Positions 1-64,000 of a stretch of DNA of 64,000 nt are shown here, one piece after another; positions within the stretch are counted from its first letter, which is position 1, and each line of letters starts with the position of its first letter. A program made the position numbers and the translations under genes. Below the pieces are notes generated by a model, which made no database searches, was not told the DNA's origin, and was given only the letters and a program-made list of their open reading frames with translations. Source of the DNA: Candidatus Collierbacteria bacterium (lineage in GTDB: Bacteria; Patescibacteriota; Microgenomatia; UBA1400; JACPES01); the NCBI GenBank assembly GCA_016219325.1, contig JACRNH010000024.1, positions 1,789 to 65,788 of the forward strand, read 5' to 3'.

Positions 1-2034
1 CAATCAGTTACTGTTTTAGATCCGGCGGCTGGAACGTTGACTTTTCCGGCTGAAGCAATCCGATTAGCAATCGAGGAATATAAAAGAAAATATGGCGATG
101 GAGGGGTGAACGGGTTAATTAAAAACCATATACTGAAGAATTTCTATGCCTTTGAGTTAATGATGGCTTCATATGCTATTGGGCATCTGAAAATCGGTTT
201 TGTTTTGAATGAATATGGCTATAAATTATCTGATAACGAAAGATTCAATCTGTTTTTGACAAACACGTTAGATTTTAATAAAGAAGATCCAAATGTACTT
301 CCCGGGATTATTGAGCGTGAAATTGCAAAAGAGTCAATAGAAGCACTTAGGGTAAAAGAGGAAATTCCCGTTATGGTGATTATGGGTAATCCCCCATATT
401 CTGTGAGTTCTACGAATGTAATAAAAGAAGGTTCCGAATTTAAGAAGTTTTATGAAACTTACAAGGAAAATGTTAGAAAAGAGGAGAGGAATATCCAACC
501 GCTTTCTGATGACTACATCAAATTTATTGCTTTCGCTCATTGGAAAATAAAACAGGCTGGTAAGGGTATTGTTGGTATGATTACGAATAATTCATATTTA
601 GATGGGTTGATACATAGGGATATGCGTAAAAAATTACTTGATGATTTTGGCGAAATTTATATTTTAAATTTACATGGCAGTACTAAACGTCAGGAGAAAA
701 CACCCGATGGTAAAAGTGATGAAAATGTATTTGACATTCAACAAGGAGTAAGCATTATTTTGTTAATAAAAAATGAAAGTCAAAAAAGTTTGGTGAAATA
801 TGCAGATATTTGGGGATCAAGAGAATCAAAGTATAATTATTTAAAAAAGAATGATATATACGATACTAGATGGGAAAATATAATATCTCAAGAACCGCAT
901 AATTTTTTCACAATTAAAAATTTCGAGTGGTTCGAACTCTATGAACGTTTTATCTCGCTTGAAAAAATATTCAAACAATTTAATGCAGGTATAGCAACGG
1001 GAAAAGATAATTTACTTGTCAGTTTTAGCAAAGATGATTTGATAAGTAGACTCTCGATAGCCGAGAAATCATTATTCAATATTTCAATGCAAAGTTATAA
1101 AGTGTCGCAAGTCTTGGCCGACAGATTATTTGAACAACTTAATAAGTTAAAGGTTGGCAATAGCGTGATGCCATATAGTTATCGCCCATTTGATTCACGC
1201 TATACCATTTACGATAAACAAATTTTACAAAGGGCAAGAGATATTATCATGGGAAGTTTTTTGAAATCAAATTTGGGACTGGTAACGACAAAACAGCTTT
1301 CAACTGAGGAATTTAGGCACGCATGGGTTACAGAAACGATTTCTGATAGATGCTTAATTTCTCTACAAACGAGAGAAGTTTCATATGTTTTTCCTCTTTA
1401 TCTTTATAATGATTCTAAACAGCAAGATTTATTTGATAGTGAGAAAAAATATCAGAATATACAATGGGAAAATCTACCTATTTCTTGTTCAACTTTGCAG
1501 GGTTTTACTTCAAGAGCGACTGGTAATTTTATTCCGCCAGCAGAACAAATTTTTTATTATATCTATGCAATTCTTTATTCCGATATTTATCGTCAAAAAT
1601 ATAAGGAGTTTTTGAAAATTAATTTTCCGAGAATTCCATTTACCAAAAATTACGAGTTATTTAAGTTATTGGTGGAGTTGGGTGAACAATTAGTTAAATT
1701 GCATCTACTTAAATCGAAGGAGTTAGAGTACCCAATCGCAAAGTATTACGGCGAAGGAGTCGGAAATGTAGAAAAGCTGGAATATGTTGAAGATAGAAAA
1801 CGCGTTTATATAAACAAAACTCAATATTTTGAAGGAATAAAACCGAATCTTTGGAATTATTATATTGGTGGGTATCATGTGATAGACAAATGGCTAAAAG
1901 ATAGAAAGGGGAGATATTTGTCAGCTGAAGATATTCGTCACTATTGCCGAATGGTCACTGCTTTTTCTAGGACAATTGAAGTACAGGAAAGAATTGATAA
2001 ATTGTATTTAAGAGTAGAAAAGAGTTTAAATTAA
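1..2034 (+). CDS. N6-adenine DNA methyltransferase domain of a Type IIG restriction-modification / BREX PglX-like enzyme (5'-truncated by the window edge)
   Basis: The reading frame is open from nt 1. Motif I-like 'VLDPAAGTLTF' lies at nt 16-48 and motif IV 'GNPPYS' at about nt 391-408. A long C-terminal region (WNYYIGGYHVIDKWLKDRKGRYLS) resembles the TaqI-C/MmeI/PglX-type specificity and helper domain. Confidence 0.7.
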   Translation, partial: QSVTVLDPAAGTLTFPAEAIRLAIEEYKRKYGDGGVNGLIKNHILKNFYAFELMMASYAIGHLKIGFVLNEYGYKLSDNERFNLFLTNTLDFNKEDPNVLPGIIEREIAKESIEALRVKEEIPVMVIMGNPPYSVSSTNVIKEGSEFKKFYETYKENVRKEERNIQPLSDDYIKFIAFAHWKIKQAGKGIVGMITNNSYLDGLIHRDMRKKLLDDFGEIYILNLHGSTKRQEKTPDGKSDENVFDIQQGVSIILLIKNESQKSLVKYADIWGSRESKYNYLKKNDIYDTRWENIISQEPHNFFTIKNFEWFELYERFISLEKIFKQFNAGIATGKDNLLVSFSKDDLISRLSIAEKSLFNISMQSYKVSQVLADRLFEQLNKLKVGNSVMPYSYRPFDSRYTIYDKQILQRARDIIMGSFLKSNLGLVTTKQLSTEEFRHAWVTETISDRCLISLQTREVSYVFPLYLYNDSKQQDLFDSEKKYQNIQWENLPISCSTLQGFTSRATGNFIPPAEQIFYYIYAILYSDIYRQKYKEFLKINFPRIPFTKNYELFKLLVELGEQLVKLHLLKSKELEYPIAKYYGEGVGNVEKLEYVEDRKRVYINKTQYFEGIKPNLWNYYIGGYHVIDKWLKDRKGRYLSAEDIRHYCRMVTAFSRTIEVQERIDKLYLRVEKSLN

Positions 2035-2251
2035 AAGTAAATATTAAAAGTGAGCAGGAAGAAATAGGAAGAACATAAGCTAAAGAGTTTTAATGAAACT
2101 GTAAGATGGTTTGATAAATTTAGCGAAATTAAATAAATTTATAAGTTCTACGGCCTCACGCCAGCCTACCCAGAGCTTGGTCGAAGGAAGAATATGAGAA
2201 TGAATTAAGGTCTTCAGACGGTGAGAATTTTGATGTAAAATAATTTATTAA

Positions 2252-2524
2252 ATGAAACCATTTCCAAAACCAATCAAGATTCAAATTATTTATGACAAGG
2301 ATCTGCAGAAAATAACCGGAGTGGCAAGCGAAGAGGCGGTAGTCTCCGAAGGATTAAATTTTTTGATGATGCTCAAATTTATATTTGACTCATATCCGAA
2401 GATATTCAGGCAATATCCACCCGGCAGCATGAGTTTATCGCTCAATGGCAAGCGGCCCACAGAATTTGAAATTCTTAGCGATGGAGATGAGATAAAATTA
2501 TCAGTGAATTATCAGGTCAATTAA
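2252..2524 (+). CDS. Hypothetical small protein, MoaD/ThiS-like (beta-grasp); no C-terminal GG
   Basis: A 90-aa ORF whose '...SLSLNGKRPTEFEILSDGDEIKL' resembles ThiS/MoaD. It has no GG terminus. The call is weak. Confidence 0.3.
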   Translation: MKPFPKPIKIQIIYDKDLQKITGVASEEAVVSEGLNFLMMLKFIFDSYPKIFRQYPPGSMSLSLNGKRPTEFEILSDGDEIKLSVNYQVN

Positions 2525-2605
2525 CTAAAATTTTATTAATGTCGTCCAAACATTCTCAAATTCTTGAGAATATGAAAAATATGGATAAGGGTTGAATTTT
2601 CGTTC

Positions 2606-2634
2606 TTGACATTAAGCGTTTGTCAGGTATACTA
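2606..2634 (+). promoter_or_regulatory. Sigma70-like promoter (TTGACA-17 nt-TATACT) upstream of rpoB
   Basis: TTGACA at 2606-2611, a 17-nt spacer, then TATACT at 2629-2634. Confidence 0.5.
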
Positions 2635-2670
2635 CTCACTAGCTTAGGCACAAACCGTTCAACGGTAAAT

Positions 2671-2706
2671 TGTTTGGTGCCGTTTGCGCCTTCTAAAAGA
2701 AGGCGG
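2671..2706 (+). terminator. Intrinsic-terminator-like hairpin (attenuator?) in the rpoB leader
   Basis: The sequence gcgccttc-taaaa-gaaggcgg is followed by gttttttg. It lies between the promoter and the rpoB ATG at 2737. A second upstream hairpin is ggcacaaac...gtttggtgcc. Confidence 0.4.
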
Positions 2707-2736
2707 TTTTTTGTCATCACATAATTTAAGGCTTAA

Positions 2737-5700
2737 ATGTTTCGCACTCTACCAACAAGACAGTACTGGGGCAAAACTAATTTGCCCTTACCAGATTTAG
2801 ATTTATTGTCAGTTCAAAAAGAGTCTTATCAACACTTTTTAACTGAAGGAATTTCTTGGGCCCTTTCGGAGGCTTCTCCAATTACCGATCCTTCAAAAAA
2901 AATGTGGCAGTTGATTTTTGGGAAACATCAGTTGGGAAAACCAAAAATTACGGTTGAAGAAGCACTGACAAAAGGCTTGACTTACGATGCGCCATTAACT
3001 GCAGAAGCTACTTTAACTAATATAAAGACTAATGAGACTTTGATAGAAGAAGTCTTTTTGGGGGACATCCCGGTAATGACGGATATTGGTACTTTTGTGA
3101 TTGCCGGAGTAGAGCGCTGTGTTGTTAATCAATTAGTCAGATCTCCTGGTGTGTTTTTTACCAGTGATGTTGACCAACCTTCCGGTCGAAATTTATTCAT
3201 TGCGGAATTAAGGCCGATTAGGGGATCATGGTTGGAATTTAGCGTTAGCCGAAATGATGTGATTACCGTAAAAGTTGATAGAGGAAGGAAAATTCCGGTC
3301 ACTGTATTACTAAAATCTATGGGCTATGTTGCTGATGAGCAGATCACGGGATTATTTAAAGATGTTGATATCGATCCTGACCATCATTATATTTTTAGCA
3401 CCATTAGCAGAGATCAGACAAAAACGAAGGAAGAAGCTCTAGTCGAATTTTATGAAAAAATCAGACCTGGGGAACCGGCTGTTTTAGAAAATGCCAGATC
3501 GCTTTTTTATGAATCTTTCTTTGATCCTAAAAGATATGATATTGGTGAAGTTGGTAGGTATAAATTAAACCGCCGTCTTGGCTTATCTCAGCCATTGACA
3601 CGAGATTATTGGGTATTAACTCCGGACGATTTTATCGCGGTTATTAAAACTTTAATTAAACTCCAAAGGGGGATCGGGGTGGCAGATGACATAGACCATT
3701 TAGCCAATAGAAGAGTTAGAAGGGTTGGAGAATTGGTTCACCAGACTGCTTTTAGAGTTGGTCTATTGAGATTAGAAAGATCAATTTCAGAAAAGATGGC
3801 ATTTGCAAAACCAGGAGAACTTCCAGGTCCGGCTGCATTGGTTAATGCTAGACCTATAATTGCCGTAGTCTCCGAATTTTTTAAGAGGAATCGATTATCT
3901 ACAATATTAGATCAAACCAATCCTCTTTCTGAAATTGATAATTTAAGAAGATTGTCAGTAATGGGGCCAGGTGGAGTAACAAAGGAAAGGGCCAGTTTTT
4001 CAATGAGAGATATAAACTCGAGTCAGTATTCCAGGATTTGTCCGGTTAGATCACCGGAAGGACCAAACATAGGATTGGTCACCTATTTGGCAATTTATGC
4101 CAGAATCAATAAATATGGCTTTATTGAGGCCCCTTATAGAAAAGTCGAAAAAATTACCAAAAATGGTAAAATCAAAATGAAACTAACCAACGAAGTGGTT
4201 TATCTTCAGGCTGACGATGAAGAAAAATATAAGATTACTCATGCCGAAATTCCCATAGATAAACATGGTTGTATTGATGCAGATTGGCTTCCGATCCGCT
4301 ATATGCGTCAATTTACAGAAGGCCCGGTTGAGGAAATTGAATTAGTTGACATAGTTAGTCGTCAAGCGGTGGGCACTTCGGCCAATCTAATTCCTTTTTT
4401 GGCCCATGATGAGGCAAATAGAGCTTTAATGGGAACTCATATGCAATGTCAGGCAGTGCCTTTGGTAAAGACAGAATCTCCTGTTATAGGAACTGGGCTA
4501 GAAGATGTTGTAATTAAGCAGATGAGAAGAGCAATTTATGCAGAAGAAGATGGAGAGATTTTATCTGTTGATGCTTCAGGAGTTGAGTTTAGAGCTAAGA
4601 GTGAAATAAAACATTACACTATTGAGAAATTCAAGCGTTCTTCACAATCAACTTGTTATTCCCAGAAACCAGTTGTTAGGGCTGGCAGCAAAGTTAAGAA
4701 TGGAGATTTATTAATTGATGGTCCGGCTTCAAATAATGGTGAGTTAGCCTTAGGTAAGAATTTAGTAATTGCCTATTCTAATTTTGAAGGTTTGGGATAT
4801 GAAGACGCAATTATTATTTCGGATAAATTAGTTAAGGAAGATTTGCTGACCTCCATACACATAAATGAATATGAGGCCCAATTAATGGATACAAAATTAG
4901 GGCCTGAAGAGTTTACAAAAGATATTCCTAATGTTGGAGAGTCAGAATTAGCCAATCTTGGAGAAGACGGTATTGTAGTGGTCGGAGCTAATGTTAGTCC
5001 AAACGATATTTTGGTTGGCAAGATTGCCCCCAAGGGCGAAACAGAACTAACTGCAGAAGAAAGGTTATTGAGGGCAATATTTGGAGAAAAAGCCAGAGAA
5101 GTCCGTGACACTTCATTAAGAATGCCTCATGGAGAGCAAGGGACTGTTATAGACATTAAAATTTTAGATAGAGAGAAGGAAGATGAGCTAGAACCGGGAG
5201 TTCTTAAGAAGGTTATAGTTAAAGTTGCACAATTGCGTAAAGTGACAGTAGGAGACAAATTGGCTGGACGTCACGGAAATAAAGGCGTTATTAGCAAAGT
5301 CGTTCCTGTCGCCGATATGCCATATTTGTCTGACGGAACAGCAGTAGATATTATTATTAGCCCACTGTCTGTTTTGCAAAGAATGAATGTTGGTCAGTTA
5401 TTAGAAGCGCATTTAGGTTGGGCAGCTAAAATGAAAAATATCAGAATTGCAATTCCGGTTTTCGAATCAATTTCTGAAGATAAAATTTCATCCGAAATGG
5501 AATCTTCAGGTCTTCCTGTTTCAGGAAAAGTCAGATTGATTGACGGAAGGACAGGAGAGCTCTTTAAAGAAGAGACTGTTGTCGGCGTTGCTTACATTAT
5601 GAAATTATCTCATATGGTAGAAGATAAGCTTCATGCTAGGTCAACTGGTCCATACTCTCTAGTTACCCAGCAACCTTTGGGCGGAAAAGCCCAAATGGGA

Positions 5701-6126
5701 GGACAGAGATTAGGAGAAATGGAAGTTTGGGCTTTGGAAGCTCATCGCGCTGCCCATACTTTACAGGAAATGCTAACCATTAAGTCGGATGACGTTGTTG
5801 GGAGAGCCAAGGCTTTTGAAGCTATCGTTAAAGGAGAAGAAATTCCTGAGGCAATGATTCCGGAATCATTTAAAGTCTTAATGAAAGAACTAAATTCTTT
5901 GGTTTTAAATGTCGTTCCGACAAGAATAATTGAAGCTGTTAGCCCTATTACGCCGCAATCTGGAGGGCCAAAAGCTTTACCGATAACTGATGATCAGGCA
6001 GCTGGAGTAACCGATGATTCAATAAGTGTAAGTTTAAATGACAATAGCAACGATAGCTCTGTAAAAAATAAAAAAAAGCAGGATAAAGAGGATAAAAAAG
6101 AAGATAAAAAGGAGACGGTAAAATGA
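2737..6126 (+). CDS. rpoB: DNA-directed RNA polymerase subunit beta
   Basis: Hallmark RpoB segments are present ([10 protein letters not shown]...[10 protein letters not shown], the rifampicin-region motif). The protein is 1129 aa with an unusual K/E/D-rich low-complexity C-terminal tail. Confidence 0.97.
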
Positions 6127-9100
6127 AAACAATGGTTGATTTTCGCGGGTTAAAATTGGAATTGGCATCATCCGAAGTTATCCGGTCGTGGTCTCATGGA
6201 GAAGTAACTAAACCAGAAACAATTAATTACCGGACCTTAAAGCCGGAAAAAGACGGTTTGTTTTGCGAAAGGATATTCGGTCCTACCAGAGACTACGAAT
6301 GTTATTGCGGAAAATACAAGAGGATAAGATTCCGCGGAATCGTCTGCGATAAATGCGGCGTTGAAGTCACACAATCCAGAGTCAGGCGGGAAAGAATGGC
6401 TCATATCAATTTAGCGTCTCCGGTTGTTCATGTTTGGTACTTCAAAGGAGCTCCAAGTCAGCTTTCTCTTTTATTAAATATTTCTCCGAAGAGTCTTACC
6501 AGGGTTATTTATTTTGCCCAATATGTAGTTCTGGACGTTGATAAAAAAGTTGAAGAGCAGGTAATAAAAGATTTAAAAGAAGGTTTGAACAAAAAGCATA
6601 AAGAAATGGATGAAAAAGCCGAAAAAGAAATAGAAGAAGTCAAATCAGCCGGCGAAAAAGAAATTGCGGCTGAAATAAAGAATAATAACGGAGGAAAAGA
6701 ACAATTGGAACTGAAAACTAGAGAAACCCAATTTAGAGTAAAACAGGAAATTGCCAGAATTAGAGAATTGTTAGTTAAAGAGAAAGATACGGCTGCCGAA
6801 GTATTTAAAGCAGTCTTGAATTTGTCCTCCAGGCTGGAAAGAAGATCTTTGCTGACAGAAGACGAATATTTGAAATTGTTAGAATATAACGCTACCGATC
6901 ACTTAAAATTAGGGATGGGAGCAGAGGCTGTAGAAGAGCTTTTGTCGGATTTGAATTTAGTGGCAATCCGCGATCAGCTCCGTCAGGAATTGATTACGGC
7001 TACAGGCGCTGCTAAAACCAAAAAATCAAAACGATTAAGATTAATAGACGGACTAATTGAAGCTAAGATTGACCCCCGCTGGTCTTTGGTAAGAGTTTTA
7101 CCGGTTTTGCCGCCGGACTTGCGGCCAATGGTCCAATTATCCGGAGGCAGATTTGCTACTTCAGACCTTAACGATTTATACCGCCGCGTAATCAACAGGA
7201 ATAATCGTTTAAAGCATCTCATTGATCTGGGCGCTCCGGAAATTATTTTAAGAAATGAAAAAAGAATGCTTCAGGAAGCAGTTGATTCGCTAATTGATTC
7301 TCCGCAATCTCGGACTACCAGACGGCAAACTTTACGCCGCGAGTTGAAGTCCTTGTCAGAAATGTTGCGCGGAAAACAAGGCCGGTTTAGGCAAAATCTT
7401 TTAGGAAAAAGAGTTGATTATTCAGGCCGTTCCGTGATTGTGGTTGGTCCTGAATTAAAACTTAATCAATGCGGTTTGCCAAAAGATATGGCGCTAGAAA
7501 TGTTTAAGCCTTTCGTTTTAAGAGAATTAATTTCTCAAGGGATAAGTCCTAATGTCCGTTCGGCTAAGGCGGCTTTGGAAAGAAGGAGTCCGGAAGTTTA
7601 TGACATATTAGAAAAAATTACTAAAGATCATCCTGTTTTGCTTAACCGCGCTCCGACTTTGCATAAATTAGGAATTCAAGCCTTCTATCCGATTTTAATT
7701 GAAGGCAGCGCTATCAGAATTCACCCCTGTGTTTGTTCGGGCTATAACGCAGATTTTGACGGTGATCAAATGGCCGTTCATGTTCCCCTGTCGGTTCATG
7801 CTCAAGAAGAAGCCGCATCCATTATGATGCCGGAGCGTAATTTATTAAAGCCTTCCAGCGGGACCCCGATTACCGTTCCGAATAAGGAAATGGCGATGGG
7901 ATGTTATTATTTGACGTCTTATGACCCTGCTCTAAAATTAAGCAACACTGTTTTCTCCGGTAAAGAAGAAGTAATGACGGCTTTGCAAAATAACTTTATT
8001 GAGTATCGTCAGCCGATCATGGTCAGAATTGAAGGAAAAATTATTGAAACTACCGCCGGAAGGATTATTTTTAACCGCGCTTTGCCGGACAACGTGCCGT
8101 TTATGAACCGGGCGATTACCGCCGGAGCGATTCAGGATTTGGTCAGAGAAGCCATTGGCAAATTTAGTATTGAAGATACGGTTAAAATTATTGATTCCAT
8201 TAAAGAAGTCGGATTTAACGCCGCCACCATTTCCGGATTATCGGTTTCCGTAAGCGATTGTGTGATTATTCCCGGAAAAGATGATCTTATTAATGACGCT
8301 AATCAACGGGCTGTTCAAATTGAGCAGAATTTTGATACCGGATTGATTACTAATGAAGAACGCCGCAGGCTGACCAATCAGTTGTGGATGGAAACTACGG
8401 ATGATATTGCCGAAAAGACATGGAATTCGTTGGGTGAAAATAATGCGGTTAAAATTATCATTGATTCAGGCGGTACCAGGGCTAGCCGGGATCAGGTTAA
8501 ACAACTTTCGGCTATGAGAGGACTGGTGGTTGATCCGCTAGGCAACATCGTGGAACTGCCGACAAAATCCAATTTCAGACAGGGGTTGTCGGTGTTTGAA
8601 TATGTCACCAGTACCAGGGGATCCAGAAAGGGTTTAACAGATTCAGCTCTGAAGACTGCCGATGCCGGTTATTTGACCCGGAGATTGGTTGACGTTACCC
8701 ATGACGTAATTGTCAGAAGCGATGATTGCGGTACCGAGGGCGGCCTAACAATTTCCAAAACCAACCGCCGCGGGGACCAGTTTATTAAAAGAACTATAGG
8801 CCGGGTTTTAGCTGAAGATGTGCAGGACGGTAAAAAAATAATTGCCAAACGCGGTGATTTAATCGACGAACAAGTCCAGAAATTGTTATTGGGAGTTGGA
8901 GTGGAATCAATAGTTGTTAGGTCACCGTTGACCTGCGTTTTGCCTTACGGAATTTGCAAAATGTGTTACGGTTGGGATTTCGGACAAAGAAAACTGGCGG
9001 AGTTAGGTTTCCCGGCCGGAGTAGTTGCCGCCCAATCAATCGGAGAACCGGGAACTCAATTGACAATGCGGATTAAGCATACCGGAGGTATCGTCGGTTT

Positions 9101-9815
9101 GGACGTTACCCAAGGCTTGCCCCGGGTTGAAGAATTGTTTGAAGCCAGAACTCCCAAAATGTTGGCCCCGATTGCCGGAATCGCCGGAAAGGTTGAAATT
9201 AAAGAAATTGACCGTGGAATTATGATTAAAATTTCCGGTAAAGACGGGATTGAAGAAAAGCACTTGGTTTCGGCCACTGCCCAACTTCAGATTCAGAACG
9301 GCCAGCAGGTTCCGGCCGGCTGGCAAATGGCCACAGGCACTTTGGATGTTGATCAACTGGTAGAGATTAAAGGTGTCCGTGAAGCCCAGGAATATCTGAT
9401 TCACGAAATTCAAACAGTTTACGAATCTCAAGGAATTCCGATTAACGACAAGCATTTTGAAGTTATAGTCAGAAAAATGAGCGATAAGGCCAGAATAACC
9501 GATCCGGGATCCACCGCCTTTTTGCACGGCGAATTAGTCGATTCGGTGACTTTGAATACCACTAATGCTCAAGTGATGGCTTCAGGCGGAAAACCTGCAG
9601 CAGTCACTCAAGTGATTTTGGGGATTACCCGGGCCAGCCTTTATACCCATTCATGGTTATCGGCGGCCTCATTTATTGAAACCACCAAAGTCTTAACCGA
9701 AGCCGCATTGGAAGGCAAGGAAGACCCGCTATTGGGATTAAAAGAAAACGTGATTATCGGCAGGCTGATTCCTACTTCCGAAGACCGCGCCGCCATCCCC
9801 GCGTCCCAGGGTTGA
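6123..9815 (+). CDS. rpoC: DNA-directed RNA polymerase subunit beta'
   Basis: The catalytic motif [14 protein letters not shown] and the zinc-binding cysteines [18 protein letters not shown] are present. The start overlaps the rpoB stop (ATGA). Confidence 0.97.
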
Positions 9816-9848
9816 CAGTTATCTTTTTACCAGATACAGTTGTAAGCA

Positions 9849-10514
9849 ATGAAAAATCCATTTTTTTGGGGACTGATTTTAATGGGAATAGTTTTTGCAA
9901 TATCATCCAAAACAATTTATGCCGTTGCAAAGCCACGTTTATATCTTGACCCGGCTGCGGATAGCGTTGAATCCGGATCGCAATTAACGCTTAATTTATC
10001 AATAGATGCCGGGGCTAAATCGGTAGTTGCTGCAGACGCAAAAATTTCTTTTCCGAAAGCCAAGCTGGAAGTTGTTTCTGTTAAAGTCGGAACATATTTT
10101 GATTCCATCAGTAAAATTATCGGAAATCAAACCGGGAATCTGGAAATTCACGCGTACAGTAAAGCTCAAGGCGAAACAAAAACAGGAGCAGGCGTCTTGG
10201 CTGTAATAACTTTTAAATCTTTATCTCCGGGTTCGGCAATCATTGATTTAATTTGTGTTGACGGAAGCACCACCGATAGCAATATCGCGGATGCGTCCGG
10301 AAACGATATTATTGATTGTTCACAAACCGCCGGGTCTGAAATTGTGGTTGTTCAAGCCGGAGCTGAAGCGGCCGTTGCCGCGACTCCGACGCCTAAACCT
10401 ACTAGTCTGCCGAAAGCCGGAAATATGACTCCATCTTTAATGCTGATGGCGGTTGGATCTTTAAGCCTGATTATTGGTTTTTCCGTCCTAGCTTTTCAAA
10501 AAGAACCGGCATGA
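9849..10514 (+). CDS. Secreted/anchored surface protein with a cohesin-like beta-sandwich domain and a C-terminal LPKAG + TM sorting-signal-like tail
   Basis: It has an N-terminal signal/TM segment. The middle segment shows a cohesin-like pattern (ISFPKAKLEVVSVKVGTYFD...GVLAVITFKSL). The C-terminus is 'SLPKAGN' + hydrophobic segment + QKEPA. Confidence 0.45.
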   Translation: MKNPFFWGLILMGIVFAISSKTIYAVAKPRLYLDPAADSVESGSQLTLNLSIDAGAKSVVAADAKISFPKAKLEVVSVKVGTYFDSISKIIGNQTGNLEIHAYSKAQGETKTGAGVLAVITFKSLSPGSAIIDLICVDGSTTDSNIADASGNDIIDCSQTAGSEIVVVQAGAEAAVAATPTPKPTSLPKAGNMTPSLMLMAVGSLSLIIGFSVLAFQKEPA

Positions 10515-10825
10515 AAAGAAAACAAATATCTGCAGTCGCGTTGTTATCTTTATTATTGGGAGCTGGTCTGGCCGGCGGGCTATATGTGATTAATACCCCG
10601 ACGAAAATCGCCCCTAGAGCCGTATCTCCTGCTCTAATTAACCAATTATCTCCGGCTAAACCAACAACGGAATCTTCTCCTTCGCCGGCAGTAACTTCTG
10701 TTAAATCCCGGTTATCGGAGCAGGCCATAATTGACGCTTTCGGAACGGCCGCAACAGAATACGATCTCAACCAGGACGGCATCGTTAATACCCTAGATTT
10801 ATCTGAATTCAGGAAAAACCATTAA
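10511..10825 (+). CDS. Small secreted protein with a single dockerin-type calcium-binding repeat
   Basis: It has a signal peptide and an S/P-rich linker. The C-terminal 'DLNQDGIVNTLDLSEF' matches the dockerin repeat consensus DxNxDGxVNxxDxxxL. It overlaps the upstream gene by 4 nt. Confidence 0.45.
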   Translation: MKRKQISAVALLSLLLGAGLAGGLYVINTPTKIAPRAVSPALINQLSPAKPTTESSPSPAVTSVKSRLSEQAIIDAFGTAATEYDLNQDGIVNTLDLSEFRKNH

Positions 10826-10849
10826 TTCGCCTCTAAAATATTTCTTCTT

Positions 10850-10885
10850 TGTCATTCCGTGCTTGACACGGAATCTATACAAATA
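10850..10885. repeat. Family-A hairpin repeat (TGTCATTCC-stem-loop-GGAATCTATACAAATA)
   Basis: tgtcattccGTGCTTGACACggaatctatacaaata lies between the convergent genes 10511(+) and 10909(-). Eleven or more related copies occur in the window. Confidence 0.8.
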
Positions 10886-10908
10886 TTTATCTAGATTCTA
10901 GAATTACT

Positions 10909-11931
10909 TTATTTGAGTAGTTCCGGTTGGTCAATTTCCTGAAAAGAAACCGTAGAAGTTATTTTTTGTCCCAATCTTTGAGTATGGCCGGAAACATCGC
11001 TGAATTTATTATAAGCGTTATTTATATGCCCGCCTAAAATATTTAACGAATCTTCCAATTGGCCGTAATCTTTTTCCACCGCCCGCAGTAAATTTAAAAT
11101 CTGCCTTGATCTGGAGGCGAATTGTTTGCCCTGAAATGCCCGCATAATTATTGATAAAGTGGCGTACATGGTATTCGGGCTGACCGGATAGATTCTTGAA
11201 TTTCTGGAGTAATCCATTAAATCCGGATTGGTGGCAATTTCGTAATATACCGATTCGCTGGGGATATACATCATGGCAAAATCGGTGGTGCCTTCATCAG
11301 GTAAAATATATTTTGAGGAGATGGTTCGAATGTGTTTTTTAACATCGTTGACGAATTCTTTGCCGGCTTTTTCCCGTTCCGACTTTTCCTCCGCTTTATT
11401 CATCCTTTGAAAATTTTCCATCGGAAACTTGCTATCGATCGGTAAAATTCCGGCGTCGGTTTTTATGGCCGCGTCCACCTTATCTCCGGATAAAAATTGA
11501 TGTTGCAGAAAAAACGAATTTTGGGGAATCATTTGGGCGATTAGATCGTTTAGGACTTGCTCGCCGATATTTCCCCGCAACTTCGGGCTTTTTAAAAATT
11601 CGTGCAGCTCTTTCATTGACCGCCCGATTTCGGAAAAACTTCCGGCCTCGCGTTTTAATTCGCCGATCACTTCGGCGGCTTTGGTCAGCCGCTCGTGGAT
11701 ATCGTGGGTTTGTTTGGTTAATGATTCCGATAAATGGCGGGTTGAATCAGACAAAGTTTCATTAAGAACTTTTTTGGTGTCCGAAATATCCCGGCTCATG
11801 GTCTTTAGCCATTCGGTCATGGTCTCATCGGTTTTGGGTTTTTTCAACTCTTGAATTTGGCGGTTAAGATACCAGGTAATGCTGGCTAAAATCGCGATTA
11901 AGATTGCAGCGGCTAAATATAATTCCGGCAT
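10909..11931 (-). CDS. rmuC: DNA recombination protein RmuC
   Basis: It has an N-terminal TM, a coiled coil and a C-terminal RmuC-type region (DFAMMYIPSESVYYEI). Confidence 0.65.
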   Translation of the reverse strand: MPELYLAAAILIAILASITWYLNRQIQELKKPKTDETMTEWLKTMSRDISDTKKVLNETLSDSTRHLSESLTKQTHDIHERLTKAAEVIGELKREAGSFSEIGRSMKELHEFLKSPKLRGNIGEQVLNDLIAQMIPQNSFFLQHQFLSGDKVDAAIKTDAGILPIDSKFPMENFQRMNKAEEKSEREKAGKEFVNDVKKHIRTISSKYILPDEGTTDFAMMYIPSESVYYEIATNPDLMDYSRNSRIYPVSPNTMYATLSIIMRAFQGKQFASRSRQILNLLRAVEKDYGQLEDSLNILGGHINNAYNKFSDVSGHTQRLGQKITSTVSFQEIDQPELLK

Positions 11932-11960
11932 ATAAATTCTATGATAACATTATTTTCGTT

Positions 11961-11994
11961 TGTCATTCCCGCGAAAGCGGGAATCTATATAAAT
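11961..11994. repeat. Family-A hairpin repeat
   Basis: tgtcattccCGCGAAAGCGggaatctatataaata. Confidence 0.8.
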
Positions 11995-11999
11995 AAATC

Positions 12000-12338
12000 A
12001 TGGAACAAATCTATAAAATCCTGGCTCAGATAATCGCCGATACTTCATCTACGGATGAAGCTCAAGCATTAATATCAGACTTATTGTCCGAAACCGAAAG
12101 GCAAGGAATTGCCAAAAGATTGGCCGTAGTTTTGATGTTGGCAAACGGGAAAAGTTACAACGAAATAAAAAAGCAATTAGGCGTCAGTTCGTCCACTATC
12201 GCCAGAATTCAGGAATCGCTGGATAAGCCGGGAATAAAAATCGCTATTTCAAAAGTCAGAACCGACGAGTGGGCCGGAAAACTGGCCACCAAATTCGCCG
12301 GAGCATTGGACAAACTTCTCCCCAAATCAACCCCATAG
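12000..12338 (+). CDS. TrpR/YerC-like helix-turn-helix regulator
   Basis: It is 112 aa. 'GKSYNEIKKQLGVSSSTIARI' is a TrpR-family HTH. Confidence 0.5.
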   Translation: MEQIYKILAQIIADTSSTDEAQALISDLLSETERQGIAKRLAVVLMLANGKSYNEIKKQLGVSSSTIARIQESLDKPGIKIAISKVRTDEWAGKLATKFAGALDKLLPKSTP

Positions 12339-12382
12339 AACCCTTTACTATCCTCTAAACTCCTTTAAGGTAAAATATCCTT

Positions 12383-13816
12383 ATGTCTAAATTCTATCTG
12401 ACTACGGCCATACCTTACGTTAACGCCAAGCCTCATATCGGTCACGCTTTGGAGTATATTCAGGCTGATGTTATCCGCCGATATTATCAGGAAAAATTAG
12501 GGAAAGAAAACGTTTTTTTAGTATCTGGGGCTGACGAAAACGCTCTGAAGAATGTTCAGGCGGCTGAAAAAACAGGGATAGATATCCAGGAATTTTTAGA
12601 TATAAATTCTAATGTTTTTAAAAAATTTTATCAGGATTTGGGCATTGAGCTTTCTGAATTCCGCCGCGGGACTGATCAAAAAAAACATTGGCCCGGAGTT
12701 CAGAAATTGTGGGATTTATGTCAAAAAAATGGCGATATATACAAGAAATTTTATAAAGGCCTTTATTGCGTCGGTTGCGAGCAATTCTATTTATCCAAGG
12801 ATTTAAAAGAAGGGAAGTGCCCTAACCATTTAAAAGAACCGGAAGAAATTGAAGAAGAGAATTATTTTTTTAAATTGTCTAAATATCAGGATGCTTTAGA
12901 AAAATTAATTGTGTCAGACAAATTAAAGATAATTCCTGTTCAGCGAAAAAATGAAATATTAAGTTTTATCAGGCAAGGTCTGGAAGATTTTAGTATTTCA
13001 AGGAGCAATGTCAGAGCTAAGGGGATAGGGGTGCCGGTTCCCGGAGACGAAACTCAAAAAATATACGTTTGGTTTGACGCTTTAAATATTTATATGACTG
13101 CTGTCGGTTTTGGATATGATCAAAAATTATGGGAAAGGTGGTGGCCGGCGGACTTACATATTGTCGGCAAGGATATTATCCGTTTTCACTGCGTTTATTG
13201 GCCGGCAATGCTATTGTCTGCCGGATTATCGCTTCCCAAAGCAGTATTTTCTCATGGATTTATCACCAGCGGCGGACAAAAGATGAGTAAAACTCTGGGA
13301 AATGTAATCGATCCCTACGAACTGGCAGAGAAATTTGGCTTTGAAGCTCTAAGATATTTTTTATTAAAAGAGATTCCTCCGTTTGACGACGGAGATATTA
13401 CTGAAGAAAAATTCGCCAAAACCTATCAGGCGGATCTCGCCAACGGCTTGGGAAATCTGGTTCAGCGGGTGGCGAAACTCTGCGAGCTAAAGCATTTTGT
13501 TTTATCTCCCCCTAATCCTTCCGATCCTTCTTTTCCATCTATTTCCTCCCGCCTTGAAAACTTCGAATTTAATTTAGCCTTGGAGGAGTTGTGGAAAGAC
13601 TTCGGCGACCTGGACGCGAAAATCAATATCGACAAACCTTGGGAAAAATCCGATAAAGAAGCTAAAAATGCTTTGAAAATTTATGTTGAAGAAATTCTGA
13701 AATTGACGTTGCCGCTGAGTATCTTTCTCCCCCAAACCGCCGCCAGAATCCGGCAGATTTTCAAAGGCCCAAAAATTTCCGCCCCATCTACTCCCTTATT
13801 CCCCAGATTACCATAA
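12383..13816 (+). CDS. metG: Methionyl-tRNA synthetase (short form)
   Basis: The HIGH motif (PYVNAKPHIGHA), the KMSKS motif (KMSKTLGN) and a Cys knuckle (CVGCEQ...CPNH) are present. Confidence 0.9.
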   Translation: MSKFYLTTAIPYVNAKPHIGHALEYIQADVIRRYYQEKLGKENVFLVSGADENALKNVQAAEKTGIDIQEFLDINSNVFKKFYQDLGIELSEFRRGTDQKKHWPGVQKLWDLCQKNGDIYKKFYKGLYCVGCEQFYLSKDLKEGKCPNHLKEPEEIEEENYFFKLSKYQDALEKLIVSDKLKIIPVQRKNEILSFIRQGLEDFSISRSNVRAKGIGVPVPGDETQKIYVWFDALNIYMTAVGFGYDQKLWERWWPADLHIVGKDIIRFHCVYWPAMLLSAGLSLPKAVFSHGFITSGGQKMSKTLGNVIDPYELAEKFGFEALRYFLLKEIPPFDDGDITEEKFAKTYQADLANGLGNLVQRVAKLCELKHFVLSPPNPSDPSFPSISSRLENFEFNLALEELWKDFGDLDAKINIDKPWEKSDKEAKNALKIYVEEILKLTLPLSIFLPQTAARIRQIFKGPKISAPSTPLFPRLP

Positions 13817-13844
13817 TTTTCCCCTCCTAAGGTAAAATATACCT

Positions 13845-15347
13845 ATGAACTCATTAAAACGCTATTTTCTCCGCCACCCGATCCGGACCCGGCGGGCTTT
13901 GGAAATCCTGCCCGGATCAGTCAGCTGGTTTTTAATTTTGTTTCCTCTGTGGGGGTCGCTGCTGATTCCTGAAGTTGTCGCCGTCTATATTATCGCCTTC
14001 ACGGTTTATTGGTTATATAAATCCTTGTCTGTGGCAGTGTTTTCATTGATCGGGCATTTCAGGCTGGAGGCCAGCCAAAAATTTGACTGGATGGAGGATG
14101 TGGCGGTGTTTCCGGATTGGGAAAAAATTCATCATATCGTGGTTATTCCGACTTTTAAAGAACCGGAGGGAACCTTAATTAAAACTCTGGAGGCTTTGTC
14201 TTCCCAGACATATCCTTTGAAAAAAATTCACATTATATTATCTTTTGAAGAACGCGAGGGGGGGGCCGGCAAACAAAAAGCCAAAAATTTAACCAGTGAA
14301 TTCGGGAAAAAGTTTGGGACTTTCCACACCACTTTTCACCCCGATCTTGCGGGCGAAGTTAAGGGCAAATCCAGTAACTCGGCTTGGGCGGCTAAAGCGA
14401 TGGTCGAGCCGGAATTAATTAAAAAAGGCATTGTCGATGTCCGCTATGCCAGTATCACCAGCCATGACGCCGACGCCAGACTACACCCGAATTATTTCGC
14501 GGCTTTAGCTTATTATTTTTTGGATAATCCCCACCGCTACCGCCGTTTCTGGCAACCGGCTGTTATGTTCTATAACAATATTTGGCGGGTTCCGGCGCCG
14601 ATCAGGGCCTTGGCGACCGTGTGGAGCGTAGTCCATTTATATATCCTATGCCGCCGCGACCGCCTGGTTAATTTTTCCACTTATTCTACTTCTTTGAAAT
14701 TATTAAAATCGGTGGGTTACTGGGATACGGATGTTATTCCGGAAGATTACCGGATTTTCTTTAAAACCTACTTTGCGACAAAAGGGAAAGTTTCGGTAGA
14801 TCCGATTTATCTGTCGGCAACAATGGACGCCGCCCAATCGTCAACTTTTTGGAAAACCATGCTGAACCAGTATGAACAAGTGAAGCGGTGGGCGTGGGGA
14901 GTAGCTGACGATCAATTTGTGATCCGTCAGGCAGTATTGGTCGACGGAATCCCTCTTAAGGATAATATTTTAAGAATATTAAGATTAATGGAGGATCATT
15001 TTTTGTGGCCGGTAAATTGGTTTGCTTTGACGTTGGGGGCTTTGCTTCCGCCTTTATTGAATCCGACTTTTTCGCGGACTGTCATCGGTAAAACTCTGCC
15101 TCAAGTCAGTTCCGGAATTTTAACAATCTCGCTGGTTGCAATTTTAATAGTCTTATTTGTTGATGCCAAACGCCGCCCAAAAAGCCCCAAGAAAATTTCC
15201 CTGATGGGGAAAATCATTCAGCCGTTTGAATTGTTGCTGTTGCCGGTGGTTGGATTTTTCTTCAACGCCCTCCCCGGCCTCGACGCCCACACCCGTCTGA
15301 TGTTAGGAAGATATTTAGAATATAGAGTTACAGAAAAGGTGGAATAA
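13845..15347 (+). CDS. Processive family-2 glycosyltransferase (cellulose/chitin-synthase-like, QxxRW motif) with TM segments
   Basis: An N-terminal TM is followed by GT2 motifs (IPTFKEPEGTL, DAD) and the 'QYEQVKRWAWG' QxxRW motif. C-terminal TMs follow. Confidence 0.75.
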   Translation: MNSLKRYFLRHPIRTRRALEILPGSVSWFLILFPLWGSLLIPEVVAVYIIAFTVYWLYKSLSVAVFSLIGHFRLEASQKFDWMEDVAVFPDWEKIHHIVVIPTFKEPEGTLIKTLEALSSQTYPLKKIHIILSFEEREGGAGKQKAKNLTSEFGKKFGTFHTTFHPDLAGEVKGKSSNSAWAAKAMVEPELIKKGIVDVRYASITSHDADARLHPNYFAALAYYFLDNPHRYRRFWQPAVMFYNNIWRVPAPIRALATVWSVVHLYILCRRDRLVNFSTYSTSLKLLKSVGYWDTDVIPEDYRIFFKTYFATKGKVSVDPIYLSATMDAAQSSTFWKTMLNQYEQVKRWAWGVADDQFVIRQAVLVDGIPLKDNILRILRLMEDHFLWPVNWFALTLGALLPPLLNPTFSRTVIGKTLPQVSSGILTISLVAILIVLFVDAKRRPKSPKKISLMGKIIQPFELLLLPVVGFFFNALPGLDAHTRLMLGRYLEYRVTEKVE

Positions 15348-15380
15348 TAAAACGGTTCCAAATTTTTTGTCATTGTCAAT

Positions 15381-15456
15381 TGTCATTCCCGCGCCCGCCT
15401 GCATCAGCTATGCCGAAAGCATTGCGGGCAGGAAAGCGGGAATCTATATAAAATAA
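15381..15456. repeat. Composite family-A repeat carrying a GC-rich core related to the 19.0/20.1 kb inverted repeats
   Basis: tgtcattccc...cgcctgcatcagctatgccgaaagcattgcgggcagg...gggaatctatataaaataa. Confidence 0.7.
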
Positions 15457-15510
15457 ATTTAATCTCCCGAACCTAATCTCCCTATTTAACGGATAGTGTA
15501 TAATATATCT

Positions 15511-15728
15511 TTACAGTTTAAGAAATCCGTATTAGCAGAGTCGCGATCTGTTAGGAGCGAAGCAAAATTTTCGACGCCGGAAGCCCGTTAAAGCTTCAGA
15601 CTCTTAATTCAAGAGTCATTAAGGTTTCGATGGCAACATCGAAATAAAAAAGGATGGTACAGTGGTTCTCCAAGAATCGCCCCTTTGGTTACTAATAAAA
15701 ATTGGTAATCACAGGGGCTATTTTTATG
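15511..15728 (+). ncRNA. Candidate structured small RNA ending in an intrinsic terminator (identity unknown)
   Basis: An extended -10 (TGTATAAT, 15497-15504) lies upstream. The region has multiple perfect 7-bp hairpins (GACUCUU/AAGAGUC; UUCGAUG/CAUCGAA). A terminal GCCCC...GGGGC stem plus U-tract lies at 15679-15728. There is no ORF of 60 aa or more on this strand. Confidence 0.25.
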
Positions 15729-15879
15729 GTATAAAATGAGGGCGGTGGCGATTATTTAATTTCGGGCCCGTCGCTTTCCGTCCACCGGACCTGGATAGGC
15801 CATAATAACGACAATTAAAGCCATAATAAGAAGAATAATCAGAGATAATAAAAAAATGATATTAAACGACATAGTAATT

Positions 15880-16101
15880 TTATCTTTTTCTCGCCAGCCA
15901 AACACTAATAGACCAAAGGAAAATGGCAACGATTATGCTTAATATTATGACTGTTAAATTGGGGTTGTCAACGTTACCTACTATTGGAGAAACTACGGCA
16001 ACGCCAAAAACTACCTGTCCGGCGCTGTCAATGATATTAGACAACCGATTCAATTGGTTGGTTGTAAATACAGGTTTTCTAGTTCTAAGAAAATTTTTCA
16101 T
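15880..16101 (-). CDS. Hypothetical small membrane protein
   Basis: A 73-aa ORF with two hydrophobic segments. A 38-aa hydrophobic ORF (about 15879..15763, minus) follows immediately. The call is weak. Confidence 0.3.
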   Translation of the reverse strand: MKNFLRTRKPVFTTNQLNRLSNIIDSAGQVVFGVAVVSPIVGNVDNPNLTVIILSIIVAIFLWSISVWLARKR

Positions 16102-16133
16102 TAATTAGTGTCATAATATTACCATTACTTATC

Positions 16134-17975
16134 ATGAAATTAACCGCAGATAGTATTATCAAAACCGCGATTAAAAAAACTCTTAACGATCTCGGATTTC
16201 CGGAAGTTCAAATATCTCTCGAGCACCCTGCCGTCGAATCCCACGGCGACTGGAGCTCAAATATCGCCCTAACTTTATTTCCTCTTACAAAATCCCCTAA
16301 ATTCCCTAATCTCCCTAATCTCCCTGATCTTTCCTCCCCCCGCCAAATAGCCGAAACCATCGTCGTCAGACTTTCTACTGATAAAGAACTTAAAAAGGTT
16401 GTTGCCAAAATCGACGTCGCCGGTCCGGGATTTATAAATTTTCATTTAACTCAAAATACACTCTTTGATGAATTAGAAAGAATTGATAAAAAGAAGAATA
16501 AATTTGGCAGCGGTGATTCGTTGAGCGGGAAAAAGATCATGGTAGAGTTTACCGACCCGAATCCGTTTAAGGAGTTTCACATTGGACATCTGTTTAGTAA
16601 TGTTGTTGGAGAAGCGCTGTCTCGATTACTTGCGTCGCAGGGCGCAATAGTAAAGCGAGCCAATTACCAAGGTGATGTAGGAATGCATGTTGCCAAGGCG
16701 GTTTGGGGGATGATACAAAAAATCAAAAATCAAAAATCAAAGATCAAAGAATTAGAAAAACTTCCGTTAAATGAGAAAGCTAAGTTTTTGGGAAAAGCTT
16801 ACGCGTTTGGGGCGACAAAATTCGAGGAAGACGAGAAAGTAAAAAAGGAAATAACTGAACTCAATAAGAAAATTTATGATAAATATCCAGAGGTAATGGA
16901 ACTATATAGCATAGGTCGGAAGTGGAGTCTGGATTATTTTGAAACCATTTACAAGCGGCTCGGGACGAAATTCGACTATTACTACTTTGAATCAGTTGCC
17001 GGGGAAGTGGGTTTGGAATTTGTCAGAGAAAATCTCAAGAAGGGAATTTTCCAAGAAAGCCAAGGGGCGATTGTTTTCCCCGGAGAAAAACATGGGCTGC
17101 ACACCCGTGTGTTTGTTAATTCCCTCGGTCTTCCGACCTATGAAGCTAAAGACTTAGGACTTGCCCCGACAAAATACAAAGATTTTAAATATGATGAATC
17201 GGTCATTGTGACCGGTAATGAAATTAATGAATATTTCAAAGTTCTGATTACGGCTCTAAAACAGATTAACCCGGGACTAGGCAAGAAAGCCCATCATATT
17301 TCTCATGGAATGGTGCGACTGCCGGAAGGCAAAATGAGCAGCAGAACAGGAAAAGTTTTGACGGGAGAATGGCTTCTTGACGAAGTGAAAAAAACAATAT
17401 TAAAACTGATGGCTAAAGCAGATTCTCCATTTTCTGTTTCAGACCGGGAAGAAATTGCGGAGAAAATTGCGGTTGGATCTATCAAATACGCGTTATTGAA
17501 GGCAGGAACCGGCCATGATGTCATTTTTGATTTCGAAAAATCTATTTCGGTCGACGGCAACTCCGGCCCTTACCTCCAATATACCTACGCTAGATGTCAA
17601 AGCGTTCTTGCGAAGGCAACTATTCCCGACACCGAACGCCTAAACCAACAACTAATAACTAATAACCAATTCAATCCAGAGGAATTGTCTATTCTCCGTT
17701 TCATCTATCGTTTCCCCGAAGTGGTCCAAACCGCCGCCACCCAATATTCGCCCAACTTAATCTGCACTTTTCTTTACGAACTGGCCCAGCGGTTTAATAC
17801 TTTCTACAATAAACATAGGATATTAGAAAGTAATGAGGAGAAAGTAATGAGTAATGAACAAAAAACAAAAAACAAAGAGCAAATTCAATTTAGGCTGTCA
17901 TTAACGTCAGCCGTTTCTCAAGTACTCAAAAACGGTCTAAACCTCCTTGGTATTCAAGCCCCGGAAAAGATGTGA
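16134..17975 (+). CDS. argS: Arginyl-tRNA synthetase
   Basis: The HIGH region (PNPFKEFHIGH), a KMSSR-like motif and a DALR-type C-terminal domain (QYTYARCQSV) are present. Two repeat-derived in-frame insertions (NLPNLPDLSSP; SNEEKVMSNEQKTKNKEQ) are also present. Confidence 0.9.
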   Translation: MKLTADSIIKTAIKKTLNDLGFPEVQISLEHPAVESHGDWSSNIALTLFPLTKSPKFPNLPNLPDLSSPRQIAETIVVRLSTDKELKKVVAKIDVAGPGFINFHLTQNTLFDELERIDKKKNKFGSGDSLSGKKIMVEFTDPNPFKEFHIGHLFSNVVGEALSRLLASQGAIVKRANYQGDVGMHVAKAVWGMIQKIKNQKSKIKELEKLPLNEKAKFLGKAYAFGATKFEEDEKVKKEITELNKKIYDKYPEVMELYSIGRKWSLDYFETIYKRLGTKFDYYYFESVAGEVGLEFVRENLKKGIFQESQGAIVFPGEKHGLHTRVFVNSLGLPTYEAKDLGLAPTKYKDFKYDESVIVTGNEINEYFKVLITALKQINPGLGKKAHHISHGMVRLPEGKMSSRTGKVLTGEWLLDEVKKTILKLMAKADSPFSVSDREEIAEKIAVGSIKYALLKAGTGHDVIFDFEKSISVDGNSGPYLQYTYARCQSVLAKATIPDTERLNQQLITNNQFNPEELSILRFIYRFPEVVQTAATQYSPNLICTFLYELAQRFNTFYNKHRILESNEEKVMSNEQKTKNKEQIQFRLSLTSAVSQVLKNGLNLLGIQAPEKM

Positions 17976-18069
17976 TGTTTTACGTCATCCCGAGCGAAGT
18001 CGAGAGATCTTTTTTTCTCCAAATCGCATGCTTGACAATCGATATCTTTAGCCCCTATACTGAATCCAG

Positions 18070-18984
18070 ATGAAATTGCGTTTTACCACATTTCTACTTC
18101 TTCAATTTTTATTTCTTTTTATTCTTGTCCCTAAAGTTCAAGCATTATGGTTAGTTGATCCATCCGGCCGATTGATAAAAATGGATTCCAATGGTCAGGT
18201 TTTGGGTGATGAAGATCAGGGTCAAAGATCAGTTGGAAGAAATGAAGTCAGAAGCGAAACAAAAATGGAAGTCAGAAATGAAGAGAAAAGAACAGAAGTT
18301 AAATCTTTGGACGCCAACAAGGAAAAGATTGAAATAAAATCAGGTGAAAACAAAAGAGAGTTTGAAAGTAAGGGCATGAAAATAAAGCTTGATCAGAAAA
18401 ATGGCGAGTTGAAGATGAAAACAAAAAATGAATTGACCGGCGAGGAGACCGAAATAGAGACTAAGATGGAGAAAAGGGGAAAACCGGAATTGCCGGAAGT
18501 TGAAAACGAAGTTAATGATAAGACTGAAACCGAAGTTCTGAAAATCAAGGACCGGGAAGATAAGGATGAAATTAAGATTAAAACCAAAAACGGAGAATTC
18601 GTCATTGATAGAAATAGGGTCGGAGCCACCACAAATTTTCCGCTATCGGTGGATTCTTCAACAAATATTTTGACTGTGACCACTCCGGCCGGAGAGAAAC
18701 AGGTAACGGTTTTGCCGGATCAGGCAGTTCAAAATATGCTATCGAGGAACATTATTGACCAAGTTTCCGGCCAGGATGCTATCGATTTATCCAGCCGGGT
18801 GAAGATGAGCCAGAAATCAGACGGATCATTGGTTTATGAAGTAGAAGGCGAAAAGCAGGAAAAACTATTCGGCCTGATGCCGTTGAAATTCAAGAAAACC
18901 GCGGTAGTGTCAGTCGAAACCGGAGAGCTTCTAGAAACTAAGGAATCCTTCACCGACAAACTCCTTGGCCTGATTTCGTTCTAA
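18070..18984 (+). CDS. Secreted K/E-rich low-complexity protein (hypothetical)
   Basis: It has a signal peptide, repetitive KxEVxxE blocks and a C-terminal globular part. Confidence 0.5.
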   Translation: MKLRFTTFLLLQFLFLFILVPKVQALWLVDPSGRLIKMDSNGQVLGDEDQGQRSVGRNEVRSETKMEVRNEEKRTEVKSLDANKEKIEIKSGENKREFESKGMKIKLDQKNGELKMKTKNELTGEETEIETKMEKRGKPELPEVENEVNDKTETEVLKIKDREDKDEIKIKTKNGEFVIDRNRVGATTNFPLSVDSSTNILTVTTPAGEKQVTVLPDQAVQNMLSRNIIDQVSGQDAIDLSSRVKMSQKSDGSLVYEVEGEKQEKLFGLMPLKFKKTAVVSVETGELLETKESFTDKLLGLISF

Positions 18985-19038
18985 ATCTTAAGCTTGATAG
19001 TTGGCCGTTTACAAAAAATGTCGAACTTCATTTGGTTA

Positions 19039-19132
19039 GCTCGGCCTTCGGCCTCGCTTACTCCGGCGCGGCGCCCCCCGCCTGCTATCGCTTTGCGAAG
19101 CATTGCGGGCAGGCCACCCGCCGCGCCTCCGC
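19039..19132. repeat. GC-rich inverted repeat, left copy
   Basis: The 62-nt core gcgcggcgccccccgcctgctatcgctttgcgaagcattgcgggcaggccacccgccgcgc is identical (as reverse complement) to 20098-20195. Confidence 0.85.
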
Positions 19133-19220
19133 TATTTTTTGCGCGCGCGATTTTCTCGCCCTTCGGGCGATGACGAAGAAACTTTAATAATTCTCATTAA
19201 CTTAATAATGTACAAATATA

Positions 19221-19562
19221 TTACCAAGGAATTTTGTGTTCGACTTCTTCTCTGATTGAATGAATTTTTTCGCGTTGTGCTTGAGAGAGTTGGTACCAAC
19301 CACTAAAGTATGCGCGAGATAAAATTTTTATGAATTTTTCCATTTTCCCATCCTTATCGTCTCCCTCTTCATTTCCCAATTCCGTTATTGTTATACCTGC
19401 TTTTTCAAGTCTACTTATTCGTTTTTTTATTCCCTCAAGAAGTAATATTTGTTCTTGAAGTAAAGCTATTGTTTTTTGTAGTTCTTTCAATTCTTTATTT
19501 TTGCCGTGAAGATAAATAATATACACGATCGCAAAAATAAGTAAAAATGATGATCTGTACAT
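19221..19562 (-). CDS. Hypothetical membrane-anchored coiled-coil protein
   Basis: It is 113 aa with an N-terminal TM and a coiled coil. It lies inside the inverted-repeat-flanked segment. Confidence 0.45.
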   Translation of the reverse strand: MYRSSFLLIFAIVYIIYLHGKNKELKELQKTIALLQEQILLLEGIKKRISRLEKAGITITELGNEEGDDKDGKMEKFIKILSRAYFSGWYQLSQAQREKIHSIREEVEHKIPW

Positions 19563-19566
19563 AGAA

Positions 19567-19845
19567 TTATTCTAACAAGTTTTCATCTATGCCCGTTTTG
19601 ATACTTCCAATAACTTTATATACTTGGAAGTTTAACCTTTGACTATATTGAGGGCTTCCTACAGACATAGTATTATATGAAAATTTTTCAGAGTAAATTA
19701 TTTTATAAATTTTATCATCTTTAACGACCTCAAAGATAACAAGTAAATCTCTTCTTTCCTTTCTGGGAATTGTAAGCACCACTAAATCTCCAACACAGAT
19801 TTTTTGTTTGTTTTGATCGTAAAGCTTTGTAAATTCTTTTACCAT
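19567..19845 (-). CDS. Hypothetical small protein (weak PemK/MazF-like or SH3-like resemblance)
   Basis: It is 92 aa. 'VGDLVVLTIPRKERRDLLVIFEV' vaguely resembles the MazF N-terminus. A 17-bp palindrome CGACATctattATGTCG sits just upstream of its start. Confidence 0.4.
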   Translation of the reverse strand: MVKEFTKLYDQNKQKICVGDLVVLTIPRKERRDLLVIFEVVKDDKIYKIIYSEKFSYNTMSVGSPQYSQRLNFQVYKVIGSIKTGIDENLLE

Positions 19846-20033
19846 ACGACATCTATTATGTCGCTTTTCAAAACTTATTTTTATTTGTTATTTAACTCAT
19901 AAATTAGTATATTATAATTTGACTTAACTTTTATCGATTGCTATTTTTAATAGCGTATTCGAACAATTCAAGCAATCGGGTTGAGTCTACAGGATACGCC
20001 ATTTGAGATTTATAAAAAGTTCTTTAAAATTTT

Positions 20034-20195
20034 TTGCGTCAAGCTCAGCTTGACAATTGCCCCGCTAAGCGGGGCGTTTTTGTTCGAGTCGACTTTTTCG
20101 GAAGCGCGGCGGGTGGCCTGCCCGCAATGCTTCGCAAAGCGATAGCAGGCGGGGGGCGCCGCGCTCACCTTGCGAGCCGAGCGGAGCGAGGCGAG
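20034..20195. repeat. GC-rich inverted repeat, right copy (extended, with an internal terminator-like hairpin)
   Basis: Reverse-complement copy of 19039-19132. It also carries the palindrome GTCAAGCTcAGCTTGAC and ccccgcttagcgggg + TTTTT at 20060-20083. Confidence 0.85.
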
Positions 20196-20241
20196 CTAAC
20201 ACGATTCTTTGAAATGAGTTCGAATTTTGTCAAAAACGTTC

Positions 20242-20514
20242 CTAAAGGTATTTATATTCTAATTCTTTTAGGATTTCTTTAAGTTGAATTTTAAGCTCTC
20301 CTCGTCCATTCCCACCCTTTAAGTATTTTTCCCGTCGTTTGGCATCTAGCTCTTTCTCATATGCTTCATAATAAATCAGTTTAAGTGGCCGTCTATGTTT
20401 GGTCGCCTTAACAAATCCGTTGCTATGTGCCTTAAAACGAGATTTCAAGTCTGGAGAAAATCCGGTATATAACTCTTTGTCCTTTTCTGAAAAAAGAATA
20501 TAGACGTAATACAT
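20242..20514 (-). CDS. GIY-YIG nuclease-superfamily protein (YhbQ/UPF0213-like)
   Basis: MYYVYILFSEKDKELYTGFSPDLKSRFKAHSNG...RREKYLK is the canonical GIY-YIG pattern. Confidence 0.8.
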   Translation of the reverse strand: MYYVYILFSEKDKELYTGFSPDLKSRFKAHSNGFVKATKHRRPLKLIYYEAYEKELDAKRREKYLKGGNGRGELKIQLKEILKELEYKYL

Positions 20515-20535
20515 CTATATCTAGTGTAGCAAAAA

Positions 20536-20578
20536 TAAACGTATGGTGATCGAGCTGAGCTCGATAATCACCAAGCTA
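20536..20578 (-). terminator. Hairpin + T-tract downstream of tRNA-Glu (minus strand)
   Basis: The minus-strand reading ggtgattatcgagctcagctcgatcacc is followed by atacgtttatttttg. Confidence 0.4.
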
Positions 20579-20582
20579 AGCT

Positions 20583-20657
20583 TGGTGACCCCACCGGGAG
20601 TCGAACCCGAGTTTACAGGATGAGAACCTGCCGTCCTAGCCATTAGACGATGGGGCC
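20583..20657 (-). tRNA. tRNA-Glu (anticodon CUC), CCA encoded
   Basis: Manual fold: acceptor GGCCCCA/TGGGGTC, D-arm GTCT-AATGGCTA-GGAC, anticodon loop TTCTCAT, T-loop TTCGACT. The sequence has the tRNA-Glu-like CCCCaTCGTCTAatGGCtAGGAC signature. Confidence 0.8.
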
Positions 20658-20736
20658 TGTTTCTAAACTATGCAGAATTATATCAATCCCTAGGTTATAA
20701 TTCTTATTGTCTTTATAATGTTTATCGCTTATAAAC

Positions 20737-20807
20737 TGCGGGATCTGCTAATGGTAGGCAAGCTGGCTCTGAACCAGTAAATCTAGGTTCGATTCCTAGT
20801 CCCGCAA
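20737..20807 (+). tRNA. tRNA-Gln (anticodon CUG), U1-A72, no encoded CCA
   Basis: Manual fold: acceptor TGCGGGA/TCCCGCA, anticodon stem GCTGG/CCAGT, loop CTCTGAA, T-arm CTAGG-TTCGATT-CCTAG. Confidence 0.8.
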
Positions 20808-20820
20808 CAAATCTTTTATT

Positions 20821-22110
20821 ATGTTTCCCAAACTTAAAAAATTCTTCAAAAATTTGGGTCCCGGATTAATTACCGGCGCGGCCGACGATGACCCGTCTGG
20901 AATTGCCACATATTCCCAGACCGGAGCCCAATTTGGCTACGGAATGTTGTGGACGGCAATATTTATGCTGCCTTTTCAGGCCGGAGTTCAAGAGGCGGCG
21001 GCAAGGATTGGGGCGGTAACAGGAAGAGGAATTGCCGCTAATATCAAGCAGATCTTTGGTAAAAAAATTCTTTATCCGGTGGTGTTTCTATTAGTGGTAG
21101 CCAATACTATTAATATCGGAGCGGACATCGGGGCCATGGCCGCGGCCGCGGATTTAATTTTTCCAATCGGTTTTATTCCTTTTGCTCTGGTATTTACATC
21201 AATAATCTTGCTTTTGGAAATTTTTACTTCTTACAAAGTCTATTCAAAGATCTTGAAATGGTCGGTGGTAACTCTTTTAGCATATCCGGTTACAGTTTTT
21301 ATGATCAATCAGCCTTGGAAAACGGTTTTGGCGGCGACTTTCATCCCTCATCTTGAATTTAGTTTTCAATTTTTGTTTATCATAACCGGAGTTTTAGGGA
21401 CTACTATTTCTCCTTATATGTTTTTTTGGCAGGCATCAACAGAGGTTGAAGAAGAAAAGCAAGCCGGGTTTTTAAAATATGACGGAAGACCATGGATGAA
21501 CAATCAGTTTATGCGTAATTTAAGGCTGGATAATTTTGTGGGGATGTTATCTTCAGAAATCGGAACTTGGGCAATTATATTAGTGGCGGCAACAGTTCTT
21601 AATTCGCATGGAATAACCGATATTAAAACAGCTGCCGATGCCGCCCGCGCCTTGGAACCGTTAGTTAATACTTTCCCTAATGCCGGATATTTAGCTAAAG
21701 CGATATTTGCGGTAGGAATTATGGGCTTGGGGTTTTTGTCCATTCCGGTATTGGCCGGTTCGGCCGCTTATGCTGTCGCGGAAACGTTTAATTTTAAAGA
21801 AGGTTTAAACTTAAAATTCAAGAAAGCCCCGGGATTTTACGGGATTATTATCGTTTCTATGTTGATAGGATTGCTAATAAATTTTATCGGGGTTGATCCG
21901 ACTAAAGCTTTGGTTTATACAGCGGTAATCAACGGAGTAGTGGCAGTTCCCTTGATTTTTGTGATCGCCAAAATCGCAAACGACGGATCGGTTTTAGGCC
22001 AATATAAAAGCGGCAAGCTTAGTAATTTTTTAATCGGGATTGCGTTTACTGGTCTTGCCTTAGCCGCTCTCGGAATGTTGCTAAGCCTTGCATTGTCATT
22101 CCGGGCGTAG
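20821..22110 (+). CDS. mntH: NRAMP-family divalent metal (Mn2+/Fe2+) transporter
   Basis: The GPGLITGAADDDPSGIATYSQTGA NRAMP signature is present in a polytopic protein. The last 7 codons and the stop are supplied by a family-A repeat. Confidence 0.85.
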   Translation: MFPKLKKFFKNLGPGLITGAADDDPSGIATYSQTGAQFGYGMLWTAIFMLPFQAGVQEAAARIGAVTGRGIAANIKQIFGKKILYPVVFLLVVANTINIGADIGAMAAAADLIFPIGFIPFALVFTSIILLLEIFTSYKVYSKILKWSVVTLLAYPVTVFMINQPWKTVLAATFIPHLEFSFQFLFIITGVLGTTISPYMFFWQASTEVEEEKQAGFLKYDGRPWMNNQFMRNLRLDNFVGMLSSEIGTWAIILVAATVLNSHGITDIKTAADAARALEPLVNTFPNAGYLAKAIFAVGIMGLGFLSIPVLAGSAAYAVAETFNFKEGLNLKFKKAPGFYGIIIVSMLIGLLINFIGVDPTKALVYTAVINGVVAVPLIFVIAKIANDGSVLGQYKSGKLSNFLIGIAFTGLALAALGMLLSLALSFRA

Positions 22111-22128
22111 ACCCGGAATCTATATAAA
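22094..22128. repeat. Family-A hairpin repeat (overlaps the mntH 3' end)
   Basis: tgtcattccGGGCGTAGACCCggaatctatataaatt. A related copy lies at 22208-22248 (cgtcgttgcgaggagcttgcgacgtggcaatctatata). Confidence 0.8.
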
Positions 22129-22265
22129 TTTATTTTCAACGTCTAATTTCCTCTAAATTCTTTTAGAATCCTATAAAACTATTCAAAAATTCTGTTTAAT
22201 TCGGTTTCGTCGTTGCGAGGAGCTTGCGACGTGGCAATCTATATATTATCTGGCATTAATTTTAA

Positions 22266-22967
22266 TTGTTGTTTAAAATAGAATCACTTATGCCCAAATT
22301 TCCATCCCGTCTTTTTCCTTTAATTCTTCTCTTCCTTCTTTTTCCCTCTTTAATTCTCAACGCGTTTTTACTCCAAAGAACAAATAAGGCAGAAGAGGGG
22401 ATTAAGGTTTTAGGCGTAATTGACGGAGACACTCTGGTTTTGGACGGAAAAGTCAGATTAAGGCTAAGAAGCGTTGACGCTCCGGAGCTGGATTTTTGCG
22501 GCGGCCCCGAAGCCAAGCAGGAATTGGAACGGCTAGTTTCAGAAAAAAAAGTGGCGGTAAAGGAACAAATTATTGATCAGAGAGGCCGGCCGATGGGTTT
22601 AGTTTATGCAGATGGGAAATCGGTGAATGAGCAGATATTGACTTCCGGGTGGGGACGGTTCCATAGCGATATTACGGATGAGAAGGAAAATTTAAAAGCA
22701 GCCTACGAAAAAGCTAAAGAACAAAAATTAGGGATTTGGGGTCCAAAATGTCAACAAACTGAAAATACGGATAATCCTAAATGTAATATCAAAGGTAATA
22801 TCGATAAAAATTCCGACCGTAGAAATTATTATTTCCCCGGATGCGCTCAATACAACTTTACGATTGTGGAGAAAGATATGGGAGAGGGTTGGTTTTGCTC
22901 CGAAAAAGAAGCTCAAAAAGCCGGTTACACCCGTTCCAAAACTTGCTTCACCCCTTATGTCCCTTAA
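22266..22967 (+). CDS. Secreted thermonuclease (SNase-like) with a C-terminal Cys-rich domain
   Basis: It has a signal peptide. 'GVIDGDTLVLDGKVRLRLRSVDAPE' is the SNase active-site region. The C-terminus is CNIKGNID...PGCAQY...C. Confidence 0.7.
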   Translation: MLFKIESLMPKFPSRLFPLILLFLLFPSLILNAFLLQRTNKAEEGIKVLGVIDGDTLVLDGKVRLRLRSVDAPELDFCGGPEAKQELERLVSEKKVAVKEQIIDQRGRPMGLVYADGKSVNEQILTSGWGRFHSDITDEKENLKAAYEKAKEQKLGIWGPKCQQTENTDNPKCNIKGNIDKNSDRRNYYFPGCAQYNFTIVEKDMGEGWFCSEKEAQKAGYTRSKTCFTPYVP

Positions 22968-22999
22968 TCTCTTAAATTCCCCTAATCCCCCTTATCTCC

Positions 23000-23821
23000 C
23001 TAATCTCTCTTACTTATTTTTATAAACCTTTTCCTTCCAAATTGATCTTTTATGATTTTTGCCCTGAAGTTTTTCGGAAGTTCCAAATCTTTAATTCTAT
23101 GTGTCTCGTCAATCTCCAAAAGTAAAACACCTTTAGATTTTAGCCTTGCCTGCGATTGAGCAATTAATTTATTGATCAATTTTAACCCATCCGGCCTGCC
23201 GTCGAGAGCTAAACGCGGTTCAAAATCTTTAACGGACTTCGGTAGTTTTGAAATTCTGGCAGAGGGAATATATGGAAGGTTGGCAATAATTAGATCAAAC
23301 CTTAAGTCTTTTGGGTAGCTATCAAACAAATCGCTTTCTAACCACACTAGCCACAAAAGGCCAGGCCTTTTTAAAAAGGCCTGGCCTTTTGTGGCTCTTA
23401 TGAGTCTTGAAATGTTTTCTTCCGCCACTTTCAACGCTTCTTCGGAAATATCAGACATATATATAGTAGGTTGAATTTCTAATTTAACTAATTCCAGATA
23501 TAGAGTAATCCCAATGCATCCGCATCCAGTTCCAAGGTCGGCGATGATTGGGGAGTAAGGAGTAGAAAGTAAAGAGCAAGAGCTAAGAATTTTTATGGCT
23601 TCGTCAATGAGCTGTTCGGTCTCAATCCGCGGGATTAAAACGTGTTTATTAACCTTAAAATCCCGACCGTAAAACTCCGCCCATCCGGTAATATATTCCA
23701 CCGGCATTTCACCATACTTTTTTAATTGTGAAGTTTGTCCTGCTAAGCAGGATCCTGCTCCGCAGGACGAAACTTTCCATTTCGCTAGCCAATTTATCTC
23801 CCTAGGGGAAAATTGCCTCAT
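23000..23821 (-). CDS. prmC: Release-factor glutamine N5-methyltransferase (HemK/PrmC)
   Basis: DLGTGCGCIGITL (motif I) and IIANLPY (the NPPY variant) are present. It carries a 15-aa in-frame insertion encoded by a perfect 44-nt palindrome. Confidence 0.85.
   Translation of the reverse strand: MRQFSPREINWLAKWKVSSCGAGSCLAGQTSQLKKYGEMPVEYITGWAEFYGRDFKVNKHVLIPRIETEQLIDEAIKILSSCSLLSTPYSPIIADLGTGCGCIGITLYLELVKLEIQPTIYMSDISEEALKVAEENISRLIRATKGQAFLKRPGLLWLVWLESDLFDSYPKDLRFDLIIANLPYIPSARISKLPKSVKDFEPRLALDGRPDGLKLINKLIAQSQARLKSKGVLLLEIDETHRIKDLELPKNFRAKIIKDQFGRKRFIKISKRD
23351..23394. repeat. Family-B palindromic element inserted in frame in prmC
   Basis: ccacaaaaggccaggcctttttaaaaaggcctggccttttgtgg (a perfect palindrome) encodes ..KGQAFLKRPGLLW... 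Confidence 0.85.
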
Positions 23822-24591
23822 TTTATGAAGTTCCAGAAAGCGATTGCCAAAACGATCCGGTAGATTCCAAATGCGGCCAGTGAGTGCTTTTTCATAAACT
23901 TAATCAGCCATTTAACCGTGATTTTGGCGGCTATAAATGAAACTATAAAACCGATAATCAATAGTTTAACGTCGCTGGCAGAGAAATATTTGTACGATTT
24001 GATTAAATCCAAGCCGGTAGCCGCTGCCATCGTTGGGACGGCAAGAAGAAAAGAAAATTCAACCGCGCTTGAACGTGATAATCCAACAGACATTCCCCCA
24101 ATGATTGTGGCTGCGGCTCTGGAAACACCCGGAATCATTGAAATGGCTTGTGATAGTCCTATCAATAAACATGGCTTTAAGTTTAGTTCCTCAAACGTTA
24201 AATCATTTTTAATTTTTATTTTAGCCAAAATTTTTTCTAAAATGATCAATAAAATTCCTCCGATAAAAAGTGAGACTAAAACAATCCGCGGATCACCAAT
24301 TAAATATTGTTTAATAAATTTGTACAGAATAAATCCGATTATCGCCGAAGGCAGGAAAGCGGCCAATATTTTCGGATACAATTTTTTATTATCAAGAAGT
24401 TTTTTAAAATAAAGGACAACAACAGCCATTGTCGCTCCAAACTGAATAATAATTTCAAAACTTTTGACAAACCCCGTTTGGGCGATATTTAACAATTTGG
24501 ACGCCAAGATTAAATGGCCTGTTGACGAAATCGGTAAGAATTCGGTTATACCCTCAACGATGGATAAAACTAGAGTTTGGATTAAATTCAT
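23818..24591 (-). CDS. uppP: Undecaprenyl-diphosphatase
   Basis: EGITEFLPISSTGHL is the BacA/UppP signature. The protein has 8 TM segments. Confidence 0.9.
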   Translation of the reverse strand: MNLIQTLVLSIVEGITEFLPISSTGHLILASKLLNIAQTGFVKSFEIIIQFGATMAVVVLYFKKLLDNKKLYPKILAAFLPSAIIGFILYKFIKQYLIGDPRIVLVSLFIGGILLIILEKILAKIKIKNDLTFEELNLKPCLLIGLSQAISMIPGVSRAAATIIGGMSVGLSRSSAVEFSFLLAVPTMAAATGLDLIKSYKYFSASDVKLLIIGFIVSFIAAKITVKWLIKFMKKHSLAAFGIYRIVLAIAFWNFIK

Positions 24592-24607
24592 TGTTAATAG
24601 GTCAATT

Positions 24608-24695
24608 TTGTCATTCCGAGCGATCCGCCAACCGGCGGAGAGCGTGGGAATCTCTTGTCAGATTGCCACGTCACTACGTTTCTCGCAATGACAAC
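24608..24695. repeat. Composite family-A-like nested palindrome
   Basis: ttgtcattccgagcg...gggaatctcttgtcagattgccacgtcactacgtttctcgcaatgacaa. The ORF-track start of the next gene runs through it. Confidence 0.6.
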
Positions 24696-24726
24696 TACAA
24701 AACTTGTTTATGTTATCATTTCCCTT

Positions 24727-26019
24727 ATGACCATCGGGGTAGTCGGAGTCGGTTTCGTCGGTTTAGTAACTGCGGCTGTTTTTTCCAAATTCGGAAATAC
24801 AGTTTGGGCGGTTAACAGAGATAAACAAAAATCAGATGACCTAAAAAATGGCAAGATTCCTTTTTTTGAACCCGGGTTGGAGGAATTGGTAAAAGAAAGC
24901 GTTGAGGCTGGCAGGCTTAAATTTACCACACAGTATTCAGACGCTATTTCAGATGCTGATGTAGTAATGATCGCCGTTGGCACTCCATCGGCTCCGGATG
25001 GAACTGCTGATTTATCCGCGGTTTTTGGGGCTGCTAAATCTTTGGCTCCGTATATCAAAACAGGGGCGATTGTTATTGTTAAGTCTACTGTTCCTCCCGG
25101 GACCAACGATAAAGTTAGGGAAATTATTGGAACCGTTACTAAAAAGCAGTTTTATACCGCTTCCGTTCCGGAATTTCTACGTGAAGGAACCGCGGTTGAC
25201 GATACTCTTCATCCCGACAGAATTCTGATCGGTTCCAATGAGCCGGCGGTGATTAAAAAACTTCTAGAATTGCACCGGCCCTTAAACGGTGAAACCGTGA
25301 TTATGCGCCCGGAATCTGCCCAGCTGACCAAGTACTCATCCAATGCTTATCTGGCAAACCGGATTGTGTTTATTAACCAAATTTCCGATCTGGCCGAAAA
25401 AACCGGAGCCGACGTCCAGGAAATTATCCGCGGAATGGGATTGGACAGCAGAATAGGATTGCATTATTGGTGGCCGGGATTGCAATATGGGGGTAGTTGC
25501 TTCCCTAAAGACGTTAAGGAATTGGCAGCTTATGCCAGGCGAGTTGGTGAGGGCGACGGATTATTTGAAAAAATAGATCAGCTTAATGAAAACCGGTTAT
25601 TAAAATTACTAACCAGATTTGAAAAAGCCGTTGGTGGGTGGAACGGTAAAACAGTTGCGGTTTTGGGATTGTCCTTTAAACCGAATACTGATGACATGCG
25701 GGAAGCGCCTTCAATGAAAGTCATTCCGTTGTTAACTGCCGCCGGAGCCGCAGTTTACGTCTATGATCCACAGGCATCAGGCCATGCTAAAAAAATATTG
25801 GGCGATAGTGTGGCAAAATATGCAGTTAATCCTTATGAAGCCGTAAAAGGAGCAACCGCGTTAATGATTTTGGTGGAATGGGATGAGTTTAAATCTTTGG
25901 ATTTGCCAAAGATAAAAAAGAATATGACCCCGGGCGCGGTTTTCATCGATACCAGAAATTTATACGATCCTCAAATAATCAAAGAAGCAGGATTGAAATA
26001 CGTTGGAATCGGGAGGTAA
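24727..26019 (+). CDS. ugd: UDP-glucose 6-dehydrogenase / nucleotide-sugar dehydrogenase
   Basis: GVVGVGFVGL (a Rossmann fold at the N-terminus) and the GGSCFPKDV active-site signature are present. The start was chosen at the internal ATG (MTIGVV...) downstream of the repeat. The ORF-track start is 24655. Confidence 0.8.
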   Translation: MTIGVVGVGFVGLVTAAVFSKFGNTVWAVNRDKQKSDDLKNGKIPFFEPGLEELVKESVEAGRLKFTTQYSDAISDADVVMIAVGTPSAPDGTADLSAVFGAAKSLAPYIKTGAIVIVKSTVPPGTNDKVREIIGTVTKKQFYTASVPEFLREGTAVDDTLHPDRILIGSNEPAVIKKLLELHRPLNGETVIMRPESAQLTKYSSNAYLANRIVFINQISDLAEKTGADVQEIIRGMGLDSRIGLHYWWPGLQYGGSCFPKDVKELAAYARRVGEGDGLFEKIDQLNENRLLKLLTRFEKAVGGWNGKTVAVLGLSFKPNTDDMREAPSMKVIPLLTAAGAAVYVYDPQASGHAKKILGDSVAKYAVNPYEAVKGATALMILVEWDEFKSLDLPKIKKNMTPGAVFIDTRNLYDPQIIKEAGLKYVGIGR

Positions 26020-26023
26020 TATC

Positions 26024-26103
26024 ATGTGAACATGGGAACATGAGAGCATTAATAAATTCATAAAAATGCTCCAATGTTCTAATGTTCCAATGCTCAAATG
26101 AAC
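26024..26103. repeat. Intercistronic imperfect palindrome (AATG-rich)
   Basis: gaacatgggaacatgagagcatt...aatgctccaatgttctaatgttccaatgctcaaatgaacatt lies between ugd and the next gene. Confidence 0.6.
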
Positions 26104-26982
26104 ATTCTAGTCACAGGCTCTTCCGGTTTTGCCGGCCGCCATTTAACCAAGTATCTTCAGGTCAAAGGCCATACTGCCTTGATTCCGGAAATTGATTTAT
26201 TAAATGCCACCGAAACGGAAGTAGTCATTTCAAAGCAAAAATTCGATGCGGTTGTCCATTTGGCGGCAATGGCTGAAGTCGGAACAAGCATGATTTCTCC
26301 GGCTAAAATTCTGCGGAATAATATTTTCGCCCAATTGAATTTATTGGAAGCCCTAAGACGGAGAAATTCTAAAGCTAGAGTTTTAATAATCTGTAGCGCC
26401 GACGAATATGGCGGAAGTCAGGAAGGGTCCATTGATGAAAATGCTCAGTTTATGCCGGCCAGTCCTTACGCTGTTTCCAAGATAGCCCAGGATTTTTTAG
26501 GTCTGCAATATTTTTTATCTTACGGATTAAACATTATCCGGTTAAGGCCGTTTAATCACATCGGCGAAGGTCAGCGGATTGGTTTCGTGGTCCCGGATTT
26601 TGTTAAGCAGATCGTGGAGATAGAGAAAAGCGGTCAATCAGGCGAAATAATAGTCGGCAATTTAGAGGCTGTCCGCGACTTTACCGATGTTCTTGATATG
26701 GTTTCGGCTTATGAATTGGCTTTGATAAAAGGCCAGGCAGGTGAAGTTTATAACGTTGGTTCCGGCAAGGGGGTTAAAATTTCTTATTTATTAAACCAGC
26801 TTGTCAAAATGTCTAAGGCTAAAATAAAAATTACGGTTGATGAATCAAGATTTCGTCCCGGGGAACCTTCGCAACTAATATGTAATTCGGAGAAATTTAT
26901 GAAAGCCACCGGCTGGAAACCTGAAATCCCTTTGGAAAAAACTTTAGAAAGAGTGCTAGAATGGTGGAGGAAGACTAGGTAA
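26098..26982 (+). CDS. NAD-dependent epimerase/dehydratase (SDR), likely GDP-4-keto-6-deoxy-D-mannose reductase (Rmd-like)
   Basis: VTGSSGFAGRHL is a Rossmann motif and YAVSK is the catalytic YxxxK. It sits adjacent to gmd. Confidence 0.55.
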   Translation: MNILVTGSSGFAGRHLTKYLQVKGHTALIPEIDLLNATETEVVISKQKFDAVVHLAAMAEVGTSMISPAKILRNNIFAQLNLLEALRRRNSKARVLIICSADEYGGSQEGSIDENAQFMPASPYAVSKIAQDFLGLQYFLSYGLNIIRLRPFNHIGEGQRIGFVVPDFVKQIVEIEKSGQSGEIIVGNLEAVRDFTDVLDMVSAYELALIKGQAGEVYNVGSGKGVKISYLLNQLVKMSKAKIKITVDESRFRPGEPSQLICNSEKFMKATGWKPEIPLEKTLERVLEWWRKTR

Positions 26983-27057
26983 GAAAATAATGAGTAAGAA
27001 GTAATGAGTAATGAATTTTTTGATCATTATTTCTTACTTTCTACTCATTACTCATTA
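26981..27057. repeat. Family-D 'GTAATGA' palindrome at a cistron junction
   Basis: aatgagtaagaagtaatgagtaatgaa ... tcattatttcttactttctactcattactcatta. It supplies the stop of the upstream gene and a spurious N-terminal extension of gmd. Confidence 0.8.
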
Positions 27058-28089
27058 ATGTCACGAAAAGCATTTATCACCGGCATTACCGGCCAGGACG
27101 GAAGTTATTTAGCGGAATTTCTTTTGGATAAGGGTTATGAAGTTTATGGCTTGATCCGCCGGACTTCAACGGTATCAACTGAACGAGTCTCTCATCTTTT
27201 GCATAAAATTTCAGTAGTCGACGGCGACTTAACCGATCAGCATTCGTTAACGCAGGCCATCCGCGACGTCCAGCCGGATGAAATTTATAATTTGGCGGCT
27301 CAATCTTTTGTTCCGACTTCGTTTAAGCAGCCGGTTTTAACCAGCGAAGCTACGGCTTTAGGGGTTACCAGAATGTTGGAGGCTATTCGCATCGCCAAGC
27401 CGGATACTAAATTTTATCAGGCGAGTTCTTCGGAAATGTTCGGTAAAGCGGTTGAAGTTCCGCAGTCGGAAACAACTCCATTTTATCCCCGTAGTCCTTA
27501 TGGTGTAGCCAAGGTCTACGGTCATTGGATCACGGTTAATTACCGGGAGTCATATAATCTTTTTGCCTGTTCAGGGATACTTTTTAATCATGAATCACCC
27601 CGCCGCGGTTTGACTTTTATTACCCGTAAAATCTCCATGAGCGTGGCTTGTCTGGCTACGGATTTGAAATGGGTGCCTCAAAATGAGATTGGCGAACCTT
27701 TAGTCGGACAGGATAAAAAAATCGCCATTGGCAATCTTGAATCTAAACGCGATTGGGGATTTGCCGGAGATTATGTTGAGGCGATGTGGTTGATGCTGCA
27801 GCAGTTAAAACCGGATGATTTTGTGATCGGAACAGGGGAAACCCATTCTGTCAGAGATTTTCTGGAGGCGGCTTTTGAGGTAGTTCAAATTAAAGATTGG
27901 GAAAAGCATATTAAAGTTGACAAGCGCTTTTACCGTCCGGCTGAAGTAGATCTATTGATTGCCGATCCTTCCAAGGCAAACCGGAAACTAAATTGGAAGC
28001 CAAAAACAAGTTTTAAGGATTTAGTAAAAATGATGGTGGAATATGATATAAAATTTGTGAAAAGGCAAATCGAAGGTAATCAAAAATGA
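27004..28089 (+). CDS. gmd: GDP-mannose 4,6-dehydratase
   Basis: [32 protein letters not shown] is near-canonical Gmd. The true start is probably the internal ATG at about 27058 (MSRKAF...). Confidence 0.9.
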
Positions 28090-29237
28090 CAGACCAATCG
28101 AAAAAACAAATTGTGGTCATGGTGATTCCCACCTACGATGAAAAGGGAAATATCGGACGGGCCATAGATGAGCTTCAAACAGTTTTCATGAAAGTCCCTG
28201 ACAATTACGAAATGCATATATTGGTTGTTGACGATTCTTCTCCTGACGGAACGGCAGATGAGGTCAGAGAAAAGATGAAAAAGCTGAAAAATGTTCATCT
28301 TTTAATAAATAAAAAAAAGATGGGATTGGGCGGAGCTTATTTATCCGGAATGAAGTATGCCGTTGAAAAATTAAACCCGGATATTTTTTTTGAATTTGAC
28401 GCCGACCTATCGCATGACCCTAAATTAGTCCCTCAATTTTTAGCCAAACTGGAAGAAGGATACGATCTGGTGCTGGGCAGCCGTTATATAAAGGGCGGAG
28501 CCATCCCTGATAATTGGGGACTTAAAAGAAAGTTCTACAGCGTTGTCGGGAATATGATTATCATGTTTGTTCTGACCGATTTCAGTATCCGCGACTGGAC
28601 CACCGGTTACCGAGCCATCCGCCGTTATGTTTACGATAAAGTCCATCCTTTGCTGGGAGAAGAGCGTTTTTTCGGATATACCTTTCAAATCGGTTTTCTG
28701 CATAAAGCCGTCAGGGCAGGATTTAAAGCCGGAGAAGTACCGTTAAAATTCGTAGACCGGACTCTGGGTCGCAGCAAACTCGGTGCCGAATACATCAAAA
28801 ACACCCTGATTTACATCTTTAAGGCCCGGTTTTTTGAACTCTTGCGATTCTTCAAGTTCGTCGCCGTCGGCTCTTTGGGGCTGGTAATCCAAACCGCCAT
28901 TTATTGGCTGTTAGGGTTCGGATTAAAATTATTTTCTCCGGCCATCGCCACCATTCTCGGCGGCCAAGTCGCCATTCTCTCCAATTTTATCCTGAACAAC
29001 GTCTGGACATTCGGCGACCGGAAAATTACTTCAACAACAAAATTGTTTCAGAAATTGATTGCTTTTTATACTACTTCAAATATTGCGGTTCTCCTGATTC
29101 AAGGCGGAATTATGAAAGCAGGCGAGATGTTGGTGGGAAAAGAGAATATTTTAATTCACGGATTTTATGTTGCTGCCTTAGTCTTAACACTCATCTTTAA
29201 TTTCACGGTTTACAATAAATATATTTGGAAGAAGTGA
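28086..29237 (+). CDS. Polyprenol-phosphate glycosyltransferase (GT2, DPM1-like) fused to a GtrA-family membrane domain
   Basis: [11 protein letters not shown]...[10 protein letters not shown] is the DPM-type GT2 region. The C-terminal 4-TM GtrA-like domain contains [10 protein letters not shown]. Confidence 0.8.
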
Positions 29238-29294
29238 AACTCCATACCGTCCACCAGTTAGCGAACTGGTACTGGGGTAAGCTATACTAGCTTC

Positions 29295-31469
29295 ATGTCT
29301 CCGATAAAAACCCTTTCTGTTTTCTTTCCTGCCTATAACGAAGAAGAAAATATAGTTAACACAGTCTCTCGAGCAATTAACGTTCTTAAGTCTTTAGATC
29401 TTTTCGATTATGAAGTTATTGTGGTTGATGACGGTTCTACCGATAACACCGCCGCCGCGGTGCAAAATATGATTGTTAAGAACTCAAAAATCCGGCTTAT
29501 CCGCCATAGCCGTAATCGAGGTTATGGCGCTGCCCTCAAAACTGGATTTTCTTCTGCCAAGTTCGACTGGATTGCCTTTACCGACTCCGACGGTCAGTTT
29601 GACTTCCGGGAAATAAATAAATTTCTGACCTATGTTCCTAATTACCAAGTCGTCGCCGGCTACCGGGAAAAACGCTCCGACAGTAAATTCCGCCGGATGA
29701 TGGCACGACTTCTGCGAATCTGGGACACCGTCTTATTCGGACTCAATCTGAAAGACGTTGACTGCGGCTTCAAGTTAATCAAAAAATCGGTGATTGATCA
29801 AGTTTTCCCCTTAGTCACCGAAAGCGCCATCACCGAAACCGAAATGATGGCCAAAATTTATCGCGCCGGCTTTCCTATTAAGCAAGTCGGCGTCGCCCAC
29901 CACTCTCGGACCAAAGGCGTCCAAACCGGCGGGAATTACCAGGTTATTTTCAAGGCGATTATTGAAAGCTTCAAACTATTTCTTCATCTTAATCCGTTTT
30001 TTCTCATCCTGACTGTTATTTTGCTAGTTGCGGCTTTCTTGCGCCTATATCGTATAAGGGACTATATTGTTTTTTTAGGCGATGAAGGCCGCGACGCTTT
30101 GGTTTGGCATGACATGGTAGTAAACGGGGAATTTACTTTTTTGGGGCCGACGGCCTCTGTTGGCGGATTTTACTTGGGGCCGATTTATTATTATTTCGCC
30201 CTGCCTTTCTATTTTATTTTTAGGGACCCGGTCGGGCCGGCAATTTTCGTGGCTTTATTGGGGGTAGCCACGGTTTGGCTGGTTTATTTCGTGACCAAAA
30301 GTTGGTTTGGAAAAACTTCGGGACTATTTGCTTCCGGAATATACGCGGTTTCCTCTTTGATCGTCCGTTACTCCAGGGCATCCTGGAATCCGAATCCGGT
30401 GCCATTTTTCTCTTTATTGGGCGTGTATCTGGCCGCAACCGGCGCTAAAGAAAATAAATGGTGGAAGTTGATCGGAGCCGGAATCTGTCTTGGAATTTTG
30501 TGGCAACTTCATTATCTGACTTTACTGATGACGCCCGTTCTTTTTGTAATAATCCTGATATATGGCAATATTGAAGGTCTGACCTTCAATCGCACGATAC
30601 GTCAATCATTTTTATTATTAATAGGTTGGGTTGTTGGTTTTTTTCCGTTTTTGGCATTTGAAATTTATCATAATTTTCCCAATACCAGAACTGTTTTGGA
30701 ATTCGTATCCCGCCCTAACGGTTCTGTTTTTAACTGGGAACTGTTGGGATTATTTAGGTCAGTTTTCCGTAATACTAACCGGCTGACTTTTACAATTTTT
30801 AGTTGGCAGAACGGTCTGGTGACTACATTTACGACTTTGGGGTGGGCGCTGGGAGGAAGCTTAATGATTATTTTTAATAAAAGTGTTCGGGGAAAATTTT
30901 TGTTGAGCCAATCTTTATTGTGGTGGTTTTGGCTGGGGATAACTATTTTTTCACTATATCAAGGAAGCATTTCTGATTATTATTTTGGGTTTCTGTTTCC
31001 GGTTCCGGCCATCTTGCTTGGGGCGGTGGCAGGCTACTTATTTGAAAAAAAATTGTTTGGGAAATTGTTAGTTGGATTTGCGGCCATATGGTTAATTTAT
31101 GATCAGTCCGGCAGACTGTTTTTACGGTTTGAACCCAATAGGCTGCTGCAGCAAACTGAAGCGGTTTCCCACCAGGTTATTACTTTATCCGGAAATGAAC
31201 CTTATAATTTTGCCCTGATAACTTCCGGAAACAGCGATCATGCCTATAGATATTTTTTGGAAAAGTTTAATAGGGGTCCGGTAAAACTCCAGGATTCAAT
31301 TACAGGTCAATTGATAGCGGTTTGCGAGAAACCGGTAGCAGATTGCAATCCATTGGGAAATCCGTTATGGGAAATAGCCGGTTTTGGCCGGGCTGAAGTA
31401 GTAGACTCAAAAATTGTTCCCCCGGGGATTACAATTTACAGGTTAACGCATTATTTCGGTCCGGATTAA
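29295..31469 (+). CDS. Bifunctional-looking protein: N-terminal DPM1-like GT2 + large C-terminal polytopic (GT-C-like) membrane domain
   Basis: VFFPAYNEEENI...VVDDGSTDNT at the N-terminus. The C-terminal domain shares the 'GP..G..GP.YYY' block with ORFs 33240, 36300 and 56797. Confidence 0.7.
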   Translation: MSPIKTLSVFFPAYNEEENIVNTVSRAINVLKSLDLFDYEVIVVDDGSTDNTAAAVQNMIVKNSKIRLIRHSRNRGYGAALKTGFSSAKFDWIAFTDSDGQFDFREINKFLTYVPNYQVVAGYREKRSDSKFRRMMARLLRIWDTVLFGLNLKDVDCGFKLIKKSVIDQVFPLVTESAITETEMMAKIYRAGFPIKQVGVAHHSRTKGVQTGGNYQVIFKAIIESFKLFLHLNPFFLILTVILLVAAFLRLYRIRDYIVFLGDEGRDALVWHDMVVNGEFTFLGPTASVGGFYLGPIYYYFALPFYFIFRDPVGPAIFVALLGVATVWLVYFVTKSWFGKTSGLFASGIYAVSSLIVRYSRASWNPNPVPFFSLLGVYLAATGAKENKWWKLIGAGICLGILWQLHYLTLLMTPVLFVIILIYGNIEGLTFNRTIRQSFLLLIGWVVGFFPFLAFEIYHNFPNTRTVLEFVSRPNGSVFNWELLGLFRSVFRNTNRLTFTIFSWQNGLVTTFTTLGWALGGSLMIIFNKSVRGKFLLSQSLLWWFWLGITIFSLYQGSISDYYFGFLFPVPAILLGAVAGYLFEKKLFGKLLVGFAAIWLIYDQSGRLFLRFEPNRLLQQTEAVSHQVITLSGNEPYNFALITSGNSDHAYRYFLEKFNRGPVKLQDSITGQLIAVCEKPVADCNPLGNPLWEIAGFGRAEVVDSKIVPPGITIYRLTHYFGPD

Positions 31470-31471
31470 TT

Positions 31472-32217
31472 ATGCAGCCATTTTTATCTATTGTCATTCC
31501 TTCTTTTAACGAATCTGAAAATATATCCAAAGGAGTATTGGACGAAGTGGAAAATTATTTATCGGACCAAAAATATGAGTGGGAAATAATTTTGGTGGAT
31601 GACGGCTCAACTGACGGAACTTTTGAAAATTTGCAAAGAATAGTTAAAGGAAAAAAGAATTGGAGATTAGTAAAAAGTCTTCATCAGGGTAAAGCCCAAA
31701 CGGTAAAAGCGGGAGTTATGGAAGCAGTGGGAAATCTTGTTTTGTTTACCGATTTTGATCAGGCTACACCATTATCGGAAGTGGAAAAATTGCTGCCGTT
31801 TATGCAAAAAGGTTATGACGTGGCGATAGGGTCGCGGGAAGTGAAGGGGAGCGAACGGTTAAAAGAGCCATGGTACCGGCATTTAATGGGAAAAGTATTT
31901 AACCGGGTGGTCCAAATGTTCGCTATCCGGGGGATATCAGACACCCAATGCGGTTTTAAGCTTTTTGCAAATCATGTTGCTAAAGAATTATTCAATAGTT
32001 TAGTTGTTTATTCTAAAGGATCAGAAACAACTGCTTTTACAGGCGCGTTTGATGTAGAGCTTCTGTATATTTCCCAGAAAAGAGGATATAGGATAGCCGA
32101 AGTTCCGGTTTCCTGGAAATATGTCACAACCGTCAGAGTAAATCCCATCCGCGATTCAGTCAAGATGTTTTTGGATGTTCTCCGTATTCGGATAACTGAT
32201 TTATTCGGAGGCTACAG

Positions 32218-32221
<4 letters not shown>
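31472..32221 (+). CDS. Polyprenol-phosphate glycosyltransferase (GT2, ArnC/DPM1-like)
   Basis: IVIPSFNESENI...LVDDGSTDGT. Confidence 0.8.
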
Positions 32222-33239
<1,018 letters not shown>

Positions 33240-33264
<25 letters not shown>

Positions 33265-34814
33265 TTTCCATCGCCGTACTTTTATCGCTGACCTTGCCGT
33301 CAATTATTTCCGGTAATTTTACTTTTGTTTTTGATATGGGCCGGGATCAACTCTGGACCAGAAATATGGTGGAACTGAAACGTCCGACCCTAATTGGACC
33401 GTGGGGATCAATCGCCGGAGTCTTTTTCGGCCCACTTTGGTTTTATCTTTTATCAATTCCTTATTTGATTTTTAACGGCGATCCCCGGGCAGCGGTTTTA
33501 CTTCCATTAGTGTCTAATTTGGCGGCAATGATTATCGGTTGGAAAATCCTGCGTAAATATAATCATCCTCTGGCGGCGGATTTTTTCGCGGTTCTATTTG
33601 GCGTTTCTCCCGCGATTGTTGGTTTATCGTCTTTTGCCTTCCACGCTAATTTGTTACCTTTAGCGACATTGTTATTTTTCATTGGTCTGTTTAACTTTCA
33701 CCAACAACCAACAACCAATAACCAACAACTTCTGACAGGCCTCCCCCTTTCCGCCCTCATGGCCAGTTTGTCATTCCATCTTGAGCCCGTCGCCGGAGTG
33801 ATGCTGACAGGATTCTTAACATTGTTTATTCTTGGACGGACCCACTTGCTTAAACTTCGCGTTTTAGTTCTTGCGTTTTTTCTGTTTTCCCTACCTTTCC
33901 TCCCTCAACTCATCTTTGAATTCCGTCACGACTTTATTCAAACAAAATCGTTAACTGCTTATTTTCAGGGGAAGAATCCCAGTTTAATGGGCGAACTGGC
34001 TTTAGACCAAAGAGTAACTGAAAGAATTACCAAATTAGCCGGAACCTTGGCTCATTCTCTTTTTCCGACGGAATTTACATCCGGAAAGTGGATAATATTC
34101 TCGGCATTTATCTTATTGACTGTCGTTTTTCTCAAGAATAAAACTAAGCCTAATGACGATTTTTCCCATTACTCATTACTGTTTACTCTTTACTTCTTAC
34201 TCTTTCATTATTTCGCCTACACCTTTTTATTTCCGGCCGAACTGAAAAATTGGTATTTGTCCGGTTTTATTCCGTTATATATTCTGTCAATGTCGCTGAT
34301 ACTTGAAAATATAAAATTAAAATCAAGGGCGCATGGAGCTTTAATAATTATTTTTACGGTGGTAATCGTTTCAATCAGCATTAACCCCGTCGATAGATTT
34401 TTTGAGATAAAGAAACCAATGCCTCCGGAAACTCTTGGCGCCCAAATGGAAGTAGTCGATTGGATTTATACAAATGCCGTTGCCAAATCCCAACCGTTTG
34501 CGGTCTATACTTATACCCCTCCGGTTTATGATTATCATTATGAATATCTTTTATGGTGGAGGGGAACGAGAAAATATAATTTATTACCGGCTGAATTTAG
34601 TTATCGTCCCGGAGAAACATCTTATTCTCAATATAAAACGGAATTTATGTCAAAACAGTGGAAACCGGAAGACGCCAAACTTATATATTTAATTATTGAG
34701 CCGGATAGTTTGGAAAAAAGATTAACCGGCTGGATGGGAAATTTTCCAAAAGCTACGCAATCGGAAACAAAAGAATTTCCTTCTAAAGTCAAAGTATTGT
34801 TTGGGTCTATATAA
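33240..34814 (+). CDS. Polytopic membrane protein, GT-C-like (paralog family 2)
   Basis: GNFTFVFDMGRDQLW...GPWGSIAGVFFGPLWFYL is shared with three other ORFs. Confidence 0.5.
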
Positions 34815-34821
34815 TTAAGAT

Positions 34822-36303
34822 ATGTGGAAACGCAGAGCGTTAATCATTACCGCGATAATAATTCTGTTTTTTTCTTCAAGATTGATTAATTTAACATTAA
34901 TTCCGATTTTTACGGATGAAGCCATTTACATCCGTTGGGGGCAAATTGCGCTTCAGGATCCGGTTCACAGGTTTATTTCTTTGGAAGACGGCAAGCAGCC
35001 GATGTTTGTATGGTTGATGTTGCCGGCATTAAAATGGATTTCAGATCCTTTGATGGCAGGAAGATTAGTATCAGTATTTTCCGGGGCTTTAACTTTAGCG
35101 GGGTTGGTATTATTGTCCTGGAAACTATTCGGCGAAAAAATCGGTTGGTTTACCGGATTTATATACATTATTTCACCGTTTTTTCTTCTTTACGACCGGT
35201 TGGCACTTTATGATTCTTTAACTACGGCCCTGATGGTTTGGGCGCTTTTTCTAACTATCTTATTGGTGGATTTATTAAGGCTGGATATAGCCTTACTTTT
35301 GGGCATGACCATCGGAGCCGGATTTTTAACAAAATCGTCAGCCCAGTTCGCTTTGATTTTGCTTCCTTCAACCTTTTTATTATTTGATTGGAAAACAAAA
35401 GAGAGAAGAAAAAGGCTATTGAAATTAGCAGGACTGGGGATTGTGGTCACATTGTTATCTAAAGGAATCGAGTTGATTCTTAGATTGGCTCCCTTATCTC
35501 ATATGATTGGGTTGAAAGATCATACTTTTATCGTTACAAATCAAGAATTTATTGCCCATCCGTTTGAACGGCTGTTTGGGAATCTGGGCGGCTTATGGAG
35601 CTGGATTCAGTCTTATGCTACTTATCCCTTAATGGTACTTTTTATTGTAGGGATGATATACGGATTGAAAAAACATAGAGTCAAAACGTTATTTTTAAGC
35701 TTATGGTTTTTGGTCCCATTTTTAGCCTTGGCATCATTCGGCAAAGTCCTCTATCCGCGTTATCTATTATTTATGCTCGCTCCTCTCATCCCGATTAGCG
35801 TGTTGGGAATAAAGTATTTATTCATCCTTATTCGTAATTATTCGTATTTATTCGTATTTATTTTATTTATATATCCTGCTTACTTCTCTTATAAAATCAT
35901 TTATGATCCTATCTCTGCCCCGCTTCCTTTAGTTGACAGGTTTCAATTATTGGACGATTGGCCATCAGGTTACGGAATAAGAGAAGTTATTGATTATATT
36001 AATCAAAGATCCAAAACTGAAAAGATTTTTGTCGGGACGGAAGGCACTTTTGGTTTAACGCCGGCTGCTTTGGATATTTACCTTAAAGACAATAAAAACG
36101 TGGAAGTTAAAGGATATTGGCCGGTAGACACCAGTATTCAGGAGCTGACGGAAATTGCCTTAACCGGAAAACCGACCTTTTTATTGTTAAAAGATACTCA
36201 AGTGCCCAAACCTGAATGGCCGGTGGATATAGTCGGAAAATGGCGCAAGGGTAAAGGCGAGGTCTATTCAATATTATTGCAATTTAAATCCGGCGGCCAA
36301 TGA
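34822..36303 (+). CDS. ArnT/PMT-like (GT39/GT83) polyprenol-phosphate-sugar-dependent glycosyltransferase
   Basis: The first-loop 'FTDEAIYIRWG' DE motif is present in a multi-TM protein. Confidence 0.6.
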   Translation: MWKRRALIITAIIILFFSSRLINLTLIPIFTDEAIYIRWGQIALQDPVHRFISLEDGKQPMFVWLMLPALKWISDPLMAGRLVSVFSGALTLAGLVLLSWKLFGEKIGWFTGFIYIISPFFLLYDRLALYDSLTTALMVWALFLTILLVDLLRLDIALLLGMTIGAGFLTKSSAQFALILLPSTFLLFDWKTKERRKRLLKLAGLGIVVTLLSKGIELILRLAPLSHMIGLKDHTFIVTNQEFIAHPFERLFGNLGGLWSWIQSYATYPLMVLFIVGMIYGLKKHRVKTLFLSLWFLVPFLALASFGKVLYPRYLLFMLAPLIPISVLGIKYLFILIRNYSYLFVFILFIYPAYFSYKIIYDPISAPLPLVDRFQLLDDWPSGYGIREVIDYINQRSKTEKIFVGTEGTFGLTPAALDIYLKDNKNVEVKGYWPVDTSIQELTEIALTGKPTFLLLKDTQVPKPEWPVDIVGKWRKGKGEVYSILLQFKSGGQ

Positions 36304-37583
36304 TAACAGCGCTTTTTTTTCTGTTAGCTGCGCTAATTAAGAATTTTACTCAAATTCCGGCCTCTCTTTTTGAGTCGGATCAGGAGACTTTGACAATTGC
36401 CGCCAAGAATATTCTAGGCGGACATTTTAGCCTGATTGGCGCTCCGACCAGCGTCGGGGGAATGTTTATCGCGCCTTTATATAATTATTTTGTCGCCATT
36501 TGGTTATGGATTTTCCGCGGCAGCCCTTATACGGTATCAATTTTAGGAGCAATATGGCTGTCGTTATTGATTCCGGCTATTTATCTGGTAGGAAAAAAAA
36601 TCTATTCTGGGTCAGTAGGAGTTTTCGCGGCGATTATTGCTCTATTGAGCATAAACTTTGTTAACTTTGATCAGGTTCCGCCATTATTATTTCCCCTGCC
36701 CCTGCTTACCGTAATTTTAATTTATGTTTTGGAAACTGAGCCGGCCACTAAATTCAGGAAAGCCATTATCGGCGCGGTCATAGGATTAACTTTAAATCTT
36801 CATTTTTCCGGAGTGTTTTTAGCCCCCTTACTGCTGATTTCCGGAATTTGGGGAAGTTTGGCATTGTTGATTTTGGTTTCGCCGTTAATTTTGTTTGATA
36901 TCCGCCATCAGTGGTGGAACATAGGTCACGCGGTGGAATTTTTAAGTAAAAGCGGAGCGGTAACTTCCCTGTGGTTTCGCCTGGATACTTTTCTGGTATC
37001 GTTCGCGGTTATTTTCGAAGCCGCAGCCGGAGCTGGAATGTTGGTAAAAACCGCGATGGGAGCTGTAATCGTTTGGGGATTTCTGTTCACAAGCCGCAAT
37101 TGGCCAAAAGTAATTTTGGGATTAACGTTTATCTTTTTCATGATTTATGGCGGGAGTCTTATTCCTTATTATGGAATCATTTCCTGGGTGCCGTTTATTT
37201 TGATTGCCGGATGCGGTTTGGAGAGACTGTGGGCGAAAGGGAATTTTATTAAATCAATAATTGTTTTGACGGGAGTGTTTTTCTTAATAATGAATTTTAA
37301 GGCCTTAAGTAACCGTTCGGCGAGTAGGGGGTTGGACAAAAAAATTGCCGCCCTGGAGTTTATTAAAAATGATTTTATAGGCCGGGAAATGTATCTTTCA
37401 ATAAATATGGATCCGGCGGCAAACTTCGGATTTACATATTTAACCGGATATGTTGGGATTAAATCCACTCCGTTTCCGGTTAAGCCTACTTATACTTTGC
37501 TTGCTCCTTACGATTGGTTGAAAGTTAATCCTGATAAGTCGTTTGGGGATTTCGGGGTGTTGATGTCTAGAAGTAATGAGTAA
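36300..37583 (+). CDS. Polytopic membrane protein, GT-C-like (paralog family 2)
   Basis: LIGAPTSVGGMFIAPLYNYFVAIWLW. Confidence 0.5.
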   Translation: MITALFFLLAALIKNFTQIPASLFESDQETLTIAAKNILGGHFSLIGAPTSVGGMFIAPLYNYFVAIWLWIFRGSPYTVSILGAIWLSLLIPAIYLVGKKIYSGSVGVFAAIIALLSINFVNFDQVPPLLFPLPLLTVILIYVLETEPATKFRKAIIGAVIGLTLNLHFSGVFLAPLLLISGIWGSLALLILVSPLILFDIRHQWWNIGHAVEFLSKSGAVTSLWFRLDTFLVSFAVIFEAAAGAGMLVKTAMGAVIVWGFLFTSRNWPKVILGLTFIFFMIYGGSLIPYYGIISWVPFILIAGCGLERLWAKGNFIKSIIVLTGVFFLIMNFKALSNRSASRGLDKKIAALEFIKNDFIGREMYLSINMDPAANFGFTYLTGYVGIKSTPFPVKPTYTLLAPYDWLKVNPDKSFGDFGVLMSRSNE

Positions 37584-37651
37584 TGAGTAGAAAGTAATGA
37601 GTAATGAATCGTAGGGTTCATTATTTATTACTTTCTATTTTCTACTCATTG
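37570..37651. repeat. Family-D 'GTAATGA' palindrome at a cistron junction
   Basis: agaagtaatgagtaatgagtagaaagtaatgagtaatgaa...ttcattatttattactttctattttctactcatt. Confidence 0.8.
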
Positions 37652-39118
37652 TTTATGAAATCGGATAAAACAATGAACTTTCTGACTATAGCTTTTATAA
37701 CCTTTATATCCTTTATCCTGTTTTTTTTCCGGTTGGGGAACACGGCATTAACCAATTGGGACGAGGCCTGGTTTGGCTCGGTAGCCCAGAATATGGCGGA
37801 ATCCGGAAACATTTTGGCCGGCAAGTGGAATGGGCAAATCTTTTTTTATGAACCGCCGCTTTTGGTTTGGTTGTTGAAGGCAACGATTAAACTTTTCGGC
37901 GAAAGCGAATTTTGGTTGAGGTCTGTTAGCGCCATTTCCGGGGTTTTTACAGTCATAGGATGTTATATTCTGGCCAAACAAATCTCTAAGTCAAAACTGG
38001 CGGGGATATTAGCAAGTTTAGTAATTTTGTCTGACATAGAAATTCTATTTCGGAGCCGGCAAATTAATGTTGAAATTCTTCTGACTGTTTTACTGCTGTG
38101 GTCAATTATATTCGCGGTTAAAGCCTATGAAGCAAAAAAAATCATCTGGATAATATCGTCAGCAATTTGTTTGGGTCTGGCATTTTTAACTAAACGGGCA
38201 AGTCCGTTATTAGCTCTTCCGGCAATAGGCTATTTATTCTTTTCGTCATTGACCCGTGAAGCGGGATCCCGCTCTGCGGGACGAGTCCCTTTGTTTATAT
38301 TCTTTATAACATTTACAATAGTTATTTCTCCTTGGTATTTATTAAGTTATTTAAAATGGGGAGACCAATTTATCAATGAATTTTTTATCGGATACACATT
38401 TAATAAAATTAAATCAGTCAATGCCAGTGTCGGAACTTCGCCATTTTTCTATTTAAATTCCCTTAAACACGCTTTTAAACTCTGGACTTTGTTAATTCCG
38501 CTGGCAGCAGTTTGGGGTACGTTAAAAGCTTTTCGTGACCGTAAGATTGCCGGATTGATGATTTTTATTTTAACCTTTCTGATACTCTTGACCGCCGCCC
38601 CGATAAAATCTTCCTGGTTCTTGCTCCCCATCCATCCGATAATTGCCGTAATCTTGGGAATATTCTTGTACAGCTGTCTGAAAAGGCCCGGCCTTGCATC
38701 GCAAGGCCGGGCCTTATTAAACAAATATCTCGTTTTTGCGGGATTATCTTTAATATTCGTTATCGCAACTTATCAACTTTATCACTATCGTCGCGACTAT
38801 ATTGTTCCTGACACTACAAATAATCAGGCCGTGATTTCGAGATTGGCAGGGTCGCTTTCAGAAAACGGAAAGTCAATTTATCTGGATGATGAGTATCTGC
38901 CGGTCGCGGTTTTTTATAGCCGTAAGAACGTTATTCCGTTAAGGTTTAGCCGGACCGAAAATCGGATTCCTAGTTTGGTTGATATCCCCGAAGGAAGTCT
39001 TGTATTGACTAATCTTGGAACATATCCGGTTTTAAAATCAGCTACGGGAATTATTTTTGAGGATATGTTCGCTGTCGGAGACATGTTGTTGGTCAGGTCT
39101 TTGGGCATAAGAATTTAA
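37604..39118 (+). CDS. ArnT-family (GT83-like) glycosyltransferase
   Basis: The 'NWDEAWFGSVAQNM' DE motif is present. The true start is probably an internal ATG (37655 or 37673). It carries family-B and family-C insertions. Confidence 0.6.
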   Translation: MNRRVHYLLLSIFYSLFMKSDKTMNFLTIAFITFISFILFFFRLGNTALTNWDEAWFGSVAQNMAESGNILAGKWNGQIFFYEPPLLVWLLKATIKLFGESEFWLRSVSAISGVFTVIGCYILAKQISKSKLAGILASLVILSDIEILFRSRQINVEILLTVLLLWSIIFAVKAYEAKKIIWIISSAICLGLAFLTKRASPLLALPAIGYLFFSSLTREAGSRSAGRVPLFIFFITFTIVISPWYLLSYLKWGDQFINEFFIGYTFNKIKSVNASVGTSPFFYLNSLKHAFKLWTLLIPLAAVWGTLKAFRDRKIAGLMIFILTFLILLTAAPIKSSWFLLPIHPIIAVILGIFLYSCLKRPGLASQGRALLNKYLVFAGLSLIFVIATYQLYHYRRDYIVPDTTNNQAVISRLAGSLSENGKSIYLDDEYLPVAVFYSRKNVIPLRFSRTENRIPSLVDIPEGSLVLTNLGTYPVLKSATGIIFEDMFAVGDMLLVRSLGIRI

Positions 39119-40282
39119 AATCATAAATAAGACGGCAGTAGTTAAAAAATGGCTGGATAGAAGCGGATTAAGACGTAACGGGAGATAAGAGTCTTTGAAA
39201 TAAAAGATAAGCAGAAAATAAGCCAATCCGGAAATTGCCAAATCCAGCATTTTTTTAGTTTTAATCAATTTTGCGACTAGAATTACCCAAAGAGGAATTA
39301 GAAAGACGTAATGGTGTTGCCACACAAACACCGGTAAAAATAACATTGTTATTACAGTTAAATTCCAAAAAGAGATAAAATCTTTTATTCCTTTTGTCAC
39401 TCCTGTCATTCCGGGCTTGACCCGGAATCTATACAAATAATCATTTAAAAAGAAGACCCCCAGGATCCCGCTAATCCCCAATCTTGTTATCGAATTCAAT
39501 TCCCCAAAAATTCCGAATTTCCCCAATAAGGCCGTAACCGATTGATTCATATAGCTTCCATTGAGAGTGGTACGAGTATTTTCGTTCATTAATTGCGGAA
39601 TGGTTTTAAAATAATAATAATAGGTTAAATCCCAACCGAATACGGAAATTCCGGCTATGGTTAATATTCCAATCGTAACCATAAACCACCAAACTGTTCT
39701 CCATCTTTTTCTAAATAAGAAATAAATTAGCAATGGGGCTGGCGTTAATTTTAAAATAGCCGCTAGCCCAAATAATATCCCTGATAAAGCCTCAAAAGGC
39801 CGGACCTTGCTTCGCAAAGTCCGGCCTTTATAAATTTCACAAAAATAATAACTTCCCACGATCAATCCTAAAATAATTAAATTAATTTGTCCCAGCGCCA
39901 GAGTTAATTTAGATGGGTAAGTCTTTAGAGCTAAAACAAAAATTAACCAAAAAATGGATGGGGATAATTTAATTTTTAACAATTCAAAAATCATTTTTAT
40001 GGTGAGCAGTAAGGAAAAAGCCGAAATTGCGGTAAATAAAAATTCGGCCGTATTTTCGGGAATTAAAGTCAACGGAATAAAAAATAGGGTAGCTGCGGGA
40101 GAATAATTGAATCGATCAAAAAACCTTAATTGATACGGGTTAGCCCCACTGAGAGCCGATTTAGTTCCGTCTAAATAAACACTAAAGTCGTTGAGACGGA
40201 AGTTCATGATTAATTGCCCAATGGGAATTACTTGTCTCCAAAGAATTATTGCTACAATCAAGAGTATTAATTTATTAACCAT
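39038..40282 (-). CDS. Polytopic membrane protein (GT-C-like)
   Basis: Multi-TM protein. The start was chosen at the ATG whose codon overlaps the divergent YfhO start (shared CATG at 40280-40283). It contains a family-B insertion. Confidence 0.45.
   Translation of the reverse strand: MVNKLILLIVAIILWRQVIPIGQLIMNFRLNDFSVYLDGTKSALSGANPYQLRFFDRFNYSPAATLFFIPLTLIPENTAEFLFTAISAFSLLLTIKMIFELLKIKLSPSIFWLIFVLALKTYPSKLTLALGQINLIILGLIVGSYYFCEIYKGRTLRSKVRPFEALSGILFGLAAILKLTPAPLLIYFLFRKRWRTVWWFMVTIGILTIAGISVFGWDLTYYYYFKTIPQLMNENTRTTLNGSYMNQSVTALLGKFGIFGELNSITRLGISGILGVFFLNDYLYRFRVKPGMTGVTKGIKDFISFWNLTVITMLFLPVFVWQHHYVFLIPLWVILVAKLIKTKKMLDLAISGLAYFLLIFYFKDSYLPLRLNPLLSSHFLTTAVLFMILNSYAQRPDQQHVSDSEHILKNNSRS
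39404..39439. repeat. Family-A hairpin repeat (inside the minus-strand membrane-protein gene region)
   Basis: tgtcattccGGGCTTGACCCggaatctatacaaata. Confidence 0.75.
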
Positions 40283-42488
40283 GAAATTTTTCAGCCGCTT
40301 ACCTATTCTAACCATTTTAACCATTTCAATAATTTCTTTATTTTACTTCAAACCAATTTGGAAAGACCGTTTAATTCCGTTTCCGGGGAATTTGCTGATT
40401 TCTTATTTTAGCCCATGGAAAGAAGAAAGTTGGCCGGGATATCCGACCGGAGTTCCGCGCAAAGGCTTATTGGGATTTGATACGGTCCGGATGATGGGCC
40501 CATGGCGAAATTTTATTACCAAAGAACTCAAGTCGAGTCGTTTCCCATCCTGGAATCCGCATCAGTTTGGAGGCACGCCGATGTCAGCCAATTACCAGTC
40601 AGCTCTTTTTTTTCCTCCCAATTTAATTTATCTTATCCTGCCTTTTTACGTCGCTTGGACGATTTTAATCATCTCTCAACCAATCCTCGCTGCGACCGGA
40701 ATGTATTTGTTGCTTAAAGCATTATTTAATGTTTCTCTATCAACGCATCAACGCATTAACGCATTAACTATTACGTTTCTTTCTTTTATGTACGGTTTCT
40801 CCGCCTGGATGTCAGTTTGGATTGAGTGGAATATTCACGGTTTTGTCTATGCGTTACTTCCGTTCGGGCTGCTTTTTATCCATAAAAGAAAAACTATCTT
40901 AACCATCTTAACTATTTCATTTATTATCTTTGCCGGTCACCCCCAAATGGCCCTGATCGGAATTTCGGCTTTGGCAATATTCGTCATGATTGGGAAAAAG
41001 TTTAAATGGTTTATAACAGTTATGTCAGTTGTTTTGTTGATTACTTCAGTCCAATGGTTCCCGTCTTTGAAATACTACCAACAAGCTAGCCGCGAAAAAC
41101 AATCAAGCGAATTTGTGTACGAAAATACTCTTTTGCCATGGAAACAGTTGTCTCAATTGATCGTCCCTAATTTTTTCGGAAATCCGGCCACGGGTAATTT
41201 TTCCGGTAAACTGGATTTTTTGGAATCCACGGCATATTCAGGAATAGCGATATTAGGGCTTGCGATGATTGGATTGTTGGCAAAAAACAAAAAATCCCGC
41301 GGAGCGGGATCCCGCTCTGCGGGACAAGAAACAAGAAACTTTGCGATTATTCTCTTAGTGTTGATTTCGGTTTTGGTCCTCCCGAACCCAATTTCGCTCT
41401 TGATCGGTAAACTTAATATTCCGATTTTGTCGACTTCTGTTGCCAGCCGTTGGCTGATGCTTTTGCCTCTGGGGCTAACATTGCTTGCTGCTGTTGGTAT
41501 CACCGAATTTTTTTCAAATAAAGCCTGGCCTCGCGAAGCAAGGCCAGGCCTTTATACGCCATCAATACTTCTGATTTCAATTATCGGTCTCTGGATATAC
41601 GCTTTATTTTTTCCCCCGGAATTCCGTTCTGTTTCATTCAGAAATTTGATAATCCCCACCGTTATTGCCGGATTGTTTTTCTTAACATTTTTATTCAAGT
41701 TTGCCGATCGGCAGTCTGGGATGAAAGTTTTCTTATTAACTTTGTATATTTTATCTATCGGGGAGCTGATTTTATTCGGTTGGAAAACAATGCCCTATAC
41801 CGAAAAACGGTTTATTTATCCGGTAACGCCAGTTTTGGAAAAATTACAGGAGTTTTCCCGCGATGGCAGTCGTTTTGCCGCGACAGATGGCAGCGTGATT
41901 GACTCTAATTTTGCCACTTATTATGGGTTGTACGATTTATCGGGTTATGACGCCTTATACCCGAGGAAAATAGGCGAGTTGGTTTGGTCGGCCGCCAACA
42001 ATGGAAAGCCCGTCAAAGATTTTTCCAGATCAACAGTAGTAGTTCCCACAAAACAATCAGACGCCAGAAATAATCTGTGGAATTTAAGCGGTGTCCGCTG
42101 GATCATCAATAAGGATGATATGTTGGCTGAACATCCGGGTCAAAGATCCAGCGATTTGTCTTCTGATTTCGAACTTATCTGGGAAGAGGGGAAGTGGCAA
42201 ATTTATAAAAACACTAAAGTGTATTCTCGTGCATTTTTTACTACTGACATCTCCCAAATCCCCCCAATCTCCTTAATCACCCCGGCTGAAATAGTTTCCT
42301 CTCAATCAAATCTTGTAGAAATAACAGTCGATGCCCCAAGTGACGGATATCTGGTTTTAACGGATACTTTTTATCCGGGATGGAAAGCAACGGTTGACGG
42401 CAATGCTGTGGAAATTATACCGGCTTTTAGAGCTTTCAGGGCTGTTCAAGTTTTAAGGGGTAGCCATGCTGTAAGATTTAATTTATGA
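40281..42488 (+). CDS. YfhO-family membrane protein (GT-C-type glycosyltransferase)
   Basis: FPGNLLISYFSPWKEESWPG...WNPHQFGGTPMSANYQSALFFPPN is the YfhO N-terminal pattern. Start at MKFFSRLP. It carries family-B and family-C insertions. Confidence 0.65.
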   Translation: MKFFSRLPILTILTISIISLFYFKPIWKDRLIPFPGNLLISYFSPWKEESWPGYPTGVPRKGLLGFDTVRMMGPWRNFITKELKSSRFPSWNPHQFGGTPMSANYQSALFFPPNLIYLILPFYVAWTILIISQPILAATGMYLLLKALFNVSLSTHQRINALTITFLSFMYGFSAWMSVWIEWNIHGFVYALLPFGLLFIHKRKTILTILTISFIIFAGHPQMALIGISALAIFVMIGKKFKWFITVMSVVLLITSVQWFPSLKYYQQASREKQSSEFVYENTLLPWKQLSQLIVPNFFGNPATGNFSGKLDFLESTAYSGIAILGLAMIGLLAKNKKSRGAGSRSAGQETRNFAIILLVLISVLVLPNPISLLIGKLNIPILSTSVASRWLMLLPLGLTLLAAVGITEFFSNKAWPREARPGLYTPSILLISIIGLWIYALFFPPEFRSVSFRNLIIPTVIAGLFFLTFLFKFADRQSGMKVFLLTLYILSIGELILFGWKTMPYTEKRFIYPVTPVLEKLQEFSRDGSRFAATDGSVIDSNFATYYGLYDLSGYDALYPRKIGELVWSAANNGKPVKDFSRSTVVVPTKQSDARNNLWNLSGVRWIINKDDMLAEHPGQRSSDLSSDFELIWEEGKWQIYKNTKVYSRAFFTTDISQIPPISLITPAEIVSSQSNLVEITVDAPSDGYLVLTDTFYPGWKATVDGNAVEIIPAFRAFRAVQVLRGSHAVRFNL

Positions 42489-43183
42489 AAATTTCAATTA
42501 TTATTCCGGTATTTAACGAAGAAAAAACAATCGCCAAAATCATCAGACAGATTAATAATGTAATCGGATTCCGGAAAGAAATTATAGTTGTTGATGATGC
42601 TTCGGTTGATGGAACATCTGGAGTTATAAAAGATATCCTTCGACTTCGCTCAGGACAAGTAAAGGATATAACTGTTATTAAACATAAAATTAATCAGGGC
42701 AAGGGCGCTGCGATTAGAACCGGAATTGCTAAAGCTACCGGCGATTATGTTTTGGTTCAGGATGCTGATTTGGAATACGATCCGCAGGATATTTTATCAA
42801 TGATCAAACCTATTAGCCAGGGGAAAGCGGAGGTCGTCTACGGTTCGCGGTTTACAGGACCGAGACGGAATATGTTTTTTTGGCATTGGATGGGAAATCA
42901 ATTATTGACACTTATAACCAATATTCTTTACAACACAACACTTTCAGATATGGAAACTTGTTATAAATTAATTCCCTTAAGATTAATTAAGTCTTTAAAT
43001 TTGAAAGCTCAAAGGTTTGAATTTGAACCTGAAGTAACCGCTAAAATTTTAAAAAGAAATATCAGAATTTGGGAAGTTCCGATTTCTTACGCCGGACGCG
43101 AATATCATGAGGGCAAAAAAATTACCTGGAAAGACGGGATACCGGCCCTGTGGACATTGATAAAGGAACGGATAACTCCGTAA
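42485..43183 (+). CDS. Polyprenol-phosphate glycosyltransferase (GT2, DPM1-like)
   Basis: ISIIIPVFNEEKTI...VVDDASVDGT. Confidence 0.8.
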   Translation: MKISIIIPVFNEEKTIAKIIRQINNVIGFRKEIIVVDDASVDGTSGVIKDILRLRSGQVKDITVIKHKINQGKGAAIRTGIAKATGDYVLVQDADLEYDPQDILSMIKPISQGKAEVVYGSRFTGPRRNMFFWHWMGNQLLTLITNILYNTTLSDMETCYKLIPLRLIKSLNLKAQRFEFEPEVTAKILKRNIRIWEVPISYAGREYHEGKKITWKDGIPALWTLIKERITP

Positions 43184-43275
43184 TGAGTAAGAAGTAAGGA
43201 GTAATGAGTAATGAAAAGCACAAAAATAAATATCCAATCATTATTTTCTACTCATTATTTCTTACTCATTATTTT
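43180..43275. repeat. Family-D 'GTAATGA' palindrome at a cistron junction
   Basis: gtaatgagtaagaagtaaggagtaatgagtaatgaa...tcattattttctactcattatttcttactcattatt. Confidence 0.8.
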
Positions 43276-44623
43276 TTCTTTTCCCCTCCTCTTCAACCTC
43301 TTCCGTCCCGGCTTCTATTCTTCCGACGACGGCCAATGGATGGCAATCAGATTAACCGCCTTCCATGAGTCTTTCCGTTCAGGTCAAATTCCGGTCAGAT
43401 GGATGTCCAGATTGAATCATGAGTACGGTTATCCGGTGACAAACTTTTTATACCCATTGCCATTTTACTTGGCGGAACCTTTTTACGTTTTATCCGGAGA
43501 TCCGGTATTGGCTATTAAAATCATTATGGGCTTGTCTGTGATCAGCATGGCTTTTGGATCATTTGTCTTATTTAAAAGATGGGGAACGATTGCCGGAGCC
43601 GCCGGAGCTTTAGCTTATGTTTATTCTCCGTATATCGCTTACAATCTTTATACCCGCGGTTCATTGGGAGAATTGGCGGCCTTAGGAATTGTGCCGTGGA
43701 TCTTTTGGGCGCTTTCCCATAACCGATTTCTTTTATCGTCTATTTTTATCGCTGGTTTGATTACTGCTCATAATGTAGTCGCCGCGGTCTTTTTGCCCCT
43801 TATAGTCTTTTATAATATTTATAACAATTATCCTGCGAAGCAGGACCCTGCTCTGCGGGGTAAAAATTATAAAATACAAGCGGTATCTTCATTAATTTTG
43901 GCCTTAGTTTTAAGTTCCTTCTTCTGGCTTCCTGCTCTCTATGAATACCGTTTTGTCAGAGCTTCTCAAATTTCAGTCTCAGATTTCGGCAACGAATATC
44001 TCTCTTTGCAAAAAGCATTTCAGCGGACTGGTCCGGTTTCAGTTTTAGCCAATTTTGGATTACCGTTATTTTTTCTAACGGAGAATTCCAAATGGTTTTG
44101 GGACTTATTTAAGCCTTTGCAGATAATCCAATTCCCGTGGCGGTTTTTAAGCCTATTCGCCTTTTCCTCTTCAACGGTCGTAGCATTATTGATTTATGTA
44201 TCAAGAAAAAATAGGTTTACGCAGTATAGCTTTATAACCTTTATAATCTTTATTTCTGCTTCCTCTTTTTTATCCCCCAAGTCTTTTATCGATCTCCCTC
44301 CAAGTTACTATCAAACCAACGATGATAGCACCACAGTCAGAAGCGAATACACTCCGGTTTGGGTAAAAAATTTACCCCTTAACCGTTCTGAATTTCCGGT
44401 TAAACATTTTTATCCGGGATTAAAGCTGTTTGTTAATGGGATTGAACAACCGGCAAATTTAAATTCAGATAACGGAGAATTAAAGCCTTTAGATTCAAGA
44501 GATAATAACAGGATTAAATTTATTTGGAGTGAAGCGCCCTTGAGAGTGATAGCGGATCTGATATCGGTTACAGGACTACTTACTGTCCTGTTTTTGTTTA
44601 AGCGACAACAGTATAAATATTAA
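43211..44623 (+). CDS. Polytopic membrane protein, 'FPVRW' paralog family (copy 1)
   Basis: GQIPVRWMSRLNHEYGYPVTNFLYPL. It carries a family-C insertion (AKQDPALRGK). Confidence 0.55.
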   Translation: MKSTKINIQSLFSTHYFLLIIFSFPLLFNLFRPGFYSSDDGQWMAIRLTAFHESFRSGQIPVRWMSRLNHEYGYPVTNFLYPLPFYLAEPFYVLSGDPVLAIKIIMGLSVISMAFGSFVLFKRWGTIAGAAGALAYVYSPYIAYNLYTRGSLGELAALGIVPWIFWALSHNRFLLSSIFIAGLITAHNVVAAVFLPLIVFYNIYNNYPAKQDPALRGKNYKIQAVSSLILALVLSSFFWLPALYEYRFVRASQISVSDFGNEYLSLQKAFQRTGPVSVLANFGLPLFFLTENSKWFWDLFKPLQIIQFPWRFLSLFAFSSSTVVALLIYVSRKNRFTQYSFITFIIFISASSFLSPKSFIDLPPSYYQTNDDSTTVRSEYTPVWVKNLPLNRSEFPVKHFYPGLKLFVNGIEQPANLNSDNGELKPLDSRDNNRIKFIWSEAPLRVIADLISVTGLLTVLFLFKRQQYKY

Positions 44624-46264
44624 GGCAAAAATTGAGATAGCATCAGCAGCATTTCTTAGTAGCGTTTCCGACCAATGGATTTGTAGAATATGTTCTCCGG
44701 GAGGAATATTAACGCTTATCAGTCCGAATTTATTGTCAGGATTTTGTTTTACGGGAATGGATAAAGGATAAAAATTGTTGTCAACATAAATTTTCCAGCC
44801 GGGATAGTAGATAGTGTTAATTTTGACGCCGTATGTTTGTTTGGTTTTATTGTAAATCCTGAATTTATAATTTCGGTTTTCCAGGGACAATTCTTCAATT
44901 TTAATATTAGGGCAAGACATGTTATCTTTCGGCAATAGGACTTGGGCTTTTTTCTCATATTCAGGCGGTAAATTTTCACTCCAAATAGGAGTTACTTCAT
45001 TGGATGGATTGCCGACTCCAAACAGCAGTTGATAAAATCCGGTAATATCATTGTCGTAATATCTGTCAAAAACTGCCGGCCGGAAATGATTCCGGTTGCC
45101 GTATATGGCCAGGATTATTAATCCTGATCCCGCCAGCCATTTTAGCCAGCCAAGTTTAAGTTTAGGCAGAATTTCTATCGAGAAAGCGCCCGTCACCGCG
45201 GCCCCGAAAACAAGAATTGCGGTTAACCGGTTTGGGAATTGAATGGTTTTCATTAAGGGGATCCAGTTCCAAATCGGAATTGAGATTTTAAGCATCAGAA
45301 AAAAAGTAATAAATGAGATTATGGTCAGAATTTTTGCCGGAAAATAAAGTTTTTTATTGAATAAAACAAAAATTGCGGATAATAATAAGGCAATGATTTG
45401 AGCAAACCCGATCATGGGCGAGACTCCGTCTTTAGTTCCGTTCAAGGAAAACCCATATCCCCATGCCTGATATAAATATGATTTCAGCGGCGGGAAATTA
45501 TTAACTGCGTCATAGACCGGTTGTTGGCCCTGATGCGTCCATCTGGTTTCATACACTGCCGGCAACCAAAAATATGCCGAGATAGCCAGTCCTCCGATGA
45601 ACATTAAAATTATGTGTTTTAAGGAAGCCTGTTTTTTTGAAAGATATGTCCATAAAAATAAAATTGGAGTGAATAATAAAGAGGTGACATTATGAGCGAT
45701 AATCAGCGTTCCATAGGCTAATGATCCAAGCAGTAAATGCCGTTTTTGACCGGAAATTCCCGCTTTAGCGGCTGCCAAAAATGCGACCGGAAGAGCCAAA
45801 AAGACAAGAGATTCCGCCCACCTTCCTGTTACGAACATTGAAACGAACCTAAACGGAGCATATATATATAGTATGGATCCGGCAATAGCACTGAATTGGC
45901 CAACCCAAAGCCTCAAAAATAAGTACATAACAATTCCTGATCCAACGAAAGCCAATCCTAAAACCAGTTTCATGGAATCAACTAATGTAAAATCCATTAG
46001 GTGGAAAAATTCCCCGGAGTAATAAAGCAAGGGATAATAGAAATTAAAAATAGGGTATCCATAGCGGTGATTGGCGGTTTCGCTCCATCTGACCGGAAAT
46101 TGGCCGGACATTAATTCCTGATCAAACCAATGGAGTCGGATGACGTGCAGCCGGCCGTCGTGAGCTTCAAATAGCCCCGGTTTAATCAAAGTTTGTAAAG
46201 GCGGCAGGGAAATCAGTACAATAAGCAGAATGGCGAAGAGACTTATCTTATTTATACTTTTCAT
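44576..46264 (-). CDS. Polytopic membrane protein, 'FPVRW' paralog family (copy 2, inverted)
   Basis: GQFPVRWSETANHRYGYPIFNFYYPL. Its 3' end overlaps copy 1 by 48 nt and its 5' end overlaps copy 3 by 35 nt. Confidence 0.55.
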   Translation of the reverse strand: MKSINKISLFAILLIVLISLPPLQTLIKPGLFEAHDGRLHVIRLHWFDQELMSGQFPVRWSETANHRYGYPIFNFYYPLLYYSGEFFHLMDFTLVDSMKLVLGLAFVGSGIVMYLFLRLWVGQFSAIAGSILYIYAPFRFVSMFVTGRWAESLVFLALPVAFLAAAKAGISGQKRHLLLGSLAYGTLIIAHNVTSLLFTPILFLWTYLSKKQASLKHIILMFIGGLAISAYFWLPAVYETRWTHQGQQPVYDAVNNFPPLKSYLYQAWGYGFSLNGTKDGVSPMIGFAQIIALLLSAIFVLFNKKLYFPAKILTIISFITFFLMLKISIPIWNWIPLMKTIQFPNRLTAILVFGAAVTGAFSIEILPKLKLGWLKWLAGSGLIILAIYGNRNHFRPAVFDRYYDNDITGFYQLLFGVGNPSNEVTPIWSENLPPEYEKKAQVLLPKDNMSCPNIKIEELSLENRNYKFRIYNKTKQTYGVKINTIYYPGWKIYVDNNFYPLSIPVKQNPDNKFGLISVNIPPGEHILQIHWSETLLRNAADAISIFALIFILLSLKQKQDSK

Positions 46265-47792
46265 TCTTTTATTGAGTATACCAGCGGTTTGGCCGATAGT
46301 CGCCCCCGGATTTTTTCCGGTTCATGATGACGCGCAGGCCGCCAGGGTTCAGCAAATGTATGTGGCTTTACGGGGCGGGCAGTTTCCGGTCAGATGGGTG
46401 CCTGATTTGGGATACGGGTATGGATATCCGATTTTTAATTTCTATAATCCCCTGCCATATTATTTCGGAGCCGGTTTTATGTTTATTGGATTTAATGTTT
46501 TAACGGCTACGAAGTTAATGTATGTTTTTCCGGTTTTTTTATCCGGGATAACAATGTTTATTTTTTCAAGACTTGTATTGTCTAACGCTGCTTCCGCCTT
46601 GGCCGGGATTCTTTATGTCTATGCTCCATATCACGCGGTCCAAATTTATGTCAGGGGATCGGTAGCCGAGTATTGGGCTTACGCCATACTGCCTTTGGTT
46701 TTTTATGCTCTTTGGAAAAGAAAAATTATTATCGGTTCTTTGTCATTGGCGGCTTTGATTCTATCTCACAATTTAACCGCGTTTATGTCAATCCCTTTTG
46801 TAGTATTGTTATTCTTCATCTCTTTTCGTCATTGCGAGGAGCGTAGCGACGCGGCAATCTCAAAATCAAAGACGGAATTGCCATATTCTCTTTTGATATT
46901 TGTAGTGACTATTGCGTTAGGGATTGGTCTTAGTGTTTTTTTCTGGCTGCCGGCAACCATAGAAATTGGTAAAACTCAAGTATCGCAAATGGTATTTGAA
47001 AAATTTGACCCGCCTTCAAAACATGTGGCTTATCCGCTGCAGCTCTGGTCTGGCGTTTGGGGCTATGGCGGATCTTCGCCGGGCATTGACGATGGATTAT
47101 CTTTTCAAGTTGGGAAAATCCACTTAATTGGTAGTTTGACCGCATTTTTAATATATCTAGGATATATTCTTAAAAAGATAACCAATCATTCCAGTCTTTT
47201 TAGCCTTTCTAACCTTTTTAACCATTTTAACCATTTAATCTTCTTTTCCATCGTCGGCCTCGTCTTTTCTATTTTCATGCTACTGCCGCCGTCCCGACCA
47301 ATTTGGGATGCGTTTCCGGTTCTTTCTTATATCCAATTTCCGTGGCGTTTCCTGACATTCGCCTCTCTATTTAGTTCTTTATTAACAGCTTGGGCTATAG
47401 ATGCGTTCGCAATTCGCAATTCGCGACCCGTAATCCGTTATTCACTACTTACTGCTTACTGCTTACTGCTTACTGCTTACTCCCTCCCTTTTTTCCAGCC
47501 CAAATTTAAATTTCCCATTACGGTTGATCAGCTAATCTCCCGCGAAAAATTAATCTGGGATTATTCTAAAATTTCCGACGAGTATTTGCCGAAAGGCTTT
47601 GCTCCGCCTGTAAACGCCGAAGTCGCTTTAAGAATTGACAATCAGCAAAATAAATTGTTGGTTGACGAGCTAAAAGCGCTAACGCCTGTTAGGCAAACGG
47701 CAAATTTAATAAGTTTATTTTCAGTTTTAACTTTTATAACCTTTATAATTGTCATTTCAATAAAAAAACATGGACAAAATATTTCAGGTTAA
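46230..47792 (+). CDS. Polytopic membrane protein, 'FPVRW' paralog family (copy 3)
   Basis: GQFPVRWVPDLGYGYGYPIFNFYNPL. It contains an in-frame family-A insertion (SFRHCEERSDAAISKSK) and a CTTACTG heptamer array. Confidence 0.55.
   Translation: MAKRLILFILFILLLSIPAVWPIVAPGFFPVHDDAQAARVQQMYVALRGGQFPVRWVPDLGYGYGYPIFNFYNPLPYYFGAGFMFIGFNVLTATKLMYVFPVFLSGITMFIFSRLVLSNAASALAGILYVYAPYHAVQIYVRGSVAEYWAYAILPLVFYALWKRKIIIGSLSLAALILSHNLTAFMSIPFVVLLFFISFRHCEERSDAAISKSKTELPYSLLIFVVTIALGIGLSVFFWLPATIEIGKTQVSQMVFEKFDPPSKHVAYPLQLWSGVWGYGGSSPGIDDGLSFQVGKIHLIGSLTAFLIYLGYILKKITNHSSLFSLSNLFNHFNHLIFFSIVGLVFSIFMLLPPSRPIWDAFPVLSYIQFPWRFLTFASLFSSLLTAWAIDAFAIRNSRPVIRYSLLTAYCLLLTAYSLPFFQPKFKFPITVDQLISREKLIWDYSKISDEYLPKGFAPPVNAEVALRIDNQQNKLLVDELKALTPVRQTANLISLFSVLTFITFIIVISIKKHGQNISG
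46827..46860. repeat. Family-A variant inserted in frame inside a CDS
   Basis: cgtcattgcgaggagcgtagcgacgcggcaatct. Confidence 0.75.
47444..47482. repeat. Heptanucleotide tandem array (CTTACTG)x5 inside a CDS
   Basis: cttactgcttactgcttactgcttactgcttactc encodes LLTAYCLLLTAY. A (GCAATTC) x2-3 array also lies at 47405-47425. Confidence 0.8.
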
Positions 47793-49239
47793 GCAAAAAA
47801 CAGTTAAAGGGTTGATAGCTTTGACCGTCAGGACGGGCTTATTGCAAGTGATAGCAGTTGTTGCCACTTTTGTTTTGACGGTATTTCTGGATCCGGCCCA
47901 GTTCGGAGTTTTCGCGATAGTTGCCGCCGCTGTGGATATTTTGGTGTATTTTTCTGATATTGGATTAGCCGGAGCTTTGATCCAAAAACAGGAGGTAAAT
48001 GATGAAGACCTAGCGACAACATTTACGATTCAGCAAACATTAAGTTTAGTTTTGTTAGGGATTGGGTTTATAGCCGGCAGTTTGGTTGCCAATATTTATT
48101 CTCTGTCTGCCGCCGGCATTTGGTTATTTAGGGCATTATTGATTTCGGTTTTTTTATCAGGTTTAAAAACTATCCCCAGCGTTTTATTGGAAAGAAAACT
48201 GGACTTTGTCAAAGTAGCCACAGTCCAAATAATCGAAACCGTAATTTTTTACGGGTTAGCGGTGATTTTGGCCTGGAGAGGTTTTGGGATTAGCAGTTTT
48301 ACCGCTGCGGTATTAGTAAGGAGTTTAATCGGGCTGATAATGATTTATCTTTTGGCGCCATGGAAGCCTAAAATAGGGTTCAACAAAGTATCTTTCAAAA
48401 AATTAGCATCTTTCGGAATGCCGTTTCAGCTCAATAGTCTTTTAGGATTAGTTAAAGACAGAATGCTCGTCGCTTATTATGGGGCAATCCTATCTCCTTC
48501 TAATGTAGGATATTTGCAGTGGGCGGAAAGGTGGTCATTGTTTCCGTTAAGGATGGTGGTAGACAATGTGTCTAAAGTCACGTTTCCGGCCTATTCCAGA
48601 CTGCAGGAGGAACGTGATCATTTAGCTAAAGCGATTGAAAAGTCTATTTTCTTTACCGCGCTGTTTATCTTTCCGATTTTAATCGGATTATTGGTTTTTG
48701 CCCCGGTCGCTTTAATGGTGATTCCAAGATATCAAAAATGGCAGCCGGCGCTTTTAGCGCTGGGCCTATTTTCAATTAATGCCATGTGGTCTTCGGTTTC
48801 AACCACAATAACAAACGCCTTCGCGGCTATGGGAAAGATTAAAATTAATCTTAAATTGATGTTAATGTGGACGGCGTTGACATGGATTTTGACTCCGTTG
48901 CTGATGTCAAAATACGGTTACAACGGTGTTGCTTTGGCTTCGGCCATAGTTGCTTCGTCTTCAATAATCCCTATGATAATCCTTCAGAAAATGTTGCCGG
49001 TAAAATTGCTATCTAACATCTGGCCGCAGTTAGTCAGCGCCCTAACAATGGGGTTAGTAATCCGTTACGTTAATCTAAATTTACCATTTACTATTTACTA
49101 TTTACTATTTACCGTTCTCCTCGGTGCTATACTTTATGGAGCTTTTCTGATGATGTTAATTCCTAAAAAGGTGGTTGCGGAAATAAGGTCTGTCAAAAAG
49201 ATGTTGCGTCATTCCGGACTTGATCCGGAATCTATATAG
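47770..49239 (+). CDS. Wzx-like oligosaccharide/polysaccharide flippase (MOP superfamily)
   Basis: It is about 490 aa with 12 or more TM segments and the polysaccharide-biosynthesis-protein pattern. The C-terminus is supplied by a family-A repeat. It also contains a TTTACTA x4 array. Confidence 0.65.
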   Translation: MDKIFQVKQKTVKGLIALTVRTGLLQVIAVVATFVLTVFLDPAQFGVFAIVAAAVDILVYFSDIGLAGALIQKQEVNDEDLATTFTIQQTLSLVLLGIGFIAGSLVANIYSLSAAGIWLFRALLISVFLSGLKTIPSVLLERKLDFVKVATVQIIETVIFYGLAVILAWRGFGISSFTAAVLVRSLIGLIMIYLLAPWKPKIGFNKVSFKKLASFGMPFQLNSLLGLVKDRMLVAYYGAILSPSNVGYLQWAERWSLFPLRMVVDNVSKVTFPAYSRLQEERDHLAKAIEKSIFFTALFIFPILIGLLVFAPVALMVIPRYQKWQPALLALGLFSINAMWSSVSTTITNAFAAMGKIKINLKLMLMWTALTWILTPLLMSKYGYNGVALASAIVASSSIIPMIILQKMLPVKLLSNIWPQLVSALTMGLVIRYVNLNLPFTIYYLLFTVLLGAILYGAFLMMLIPKKVVAEIRSVKKMLRHSGLDPESI

Positions 49240-49243
49240 ATAA
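49207..49243. repeat. Family-A hairpin repeat (forms the 3' end of the flippase gene)
   Basis: cgtcattccGGACTTGATCCggaatctatatagataa. Confidence 0.8.
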
Positions 49244-49250
49244 TTTTTCT

Positions 49251-50198
49251 ATGAAACAAGCACTTTCTGTAGTTTTTTCTGTCCACAACGAAGAAAAGCT
49301 GATCGAGGAAGCCCTGAAATCAGTCAGCCGGATAGCGGATGAAATTATTGTTGTAGATAATGAATCAACTGATAAAACAATTCAAATAGCTAAAAAGTAC
49401 ACAAAAAATATCTATGTACACAAAAATACCCCAAATTCTTTGAATACTCCTAAAAATTACGGTTTTTCCAAAGCGAAAGGTGATTGGATTTTGTCTTTGG
49501 ACGCCGACGAGCGCGTTTCCCCCGATCTTGCAGAGGAAATTATGGGAAGTTTGCGAAACTTCCCACAATCAACTGGCGTTTCGCAAACTTCTGTTAACGG
49601 GTATTGGATGCCGAGAAAAAATATTGTTTTTGGTAAGTGGATACAGCACGGGATTTGGTATCCGGATAAACAGTTGAGATTATTCCGTCGCGGGAAAGGT
49701 AAATTTCCGGAGAAACATAATCATGAATATTTAGAAGTAACTGATGGATTGGGTGAATTAAAAAATCATTTGATCCATCAAAACTATCAAACAATAGTCC
49801 AGTTTGTGGATAAAATGAATCATGCGTATACGGATAATGAGGCAGAGGTTTTGCTGGCTTCCGGTAAAAAATTAGAATGGCTTGACGCTATCAGAATGCC
49901 TGTTTCTGATTTCATTCTTAACTTTTTCCGCCGCCAGTCGTATAAAGATGGGCTTCACGGTTTGATCTTATCTTCACTTCAGGCTTTTTATGCTCTTCTG
50001 GTATTTGCAAAAGCATGGGAGCGGCAGGGGTTTTGGGAATACGACTCAAAAGATTTTGCCCGTGATGTCAAGATTGAGTTAAAAAATAAGGGGCAAGAAT
50101 TTTCCTGGTGGTACACTAAAGAAATTATTCCTTGGTTTTTAAAACCAAAACAAATTGCGAAGAAACTAATTAATCAAATAAGGCCTGGCCTTGCCTAG
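49251..50198 (+). CDS. Family-2 glycosyltransferase
   Basis: LSVVFSVHNEEKLI...VVDNESTDKT and the DAD motif are present. The stop lies inside a family-B palindrome. Confidence 0.75.
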   Translation: MKQALSVVFSVHNEEKLIEEALKSVSRIADEIIVVDNESTDKTIQIAKKYTKNIYVHKNTPNSLNTPKNYGFSKAKGDWILSLDADERVSPDLAEEIMGSLRNFPQSTGVSQTSVNGYWMPRKNIVFGKWIQHGIWYPDKQLRLFRRGKGKFPEKHNHEYLEVTDGLGELKNHLIHQNYQTIVQFVDKMNHAYTDNEAEVLLASGKKLEWLDAIRMPVSDFILNFFRRQSYKDGLHGLILSSLQAFYALLVFAKAWERQGFWEYDSKDFARDVKIELKNKGQEFSWWYTKEIIPWFLKPKQIAKKLINQIRPGLA

Positions 50199-50214
50199 CA
50201 AGGCCAGGCCTTTA
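50180..50214. repeat. Family-B palindromic element
   Basis: aaggcctggccttgcctagcaaggccaggccttta. Confidence 0.85.
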
Positions 50215-50235
50215 TAAACACATTTAAACACATTT

Positions 50236-51267
50236 ATGAATATATTTATTACAGGCGGAGCCGGATTTATCGGGGTCCATACTGCAAATTACTATTTGTC
50301 TAAAGGAGACAAAATAACAATATTTGACAATTTTTTCCGCAATGGGACAAGAGAAAATATGGAATGGCTGGAGAAGAAGTGTGGAGTAAAGAGTATTGAG
50401 GTAATTGAAGGAGATGTCCGGGATTTTGAAAAGCTAAAAAAATCGATTCTAGGCCATGACGTTATAATTCATCTGGCTGGACAAGTGGCAGTGACAACTT
50501 CTGTTGTTAATCCGCGTGAAGATTTTGAAATTAATGCGCTTGGGACTTTCAATGTTTTGGAAGCGGTTCGGCTCTATATTCCCAACTCCATACTCCTATT
50601 TGCTTCAACTAATAAAGTTTATGGAGGGATGGAAGAAATTAAGATTATCAAAAAAGGAAAAAAATATATTTACCGCGATTTACCGGGTGGAATTGCCGAA
50701 TCCCAGAATTTAGATTTCCACTCTCCGTACGGATGCAGCAAGGGGACCGCGGATCAATATGTCCGCGATTATCACAGGATTTACGGATTAAAAACCGTGG
50801 TTTTCCGCCAGTCCTGTATTTACGGAACTCATCAGTTCGGAATTGAAGATCAGGGGTGGGTGAGTTGGTTTACTATTGCTGCGGTTTTAGGAAAACCGAT
50901 AACTGTTTACGGAGACGGAATGCAGGTCCGGGATGTTCTGTTCGTTGAAGATTTGGTCAGAGCCTATGATACGGCTGTTACTAATATAGATAAAGCAGCC
51001 GGAAAAATCTATAATGTCGGCGGCGGGCCGGAGTTTACTCTTTCGTTGTTGGAATTGTTGGCATTACTTGAAAAAAAATTGGATAGGAAAATTCCCTATG
51101 CTTTTGCCGACTGGCGTCCCGGCGATCAGCCGGTTTATGTCAGCAATATTTCCAAAATAAAAAAAGAGCTTGGTTGGGATCCCAAAATTGACGTTGCCGA
51201 AGGAACTTCACGGATGATTGATTGGATTGTGAAGGAAAAAGATTTAATCGAAAAAGTCTTAAAATAA
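50236..51267 (+). CDS. NAD-dependent epimerase/dehydratase (SDR; CDP-paratose-epimerase/UDP-sugar-epimerase-like)
   Basis: ITGGAGFIGVHTANYYL and the catalytic YGCSK (YxxxK) are present. Confidence 0.7.
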   Translation: MNIFITGGAGFIGVHTANYYLSKGDKITIFDNFFRNGTRENMEWLEKKCGVKSIEVIEGDVRDFEKLKKSILGHDVIIHLAGQVAVTTSVVNPREDFEINALGTFNVLEAVRLYIPNSILLFASTNKVYGGMEEIKIIKKGKKYIYRDLPGGIAESQNLDFHSPYGCSKGTADQYVRDYHRIYGLKTVVFRQSCIYGTHQFGIEDQGWVSWFTIAAVLGKPITVYGDGMQVRDVLFVEDLVRAYDTAVTNIDKAAGKIYNVGGGPEFTLSLLELLALLEKKLDRKIPYAFADWRPGDQPVYVSNISKIKKELGWDPKIDVAEGTSRMIDWIVKEKDLIEKVLK

Positions 51268-51779
51268 ACAAAGGTTTTTATGTCTTTTCCATATAGCTTC
51301 AAATTTTATCAATTAAGAGTATTCTCTTCTTGGTTTACCAATTTATCAGCCGGATTTCTTGGATCAATATTCTTCTTAATCAGCGAACGAGTTTTGTTGA
51401 CTTTCAGCGTTTTGTTATCTATACTATTCTTATATCTGTCAATCATTATTGAAAAGTATTTGGATAATCCATGAATATAACTGATATTAATCTTACCAAT
51501 ACAGTAGCTAATGCCCAACTGATTGGCGCCTTAATCGCCATTGCATTTTTATTAGCTTTCATTGCTTCTACAAGATCTAATAGAAAAGCATCTAGGTAAA
51601 AGTTGACAAGATCGGCCCAATAACTACCGATTCAATAGCTGATTCGGTTCACACAAAAATTATTAATCAAATTTCTTTACTGCCTTTATAGACATTTATA
51701 AATTCCTCTAAATTCCTCTAATTTCCTTTAATTTCCTCTAATCTCTTCTAAGTATGTTAAACTAACAACTCAATAAATT

Positions 51780-52334
51780 ATGCAAACAGCACCTGTGGGC
51801 TTATTGTCGCAGCCGAAATTATTATCTTTTACCCAAGCCCGGTTTTATTTAGCATCAACCTTTTTAATTGCCGGGAACGTTTTATTGCCGATGATGTTAC
51901 ACCAATTCGGAAATGCCGGGCAGATTTTTTTACCATTGTATTTTTTTTCTTTGCTTGGTGGTTTGCTTTATGGCTGGAAAGTCGGTTTAACGGTTGGTTT
52001 GCTTAGCCCGTTAGTAAGTTTTTTATCTACCCATATGCCTCCAATGCCAATACTCAATTTTGTAATCCTTAAATCTGTGATACTCGGCATAGGGGCGGGA
52101 GCATTAAGCAGAATATTTTCTGGAAAAGGGTTATATTTATCAAGCTTTTTGGCATTAGGTCTAATGCAGATTACAGGAATAATCGCGATATTTTACTTAA
52201 CTAATAATTTTAAAATGGCTATTGCCGATTTGACAATCGGCTATCCTGGATTGATGCTTATGTTCTTGGCAGGGCCAATTATTGCAGGGAAATTAGGAGC
52301 TAATGGAAGTAAAATCTCTGACGGAAATAATTGA
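51780..52334 (+). CDS. Small polytopic membrane protein (ECF-transporter S-component-like)
   Basis: It is 184 aa with 5-6 TM segments. The call is weak. Confidence 0.3.
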   Translation: MQTAPVGLLSQPKLLSFTQARFYLASTFLIAGNVLLPMMLHQFGNAGQIFLPLYFFSLLGGLLYGWKVGLTVGLLSPLVSFLSTHMPPMPILNFVILKSVILGIGAGALSRIFSGKGLYLSSFLALGLMQITGIIAIFYLTNNFKMAIADLTIGYPGLMLMFLAGPIIAGKLGANGSKISDGNN

Positions 52335-52701
52335 TGAGCTTAAGAAGCTTAACCTCAAAGATAAATTTGATTTGATTGTTGGAATTAGCCGTGGCGGCGT
52401 TATTCCGGCGGTAATGATATCTTCATATCTAAAATTGCCTCTTGAAATTATAAAATTGAATTTCAGAGGCGATTTTCAAGATCCCAAGTACCCGGTTCCA
52501 AAACTGGTAGACCCGATTGATTTTAATTTCGAAGGTCAACGAGTGTTATTGGTTGATGACAGATCTAATTCCGGAGCTACTTTAATAACCGCCAAAAAAT
52601 TATTGGCAAAAGCAAAATCGGTTAAAACTCTGGTAATTAACGGCAAGGCCGATTACTCATTGTTTGAGGCAGACTGCTTCAAAATGCCGTGGGAGATTTA
52701 A
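52303..52701 (+). CDS. Phosphoribosyltransferase-domain protein
   Basis: 'VLLVDDRSNSGATL' is the PRPP-binding motif. Confidence 0.6.
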   Translation: MEVKSLTEIIDELKKLNLKDKFDLIVGISRGGVIPAVMISSYLKLPLEIIKLNFRGDFQDPKYPVPKLVDPIDFNFEGQRVLLVDDRSNSGATLITAKKLLAKAKSVKTLVINGKADYSLFEADCFKMPWEI

Positions 52702-53758
52702 GATATCTTTCTTTCCACATTATCCCATAATTTGTTTTCATCATTTTTTCTACGTGTTTTATTCCGACTAGTTTGTACCACAGGTCGTAATAAATTTTAG
52801 CTGCCCAGCGCAGTAACAGTAAAAATGGCGATTTGGCGTCGAACATCAGCCATTCCATCCATTTTCCGCGGTGCCTCAACCACATTTCTGTCGCCATGAC
52901 GATATTTGATTGATTGGCTTGCTCAAATTTGAATTGCGGTAATTTGTCTCCTACTATTTCAGCTTTCATTGACCCGACTCCTACTTGCTCCGCAAAAGTA
53001 ATATGCTTTACTGTTTTTGGATTTATCCCCATTACCTTTGAAGCTGCAGTATCCAGAGCTACCCGGTCGGGAGAGGCAAAGATATATCCGACTTTGCGCG
53101 GACTGCCGGTTTTCGGTCCCTTGCCTTCCATTCCGAATAATCCATCCATTAAGGCAAAAGTAATTTTTCCCTTGAAAAAATTATTAACATCGGCTATAGC
53201 CTGATGTAAAACCATGTGGAAATTATGCCGCAGATCGTGGATACACCCCCACTGATTTTTCAAAGCGCCTGTCATTGAGGAATATGAATGAGTTTTCAAA
53301 ACCGGCATGGTAATAATCGTATCGGCCTCCAAAAGCACCCGGCTGATTTTTAATTTATGCAGAACTAAGGCTTGGGCAAAAGGAACCAGCCGGAATTCGG
53401 TGTGGCTTAAATTAACAACGGTAGCCCCGTATTTTTTAGCCAATTCTTCAATCCCCTGAACTTTGAAAGAAATATTTGCCCGCATAATCGCGGCAGTATC
53501 CGTATCGGCAATGGTTATCTTTTCCGGACGATAAATTTTGGACGACTTGATAACTTTTAAAACTCCTTCAATCACCATTGGAGTAGTGGTACAGGATGGA
53601 TAAATTGTATCCCAGACAACGTTTACTTTGAGGACTAAATTTTTCCCCTTTACATATTTTTCCCAACGAGCCAATTCCATTGCTTTGCGGACGGCTTTAA
53701 AAACAACTTCAGGATTGGTGGATTTTTGATCGACTTTGATGCAGCTAACAATACTCAT
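52679..53758 (-). CDS. DUF362-family protein
   Basis: DUF362-like sequence. Start at the internal Met (MSIVSCIK). The upstream ORF-track extension runs through an (AACTAACAAA)n tandem repeat at 53760-53830. Confidence 0.45.
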   Translation of the reverse strand: MSIVSCIKVDQKSTNPEVVFKAVRKAMELARWEKYVKGKNLVLKVNVVWDTIYPSCTTTPMVIEGVLKVIKSSKIYRPEKITIADTDTAAIMRANISFKVQGIEELAKKYGATVVNLSHTEFRLVPFAQALVLHKLKISRVLLEADTIITMPVLKTHSYSSMTGALKNQWGCIHDLRHNFHMVLHQAIADVNNFFKGKITFALMDGLFGMEGKGPKTGSPRKVGYIFASPDRVALDTAASKVMGINPKTVKHITFAEQVGVGSMKAEIVGDKLPQFKFEQANQSNIVMATEMWLRHRGKWMEWLMFDAKSPFLLLLRWAAKIYYDLWYKLVGIKHVEKMMKTNYGIMWKERYLKSPTAF

Positions 53759-53851
53759 AATATAAACTAACAAACTTACAAAATTACAAACTAACAAAAA
53801 AAACTAACAAACAGAAAAACTAAAAAACTCTAATCCTGGTTCAGTTTATTT

Positions 53852-54613
53852 TCACGGTTTATTTGTCCGTTTGTCGTTTTTATATTCAGGATGGCTTGCC
53901 AGTTTTTTCATTCTTTCGGTAATCATAATTCCCAAGTATTTCGGAACGGATTGGAAAATTGTCAATTTTGATTGACCTTCGCCGCGGCGTTCATATCGAA
54001 TAGGGATTTCGCCAACCTTGTATCCGTGAAGATGGAATTTCACCGGAATTTCGGTATGAATCTCAAACCAACCGCTTTGTAAGTTCAATTTTCGGAGAGC
54101 AGATGCTCTCATAATTCTGTAGCCGCTGCTGGCGTCGTGGAGGGGATATCCGGTGATTAATTTGGCTGCGAAAGCGCACGATTGAGAAAGAAGTAAACGA
54201 AAAGCCGGGCCGTCCATTGACCCGCCTGACACAAACCGGCTGCCGATTACCATATCGAATCCTTTATTCGCGGCAGCGATAAAATCAGGAATTTCTTCCG
54301 GCCGGTGCGAGAGATCGCTGTCCAGAGTAATAATCCATTTTCCGCGGGCAACTGCGAATCCGGCTCTTTCAGCGTTTCCCGGACCGTTTTTGGAAAAGCG
54401 GTGGATAACCCTGATTTGCGGAAATTTATCCGAGAGCTTATCCAATAATTTCCCGGTGTTATCCGAGCTGACATCATCTATGGCAATCACTTCATAAGAA
54501 AGCCGGTTGGCGGTAGCCATTTTTACAATTCTGGCTACAAACGGAAGGATGTTTCCCTCTTCATTATGGGCCGGAATAACAATTGAATATTCAGGATTTT
54601 TGCTATTTGTCAT
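53852..54613 (-). CDS. Polyprenol-phosphate glycosyltransferase (GT2, DPM1/ArnC-like)
   Basis: YSIVIPAHNEEGNI...AIDDVSSDNT. Confidence 0.8.
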   Translation of the reverse strand: MTNSKNPEYSIVIPAHNEEGNILPFVARIVKMATANRLSYEVIAIDDVSSDNTGKLLDKLSDKFPQIRVIHRFSKNGPGNAERAGFAVARGKWIITLDSDLSHRPEEIPDFIAAANKGFDMVIGSRFVSGGSMDGPAFRLLLSQSCAFAAKLITGYPLHDASSGYRIMRASALRKLNLQSGWFEIHTEIPVKFHLHGYKVGEIPIRYERRGEGQSKLTIFQSVPKYLGIMITERMKKLASHPEYKNDKRTNKP

Positions 54614-54631
54614 AATAAAACATAGTCTATC

Positions 54632-55906
54632 ATGAAAACCCGCTTAATCACAGTTATAAGTTTAGTTTTACCGTTTATTTTATGGGGAAAATTAATCCCG
54701 TTTTCTTTGGCGCAGGATGATTATTATCTGATTTCTCAAGCAGCTTTTAATTCCGTGCGCCAACAGGTTTTGTCTTCGTTACCGAATACGAATTCAATAT
54801 TTTTTCGCCCTTTAGGAATGCAGGCGTATTTTTATCTGGCAGTTAGGTTGTTTTGGATAACCGCTTGGAAATATCGGATTGTTGCCGTATTGATTCATGG
54901 AATTAATTCCATTTTAGTCTATAAGATAAGCCAAAAAATAATTAAATCCGGAGCTATATTTGTCTGGTTAATGTATTTGGCAGCCCCCTGGCAATTTGCG
55001 GCAATTGGCTGGATTGTAAATATTTCATATTTATCCGGCGCAATGTTTGCATTTTTATCTATTCTATCGGCTCTTGAAAAGAGGCTTTATCTTCCGATTT
55101 TATTCTTTACTATGGGAATTTTGACAAATGAATTGGTTGCGGTAGTTCCGCTGCTGATGATATTGCTGTGCATTCCCCGGAAAAGACGTTTAATAATCCC
55201 GATATTTATGATTTTGGGATTATACGGACTTGTTAGATTAAAATTTCCCTCCGCTTCAACCGGCGATTATGGATTTATGATCGGATCTAATGTTATTCAA
55301 AATATCCGTTGGCTATTGACATGGGCATTGGGTTGGCCGGAAACATATAAAGACCAATTTATTTCATTTTTCAATATTAATAAGTCGTTTCTATCAACTT
55401 TCCCCGGAGAAACTTTTATTTTTGCCGTAACGTCAATTGTGATTTTGGAAGTTGTCTTAATAACAGCACAGAACATTAGGCGGATATTGTTTGGAATATC
55501 TTGGTTTGCGGTTGCCTTGTCTCCGGTGATTTTTTTCACCAGTCACATTTATCCGCATTATGCTGTTATCGCCGTTGTTGGCCTATATTTGATTATTGCC
55601 GATGCTCTGTCTCAATCTTCACGGAAGTTGACGGCAGTGTTTATTATTTTGTGGATTATGCAATTTGTAGCTGGATTGAAAATAAATTTAGTTACTCATT
55701 GGTGGCCAAGACATGCTTTAGAAGCCGGTAATCTGATTTCAAAAATAACGAACAATCATCCATTTCTGCCCGGGGATAAAAGATTATTTCTTGAAACCTG
55801 TAACTCGGTACAGACTAAATTAGTTCTTTCAGGGGATAATGCCGTAAAACTTATATATAATGATCCAGATGCTAAACTCAATCTCAATTGTAATCCCCAG
55901 TTATAA
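54632..55906 (+). CDS. Polytopic membrane protein (GT-C-like)
   Basis: Multi-TM protein in the glycosylation locus. Confidence 0.45.
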   Translation: MKTRLITVISLVLPFILWGKLIPFSLAQDDYYLISQAAFNSVRQQVLSSLPNTNSIFFRPLGMQAYFYLAVRLFWITAWKYRIVAVLIHGINSILVYKISQKIIKSGAIFVWLMYLAAPWQFAAIGWIVNISYLSGAMFAFLSILSALEKRLYLPILFFTMGILTNELVAVVPLLMILLCIPRKRRLIIPIFMILGLYGLVRLKFPSASTGDYGFMIGSNVIQNIRWLLTWALGWPETYKDQFISFFNINKSFLSTFPGETFIFAVTSIVILEVVLITAQNIRRILFGISWFAVALSPVIFFTSHIYPHYAVIAVVGLYLIIADALSQSSRKLTAVFIILWIMQFVAGLKINLVTHWWPRHALEAGNLISKITNNHPFLPGDKRLFLETCNSVQTKLVLSGDNAVKLIYNDPDAKLNLNCNPQL

Positions 55907-56831
55907 CGGTAAATTACTGCTGGAAAAAAATTTGCCGGCGGTTATATATTCCTTGAGGCGTCTGGAAAGGCCTGGCCCTGCGAAGCAGGGCCAGGCCTTT
56001 ATTGATTCCGAAATAATAGTTGTGGACGATGCTTCTTCGGATAGCACAGAAAAATGGTTAACGGCAGAATATCCGGAAGTAAAGTTAATAAAAAATAAAA
56101 ACAATTTGCGTTTTGCTCGTTCATGTAACCGCGGGGTAAATGCTGCCAAGGGAGAGATTGTGGTTTTATTAAATAATGATGTCAGTCCCAGTCCTGACTT
56201 TTTGTCTTATGTGATCCCGCATTTTGGAGACGAAAAAGTATTCGCGGTCGGCTTCGGAGAAATAAACTCGGTTGACGGAAAAATTATTCACGGAGGAAGA
56301 GGTGTATCCAAATTTGAGCGGGGACTGGTTATGCATTGGCGCCCAATAGACCAAAAAAGTCCGGTGGTAACATGGCTTTCCGGCGGCAGTATGGCTTTCA
56401 ACAAAAGTATTTGGGAAAGGCTGGGGGGATTTGATGAGTTATTTAGACCGGCTTATGAGGAAGACCGGGATTTATGTTGGCAGGCTTTAAAATCAGGCTA
56501 TAAAATAGTTTTTGAGCAGAAAGCTGTTGTTGAACATTTTCACGAATCCACTAATTTAAAATTATTCGGAAAGACAAAAATATCTATGTACTCGTTAAAA
56601 AATCAGCTTCTTTTTGTTTGGAAAAATATATCTTCTCCAAAATACTTGTTGAGCCATTTAATTTGGTTTCCGTATCATTTAATTTTAACTACAATAAGGA
56701 CTAAGGGAATATTTTTGGCAGCATTTTGCTGGGCTTTGACGCAGTTGCCGGAGACTTTGATATCCAGAAAAAGCGCTTCAAAACTTTGGAGAATAGATGA
56801 TGAAGAAATTTTTAAATTGGCTGAAAAATAA
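55860..56831 (+). CDS. Family-2 glycosyltransferase
   Basis: ISIVIPSYNGK...VVDDASSDST and LLNNDV are present. It contains a family-B insertion (ERPGPAKQGQAF). Confidence 0.75.
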   Translation: MIQMLNSISIVIPSYNGKLLLEKNLPAVIYSLRRLERPGPAKQGQAFIDSEIIVVDDASSDSTEKWLTAEYPEVKLIKNKNNLRFARSCNRGVNAAKGEIVVLLNNDVSPSPDFLSYVIPHFGDEKVFAVGFGEINSVDGKIIHGGRGVSKFERGLVMHWRPIDQKSPVVTWLSGGSMAFNKSIWERLGGFDELFRPAYEEDRDLCWQALKSGYKIVFEQKAVVEHFHESTNLKLFGKTKISMYSLKNQLLFVWKNISSPKYLLSHLIWFPYHLILTTIRTKGIFLAAFCWALTQLPETLISRKSASKLWRIDDEEIFKLAEK

Positions 56832-58380
56832 TTGGCTGTTTCTGCTGGTTGTAATAATCGGCGGGCTCTTAAGATTTTACCGTTTGCAGGATTTAGCAAC
56901 ATTCGGTGGGGATCAGGGGGTTGATTATCAAAATGTTGCCAGAATGATTGCGGAAAGAAAGTTGTCGCTGTTGGGACCAATAACTCACGTAGGAATATTT
57001 TTAGGACCGCTATATTATTATTTATTAATTCCTTTTTTCCTGATCTTCAATTTTGATCCGATTGCCGCTCCGGTGATGTTTGCGCTTTTCGGAACTGCCA
57101 CCGTGGGATTGGTTTATATACTGGCTATAAAGTTTTTTTCTTTCATCCATCATCCATCATCCCGCCGGGCAGAGTCTCTGGGCGGCGCCATCATCCATCA
57201 TTACCAAGAATTCGCTTTTCTAACCGCTCTTTTCTATGCCGTTTCTCCCGTCATTCTTGAATCCAGCCGGGCGCCGTCTCAACCGCACCTGATTCCTTTT
57301 TTTGCAACTTTGCTATTAATTTCAATCTTCCGCATTGTTGAGAAAACAGATAAATGGTGGGATTGGGTGGGGCTTGGGATTGCATCGGGAAGTTTGATTC
57401 AACTTCACTTTTTAACATTTCCGATATATATATTTTTCCTGATCATTTTGTCTTTGGTTGTTGCCGCCAAACGGATACAAATTTCATTGTTTCCTGTTTC
57501 CTGTTTCTTGTTTTCTGTTTTGCTTTTATTTCCCTGGCTCCTTTTTGAACTTCGCCATAACTTCTTTATCACCAATCAGGTTATTGCTTATCTCCGTTCA
57601 GGAGAGGTTTCGTTTTCTCCGGCAAATTATTTTGAAAGAGTTCTTGATTTGATTTGGTTTTCGTTTGACCGCTTAATCGGCCAGGGGAATCAGGCTATAA
57701 CTATTATTGCAATTATTTTAAGTTTGACTGGTATTATTTCTAATAAGGTTACACCTTGTCGTACGCTAAGGTGTAACCTTTTGAGCCCTACAGGAATAAT
57801 CGTGTTTTATTTCTTGATAAATATCTTAGGAATCGCTCTTTACAAATTCCCTCTTTCAAATCATTATATATCAGCTTTATACACGGTAATTATTTTATTT
57901 TTTTCGCTAGGAATTGTTAAAATTCTGCCGAAATCATTGTCTTTTATCGTATTTATTATGTTTATAACCTTTATTTCTTCCCAAAATAATTTAGACTCAA
58001 ATCACGGGTATACCATGCCGGAGTGGGTTAACGCCAGTTTGATTGAAAAGGCCGCAAATATAATCTCATCAGATATCAAAAATAGGCCAGGAACTTATAA
58101 CGTAGTAAACACATTGGACGGCGATACCCGGGCTAATCCTTACCGCTATGTCCTAACTTACAGAAATAAAGTTCCGCCGTTGGGAGTCGAAAAATATTCA
58201 GAAGCGGACTATTTATATATTGTTTCCAGAGGTGCCAGAAATGAGCTTTTGGAAGATAAACGTTGGGAATTATTAAGTTTTCCGGTTGGGAATATTGAAT
58301 CCTTGGGAACGATCGGAGGAGATATAAAATTGTACAGGTGGGATAATGGTAGAGCGGACAGAAAGGATTTAATGAAATGA
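56797..58380 (+). CDS. Polytopic membrane protein, GT-C-like (paralog family 2)
   Basis: FGGDQGVDYQNVARM...GPITHVGIFLGPLYYYLL. It contains a family-C-like insertion and repeat-derived 'VSCFLFSVLLLF'. Confidence 0.5.
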   Translation: MMKKFLNWLKNNWLFLLVVIIGGLLRFYRLQDLATFGGDQGVDYQNVARMIAERKLSLLGPITHVGIFLGPLYYYLLIPFFLIFNFDPIAAPVMFALFGTATVGLVYILAIKFFSFIHHPSSRRAESLGGAIIHHYQEFAFLTALFYAVSPVILESSRAPSQPHLIPFFATLLLISIFRIVEKTDKWWDWVGLGIASGSLIQLHFLTFPIYIFFLIILSLVVAAKRIQISLFPVSCFLFSVLLLFPWLLFELRHNFFITNQVIAYLRSGEVSFSPANYFERVLDLIWFSFDRLIGQGNQAITIIAIILSLTGIISNKVTPCRTLRCNLLSPTGIIVFYFLINILGIALYKFPLSNHYISALYTVIILFFSLGIVKILPKSLSFIVFIMFITFISSQNNLDSNHGYTMPEWVNASLIEKAANIISSDIKNRPGTYNVVNTLDGDTRANPYRYVLTYRNKVPPLGVEKYSEADYLYIVSRGARNELLEDKRWELLSFPVGNIESLGTIGGDIKLYRWDNGRADRKDLMK

Positions 58381-59216
58381 AAATAGCAACGGTCATTTTA
58401 GTTTACGGAAAAAGTCAAAATTTAGAAGAATGTTTGGCCAGTTTAAAAGTATCCAACAGTTCAGGGATAGATAATAAAATTATCGTTGTTGACAATTCAA
58501 AAGATAATGCCGGATATTCAGGAGGCAATAATAAAGGTATCCTTCAGGCTTTAGCAGGAGGGGCTGAGGCAGTGTTACTCCTGAATGATGACACCAAAGT
58601 TGATAAATCGGTCATGGTAGAGATGCTTGAAGCACTGAAAGATAAGCAAGTCGGAATGGTGTCCCCTAAAATTTATTTTTATCCCGGATTTGAATATCAT
58701 AAGGATAGATATAAGCCAAAAGACAAAGGAAAAGTTATCTGGTATGCCGGCGGGTTGATTGATTGGAATAATTGTCTGGGAATTCACCGTGGCGTTGATG
58801 AGGTTGACATAGGGCAGTATCAGAAAAAAGAAGAAACAGAGTTTGCCACAGGTTGCGCGGTTTTAGTAAAAAAAGAAGTTTTTGAAAAAATAGGCTTGTA
58901 TGACGAAAGATACTTTTTATATTTGGAAGATTTGGATCTTTCTGTAAGGGTAAAGAGGGCTGGATTTAAAATTATTTATCAGCCAAAAGCGGTAGTCTGG
59001 CATAAAAACGCCCAATCAAGCGGATCCGGGTCGGGATTGCACGATTATTTTTTTACCAGGAATAGGTTGTTGTTTGGACTTGAGAACGCGTCTTTCAAAA
59101 CAAAATTTGCCCTAGTCAGGGAAAGTATTGGAATTTTTTTGACAGGTAATAATTGGAAAAGAAGAGGTGTATTGGATTTCTATTTGAGAAAACTCGGTCG
59201 CGGTAGTTGGATTTGA
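58377..59216 (+). CDS. Family-2 glycosyltransferase (rhamnosyltransferase-like)
   Basis: VILVYGKSQNLEECLASL...LNDDTKV. Confidence 0.7.
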   Translation: MKIATVILVYGKSQNLEECLASLKVSNSSGIDNKIIVVDNSKDNAGYSGGNNKGILQALAGGAEAVLLLNDDTKVDKSVMVEMLEALKDKQVGMVSPKIYFYPGFEYHKDRYKPKDKGKVIWYAGGLIDWNNCLGIHRGVDEVDIGQYQKKEETEFATGCAVLVKKEVFEKIGLYDERYFLYLEDLDLSVRVKRAGFKIIYQPKAVVWHKNAQSSGSGSGLHDYFFTRNRLLFGLENASFKTKFALVRESIGIFLTGNNWKRRGVLDFYLRKLGRGSWI

Positions 59217-59229
59217 TACATGGTCTCAT

Positions 59230-59265
59230 TGTCATTCCTGCGAAAGCAGGAATCTATATAAATAT
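59230..59265. repeat. Family-A hairpin repeat
   Basis: ttgtcattccTGCGAAAGCAggaatctatataaata. Confidence 0.8.
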
Positions 59266-59284
59266 TATAATTTTGCTCACTACT

Positions 59285-60052
59285 ATGAAATTATCCGCAA
59301 TTGTAATCACTAAAAATGCTGCCGACAAAATCGAGGATTGTCTTGAATCTTTAAAATTCGCGGATGAAGTGATTGTGGTGGATTCAGGATCGACGGATGC
59401 AACAAAAGATATTGCGGTGAAAGCAGGAGCTAAATTTTTTAAAGTCGATAATATTGGTTACTCCCACAGCCGGAATGTCGGAGCCCAAAAAGCCAAAGGC
59501 GAATGGTTGCTTTATGTTGACGCGGACGAAAGAGTGACTGAAAATCTCCAAAAAGAAATCCTCCCTAATCTCCCCAAATCCCCTAATTTCCAAAGTTTCA
59601 AAATCTACCGCAAAAATATCATTCTCGGTCAATGGCTCCGCCACGGCGGCTGGTGGCCTGATCCGGTCCACAGGTTAATAAAAAAATCTGCTCTTAGAGA
59701 ATGGCAAGGCGAGTTGCACGAATATCCGGTGGTTGAGGGCGAAGCCGGGACTATAACTGAACCAATAGTCCATTATTCAAAGAATTCAATTTCAGAAATG
59801 GTTAAGAATTCCCGCCAATTTGCGCCGATTGAGGCTGAATTGAAATTGAAAGCCGGACATCCGCCGGTAAAAATTTATCATTTTATTTTAGCTATGTGGG
59901 GCGAATTTTGGACAAGAGGGATTTTAAAAGCAGGTTGGTTGGACGGAGTGGTCGGCATAATCGAAATTTTTTACCAAATGTTCCATCAATTTATGGTCTA
60001 TTCGATCCTTTGGCAAATGCAGCAGACAAAAAGAGTAAAGAGTAATGAGTAA
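59285..60052 (+). CDS. Family-2 glycosyltransferase (LPS-core-type)
   Basis: LSAIVITKNAADKI...VVDSGSTDAT. Start at the internal ATG after the repeat. The ORF-track start is 59207. It carries the family-E 'LPNLPKSPNF' insertion. Confidence 0.75.
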   Translation: MKLSAIVITKNAADKIEDCLESLKFADEVIVVDSGSTDATKDIAVKAGAKFFKVDNIGYSHSRNVGAQKAKGEWLLYVDADERVTENLQKEILPNLPKSPNFQSFKIYRKNIILGQWLRHGGWWPDPVHRLIKKSALREWQGELHEYPVVEGEAGTITEPIVHYSKNSISEMVKNSRQFAPIEAELKLKAGHPPVKIYHFILAMWGEFWTRGILKAGWLDGVVGIIEIFYQMFHQFMVYSILWQMQQTKRVKSNE

Positions 60053-60066
60053 AGAGTAATGAACCA
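60031..60066. repeat. Family-D 'AGTAATGAGTAA' element (half-site) at a cistron junction
   Basis: aagagtaaagagtaatgagtaaagagtaatgaacc supplies ...KRVKSNE* to the upstream gene. Confidence 0.7.
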
Positions 60067-60073
60067 ATAGACT

Positions 60074-61027
60074 ATGAATCAAAAATCACAAATAATTTTA
60101 TATCAGACACCCGACGGTCAGTTGAAAGTCCAAGTAACACTGGAGAAAGAAACCGTTTGGTTGAATCAAGACCAGATATCACAGCTTTTCCAAACAGATA
60201 GGACTAATGTTTTTAAACACATAAAAAATATTTTTGAGACTGGAGAATTAGATCAAACTACAACTTGTGCAAAATTTGCACAACATCTACCAGACGGAAG
60301 AGTTTATAGCGTACTTCATTACAATTTAGACGTAATAATTTCAGTTGGATATCGGGTAAATTCTTATCGCGGTACGCAATTTCGGATTTGGGCAACTAAA
60401 ACTTTAAAAGAATACATGATTAAAGGTTTCGTGATGGATGATGAAAGGTTATCTCAAGGAAAAACAGGAGATAGATTTAATTATTATGATGAACTTTTAG
60501 AACGTGTTCGGGCAATCAGAGCATCGGAAAAGAATTTATACGAAAAAGTAAAAGAAATTTTTGCCACCAGCGTGGACTATAACTCTAAAACAAAAGACGC
60601 CATTAGATTTTTCGCCACTGTCCAAAATAAGTTTCACTACGCGATTACCGGATACACCGCGGCGGAGCTAATTATTAAAAGAGCCAGCGGAAGGCAAAAA
60701 AACTTGGGAATGACTAATTGGAAGGGTAAAAGCATTGTCAAAAGTGACGCGTTAATTGCCAAAAATTACATGCTGGAGAGAGAACTCCGTCAACTGTATC
60801 TGTTAGTAGAGCAGTTTTTATCTTTTGCCGAACTTCAGATTGAGAGAGAAAGACCGATGTATATGAGCGATTGGAGAGAAGCGCTTGACGAGTTTTTAAC
60901 ATTAAATAGGTTGGAATTGCTGAAGGGAAAGGGTGGAATATCGCGTCAGAAGATGGAAAAGTTTATTAGGAATGAATTAAAGAAATATAAAAAAGTTTTA
61001 CGGTTGTCTTTAAGGAAAAGAATATGA
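60074..61027 (+). CDS. RhuM-family protein (virulence/defence-island associated, KilA-N-like DNA-binding)
   Basis: QIILYQTPDGQLKVQVTLEKETVWLNQDQISQLFQTDRTNVFKHIKNIFETGEL is the RhuM-family N-terminal pattern. Confidence 0.7.
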   Translation: MNQKSQIILYQTPDGQLKVQVTLEKETVWLNQDQISQLFQTDRTNVFKHIKNIFETGELDQTTTCAKFAQHLPDGRVYSVLHYNLDVIISVGYRVNSYRGTQFRIWATKTLKEYMIKGFVMDDERLSQGKTGDRFNYYDELLERVRAIRASEKNLYEKVKEIFATSVDYNSKTKDAIRFFATVQNKFHYAITGYTAAELIIKRASGRQKNLGMTNWKGKSIVKSDALIAKNYMLERELRQLYLLVEQFLSFAELQIERERPMYMSDWREALDEFLTLNRLELLKGKGGISRQKMEKFIRNELKKYKKVLRLSLRKRI

Positions 61028-61494
61028 ACATCGCAGCACATGGACTTTGGGGGGCGGCGCTAACCCCAAAAAAACAATCAAAAGAGTTAAAATGGTCGAC
61101 ATTCTGGAGCATATTTCCGGATCTGCCGTTTTTGACAGCATTTGTTCCTTACTCAATATGGAATAGTTTGTTTGTTTTTTCGGATTGGTCTGATTTACCA
61201 AAGATCATTTTTTATATTTACGGTATTTCCCACAGTTTGATAATTTGGGGAATAGTTGCGATTGTGTTGTTGCTGTCTAAAAAATGGCACTGGCCGATTA
61301 TATTTTGGCTATTTCATATCTTGGTCGATATTCTGGGTCACATATCTTTTCAAACCCCATTTTTATTTCCGATTTCAGAGATGTCGCTACGGGGAATTTT
61401 CAGTTGGGACAATTATGCGATAAGCACTTTATCTTATTTAATTCCTCTAATAATAATCGTTTCAAAGTTTTCTTTAAAGCCAAAAAATGATTAA
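61024..61494 (+). CDS. Small membrane protein, DUF457/YdjM-like (putative membrane-bound metal-dependent hydrolase)
   Basis: H/D-containing loops between 4 TM segments. It is translationally coupled to RhuM (ATGA). The call is weak. Confidence 0.35.
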   Translation: MNIAAHGLWGAALTPKKQSKELKWSTFWSIFPDLPFLTAFVPYSIWNSLFVFSDWSDLPKIIFYIYGISHSLIIWGIVAIVLLLSKKWHWPIIFWLFHILVDILGHISFQTPFLFPISEMSLRGIFSWDNYAISTLSYLIPLIIIVSKFSLKPKND

Positions 61495-63520
61495 GAGGCA
61501 ATTGTTTCAATTAATTAATTGGAGAGAAATTAAACCATATCTGGTATTTTCTTTAATCTGGCTGATTTTTTCCTACCCCTTCTTTTTCCGGGGCCGGATT
61601 CCGGCCCCGTTGGATTTTTTGGTAGATTTTTATTCTCCTTGGGAGCAGTACTATAATCTTCCGGTCAAAAATTCATCACTTTCAGACGTAGTCTCGCAAA
61701 TTATTCCCTGGAAATTATTTAACGCCCAAGAACTGAAAGCTGGCAGAATCCCTATTTGGAATTCATATAATCTTGGCGGAACCCCACAACTTGGAAATTG
61801 GCAAAGCGGAGTATTCTATCCGACCACGCTGTTATTTTTAGTTTTGCCTGAAACGATGGCTTGGTCATTTCATATTCTGCTTCAACCTTTGTTAGCCGGA
61901 CTATTTATGCTTTTATTCCTGCGTTCTCTATCTCTATCTCCAATCTCAAGTCTGCTTGGTGCGATTGTATTTTCCTATGGCGGTTTTATGACATCGTGGT
62001 TTGAGTGGGGAACTCTTGGTCATGCGATTCTATGGTTGCCGTTGGCGTTGTATGGAATAGACAGAGTAAAAAGTAAAGAGCAAAGAGTAAAAAGCAATGA
62101 AACTAACGTTAAGATTTCTCTTTTGACAATTATCGCGATAACAATGTCGTTACTGGCCGGCCACCCACAGACTTCGATATACCTTATGATTACGATTATT
62201 GGATACTTTTTGTATAGAAATTGGTCTTTAAACAAATTTAGATTGTTACTATTTACTAATTACTATTTACTAATTCCTATTTTCCTCGCTGCCCCTCAAG
62301 TTTTTCCTTCAATCCAAGTGTATATGGAGTCGGCTAAAAACCTGATAGACGGCTCCGGCTGGGCCAGGGCATTCTTGATTAAACCGGAAAATTTACTAAC
62401 GTTCTTCTCTCCTGATTTTTTCGGAAATCCGGTAACCAGAAATAATTGGGGAAGTTTCTCTTATGTTGAGATGGGTGGATATATAGGAATAGCATCCCTG
62501 TTTTTAGCGATAACGGGAATGTTCATGACTTTTAGAAAAACTAAATTTTATATCTTATTGATTTTTGCCGCGTTGATTTTTTCGGTTGATAGTCCCGTCA
62601 GCAGATTGTTAATTGAACTTAGAATTCCGGTAATTTCCAGTTCCAGTCCTTCAAGATTAATTGGAATTGTCGATTTCGGCTTGGCGGTTCTGGCGGCGTT
62701 TGGTCTGAATTATATTTCTGAAATATCCAAAAAGAAACAAATAAAATTATTAGTCAAAATTATTATTGCCATAACTTTAGTTTTTTCCGGAATGTGGATT
62801 TGGACTTATATTTCAAATAATCCTAACGTTCCGGTAACCAGAAGGAATTTAATTTTCCCCTCTATAATATTCAGTGCTGCCATTGCAATAATCGTTAATT
62901 TATTCTTTTCCCCCAAAAGAGTACGTTCATTACTCATTATTTTCTACTCATTACTTTCTATTCTCGACCTTTTCCGCTTTTATCTTAAATTTAATCCTTT
63001 TGCGCTGTCTCAATATTGGTATCCGGATGTTCCGGTGCTGTCGGAATTACGCAAAAGAACGGGCAGAGTTTTCGGCGGGTTTGAAGGAAATATGAATATT
63101 CAGTATCAGATTAAAACAATAGAGGGATATGATCCTTTGATTAACAAAGAAATTGTCAGGATGACGTATACTCCGGAAGAGCTTTCGAAAAAAAACCGTA
63201 TAGTCAGCCCGGATTTCCCTAAAGGCGATCCGGCGACAATTGAGCTACTAAATAAAATGGGAGTCAAGTGGATTGTGGACTATTCGGTTCCGGGAAATGG
63301 GCCTTGGGATTTAAGATTGTGGAATTACGGAGACCAGTTCAGGATTGATTGGAAAGATGCCAGCTACCAGATTCTTTACAATACAAAAGCGGTGGCAGAG
63401 GAGTTTGAGCCTATAATTAAAATGAAAGATTCGCAATATTTTCTATTTAAATTAGGATTGGCAGTTTCCGCAGTTGCCTGTTTTGGTATTCTATTTGGAT
63501 ATAAAAAATATGTTAAGTAA
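61487..63520 (+). CDS. YfhO-family membrane protein (second copy)
   Basis: FFFRGRIPAPLDFLVDFYSPW...IWNSYNLGGTPQLGNWQSGVFYP. It contains family-D-derived 'DRVKSKEQRVKSNETN' and a TTACTAA heptamer array. Confidence 0.6.
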   Translation: MIKRQLFQLINWREIKPYLVFSLIWLIFSYPFFFRGRIPAPLDFLVDFYSPWEQYYNLPVKNSSLSDVVSQIIPWKLFNAQELKAGRIPIWNSYNLGGTPQLGNWQSGVFYPTTLLFLVLPETMAWSFHILLQPLLAGLFMLLFLRSLSLSPISSLLGAIVFSYGGFMTSWFEWGTLGHAILWLPLALYGIDRVKSKEQRVKSNETNVKISLLTIIAITMSLLAGHPQTSIYLMITIIGYFLYRNWSLNKFRLLLFTNYYLLIPIFLAAPQVFPSIQVYMESAKNLIDGSGWARAFLIKPENLLTFFSPDFFGNPVTRNNWGSFSYVEMGGYIGIASLFLAITGMFMTFRKTKFYILLIFAALIFSVDSPVSRLLIELRIPVISSSSPSRLIGIVDFGLAVLAAFGLNYISEISKKKQIKLLVKIIIAITLVFSGMWIWTYISNNPNVPVTRRNLIFPSIIFSAAIAIIVNLFFSPKRVRSLLIIFYSLLSILDLFRFYLKFNPFALSQYWYPDVPVLSELRKRTGRVFGGFEGNMNIQYQIKTIEGYDPLINKEIVRMTYTPEELSKKNRIVSPDFPKGDPATIELLNKMGVKWIVDYSVPGNGPWDLRLWNYGDQFRIDWKDASYQILYNTKAVAEEFEPIIKMKDSQYFLFKLGLAVSAVACFGILFGYKKYVK

Positions 63521-64000
63521 ATATTTATTGCCCCCGGATGTTTTTATCCGCCATTGGTTAGTGGCTAGAGAAATAAAAAGCAATTTGAGTTCGAGAACAG
63601 CTTCAATTTTAGACGTTGGCGGATCATTGGGCGAAATGAGAAAATTTTTGCCTAATTTAAAAGTCGTGACTACTGATGTGGTAGCAGGAGCAGACGTCCT
63701 TTATGACGGCCATAAGCTCCCATTTCAGAAAGGGGAATACGATTATGTAGTTTCTGTTGACACTCTTGAGCATATTCCTGCTGGCAGAAGATTAAATTTG
63801 CTTTCTCAAATGAATAATATCTCTTTAAAAAAAGTGATCGCAATTGCCCCTTTTGCTTCAAAAGAACACGAAAAATATGAAGATGAATTGGTTAGAAGAT
63901 TTACTAAGGCAAATCAGCCTGTCCCTCCGTATCTTGCCGAACACCGGAAATTTGGATTATTGACATTGGATCAGCTTGAAGATGCCGTGAAGAAACATAA
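63510..64000 (+). CDS. Class I SAM-dependent methyltransferase (3'-truncated by the window edge)
   Basis: The manual translation is MLSKYLLPPD...ILDVGGSLGE (motif I)...YDYVVSVDTLEHIP (motif II/III). It is not in the ORF track because no stop occurs before the window end. It overlaps the previous stop. Confidence 0.5.
   Translation, partial: MLSKYLLPPDVFIRHWLVAREIKSNLSSRTASILDVGGSLGEMRKFLPNLKVVTTDVVAGADVLYDGHKLPFQKGEYDYVVSVDTLEHIPAGRRLNLLSQMNNISLKKVIAIAPFASKEHEKYEDELVRRFTKANQPVPPYLAEHRKFGLLTLDQLEDAVKKH

Follow-up and report, generated by a model that had tools for sequence, protein, structure and literature searches.

The imperfect palindromes that lie between the genes of a sugar-transfer operon in an uncultivated Candidatus Collierbacteria genome are best read, with a probability of roughly 0.55, as heptanucleotide simple-sequence-repeat palindromes of the STRR/LSSR type that are REP-like in their position. 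Cyanobacteria have been known since 1990 to carry heptanucleotide repeats, which have also been noted in other phyla and are poorly understood. The AGTAATG palindromes described here are the local form of these heptamer repeats of cyanobacteria and other phyla, now placed in a reduced CPR genome as hairpins exactly at the operon junctions. Within the window, which is the whole stretch of 64,000 nucleotides that was analysed, the following features occupy gene junctions:

26983-27062, plus strand: element 1, at the GDP-sugar reductase (Rmd-like)/gmd junction, with arms at 26983-27016 and 27029-27062
37572-37650, plus strand: element 2, at the GT-C (PMT_2-like)/GT39 (ArnT-like) junction, with arms at 37575-37608 and 37617-37650
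43180-43273, plus strand: element 3, at the GT2/PTPS-related GT-C junction, with arms at 43181-43214 and 43238-43271 and a 23-nt loop
60030-60062, plus strand: forward half array of AAAGAGT/AGTAATG units, at the GT2/RhuM junction
26022-26101, plus strand: period-8 palindrome with the architecture of elements 1-3, units GAACATGG... / ...CCAATGTTC

The first-pass annotation had proposed imperfect palindromes of about 80 nt at the first three of these junctions and a half element at the fourth, and all four were recovered, the last as a forward array. Its view that they sit exactly at cistron junctions as hairpins was borne out for the palindromes by coordinates and folding, which show stable hairpins between co-directional cistrons; the 60030-60062 array has no inverted arm and gave no fold in RNA folding. 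The period-8 palindrome, which occupies the preceding UDP-glucose dehydrogenase/Rmd-like junction and ends at ATG 26098, had been left out of the earlier list.

Each full element consists of an array of AGTAATG-like heptamers, a loop and the inverted array. The left arm of element 1 reads AATAATG AGTAAGA AGTAATG AGTAATG A, and its right arm is the inverted array. Watson-Crick complementarity between the arms of elements 1-3 is 74-82% (inverted-repeat finder), and TRF assigned period 7 and 3.9-5.1 copies to these arms and to the arrays at 34167, 60030 and 62927. The variant units AGTAAGA, AGTAGAA and AATAATG are common to elements 1-3 and follow the same order, and only the repeat arms align; the loops (9, 8-10 and 23 nt) are unrelated. 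With at most one mismatch, the 12-mer AGTAATGAGTAA has 20 matches in the 64 kb against 0.28 expected, a count reached in none of 100 shuffles. Period-7 arrays of at least three copies occur 9.4 times per 100 kb in the window versus 4.0 in 780 kb of other CPR loci, while periods 5, 6 and 9 stay at or below 0.4 per 100 kb; in the host lineage, tandem arrays of 7- and 8-nt units far outnumber the other short repeats. An assembly artefact was ruled out, since identical DNA was found in independent Logan assemblies and the sequences recur in orthologous loci.

The upstream stop codon lies within or at the first repeat unit at all four AGTAATG junctions (elements 1-3 and the 60030 array). The proposed SNE-stop ending of the upstream ORF holds for element 2, whose left arm contains the stop TAA 37581-37583, and for the 60030-60062 array, which closes its ORF with ...RVKSNE (TAA 60050-60052), but not for element 1 or element 3. 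At element 1 the upstream ORF ends in ...KTR and its stop TAA 26980-26982 adjoins the left arm, and at element 3 it ends in ...ITP. That the unit carries stops in all frames is true, but it is automatic for any tandem 7-nt unit with TAA or TGA, because 7 and 3 are coprime.

At the downstream side, homologue N-termini and the NCBI annotation place the gmd start at ATG 27058-27060, in the 3' end of the right arm of element 1, and the GT39 start at ATG 37655, 4 nt past the right arm of element 2. The elements had been described as intercistronic structures that add spurious N-terminal extensions to the following ORF. Elements 1 and 2 agree with both parts of that description (starts ATG 27058 and ATG 37655), whereas at element 3 the start, ATG 43211, lies inside and the extension is real; the first-pass annotation had itself named such a start as the finding that would count against its intercistronic view. 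Of the three downstream genes here, two received false extensions in the Logan annotation, and longest-ORF callers should be expected to add them through the stop-free arm.

Element 3 has, at the level of sequence, demonstrably been taken into the downstream gene, to which the structure appears to supply both the start codon and the first membrane segment. Within its left arm lie the upstream stop (43181-43183), an AAGGAG (43195-43200) and, in the final unit, the downstream start codon (43211-43213), so that the stop-to-start distance is 27 nt. ATG 43211 is the sole in-frame ATG, GTG or TTG 5' of the conserved core of the GT-C protein. The loop encodes KSTKINIQ and the right arm 13 residues, which make up half of the N-terminal membrane helix; loop and right arm together form the N-terminal membrane anchor, a feature of all homologues. 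Element 3 thus is a concrete case in which simple repeats become coding sequence, here the start codon and a portion of a membrane helix. The non-coding left arm is the best-conserved 30-nt stretch nearby, with 90% identity to locus L121 and 97% to L194, whereas the flanking coding DNA shows 57-87% identity and the downstream proteins are just 53-58% identical. This conservation points to selection or homogenisation and not to drift.

Related arrays also occur within ORFs:

17825-17876, plus strand: forward array (AGAAAGTAATGAGG x2, AGTAATG) followed by (AACAAAA)x3, in-frame within argS
34167-34212, plus strand: reverse array CATTACT CATTACT GTTTACT CTTTACT TCTTACT, in ORF 33240-34814
62927-62960, plus strand: reverse array of TCATTAC units, in the YfhO-like ORF 61487-63520, encoding SLLIIFYSLLS
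62063-62100, plus strand: purine-rich related array (AGTAAAA / AGAGCAAAAAGTAA), in the same YfhO-like ORF, encoding RVKSKEQRVKSNE

The heptamer part of the argS array spans 17825-17857, and 17825-17876 encodes ...SNEEKVMSNEQKTKNKEQ...; the reported copy in argS indeed appears as a 12-residue in-frame insertion relative to the solved ArgS chains 2zue and 4oby. For the copy reported in the second YfhO-like gene, a related array is present at 62063-62100, but its units differ (AGTAAAA/AGAGCAA). The two reverse-orientation copies, 34167-34212 and 62927-62960, were missing from the earlier list. The former encodes the membrane helix SHYSLLFTLYFLLFHYF, and the orthologous helix comes from (TGTTTAC)4 in L126 and from (TTTACTC)5 in L127. 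Within ORFs, reverse arrays stand in DNA coding for membrane helices, and forward arrays only where they are mutated to avoid stops.

Comparison of orthologous junctions showed that elements are gained and lost among related genomes. In other Collierbacteria the orthologous junctions have a 4-nt ATGA overlap or a spacer of 2-8 nt, and in some related genomes they have palindromes built from other 7-8 nt units (AAACTAAC, AACAATG, GAACATGG), which indicates high turnover; it was seen at three orthologous junctions. The junction of element 2 is an ATGA overlap in L126, and the UDP-glucose dehydrogenase/Rmd-like junction is an ATGA overlap in L217 and carries AAACTAAC-type palindromes in L215 and L216; an empty orthologous junction of L217 has a 3-nt spacer. 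Close relatives whose neighbouring proteins are 87-90% identical lack elements 1 and 2. The ATGA-type overlap of the relatives is replaced here by a structured spacer of 71-78 nt (27 nt from stop to start at element 3). Element 3 itself varies in copy number: in L120 the left arm is shorter than in the window by exactly one 14-nt double unit, and L194 keeps the left arm and has lost about 27 nt of loop and right arm, including most of the right arm. These filled and empty orthologous sites form natural pairs, with and without an element, for effects on operon expression.

RNA folding gave -23.5, -42.8 and -33.6 kcal/mol for elements 1, 2 and 3; comparison with dinucleotide shuffles put the z-scores at -4.8, -10.3 and -8.6, and element 2 forms the most stable hairpin. 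At 27-34 bp the stems are long and nearly perfect duplexes, AU-rich and with only 3-8 G-C pairs. Element 2 folds better on the plus strand (-42.5 vs -24.4 kcal/mol on the minus strand), element 1 folds equally on both, and the orthologous or similar elements in L121 and L140 as well as the 26022 palindrome fold better on the minus strand. Strand-specific RNA selection, considered because of G-U asymmetry, was rejected for want of a consistent strand signal, and this lack of preference for the transcribed strand fits a palindrome that exists at the DNA level. Rfam searches of the window at gathering and permissive thresholds returned no family for the elements, two tRNAs alone reaching threshold; the sub-threshold matches of the elements were generic long-hairpin ones to plant miRNA precursors, which scored 26-32 bits where 96 are required. 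A terminator scanner lists element 2, with only three G-C pairs; a T-run lies 3' of element 3, and element 1 shows neither.

We propose that such elements are made and remodelled at the DNA level, probably through slippage by 7 or 14 nt, and that inverted duplication or arm-to-arm conversion may shape the paired arms. Their persistence at tight gene junctions could follow from a coding filter. A purine-rich arm read in the sense direction would close all frames within seven codons, so that the upstream protein would lose or change only few C-terminal residues. The pyrimidine-rich arm would be stop-free and read as a hydrophobic heptapeptide, and would therefore do no harm ahead of a start codon or could be turned into an N-terminal membrane segment. 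After transcription, the elements would form a hairpin of 27-34 bp between cistrons, which probably influences both the stability of the mRNA and how efficiently downstream translation is initiated. Slippage does not predict everything that was seen: the strong purine-first polarity described below does not follow from it, and the conservation of the element 3 left arm points to selection or homogenisation. Also, the Chisholmbacteria locus L114 carries a 27-nt block identical to part of the left arm of element 1, and this block and the variant units shared by elements 1-3 fit block copying between sites.

A role in translational coupling, suggested earlier for these hairpins, is a plausible hypothesis. 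Its explicit form is rather unlikely, namely a cassette in which the hairpin would hide the downstream initiation region and a ribosome terminating at the stop in the 5' arm would melt the stem, tying the downstream glycosyltransferase to the upstream gene. The geometry suits it, since the stop is at or inside the 5' arm in all three elements and the start lies 0-4 nt past the 3' arm or inside the stem, and the elements take the place of ATGA overlaps, which are coupling devices themselves. Element 3 also agrees with it in its unusually conserved left arm, the AAGGAG 10 nt 5' of the start codon and an unpaired probability of that codon which rises from 0.00 in the free fold to 0.39 once a ribosome is placed on the stop codon in the model. 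However, constrained folding shifted the accessibility of the initiation regions only slightly (0.38 to 0.52, 0.33 to 0.44 and 0.26 to 0.14), and with such small effects a simple ribosome-unmasking model found little support. Elements 1 and 2 are moreover missing in the close relatives mentioned above, whose neighbouring proteins are so similar, and in other phyla identical palindromes lie between convergent and divergent genes, so that coupling cannot be their general role.

These other phyla were reached through the AGTAATG palindrome, which was found at more than 119 genome loci and in 6 viral contigs. Hosts are Nostoc, Chloroflexota, Acidobacteriota, Bacteroidota and other CPR genomes, and the palindrome is also present in many Nostoc, Calothrix, Anabaena and Symploca genomes. 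Among 77 classified matches, 2 lay within an ORF, 43 between co-directional, 19 between convergent and 13 between divergent genes. Convergent junctions thus made up 25% of the classified contexts, and divergent ones (13 of 75) were not depleted. Polarity was strong: the 5' arm was purine-rich in 26 of the 28 compositionally skewed period-7 palindromes, and G exceeded C in the 5' arm of 28 palindromes of the period-7 set, with 3 showing the opposite.

This distribution bears on punctuation at the mRNA level, where the hairpins would act as partial bidirectional terminators or attenuators, as 3'-exonuclease barriers or as RNase III sites and thereby set the transcript levels of segments of the operon. 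We consider this unlikely. The long near-perfect stems, the scanner's listing of element 2 as terminator-like and the TTTTTTCTTTT 3' of element 3 speak for it, as do the convergent quarter of contexts and the order, seen across phyla, of an A/G-rich arm first and a T/C-rich arm last, which matches the geometry of bidirectional terminators. REP hairpins are moreover generally known to protect and stabilise upstream mRNA in E. coli. Against it, the stems are AU-rich with few G-C pairs, elements 1 and 2 lack a U-tract and divergent junctions are as frequent as given above. Element 3 also disfavours it because it is partly coding, and termination or cleavage there would inactivate the gene.

A wider proposal is just as doubtful, i.e. 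that heptamer palindromes constitute a cross-phylum class of fixed polarity, with a purine-rich, C-poor 5' arm on both strands, which would serve both as two-way, ribosome-proof transcript punctuation and as raw material for de novo start codons and N-terminal membrane anchors, ATG 43211 being an example. If it were true, stops would face ribosomes arriving from either side, the 3' arm would be U/C-rich, and function instead of a mutational by-product would account for both the polarity rule and the conservation of the left arm. Being simple, the rule lends itself to a check in all genomes.

The earlier description of the unit as portable found no support in the sense of a discrete mobile element. 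A non-autonomous element of MITE- or REP-like type, moved in trans by an enzyme encoded elsewhere and preferring stop/start junctions, is highly unlikely. Variable presence among relatives would agree with it, and so would the shared order of variant units in the three window copies, the 27-nt block of L114 and a Nostoc subfamily of AGTAATG palindromes with conserved flanks and loop, which resembles a true MITE. But the loops of the window copies are unrelated, filled and empty sites read side by side revealed no target-site duplication at junctions 1, 2 and 3, and a Pfam scan of 20 window ORFs found no transposase or RAYT as candidate enzyme. Since the same junctions in relatives hold palindromes of unrelated units, local generation of the repeat palindromes fits better than insertion.

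An array of binding sites for a heptamer-recognising protein, acting on DNA or RNA, is the least probable reading and very improbable, as we know of no candidate protein and relatives have unrelated units at the same junctions, even if the unit and left arm are conserved beyond the needs of pairing and the left arm of L194 is unchanged without its partner. The idea itself is already in the literature for other heptamers, those of cyanobacteria and Beggiatoa (PMC4679880; bioRxiv 10.1101/2022.06.06.494920).

Like STRR/LSSR repeats, the elements are tandem 7-nt units, dispersed, mainly intergenic and variable in copy number by steps of 7. They have at least three head-to-tail 7-nt copies, a dispersal far above chance and copy-number changes in whole units. 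They differ in host, which is a CPR bacterium with a small genome, and in the pairing of the arrays as inverted arms of a single hairpin at operon junctions. In the strict sense STRRs belong to heterocystous cyanobacteria, whereas the host here is Candidatus Collierbacteria. The classical STRR units CCCCAGT, TTGGTCA and CAACAGT differ from AGTAATG, which is itself present in Nostoc genomes. Our literature search found neither AGTAATG, in any circular permutation, as a named repeat unit nor reports of repeat palindromes in CPR. The excess of period 7 in the window and in CPR loci matches the heptamer excess over other periods that is attributed in PMC4679880 to Mrazek et al. 2007.

The TAACTGA direct repeats of marine Beggiatoaceae, cyanobacteria and Bacteroidetes are close counterparts, and the stop argument from coprime periods was already made for them (MacGregor 2015; PMC4679880). 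They share with our elements a 7-nt unit with TAA and TGA, a patchy distribution across phyla, a location in short intergenic regions right before start codons, occasional reverse copies in ORFs and a forward orientation that is barred from coding overlap (PMC4679880). In contrast, the TAACTGA sets are direct repeats without predicted structure, with one indirect repeat only in the genome studied (PMC4679880), whereas here inverted pairing defines the elements and one copy gives a start codon and coding sequence. TIGR arrays, known from phages and CPR, have units of about 36 nt with two spacers, box C/D motifs and an adjoining Nop-domain gene (PMC12045711). A TIGR-Tas array, considered because of this occurrence in CPR, was rejected: in the window TRF found no array with a period near 36 nt, the elements are single period-7 hairpins without spacers, and no Nop-domain gene was among the 20 window ORFs scanned with Pfam.

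With REP/BIME, Correia, RUP and ERIC sequences the elements have in common that they are dispersed imperfect palindromes in intercistronic or 3' regions which fold in mRNA. Those families have conserved non-repetitive sequence, and REP also a RAYT transposase, whereas the elements here have simple tandem-repeat arms, unrelated loops and no such enzyme among the scanned window ORFs. Besides their protective effect on upstream mRNA, REPs near a stop codon can reduce expression of the upstream gene. Finally, Rickettsia palindromic elements (RPE) come to lie in-frame within genes and are translated as part of the product, which is also true of the argS insertion and of element 3 in its right arm. 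RPE are 100-150 bp long, with a family consensus and no 7-nt periodicity, whereas what the stop-free arm contributes to the protein here is a peptide of hydrophobic, heptad-like character.

The three imperfect palindromes that the first-pass annotation placed at gene junctions of the sugar-transfer operon are present in the window. In each, AGTAATG-like heptamers (variants AGTAAGA, AGTAGAA, AATAATG and AGTAAGG) follow one another in a first arm, then come a short loop that is unrelated among the elements and the inverted run as second arm; an inverted-repeat finder delimits the arms as follows.

Arms of the palindromic elements
26983-27016 / 27029-27062, element 1, Rmd-like/gmd junction
37575-37608 / 37617-37650, element 2, GT-C/GT39 junction
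43181-43214 / 43238-43271, element 3, GT2/GT-C junction

Every arm has period 7 (Tandem Repeats Finder). The RNA of elements 1, 2 and 3 folds with -23.5, -42.8 and -33.6 kcal/mol, and equally good folding was seen in 0 of 200 shuffles. The window has 20 matches to the 12-mer AGTAATGAGTAA at up to one mismatch, versus 0.28 expected, and the AGTAATG family is enriched here (20 matches in 64 kb) compared with other CPR loci (about 17 in 780 kb). Comparison of both strands showed that folding does not consistently favour the transcribed strand and therefore selection on RNA structure cannot be claimed. The stops in all frames that had been ascribed to the unit do occur in AGTAATG arrays, but they are automatic for such a tandem 7-nt unit, since every frame reads the same 21-nt cycle with its TAA and TGA. 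The reverse unit CATTACT is stop-free in every frame and is translated as H-Y-S-L-L-I-T.

The genes flanking the elements encode GDP-sugar enzymes and membrane glycosyltransferases (GT-C, GT2, GT39 and YfhO types). A typical junction in the cluster is a 4-nt overlap or a few nucleotides; the gaps at elements 1, 2 and 3 are 75, 71 and 27 nt. The gmd gene starts at ATG 27058, the final bases of the right arm of element 1, and its product begins with MSRKAFITG, where homologues have MSKKAFITG, MPKAFITG or MKKAFITG. The GT39 gene starts at ATG 37655, 4 nt past element 2 (MKSDKTMNF..., aligned with MKRIFSSDF... in the orthologue of the retrieved locus L126). The NCBI annotation has both starts. The protein downstream of element 3 has a conserved core from P25 (PLLFNLFRPGFY), and in every homologue a basic N-terminus and then a hydrophobic helix lie ahead of the core. 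ATG 43211, located in the last left-arm heptamer, is the only in-frame ATG, GTG or TTG upstream of this core in the window; from there the loop translates to KSTKINIQ and the right arm codes for 13 residues. A Candidatus Collierbacteria MAG encodes a protein (HZB78_05240) with 100% identity to the product of ORF 43211-44623. The palindromes had been described as intercistronic and not coding, unless downstream genes start inside them. This description holds for elements 1 and 2, and is contradicted at element 3, where the downstream gene does start within the palindrome. Shine-Dalgarno-like motifs are scarce upstream of window genes (about 10 of 38), so it is uninformative that gmd and the GT39 gene lack one. 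Gene calls on independent Logan assemblies extend ORFs through the stop-free arm (37604-39118, 504 aa; 27004-28089, 361 aa), where the NCBI short forms have 487 and 343 aa; elements of this kind put gene annotation systematically at risk.

Gene order around the elements is conserved in other Collierbacteria, and orthologous junctions were compared (L numbers denote loci retrieved from other genomes). At junction 3, spacers of 2-8 nt are palindrome-free in L122/L126, L124/L138, L127/L139 and L135/L137, an AGTAATG palindrome is present in L121 and L120, and L194 retains the same left arm but lacks the greater part of the right one through deletion. The same junction holds a palindrome of AACAATG/CATTGCT units in L140 and of AAACTAAC units in L142/L143. 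Junction 2 is an ATGA overlap in L126 and a non-repetitive spacer of about 100 nt in L127; junction 1 is a 3-nt spacer in L217, an ATGA overlap in L215 and a 110-nt palindrome of AAACTAAC/GTTAGTTT units in L216. The UDP-glucose dehydrogenase/Rmd-like gap of 78 nt is filled in the window by a period-8 palindrome (26022-26101, GAACATGG... / ...CCAATGTTC; 3' end at ATG 26098), which has the architecture of elements 1-3 with a different unit and folds slightly better on the minus strand; this junction is an ATGA overlap in L217 and carries AAACTAAC-type palindromes in L215 and L216. Palindromes of differing units were therefore gained, lost or swapped repeatedly at these junctions. Every junction palindrome compared opens at the stop codon with its A/G-rich arm and closes at the ATG with its T-rich arm. 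For the non-coding left arm of element 3, identity is 90% to L121 and 97% to L194, compared with 57-87% for nearby coding DNA and 53-58% for the downstream proteins, which indicates that this arm, with its stop, AAGGAG and ATG, is constrained or homogenised.

In the palindrome-free relatives, the N-terminal anchor downstream of junction 3 is coded by other tandem arrays, either (AACAAAA)n and then (GCTCTTT)n, or units of period 8, ATTCGCTT/ATTGGGTT.

Anchor-coding arrays
43211-43290, window
3001-3060, L122
3001-3070, L124
10001-10065, L127
about 1470-1550, L135

The (AACAAAA)n part codes for the basic segment of the GT-C signal-anchor; the window uses the CATTACT-type arm. One GT-C membrane segment seems to have been rebuilt again and again by simple repeats in different Collierbacteria.

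Four arrays in the window are partnerless, and a hairpin fold was sought in them and not found.

Partnerless AGTAATG-type arrays
60030-60062, forward, end of the GT2 gene
17825-17857, forward, in frame within argS
34167-34212, reverse, within a membrane-protein ORF
62927-62960, reverse, within a membrane-protein ORF

The argS copy had already been recognized, and it does insert 12 residues in frame when compared with solved structures. Array 34167-34212, the one array aligned, codes for a membrane helix. A RhuM-family gene and a small unknown ORF (60074-61494) lie 3' of the half element 60030-60062 and may be an inserted cassette that parted it from an earlier partner arm. The window starts with an ORF (37-2034) with a Type ISP restriction-enzyme C-terminal specificity domain and an Eco57I-type methylase.

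Period-7/8 arrays dominate in this lineage; period-6 and period-9 arrays are nearly missing, although the window DNA is coding. Further perfect or near-perfect heptamer arrays, most of them pyrimidine-rich, lie on the sense strand inside glycosyltransferase ORFs (units CTCTTTA, TACTTTC, ACCAACA, ACTGCTT, ATTTACT, TGTTTCC and TTACTAT), and the pyrimidine-rich ones would be translated into hydrophobic peptides. A second palindrome family, with core AAGGCCNGGCCTT, has five copies, all inside ORFs and none intergenic; some are perfect, and the 23349 copy is a loop-free 24+24 nt.

ORF-internal repeats
32242-32275, 32420-32455, 33700-33729, 47444-47481, 49079-49112, 57488-57520 and 62246-62282, sense strand, heptamer arrays
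23349-23396, 32945-32979, 38675-38723, 39795-39829 and 55966-56000, AAGGCCNGGCCTT-core palindromes

Beyond this lineage, the pattern AGTAATGAGTAATGA-N(2-32)-TCATTA, whose matches are extended heptamer palindromes, was found at more than 119 genome loci (a lower bound) versus about 8 by chance (our own estimate). Among the matches listed are many Nostoc, Calothrix, Anabaena, Symploca and Richelia, Anaerolineae, Caldilineaceae and other Chloroflexota, Acidobacteriota, Bacteroidota, and Chisholmbacteria, Uhrbacteria and Gracilibacteria; 77 of those listed were placeable, with 2 in an ORF, 43 between co-directional, 19 between convergent and 13 between divergent genes. AGTAATG palindromes are general intergenic and not operon-specific devices. 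A Nostoc subfamily (L015, L027, L035, L051, L077, L078, L094-L096, L107 and L108) in which the loop GTGGATGAAAAATGGGTATTT and the flanks (...CACGCAATGCTTTAAAGTAATG... and ...ACTCCAGAATCACCG...) are conserved looks like a true MITE containing heptamer arms. The palindrome between co-directional genes in Candidatus Chisholmbacteria (L114, 6365-6460) has a 27-nt block, TAATGAGTAAGAAGTAATGAGTAATGA, in common with the left arm of element 1 and, like element 1, a T-rich degenerate right arm.

Because a palindrome is identical on both strands, AGTAATG-first and CATTACT-first palindromes are distinct classes. The former predominates in the window (3:0), in viral contigs (6:1) and among matches that had not prompted locus retrieval (8:1). 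In a wider sample of 31 period-7 palindromes with many different units, taken from retrieved loci (L001-L134) and the window elements, the 5' arm was purine-rich in 26, pyrimidine-rich in 2 and unskewed in 3 (one-sided binomial for 26 versus 2 about 1.5e-6, our own estimate), had G>C in 28 versus 3 and contained on average 7.5% C. Non-periodic palindromes of the same loci split 6:4, and stop-codon asymmetry was weaker (19:7). Across phyla, the purine-rich, C-poor arm is almost always 5' on both strands of heptamer palindromes.

The anatomy of the elements, where they lie with respect to stops and starts, their gain and loss among related genomes and the coding use of the stop-free arm are established. 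We infer an origin by slippage and inverted duplication, persistence through a coding filter and a hairpin that may act on mRNA. Translational coupling across the elements fits the geometry; with a ribosome modelled at the upstream stop, however, the predicted accessibility of the downstream initiation regions changes little, save for the element 3 start codon, where it rises from 0.00 to 0.39.

Identity with a MITE, a TIGR array or an Rfam family was rejected for the window elements by the tests run. Their nearest known counterparts include the STRR/LSSR heptamer repeats (short tandemly repeated repetitive heptanucleotides of cyanobacteria and long simple sequence repeats) and the TAACTGA repeats, for which a translational role is proposed but unproven (PMC4679880). 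In position and likely effect they are like REP-type palindromes, and in how the repeat turns into protein they are like the Rickettsia palindromic elements.

Follow-up and report, generated by a model that had tools for sequence, protein, structure and literature searches.

The 64-kb stretch of DNA analysed here (the window) contains four in-frame copies of a 30-nt near-perfect palindrome, designated family B, which is best read as a new family of short palindromic repeats in a Candidatus Collierbacteria (Patescibacteria/CPR) genome. We consider it likely that family B is a non-autonomous, REP/RPE-like element that is kept only where the host protein tolerates an in-frame loop. The repeat unit consists of a 28-nt core with flanking T and A and follows the pattern T-CCYGC-NNN-GCRGG-AT-CCYGC-NNN-GCRGG-A, so that two tandem 13-nt mini-hairpins (CCYGC-NNN-GCRGG) are connected by an AT joint and capped by T and A. 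The centre of the unit reads GGATCC/GATC. By chance, 0 copies would be expected in a window of this length. GCGGGATCCCGCTCTGCGGGAC has exact matches at 38261-38282 and 41304-41325 (0 expected from 100 shuffles), and the half-unit CCYGCNNNGCRGG occurs nine times compared to 0.12 expected occurrences. An earlier note on this DNA had described three copies; its sequences are found in the window at the coordinates it gave, and translation reproduced the peptides it quoted and the in-frame position of the copies. The palindromic repeats are thus real, but they extend over 30 nt and a fourth copy is present (Table 1).

Table 1. Positions of the family B copies, their host genes and a further GC-rich insert in the window.
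Feature	Position	Strand	Description
Host gene 1	37604..39118	+	GT-C glycosyltransferase, PMT_2/PMT (Pfam), ArnT-like fold
Host gene 2	40281..42488	+	YfhO-like polytopic membrane protein; PF09586 YfhO in orthologs
Host gene 3	43211..44623	+	PTPS_related membrane protein (Pfam)
Host gene 4	23000..23821	-	PrmC/HemK, release-factor glutamine methyltransferase, soluble (Pfam)
Copy 1 (family D12)	38252..38281	+	In frame in ORF 37604-39118; peptide (T)REAGSRSAG(R); flanks 5' CATTG, 3' CGAG
Copy 2	41295..41324	-	Best preserved; exactly ten codons (SRGAGSRSAG) at a K/Q junction in ORF 40281-42488
Copy 3	43831..43860	.	Degenerate, GACC centre; in ORF 43211-44623
Copy 4	23738..23767	+	Inside the PrmC/HemK gene, ORF 23000-23821 (minus strand)
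30-nt element as single strand with its junctions			...TTG^TCCCGCGGAGCGGGATCCCGCTCTGCGGGA^C...
GC-rich insert	57161..57189	+	In ORF 56797-58380; peptide SSRRAESLGGA; not family B

Orthologs from related Collierbacteria with 66–76% identity to the host proteins lack the inserts, which supports the view of the earlier note that the repeats are an in-frame palindromic insert family and not a conserved domain. The loop of the protein encoded by ORF 37604 carries family B in the window and in L125, is empty in L119, L121 and L123 and contains another palindrome in L126. In L124, family B lies within a family-D element at this site (GTCATTG^CGAG), and comparison with L126 revealed an exact 30-nt insertion without duplication. 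The filled PrmC gene of L127 similarly equals the empty gene of L128 plus exactly 30 nt, inserted at GAAGTTTA^CGAAAC. In these two filled/empty DNA pairs, family B arrives as a discrete 30-nt block and no target-site duplication is visible. Compared to the empty site in L123, ORF 40281 has exactly ten additional codons, and ORF 43211 has nine additional codons relative to four orthologs. The divergence of orthologous copies keeps pace with that of their genes, and one and the same protein loop can be filled by different palindromic families in different relatives. Translation of the copies in PrmC gives SxCGAGSxxAG for the window, P0132 and P0134, and PAKQDPAxQG for P0130 and P0135. In the window, copy 3 is read in a frame that differs from the other copies (peptide PAKQDPALRG), and for copy 4, which encodes SCGAGSCLAG near the N-terminus of PrmC, the other strand is used for coding. 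The two frames in PrmC, the deviating frame of copy 3 and the strand of copy 4 indicate that family B is a DNA element and not a peptide. A conserved protein motif or domain was therefore rejected, given that both strands and two frames are used and that orthologs without the insert exist.

Outside the window, the 28-nt core was detected in at least 117 genome stretches, the majority of which are labelled Patescibacteria and belong to many classes, and the core hardly varies between phylum-level labels. MAGs labelled Gammaproteobacteria, Lentisphaeria and Ignavibacteria are among the further carriers. The hosts in other genomes, identified by eye from protein motifs, include UvrA-like (L097), UvrB-like (L107) and ornithine-carbamoyltransferase-like proteins. 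All window copies are in frame, and among 32 ORF-embedded copies a single frame, SRxAGSRxAG, is used by 21 (p = 2e-4). A phage origin is unsupported, as a pattern search of IMG/VR returned 0 matches. Survival of family B inside genes may be favoured by several of its properties: an insertion of 30 nt adds ten codons, the conserved stems are free of stop codons in all frames, the S-R-x-A-G-S-R-x-A-G reading of most retained copies is small, flexible and basic, and the retained copies appear to lie in loops, termini or linkers. Mapping onto membrane topology, which the earlier note had proposed, placed the three GT-C inserts in short loops with hydrophobic segments, presumably helices, on either side. 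In the AlphaFold model of the ORF 37604 product (pLDDT 86.4; best PDB match ArnT 5F15 with a TM-score of 0.72), residues 211–230 between the helices 200–217 and 227–252 have pLDDT values of 61–67. Helix counting and the positive-inside rule, applied without a topology predictor, suggest that this loop is probably cytoplasmic and located between TM6 and TM7. The protein is named 'glycosyltransferase family 39 protein [Candidatus Collierbacteria bacterium]' at NCBI, and M18 is probably its true start. For host gene 2, the ORF reported by the program starts with a TTG at 40191, whereas orthologs use the ATG at 40281.

The RNA fold calculated for copy 2 (-27.9 kcal/mol) clearly exceeded the stability of shuffled sequences (z = -7.25), as did the folds of copy 3 (z = -5.0) and copy 4 (z = -5.4 to -6.1), while copy 1, with its core from 38253, showed a marginal gain over shuffles (z = -1.8). 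The MFE fold of the best copy is a single long 13-bp hairpin. This hairpin was rejected as the selected structure because C/T-G/A covariation stays within each 13-nt unit in all seven of the seven discriminating copies and thereby favours two mini-hairpins. Loop-loop complementarity was confined to 17 of 104 copies, compared to 8 expected. Compensatory C/T-G/A changes that keep the mini-hairpins paired could also mean that the core is a functional cis-element, either a protein binding site or a structured DNA/RNA signal, that is maintained by selection and copied by recombination, not by transposition. Near-invariance of the 28-nt core in many lineages, the GGATCC/GATC centre and the resemblance of the antisense copy at 41296 to an intrinsic terminator point in the same direction, yet we regard this explanation as rather unlikely. 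Likeness to a terminator is restricted to copy 2 and to its antisense strand and is due to the neighbouring Lys codons, and the search of Rfam yielded no match for family B, with only two tRNAs reaching the thresholds. Intragenic binding sites normally arise by point mutation, and exact 30-nt insertions are atypical for them. Presence or absence at the same site among close relatives, the filling of one loop by unlike palindromes in different relatives and the lack of relationship between the host genes likewise argue against a cis-element.

In the flanks of family B, T occupies position -1 in 202 of 208 cases, and 83 of 104 copies have a G at position -2 of one end but not of the other. NGT precedes the first C at one end only in 83 of 104 copies and at both ends in 4, and the resulting 91 flanks comprise 38 TGT, 29 CGT, 13 GGT and 11 AGT. 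TTG directly abuts the element in 27 of 58 copies compared to 4.4% expected (p = 2e-21). Next to copy 2, TTG is on the minus strand. The 5' flank consensus is TTG-T; GTAG is never present. Family B repeatedly lies within another small palindrome or within a short tandem array, twice in the filled/empty comparisons, and in nested cases the G of the NGT flank is the target's own base. Around copy 4, AAGTTTG (23731-23737) and CGAAACTT (23768-23775) represent the arms of an older palindrome. Element targeting, which the earlier note had considered, therefore holds at the nucleotide level in the form of the 5' TTG and the nesting in palindromes, but no targeting of a gene family was detected.

Direct repeats are enriched in the flanks (longest common substring 5.2 versus 3.8, with 0 of 300 permutations as high), for example ATAAGTTGT on both sides of the core in L043 or GTTTTTTGT before and ATTTTTTGT after the core in L061. 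These repeats could be decayed target duplications, in which case family B might be a minimal DDE-type MITE composed of two abutted 14–15-nt terminal inverted repeats with a target-site duplication of 7–9 bp. We judge this to be quite improbable, because exactly 30 nt were gained and nothing was duplicated in either of the clean filled/empty pairs (L127/L128 and L124/L126). In addition, 30 nt are far below the MITE size range of 70–300 bp (PMC3733652), and no related insertion sequence and none with family B ends was found among the listed families of neighbouring ORFs. The flanking repeats look more like pre-existing tandem arrays, since they usually run to 3–4 tandem units on both sides; the units end in TTG.

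According to the earlier note, the inserts were confined to paralogous GT-C genes and may have been spread by gene conversion. Copies 1 and 2 indeed have 22 identical bases and are both located in polytopic glycosyltransferase-like genes of one cluster, but copying of a segment between such genes is hardly credible. The three membrane hosts are not close paralogs but members of three different Pfam families (PMT_2, YfhO-like and PTPS_related), and the insert itself is the sole similarity detected among them by BLASTP, which excludes gene conversion as a source of the shared sequence. The identity of copies 1 and 2 ends at the edges of the element. In the pairwise comparison suggested by the earlier note, the inserts were located at different positions (residues 218/504, 339/735 and 208/470) in loops that were mutually unalignable. 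Copy 4 in PrmC demonstrates that family B is not confined to GT-C genes, and further copies reside in unrelated genes of other phyla. GT-C-like genes make up approximately 31% of the window by our own estimate, and the location of three of the four copies in these genes is not a significant enrichment (p ~0.09). With all palindromic families pooled, a hand count assigned approximately 9 of 14 intragenic copies to GT-C genes. The apparent preference may simply result from a window that is full of loop-rich membrane genes and not from targeting. Although CGGGATCCCG in the core, which we take to be a BamHI-linker-like decamer, resembles a synthetic linker, an artefact in the form of a linker or adaptor sequence or an assembly error can safely be dismissed, because independent assemblies of many projects contain family B with variable loops and always in frame within a long ORF, because an identical protein occurs in NCBI and Logan assemblies and because orthologous copies diverged together with their genes.

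As a REP/RPE-like repeat, family B shares features with several known systems. The superfamily of CGTC-tagged REPs, to which Neisseria dRS3 as well as RPE-4 and RPE-6 of Rickettsia belong (Di Nocera et al., 2013, PMC3733652), consists of short G+C-rich hairpins of which one end bears an unpaired (C/T)GTC. In family B, CGT or TGT is present in 67 of the 91 NGT flanks and forms CGTC or TGTC with the first C of the element, so that an unpaired CGTC (or TGTC/CCTC) is found at one end as in the superfamily, the G being contributed by the target in nested cases. CGTC-tagged REPs also occur as closely spaced dimers, and every family B copy consists of two units with 2 nt between them. Both are intragenic and add short peptides, notably in uvrA and uvrB, for which intragenic REPs and RPEs have been reported (PMC3733652; PMC10969869) and which correspond to the UvrA-like and UvrB-like hosts of family B, and no dedicated transposase is known for either. 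In contrast to the stems of 8–9 bp starting with two A-T pairs and the loops of 4–5 nt in CGTC-tagged REPs (PMC3733652), family B has pure G+C stems of 5 bp plus a T-A cap and, in both the search pattern and the window copies, loops of 3 nt. Its units are just 2 nt apart, and its core is common to several phylum-level labels.

Like RPE, family B behaves as selfish palindromic DNA that is inserted in frame in unrelated genes of a small genome, in functional ORFs whose orthologs lack it, and contributes surface peptides with which the protein can still fold. RPE of the RPE-1 type are approximately 100–150 bp long and encode 30–50 residues (Ogata et al., 2000, via PMC10969869), and these descriptions set family B apart by its 30 nt (10 residues), its apparently different sequence and its distribution over Patescibacteria and further phyla. 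Canonical REP/REPIN elements have a GT[AG]G tetranucleotide 0–2 nt 5' of the hairpin foot, and the RAYT gene (tnpA_REP) is flanked by REPs; in-frame REP insertions were reported even within tnpA_REP genes (PMC6006769). The short conserved sequence 5' of the hairpin foot, the doublets and the 'long hairpins' with an internal bulge are shared with family B (PMC6006769), which, however, lacks the tetranucleotide, is mostly intragenic and is accompanied by no RAYT in the window or recurring in the listed neighbour families. REPs are described as species-specific (PMC6006769), whereas the family B core is distributed more widely; its near-invariance across phylum-level labels could point to a conserved binding site. 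From MITEs, family B differs by its length of 30 nt, by the absence of a target-site duplication in two pairs and by the fact that no related insertion sequence was seen. Members of the IS200/IS605 family such as IS608 and ISDra2 transpose as single strands and insert on the 3' side of a short, specific target. Hairpins and ssDNA intermediates have been described for this type of transposition (PMC6006769). Family B resembles the IS200/IS605 family in its hairpin ends, insertion 3' of a short sequence (TTG) and lack of target duplication, but it has no coding capacity, it is shorter by a factor of ten to fifty and no TnpA was identified.

Mobility of family B might tentatively be attributed to a trans-acting HUH/Y1 enzyme of the IS200/IS605 or RAYT type, which would cut and paste the element as an ssDNA hairpin. 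This model would account for the hairpins, for the constant 5' flank and for the lack of a duplication. Neither a transposase gene nor a RAYT gene lies within the 64-kb window, and no recurrent transposase was found near copies elsewhere among the 25 commonest families listed, which were derived from 150 neighbouring ORFs. A bolder and in our opinion doubtful proposal sees family B as a mobile hairpin of 30 nt that is still active and would rank among the smallest transposable units proposed so far. It would move between distant bacteria, including ultra-small Patescibacteria, with the help of a single-strand DNA enzyme that acts in trans, recognises both mini-hairpins and inserts them on the 3' side of TTG. 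If this were true, family B would provide a tractable model for 'orphan' CGTC-type REPs without known transposase and a continuing source of new protein loops in streamlined genomes.

Small palindromes that invade genes in frame are already known from Rickettsia and a few REP-bearing bacteria, and in our literature search we found no paper linking REP elements to CPR bacteria. New here are such an invasion in a Patescibacteria (CPR) genome, the sharing of protein loops by several palindromic families across relatives and the conservation of the core of one family far beyond the species level. The odd peptides of CPR proteins that are GC-rich and of low complexity, such as SRxAGSRxAG and PAKQDPA, originate from DNA elements and do not represent functional motifs; they indicate where membrane glycosyltransferases tolerate insertions, and they may be used as strain-level markers. 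The exact 30-nt insertion beside TTG without duplication offers a concrete substrate in the search for the mobilising enzyme of CGTC-type REPs.

The earlier note had also related a GC-rich insert at about 57150-57200 to these repeats. We rejected this insert as a member of family B, because no second copy exists in the window, shuffled sequences fold equally well (z = +0.36) and the CATCCATCATCC repeats beside it pre-exist in the ortholog P0066, which lacks the insert. CGTC REPs of canonical appearance (family C) are present in the window as well, such as TGTC-ATTCCGGG-CTTGA-CCCGGAAT-C at 39404.

The sequence contains the three stretches that the earlier note pointed out, and the palindromic feature holds up as real, with solid statistical backing. 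The description given there fell short, however: the window has four copies, and the unit, here family B, is 30 nt long (grouped as family D12 by the repeat search). The exact 22-mer GCGGGATCCCGCTCTGCGGGAC occurs twice in the window against none expected from shuffles, and the half-unit CCYGCNNNGCRGG nine times against an expected 0.12. Centred on GGATCC, the unit is a near-perfect palindrome built as a tandem pair of mini-hairpins, CCYGC-NNN-GCRGG, with AT as the joint. Single-strand folds of three of the four copies are far more stable than those of shuffles (z = -5.0 to -7.25), whereas the stem-mutated copy at 38253 reaches only z = -1.8.

Repeat families of the window; for family B, the 30-nt element is followed in brackets by the interval from the repeat search
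Feature	Coordinates	Host gene or motif	Encoded peptide or remark
Family B, copy 1	38252-38281 (38253-38285)	ORF 37604-39118, PMT_2/PMT	REAGSRSAGR
Family B, copy 2	41295-41324 (41296-41328)	ORF 40281-42488, YfhO-like by orthologs	SRGAGSRSAG
Family B, copy 3	43831-43860 (43832-43864)	ORF 43211-44623, PTPS_related	PAKQDPALRG, different frame
Family B, copy 4	23738-23767 (23739-23771)	ORF 23000-23821, minus strand, PrmC/HemK methyltransferase	SCGAGSCLAG
Family A	23349-23396, 32946-32978, 38677-38719, 39790-39832, 41514-41556, 50174-50216, 55961-56003	AAAGGCCWGGCCTTGC-N3-4-GCAAGGCCWGGCCTTT	palindromic
Family C	10850-10893, 39404-39447, 49207-49250 (compare 15382-15415, 24614-24650)	(T/C)GTC-ATTCCGGG-CTTGA-CCCGGAAT-CTATA	
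Family D	24655-24692 (reverse orientation), 46828-46865; also L126:8529-8690 in a relative	TGTCATTGCGAG...GGCAATCTC	SLRxxxxxxGNL type
AGTAATG/CATTACT arrays (repeat families D2-D4, D7, I3-I25)	37575-37650, 43181-43271, 17819-17883, 26982-27062, 62054-62100, 62925-62965		

Comparison of filled and empty sites in syntenic relatives (loci L119 and L121-L126) showed that family B inserts as 30 nt without target-site duplication. The loop of ORF 37604 is short and empty in L119, L121 and L123, is filled by family B too in L125, and holds another palindrome, family D (peptide SLRAPxKSGRGNL), in L126 and the orthologous proteins P0006 and P0007; in L124, family B lies inside family D (GTCATTG^[30 nt]^CGAG). 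ORF 40281 has exactly ten codons more than its counterpart in L123, between K and Q, and nine codons of ORF 43211 are missing in four orthologs. For PrmC, the DNA of L128 plus exactly 30 nt equals that of L127, with the insertion point GAAGTTTA^CGAAACTTCC at the centre of a 21-nt palindrome. PrmC orthologs read family B in two frames, as SxCGAGSxxAG or PAKQDPAxQG, which together with the empty sites indicates that the conserved entity is DNA and not a peptide. The in-frame palindromic insert was thus correctly recognised in the earlier note, and the condition set there for refuting it does not apply: a conserved protein domain is ruled out by the absence of the insert from orthologs and by the differing frames in PrmC.

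Three of the four copies lie in GT-C genes, which encode polytopic membrane glycosyltransferase-like proteins, and the inserts had been described as confined to such paralogs, which was taken to suggest either targeting or gene conversion. Confinement does not hold: copy 4 resides in the soluble PrmC/HemK, and with GT-C-like genes estimated at ~31% of the window, three of four copies is not significant (p about 0.09). BLASTP among the three membrane hosts detected no similarity beyond the insert itself (E = 0.008 for the insert match between ORFs 37604 and 40281), and the inserts lie at residues 218/504, 339/735 and 208/470, positions with no assignable homology; hence the hosts are not close paralogs, and gene conversion among paralogs is excluded.

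The AlphaFold model of ORF 37604 (pLDDT 86.4) matches ArnT (PDB 5F15) with a TM-score of 0.72. Its insert, residues 218-227, falls between helices 200-217 and 227-252, where the pLDDT drops to 61-67, and loop 360-369 (pLDDT 57) carries a copy of family A (LKRPGLASQGRA). We infer, rather than read from topology-predictor output, that both insert loops (TM6-TM7 and TM10-TM11) are cytoplasmic. The reasoning sets out from the DE motif at residues 53-54, which is periplasmic, treats two amphipathic helices (52-67 and 86-98) as juxtamembrane in an ArnT-like manner, and applies the positive-inside rule and the periplasmic position of the C-terminal domain. The other two GT-C inserts lie in short K/R-rich loops with hydrophobic segments on both sides, and the PrmC insert is near the N-terminus, ahead of the region aligning with solved HemK structures.

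A search of a species-representative genome collection with the pattern CCYGCNNNGCRGGATCCYGCNNNGCRGG matched at least 117 genome stretches. Among the matches listed, most records carry a Patescibacteria label (Microgenomates, Collier-, Roizman-, Gottesman-, Doudna-, Magasanik-, Kuenen-, Komeili-, Kerfeld- and Staskawiczbacteria, Paceibacterota, Saccharibacteria), and others belong, by record label only, to Lentisphaeria, Kiritimatiellae, Ignavibacteria and Gammaproteobacteria MAGs. The few matches in genomes of ~60-74% G+C appear to be chance matches or repeats of another kind, and a search of IMG/VR with the family B pattern gave no match. In genomes below 56% G+C, 32 copies among the matches listed lie inside ORFs of at least 150 aa, for the most part encoding soluble proteins, by motifs UvrA-like (L097), UvrB-like (L107) and ornithine-carbamoyltransferase-like (L004) ones included; 21 of these 32 use the frame S-R-x-A-G-S-R-x-A-G (p = 2e-4). 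A Doudnabacteria MAG (L019:6089-7102) and a Saccharibacteria MAG (L109:3362-4378) encode the same protein, in which family B follows residue 5 in both cases (MSKIM|SREAGSRFAG|KNIVIIGGGTGTS and MKKIM|SRGAGSRSAG|KNIVIIGGGTGTS, respectively); judging from the downstream sequence, its true start may follow the element. L125:1224-1251 and L126:11825-11852, from different samples and different genes (an ORF 37604 ortholog and a YfhO-like gene), have a common variant of the second unit, CTCGC...GCGAG, with a compensated C-to-T/G-to-A change, which suggests either that subfamilies are lineage-specific or that copies have homogenised one another.

Among the matches listed, T precedes the core in 202 of 208 flanks, and the element is therefore counted as 30 nt; a G ahead of this T at exactly one end (83 of 104 copies) gives family B an orientation. 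Of the 58 unique copies listed, 27 have TTG directly next to the 30-mer, compared with 4.4% expected (p = 2e-21), and the nested cases GTCATTG^CGAG and GTTTG^CGAAAC show that this triplet is part of the target. The composite AAGTTTG-[element]-CGAAACTT turns up repeatedly, in separate genes (PrmC of the window, L124:5731, L126:11825, L123:11041). The constrained structure is a dimer of two mini-hairpins: C/T-G/A covariation falls within each 13-nt unit in 7/7 discriminating copies, and Watson-Crick pairs number 24/28 within units against 10/28 across units. One long hairpin was rejected on account of this covariation and because full complementarity between the loops of both units was seen in just 17 of the 104 copies listed, against 8 expected. 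Direct repeats flanking family B are enriched; on inspection they are brief tandem runs of units 7-8 nt long that end in TTG, and the element lies where two units meet. The AT-rich arrays of 7-nt units (AGTAATG or its complement CATTACT) in the window resemble these runs beside family B in other genomes; they build long imperfect palindromes where genes adjoin and over start codons, and the one at 37589-37636 is scored as a 'terminator-like' hairpin of 20 bp.

GTAG- and CGTC-tagged REPs were defined by Di Nocera et al. (PMC3733652), in whose scheme Rickettsia RPE-4 and RPE-6 and Neisseria dRS3 are of the CGTC type; REP dimers have 1-2-bp spacers, intragenic copies occur above all in uvrA and uvrB, and no dedicated transposase was found for CGTC-type REPs (PMC3733652). 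For selfish DNA inserted in frame, RPEs are the classic example (PMC10969869). Family B resembles CGTC REPs in its (C/T)GTC end, dimer habit and intragenic behaviour, but departs from their stem (8-9 bp starting with AT) and loop (4-5 nt) rules, and is therefore classed as a new REP/RPE-like family and not as a member of a defined one. Our literature search found no paper connecting REP elements with CPR bacteria. Elements of this kind are already known; what is new is the family itself, the exact 30-nt insertion beside TTG, the way it nests in other palindromes, and a conservation that spans many Patescibacteria and extends past them.

Family B combines discrete 30-nt insertions without duplication, a 5' TTG flank, nesting in palindromes, presence/absence polymorphism and a frame bias. 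Its conserved stems are stop-free in all frames, stops being possible only via loop triplets. Copies would survive only at sites where ten added residues do no harm, and the best-tolerated reading would be small, flexible and basic. IS200/IS605 and REP/RAYT systems rely on hairpins together with a short guide or target sequence on the 5' side (PMC6006769); on this parallel, more tentatively and at slightly less than even chances, a HUH/Y1 enzyme acting in trans might mobilise family B on single-stranded DNA. No HUH/Y1-type gene was found in the 64-kb window, and none recurs beside copies elsewhere among the 25 commonest families of 150 neighbouring ORFs.

The GC-rich insert at 57161-57189 in ORF 56797, which the earlier note had linked to the family, is a separate event in an insertion-tolerant loop and not a family B member. 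It occurs once in the window and folds no better than shuffles, and its flanking CATCCATCATCC repeats are also present in the insert-free ortholog P0066, so they are not a duplication made by insertion. In other ORF 56797 orthologs, the same loop holds family-A peptides (LRPGLAGQGQAF) or nothing.

Palindromic elements seem to be reshaping the proteins of Collierbacteria extensively, since the same few loops in orthologs of ORF 37604, PrmC and ORF 56797 carry repeat-derived peptides that differ between relatives (VIPGVAKRRSGI, ARNASRSEAGG, DCHVADAPRNDSN, SRARGQRRVEGSS). Most family A copies are in frame within genes (peptides such as KRPGLASQGRA); ORF 37604, ORF 40281 and PrmC each contain both families A and B, and the centre of the family A copy at 55961, CCTGCGAAGCAGG, is identical to a family-B half-unit. 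Family C, with its tag, an 8-bp stem that begins with AT and a loop of 5 nt, matches the CGTC-tagged REP definition (PMC3733652), and its copy at 39404 is in frame in a GT87 gene (peptide RVKPGMTGV). Family D also occupies the ORF 37604 loop in P0003, as in P0006 and P0007.

ORF 37604 (+) and the convergent GT87 gene 39038-40324 (-) overlap by 81 nt at their 3' ends (39038-39118), an overlap also called in L119, L121 and L123. Window positions 19034-20200 comprise 967 nt of AT-rich DNA between two GC-rich arms of ~100 nt, 66 nt of which are 98% complementary (19066-19131 versus 20099-20164); with two small minus-strand ORFs in its interior (19221-19562 and 19567-19845, no Pfam match), this segment resembles an inserted cassette bounded by long terminal inverted repeats, and it adjoins a GIY-YIG gene (20242-20514) and tRNA-Glu/tRNA-Gln. 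ORF 37-2034, whose upstream limit is near the window edge, matches a Type ISP restriction-modification C-terminal specificity domain and Eco57I methylase.
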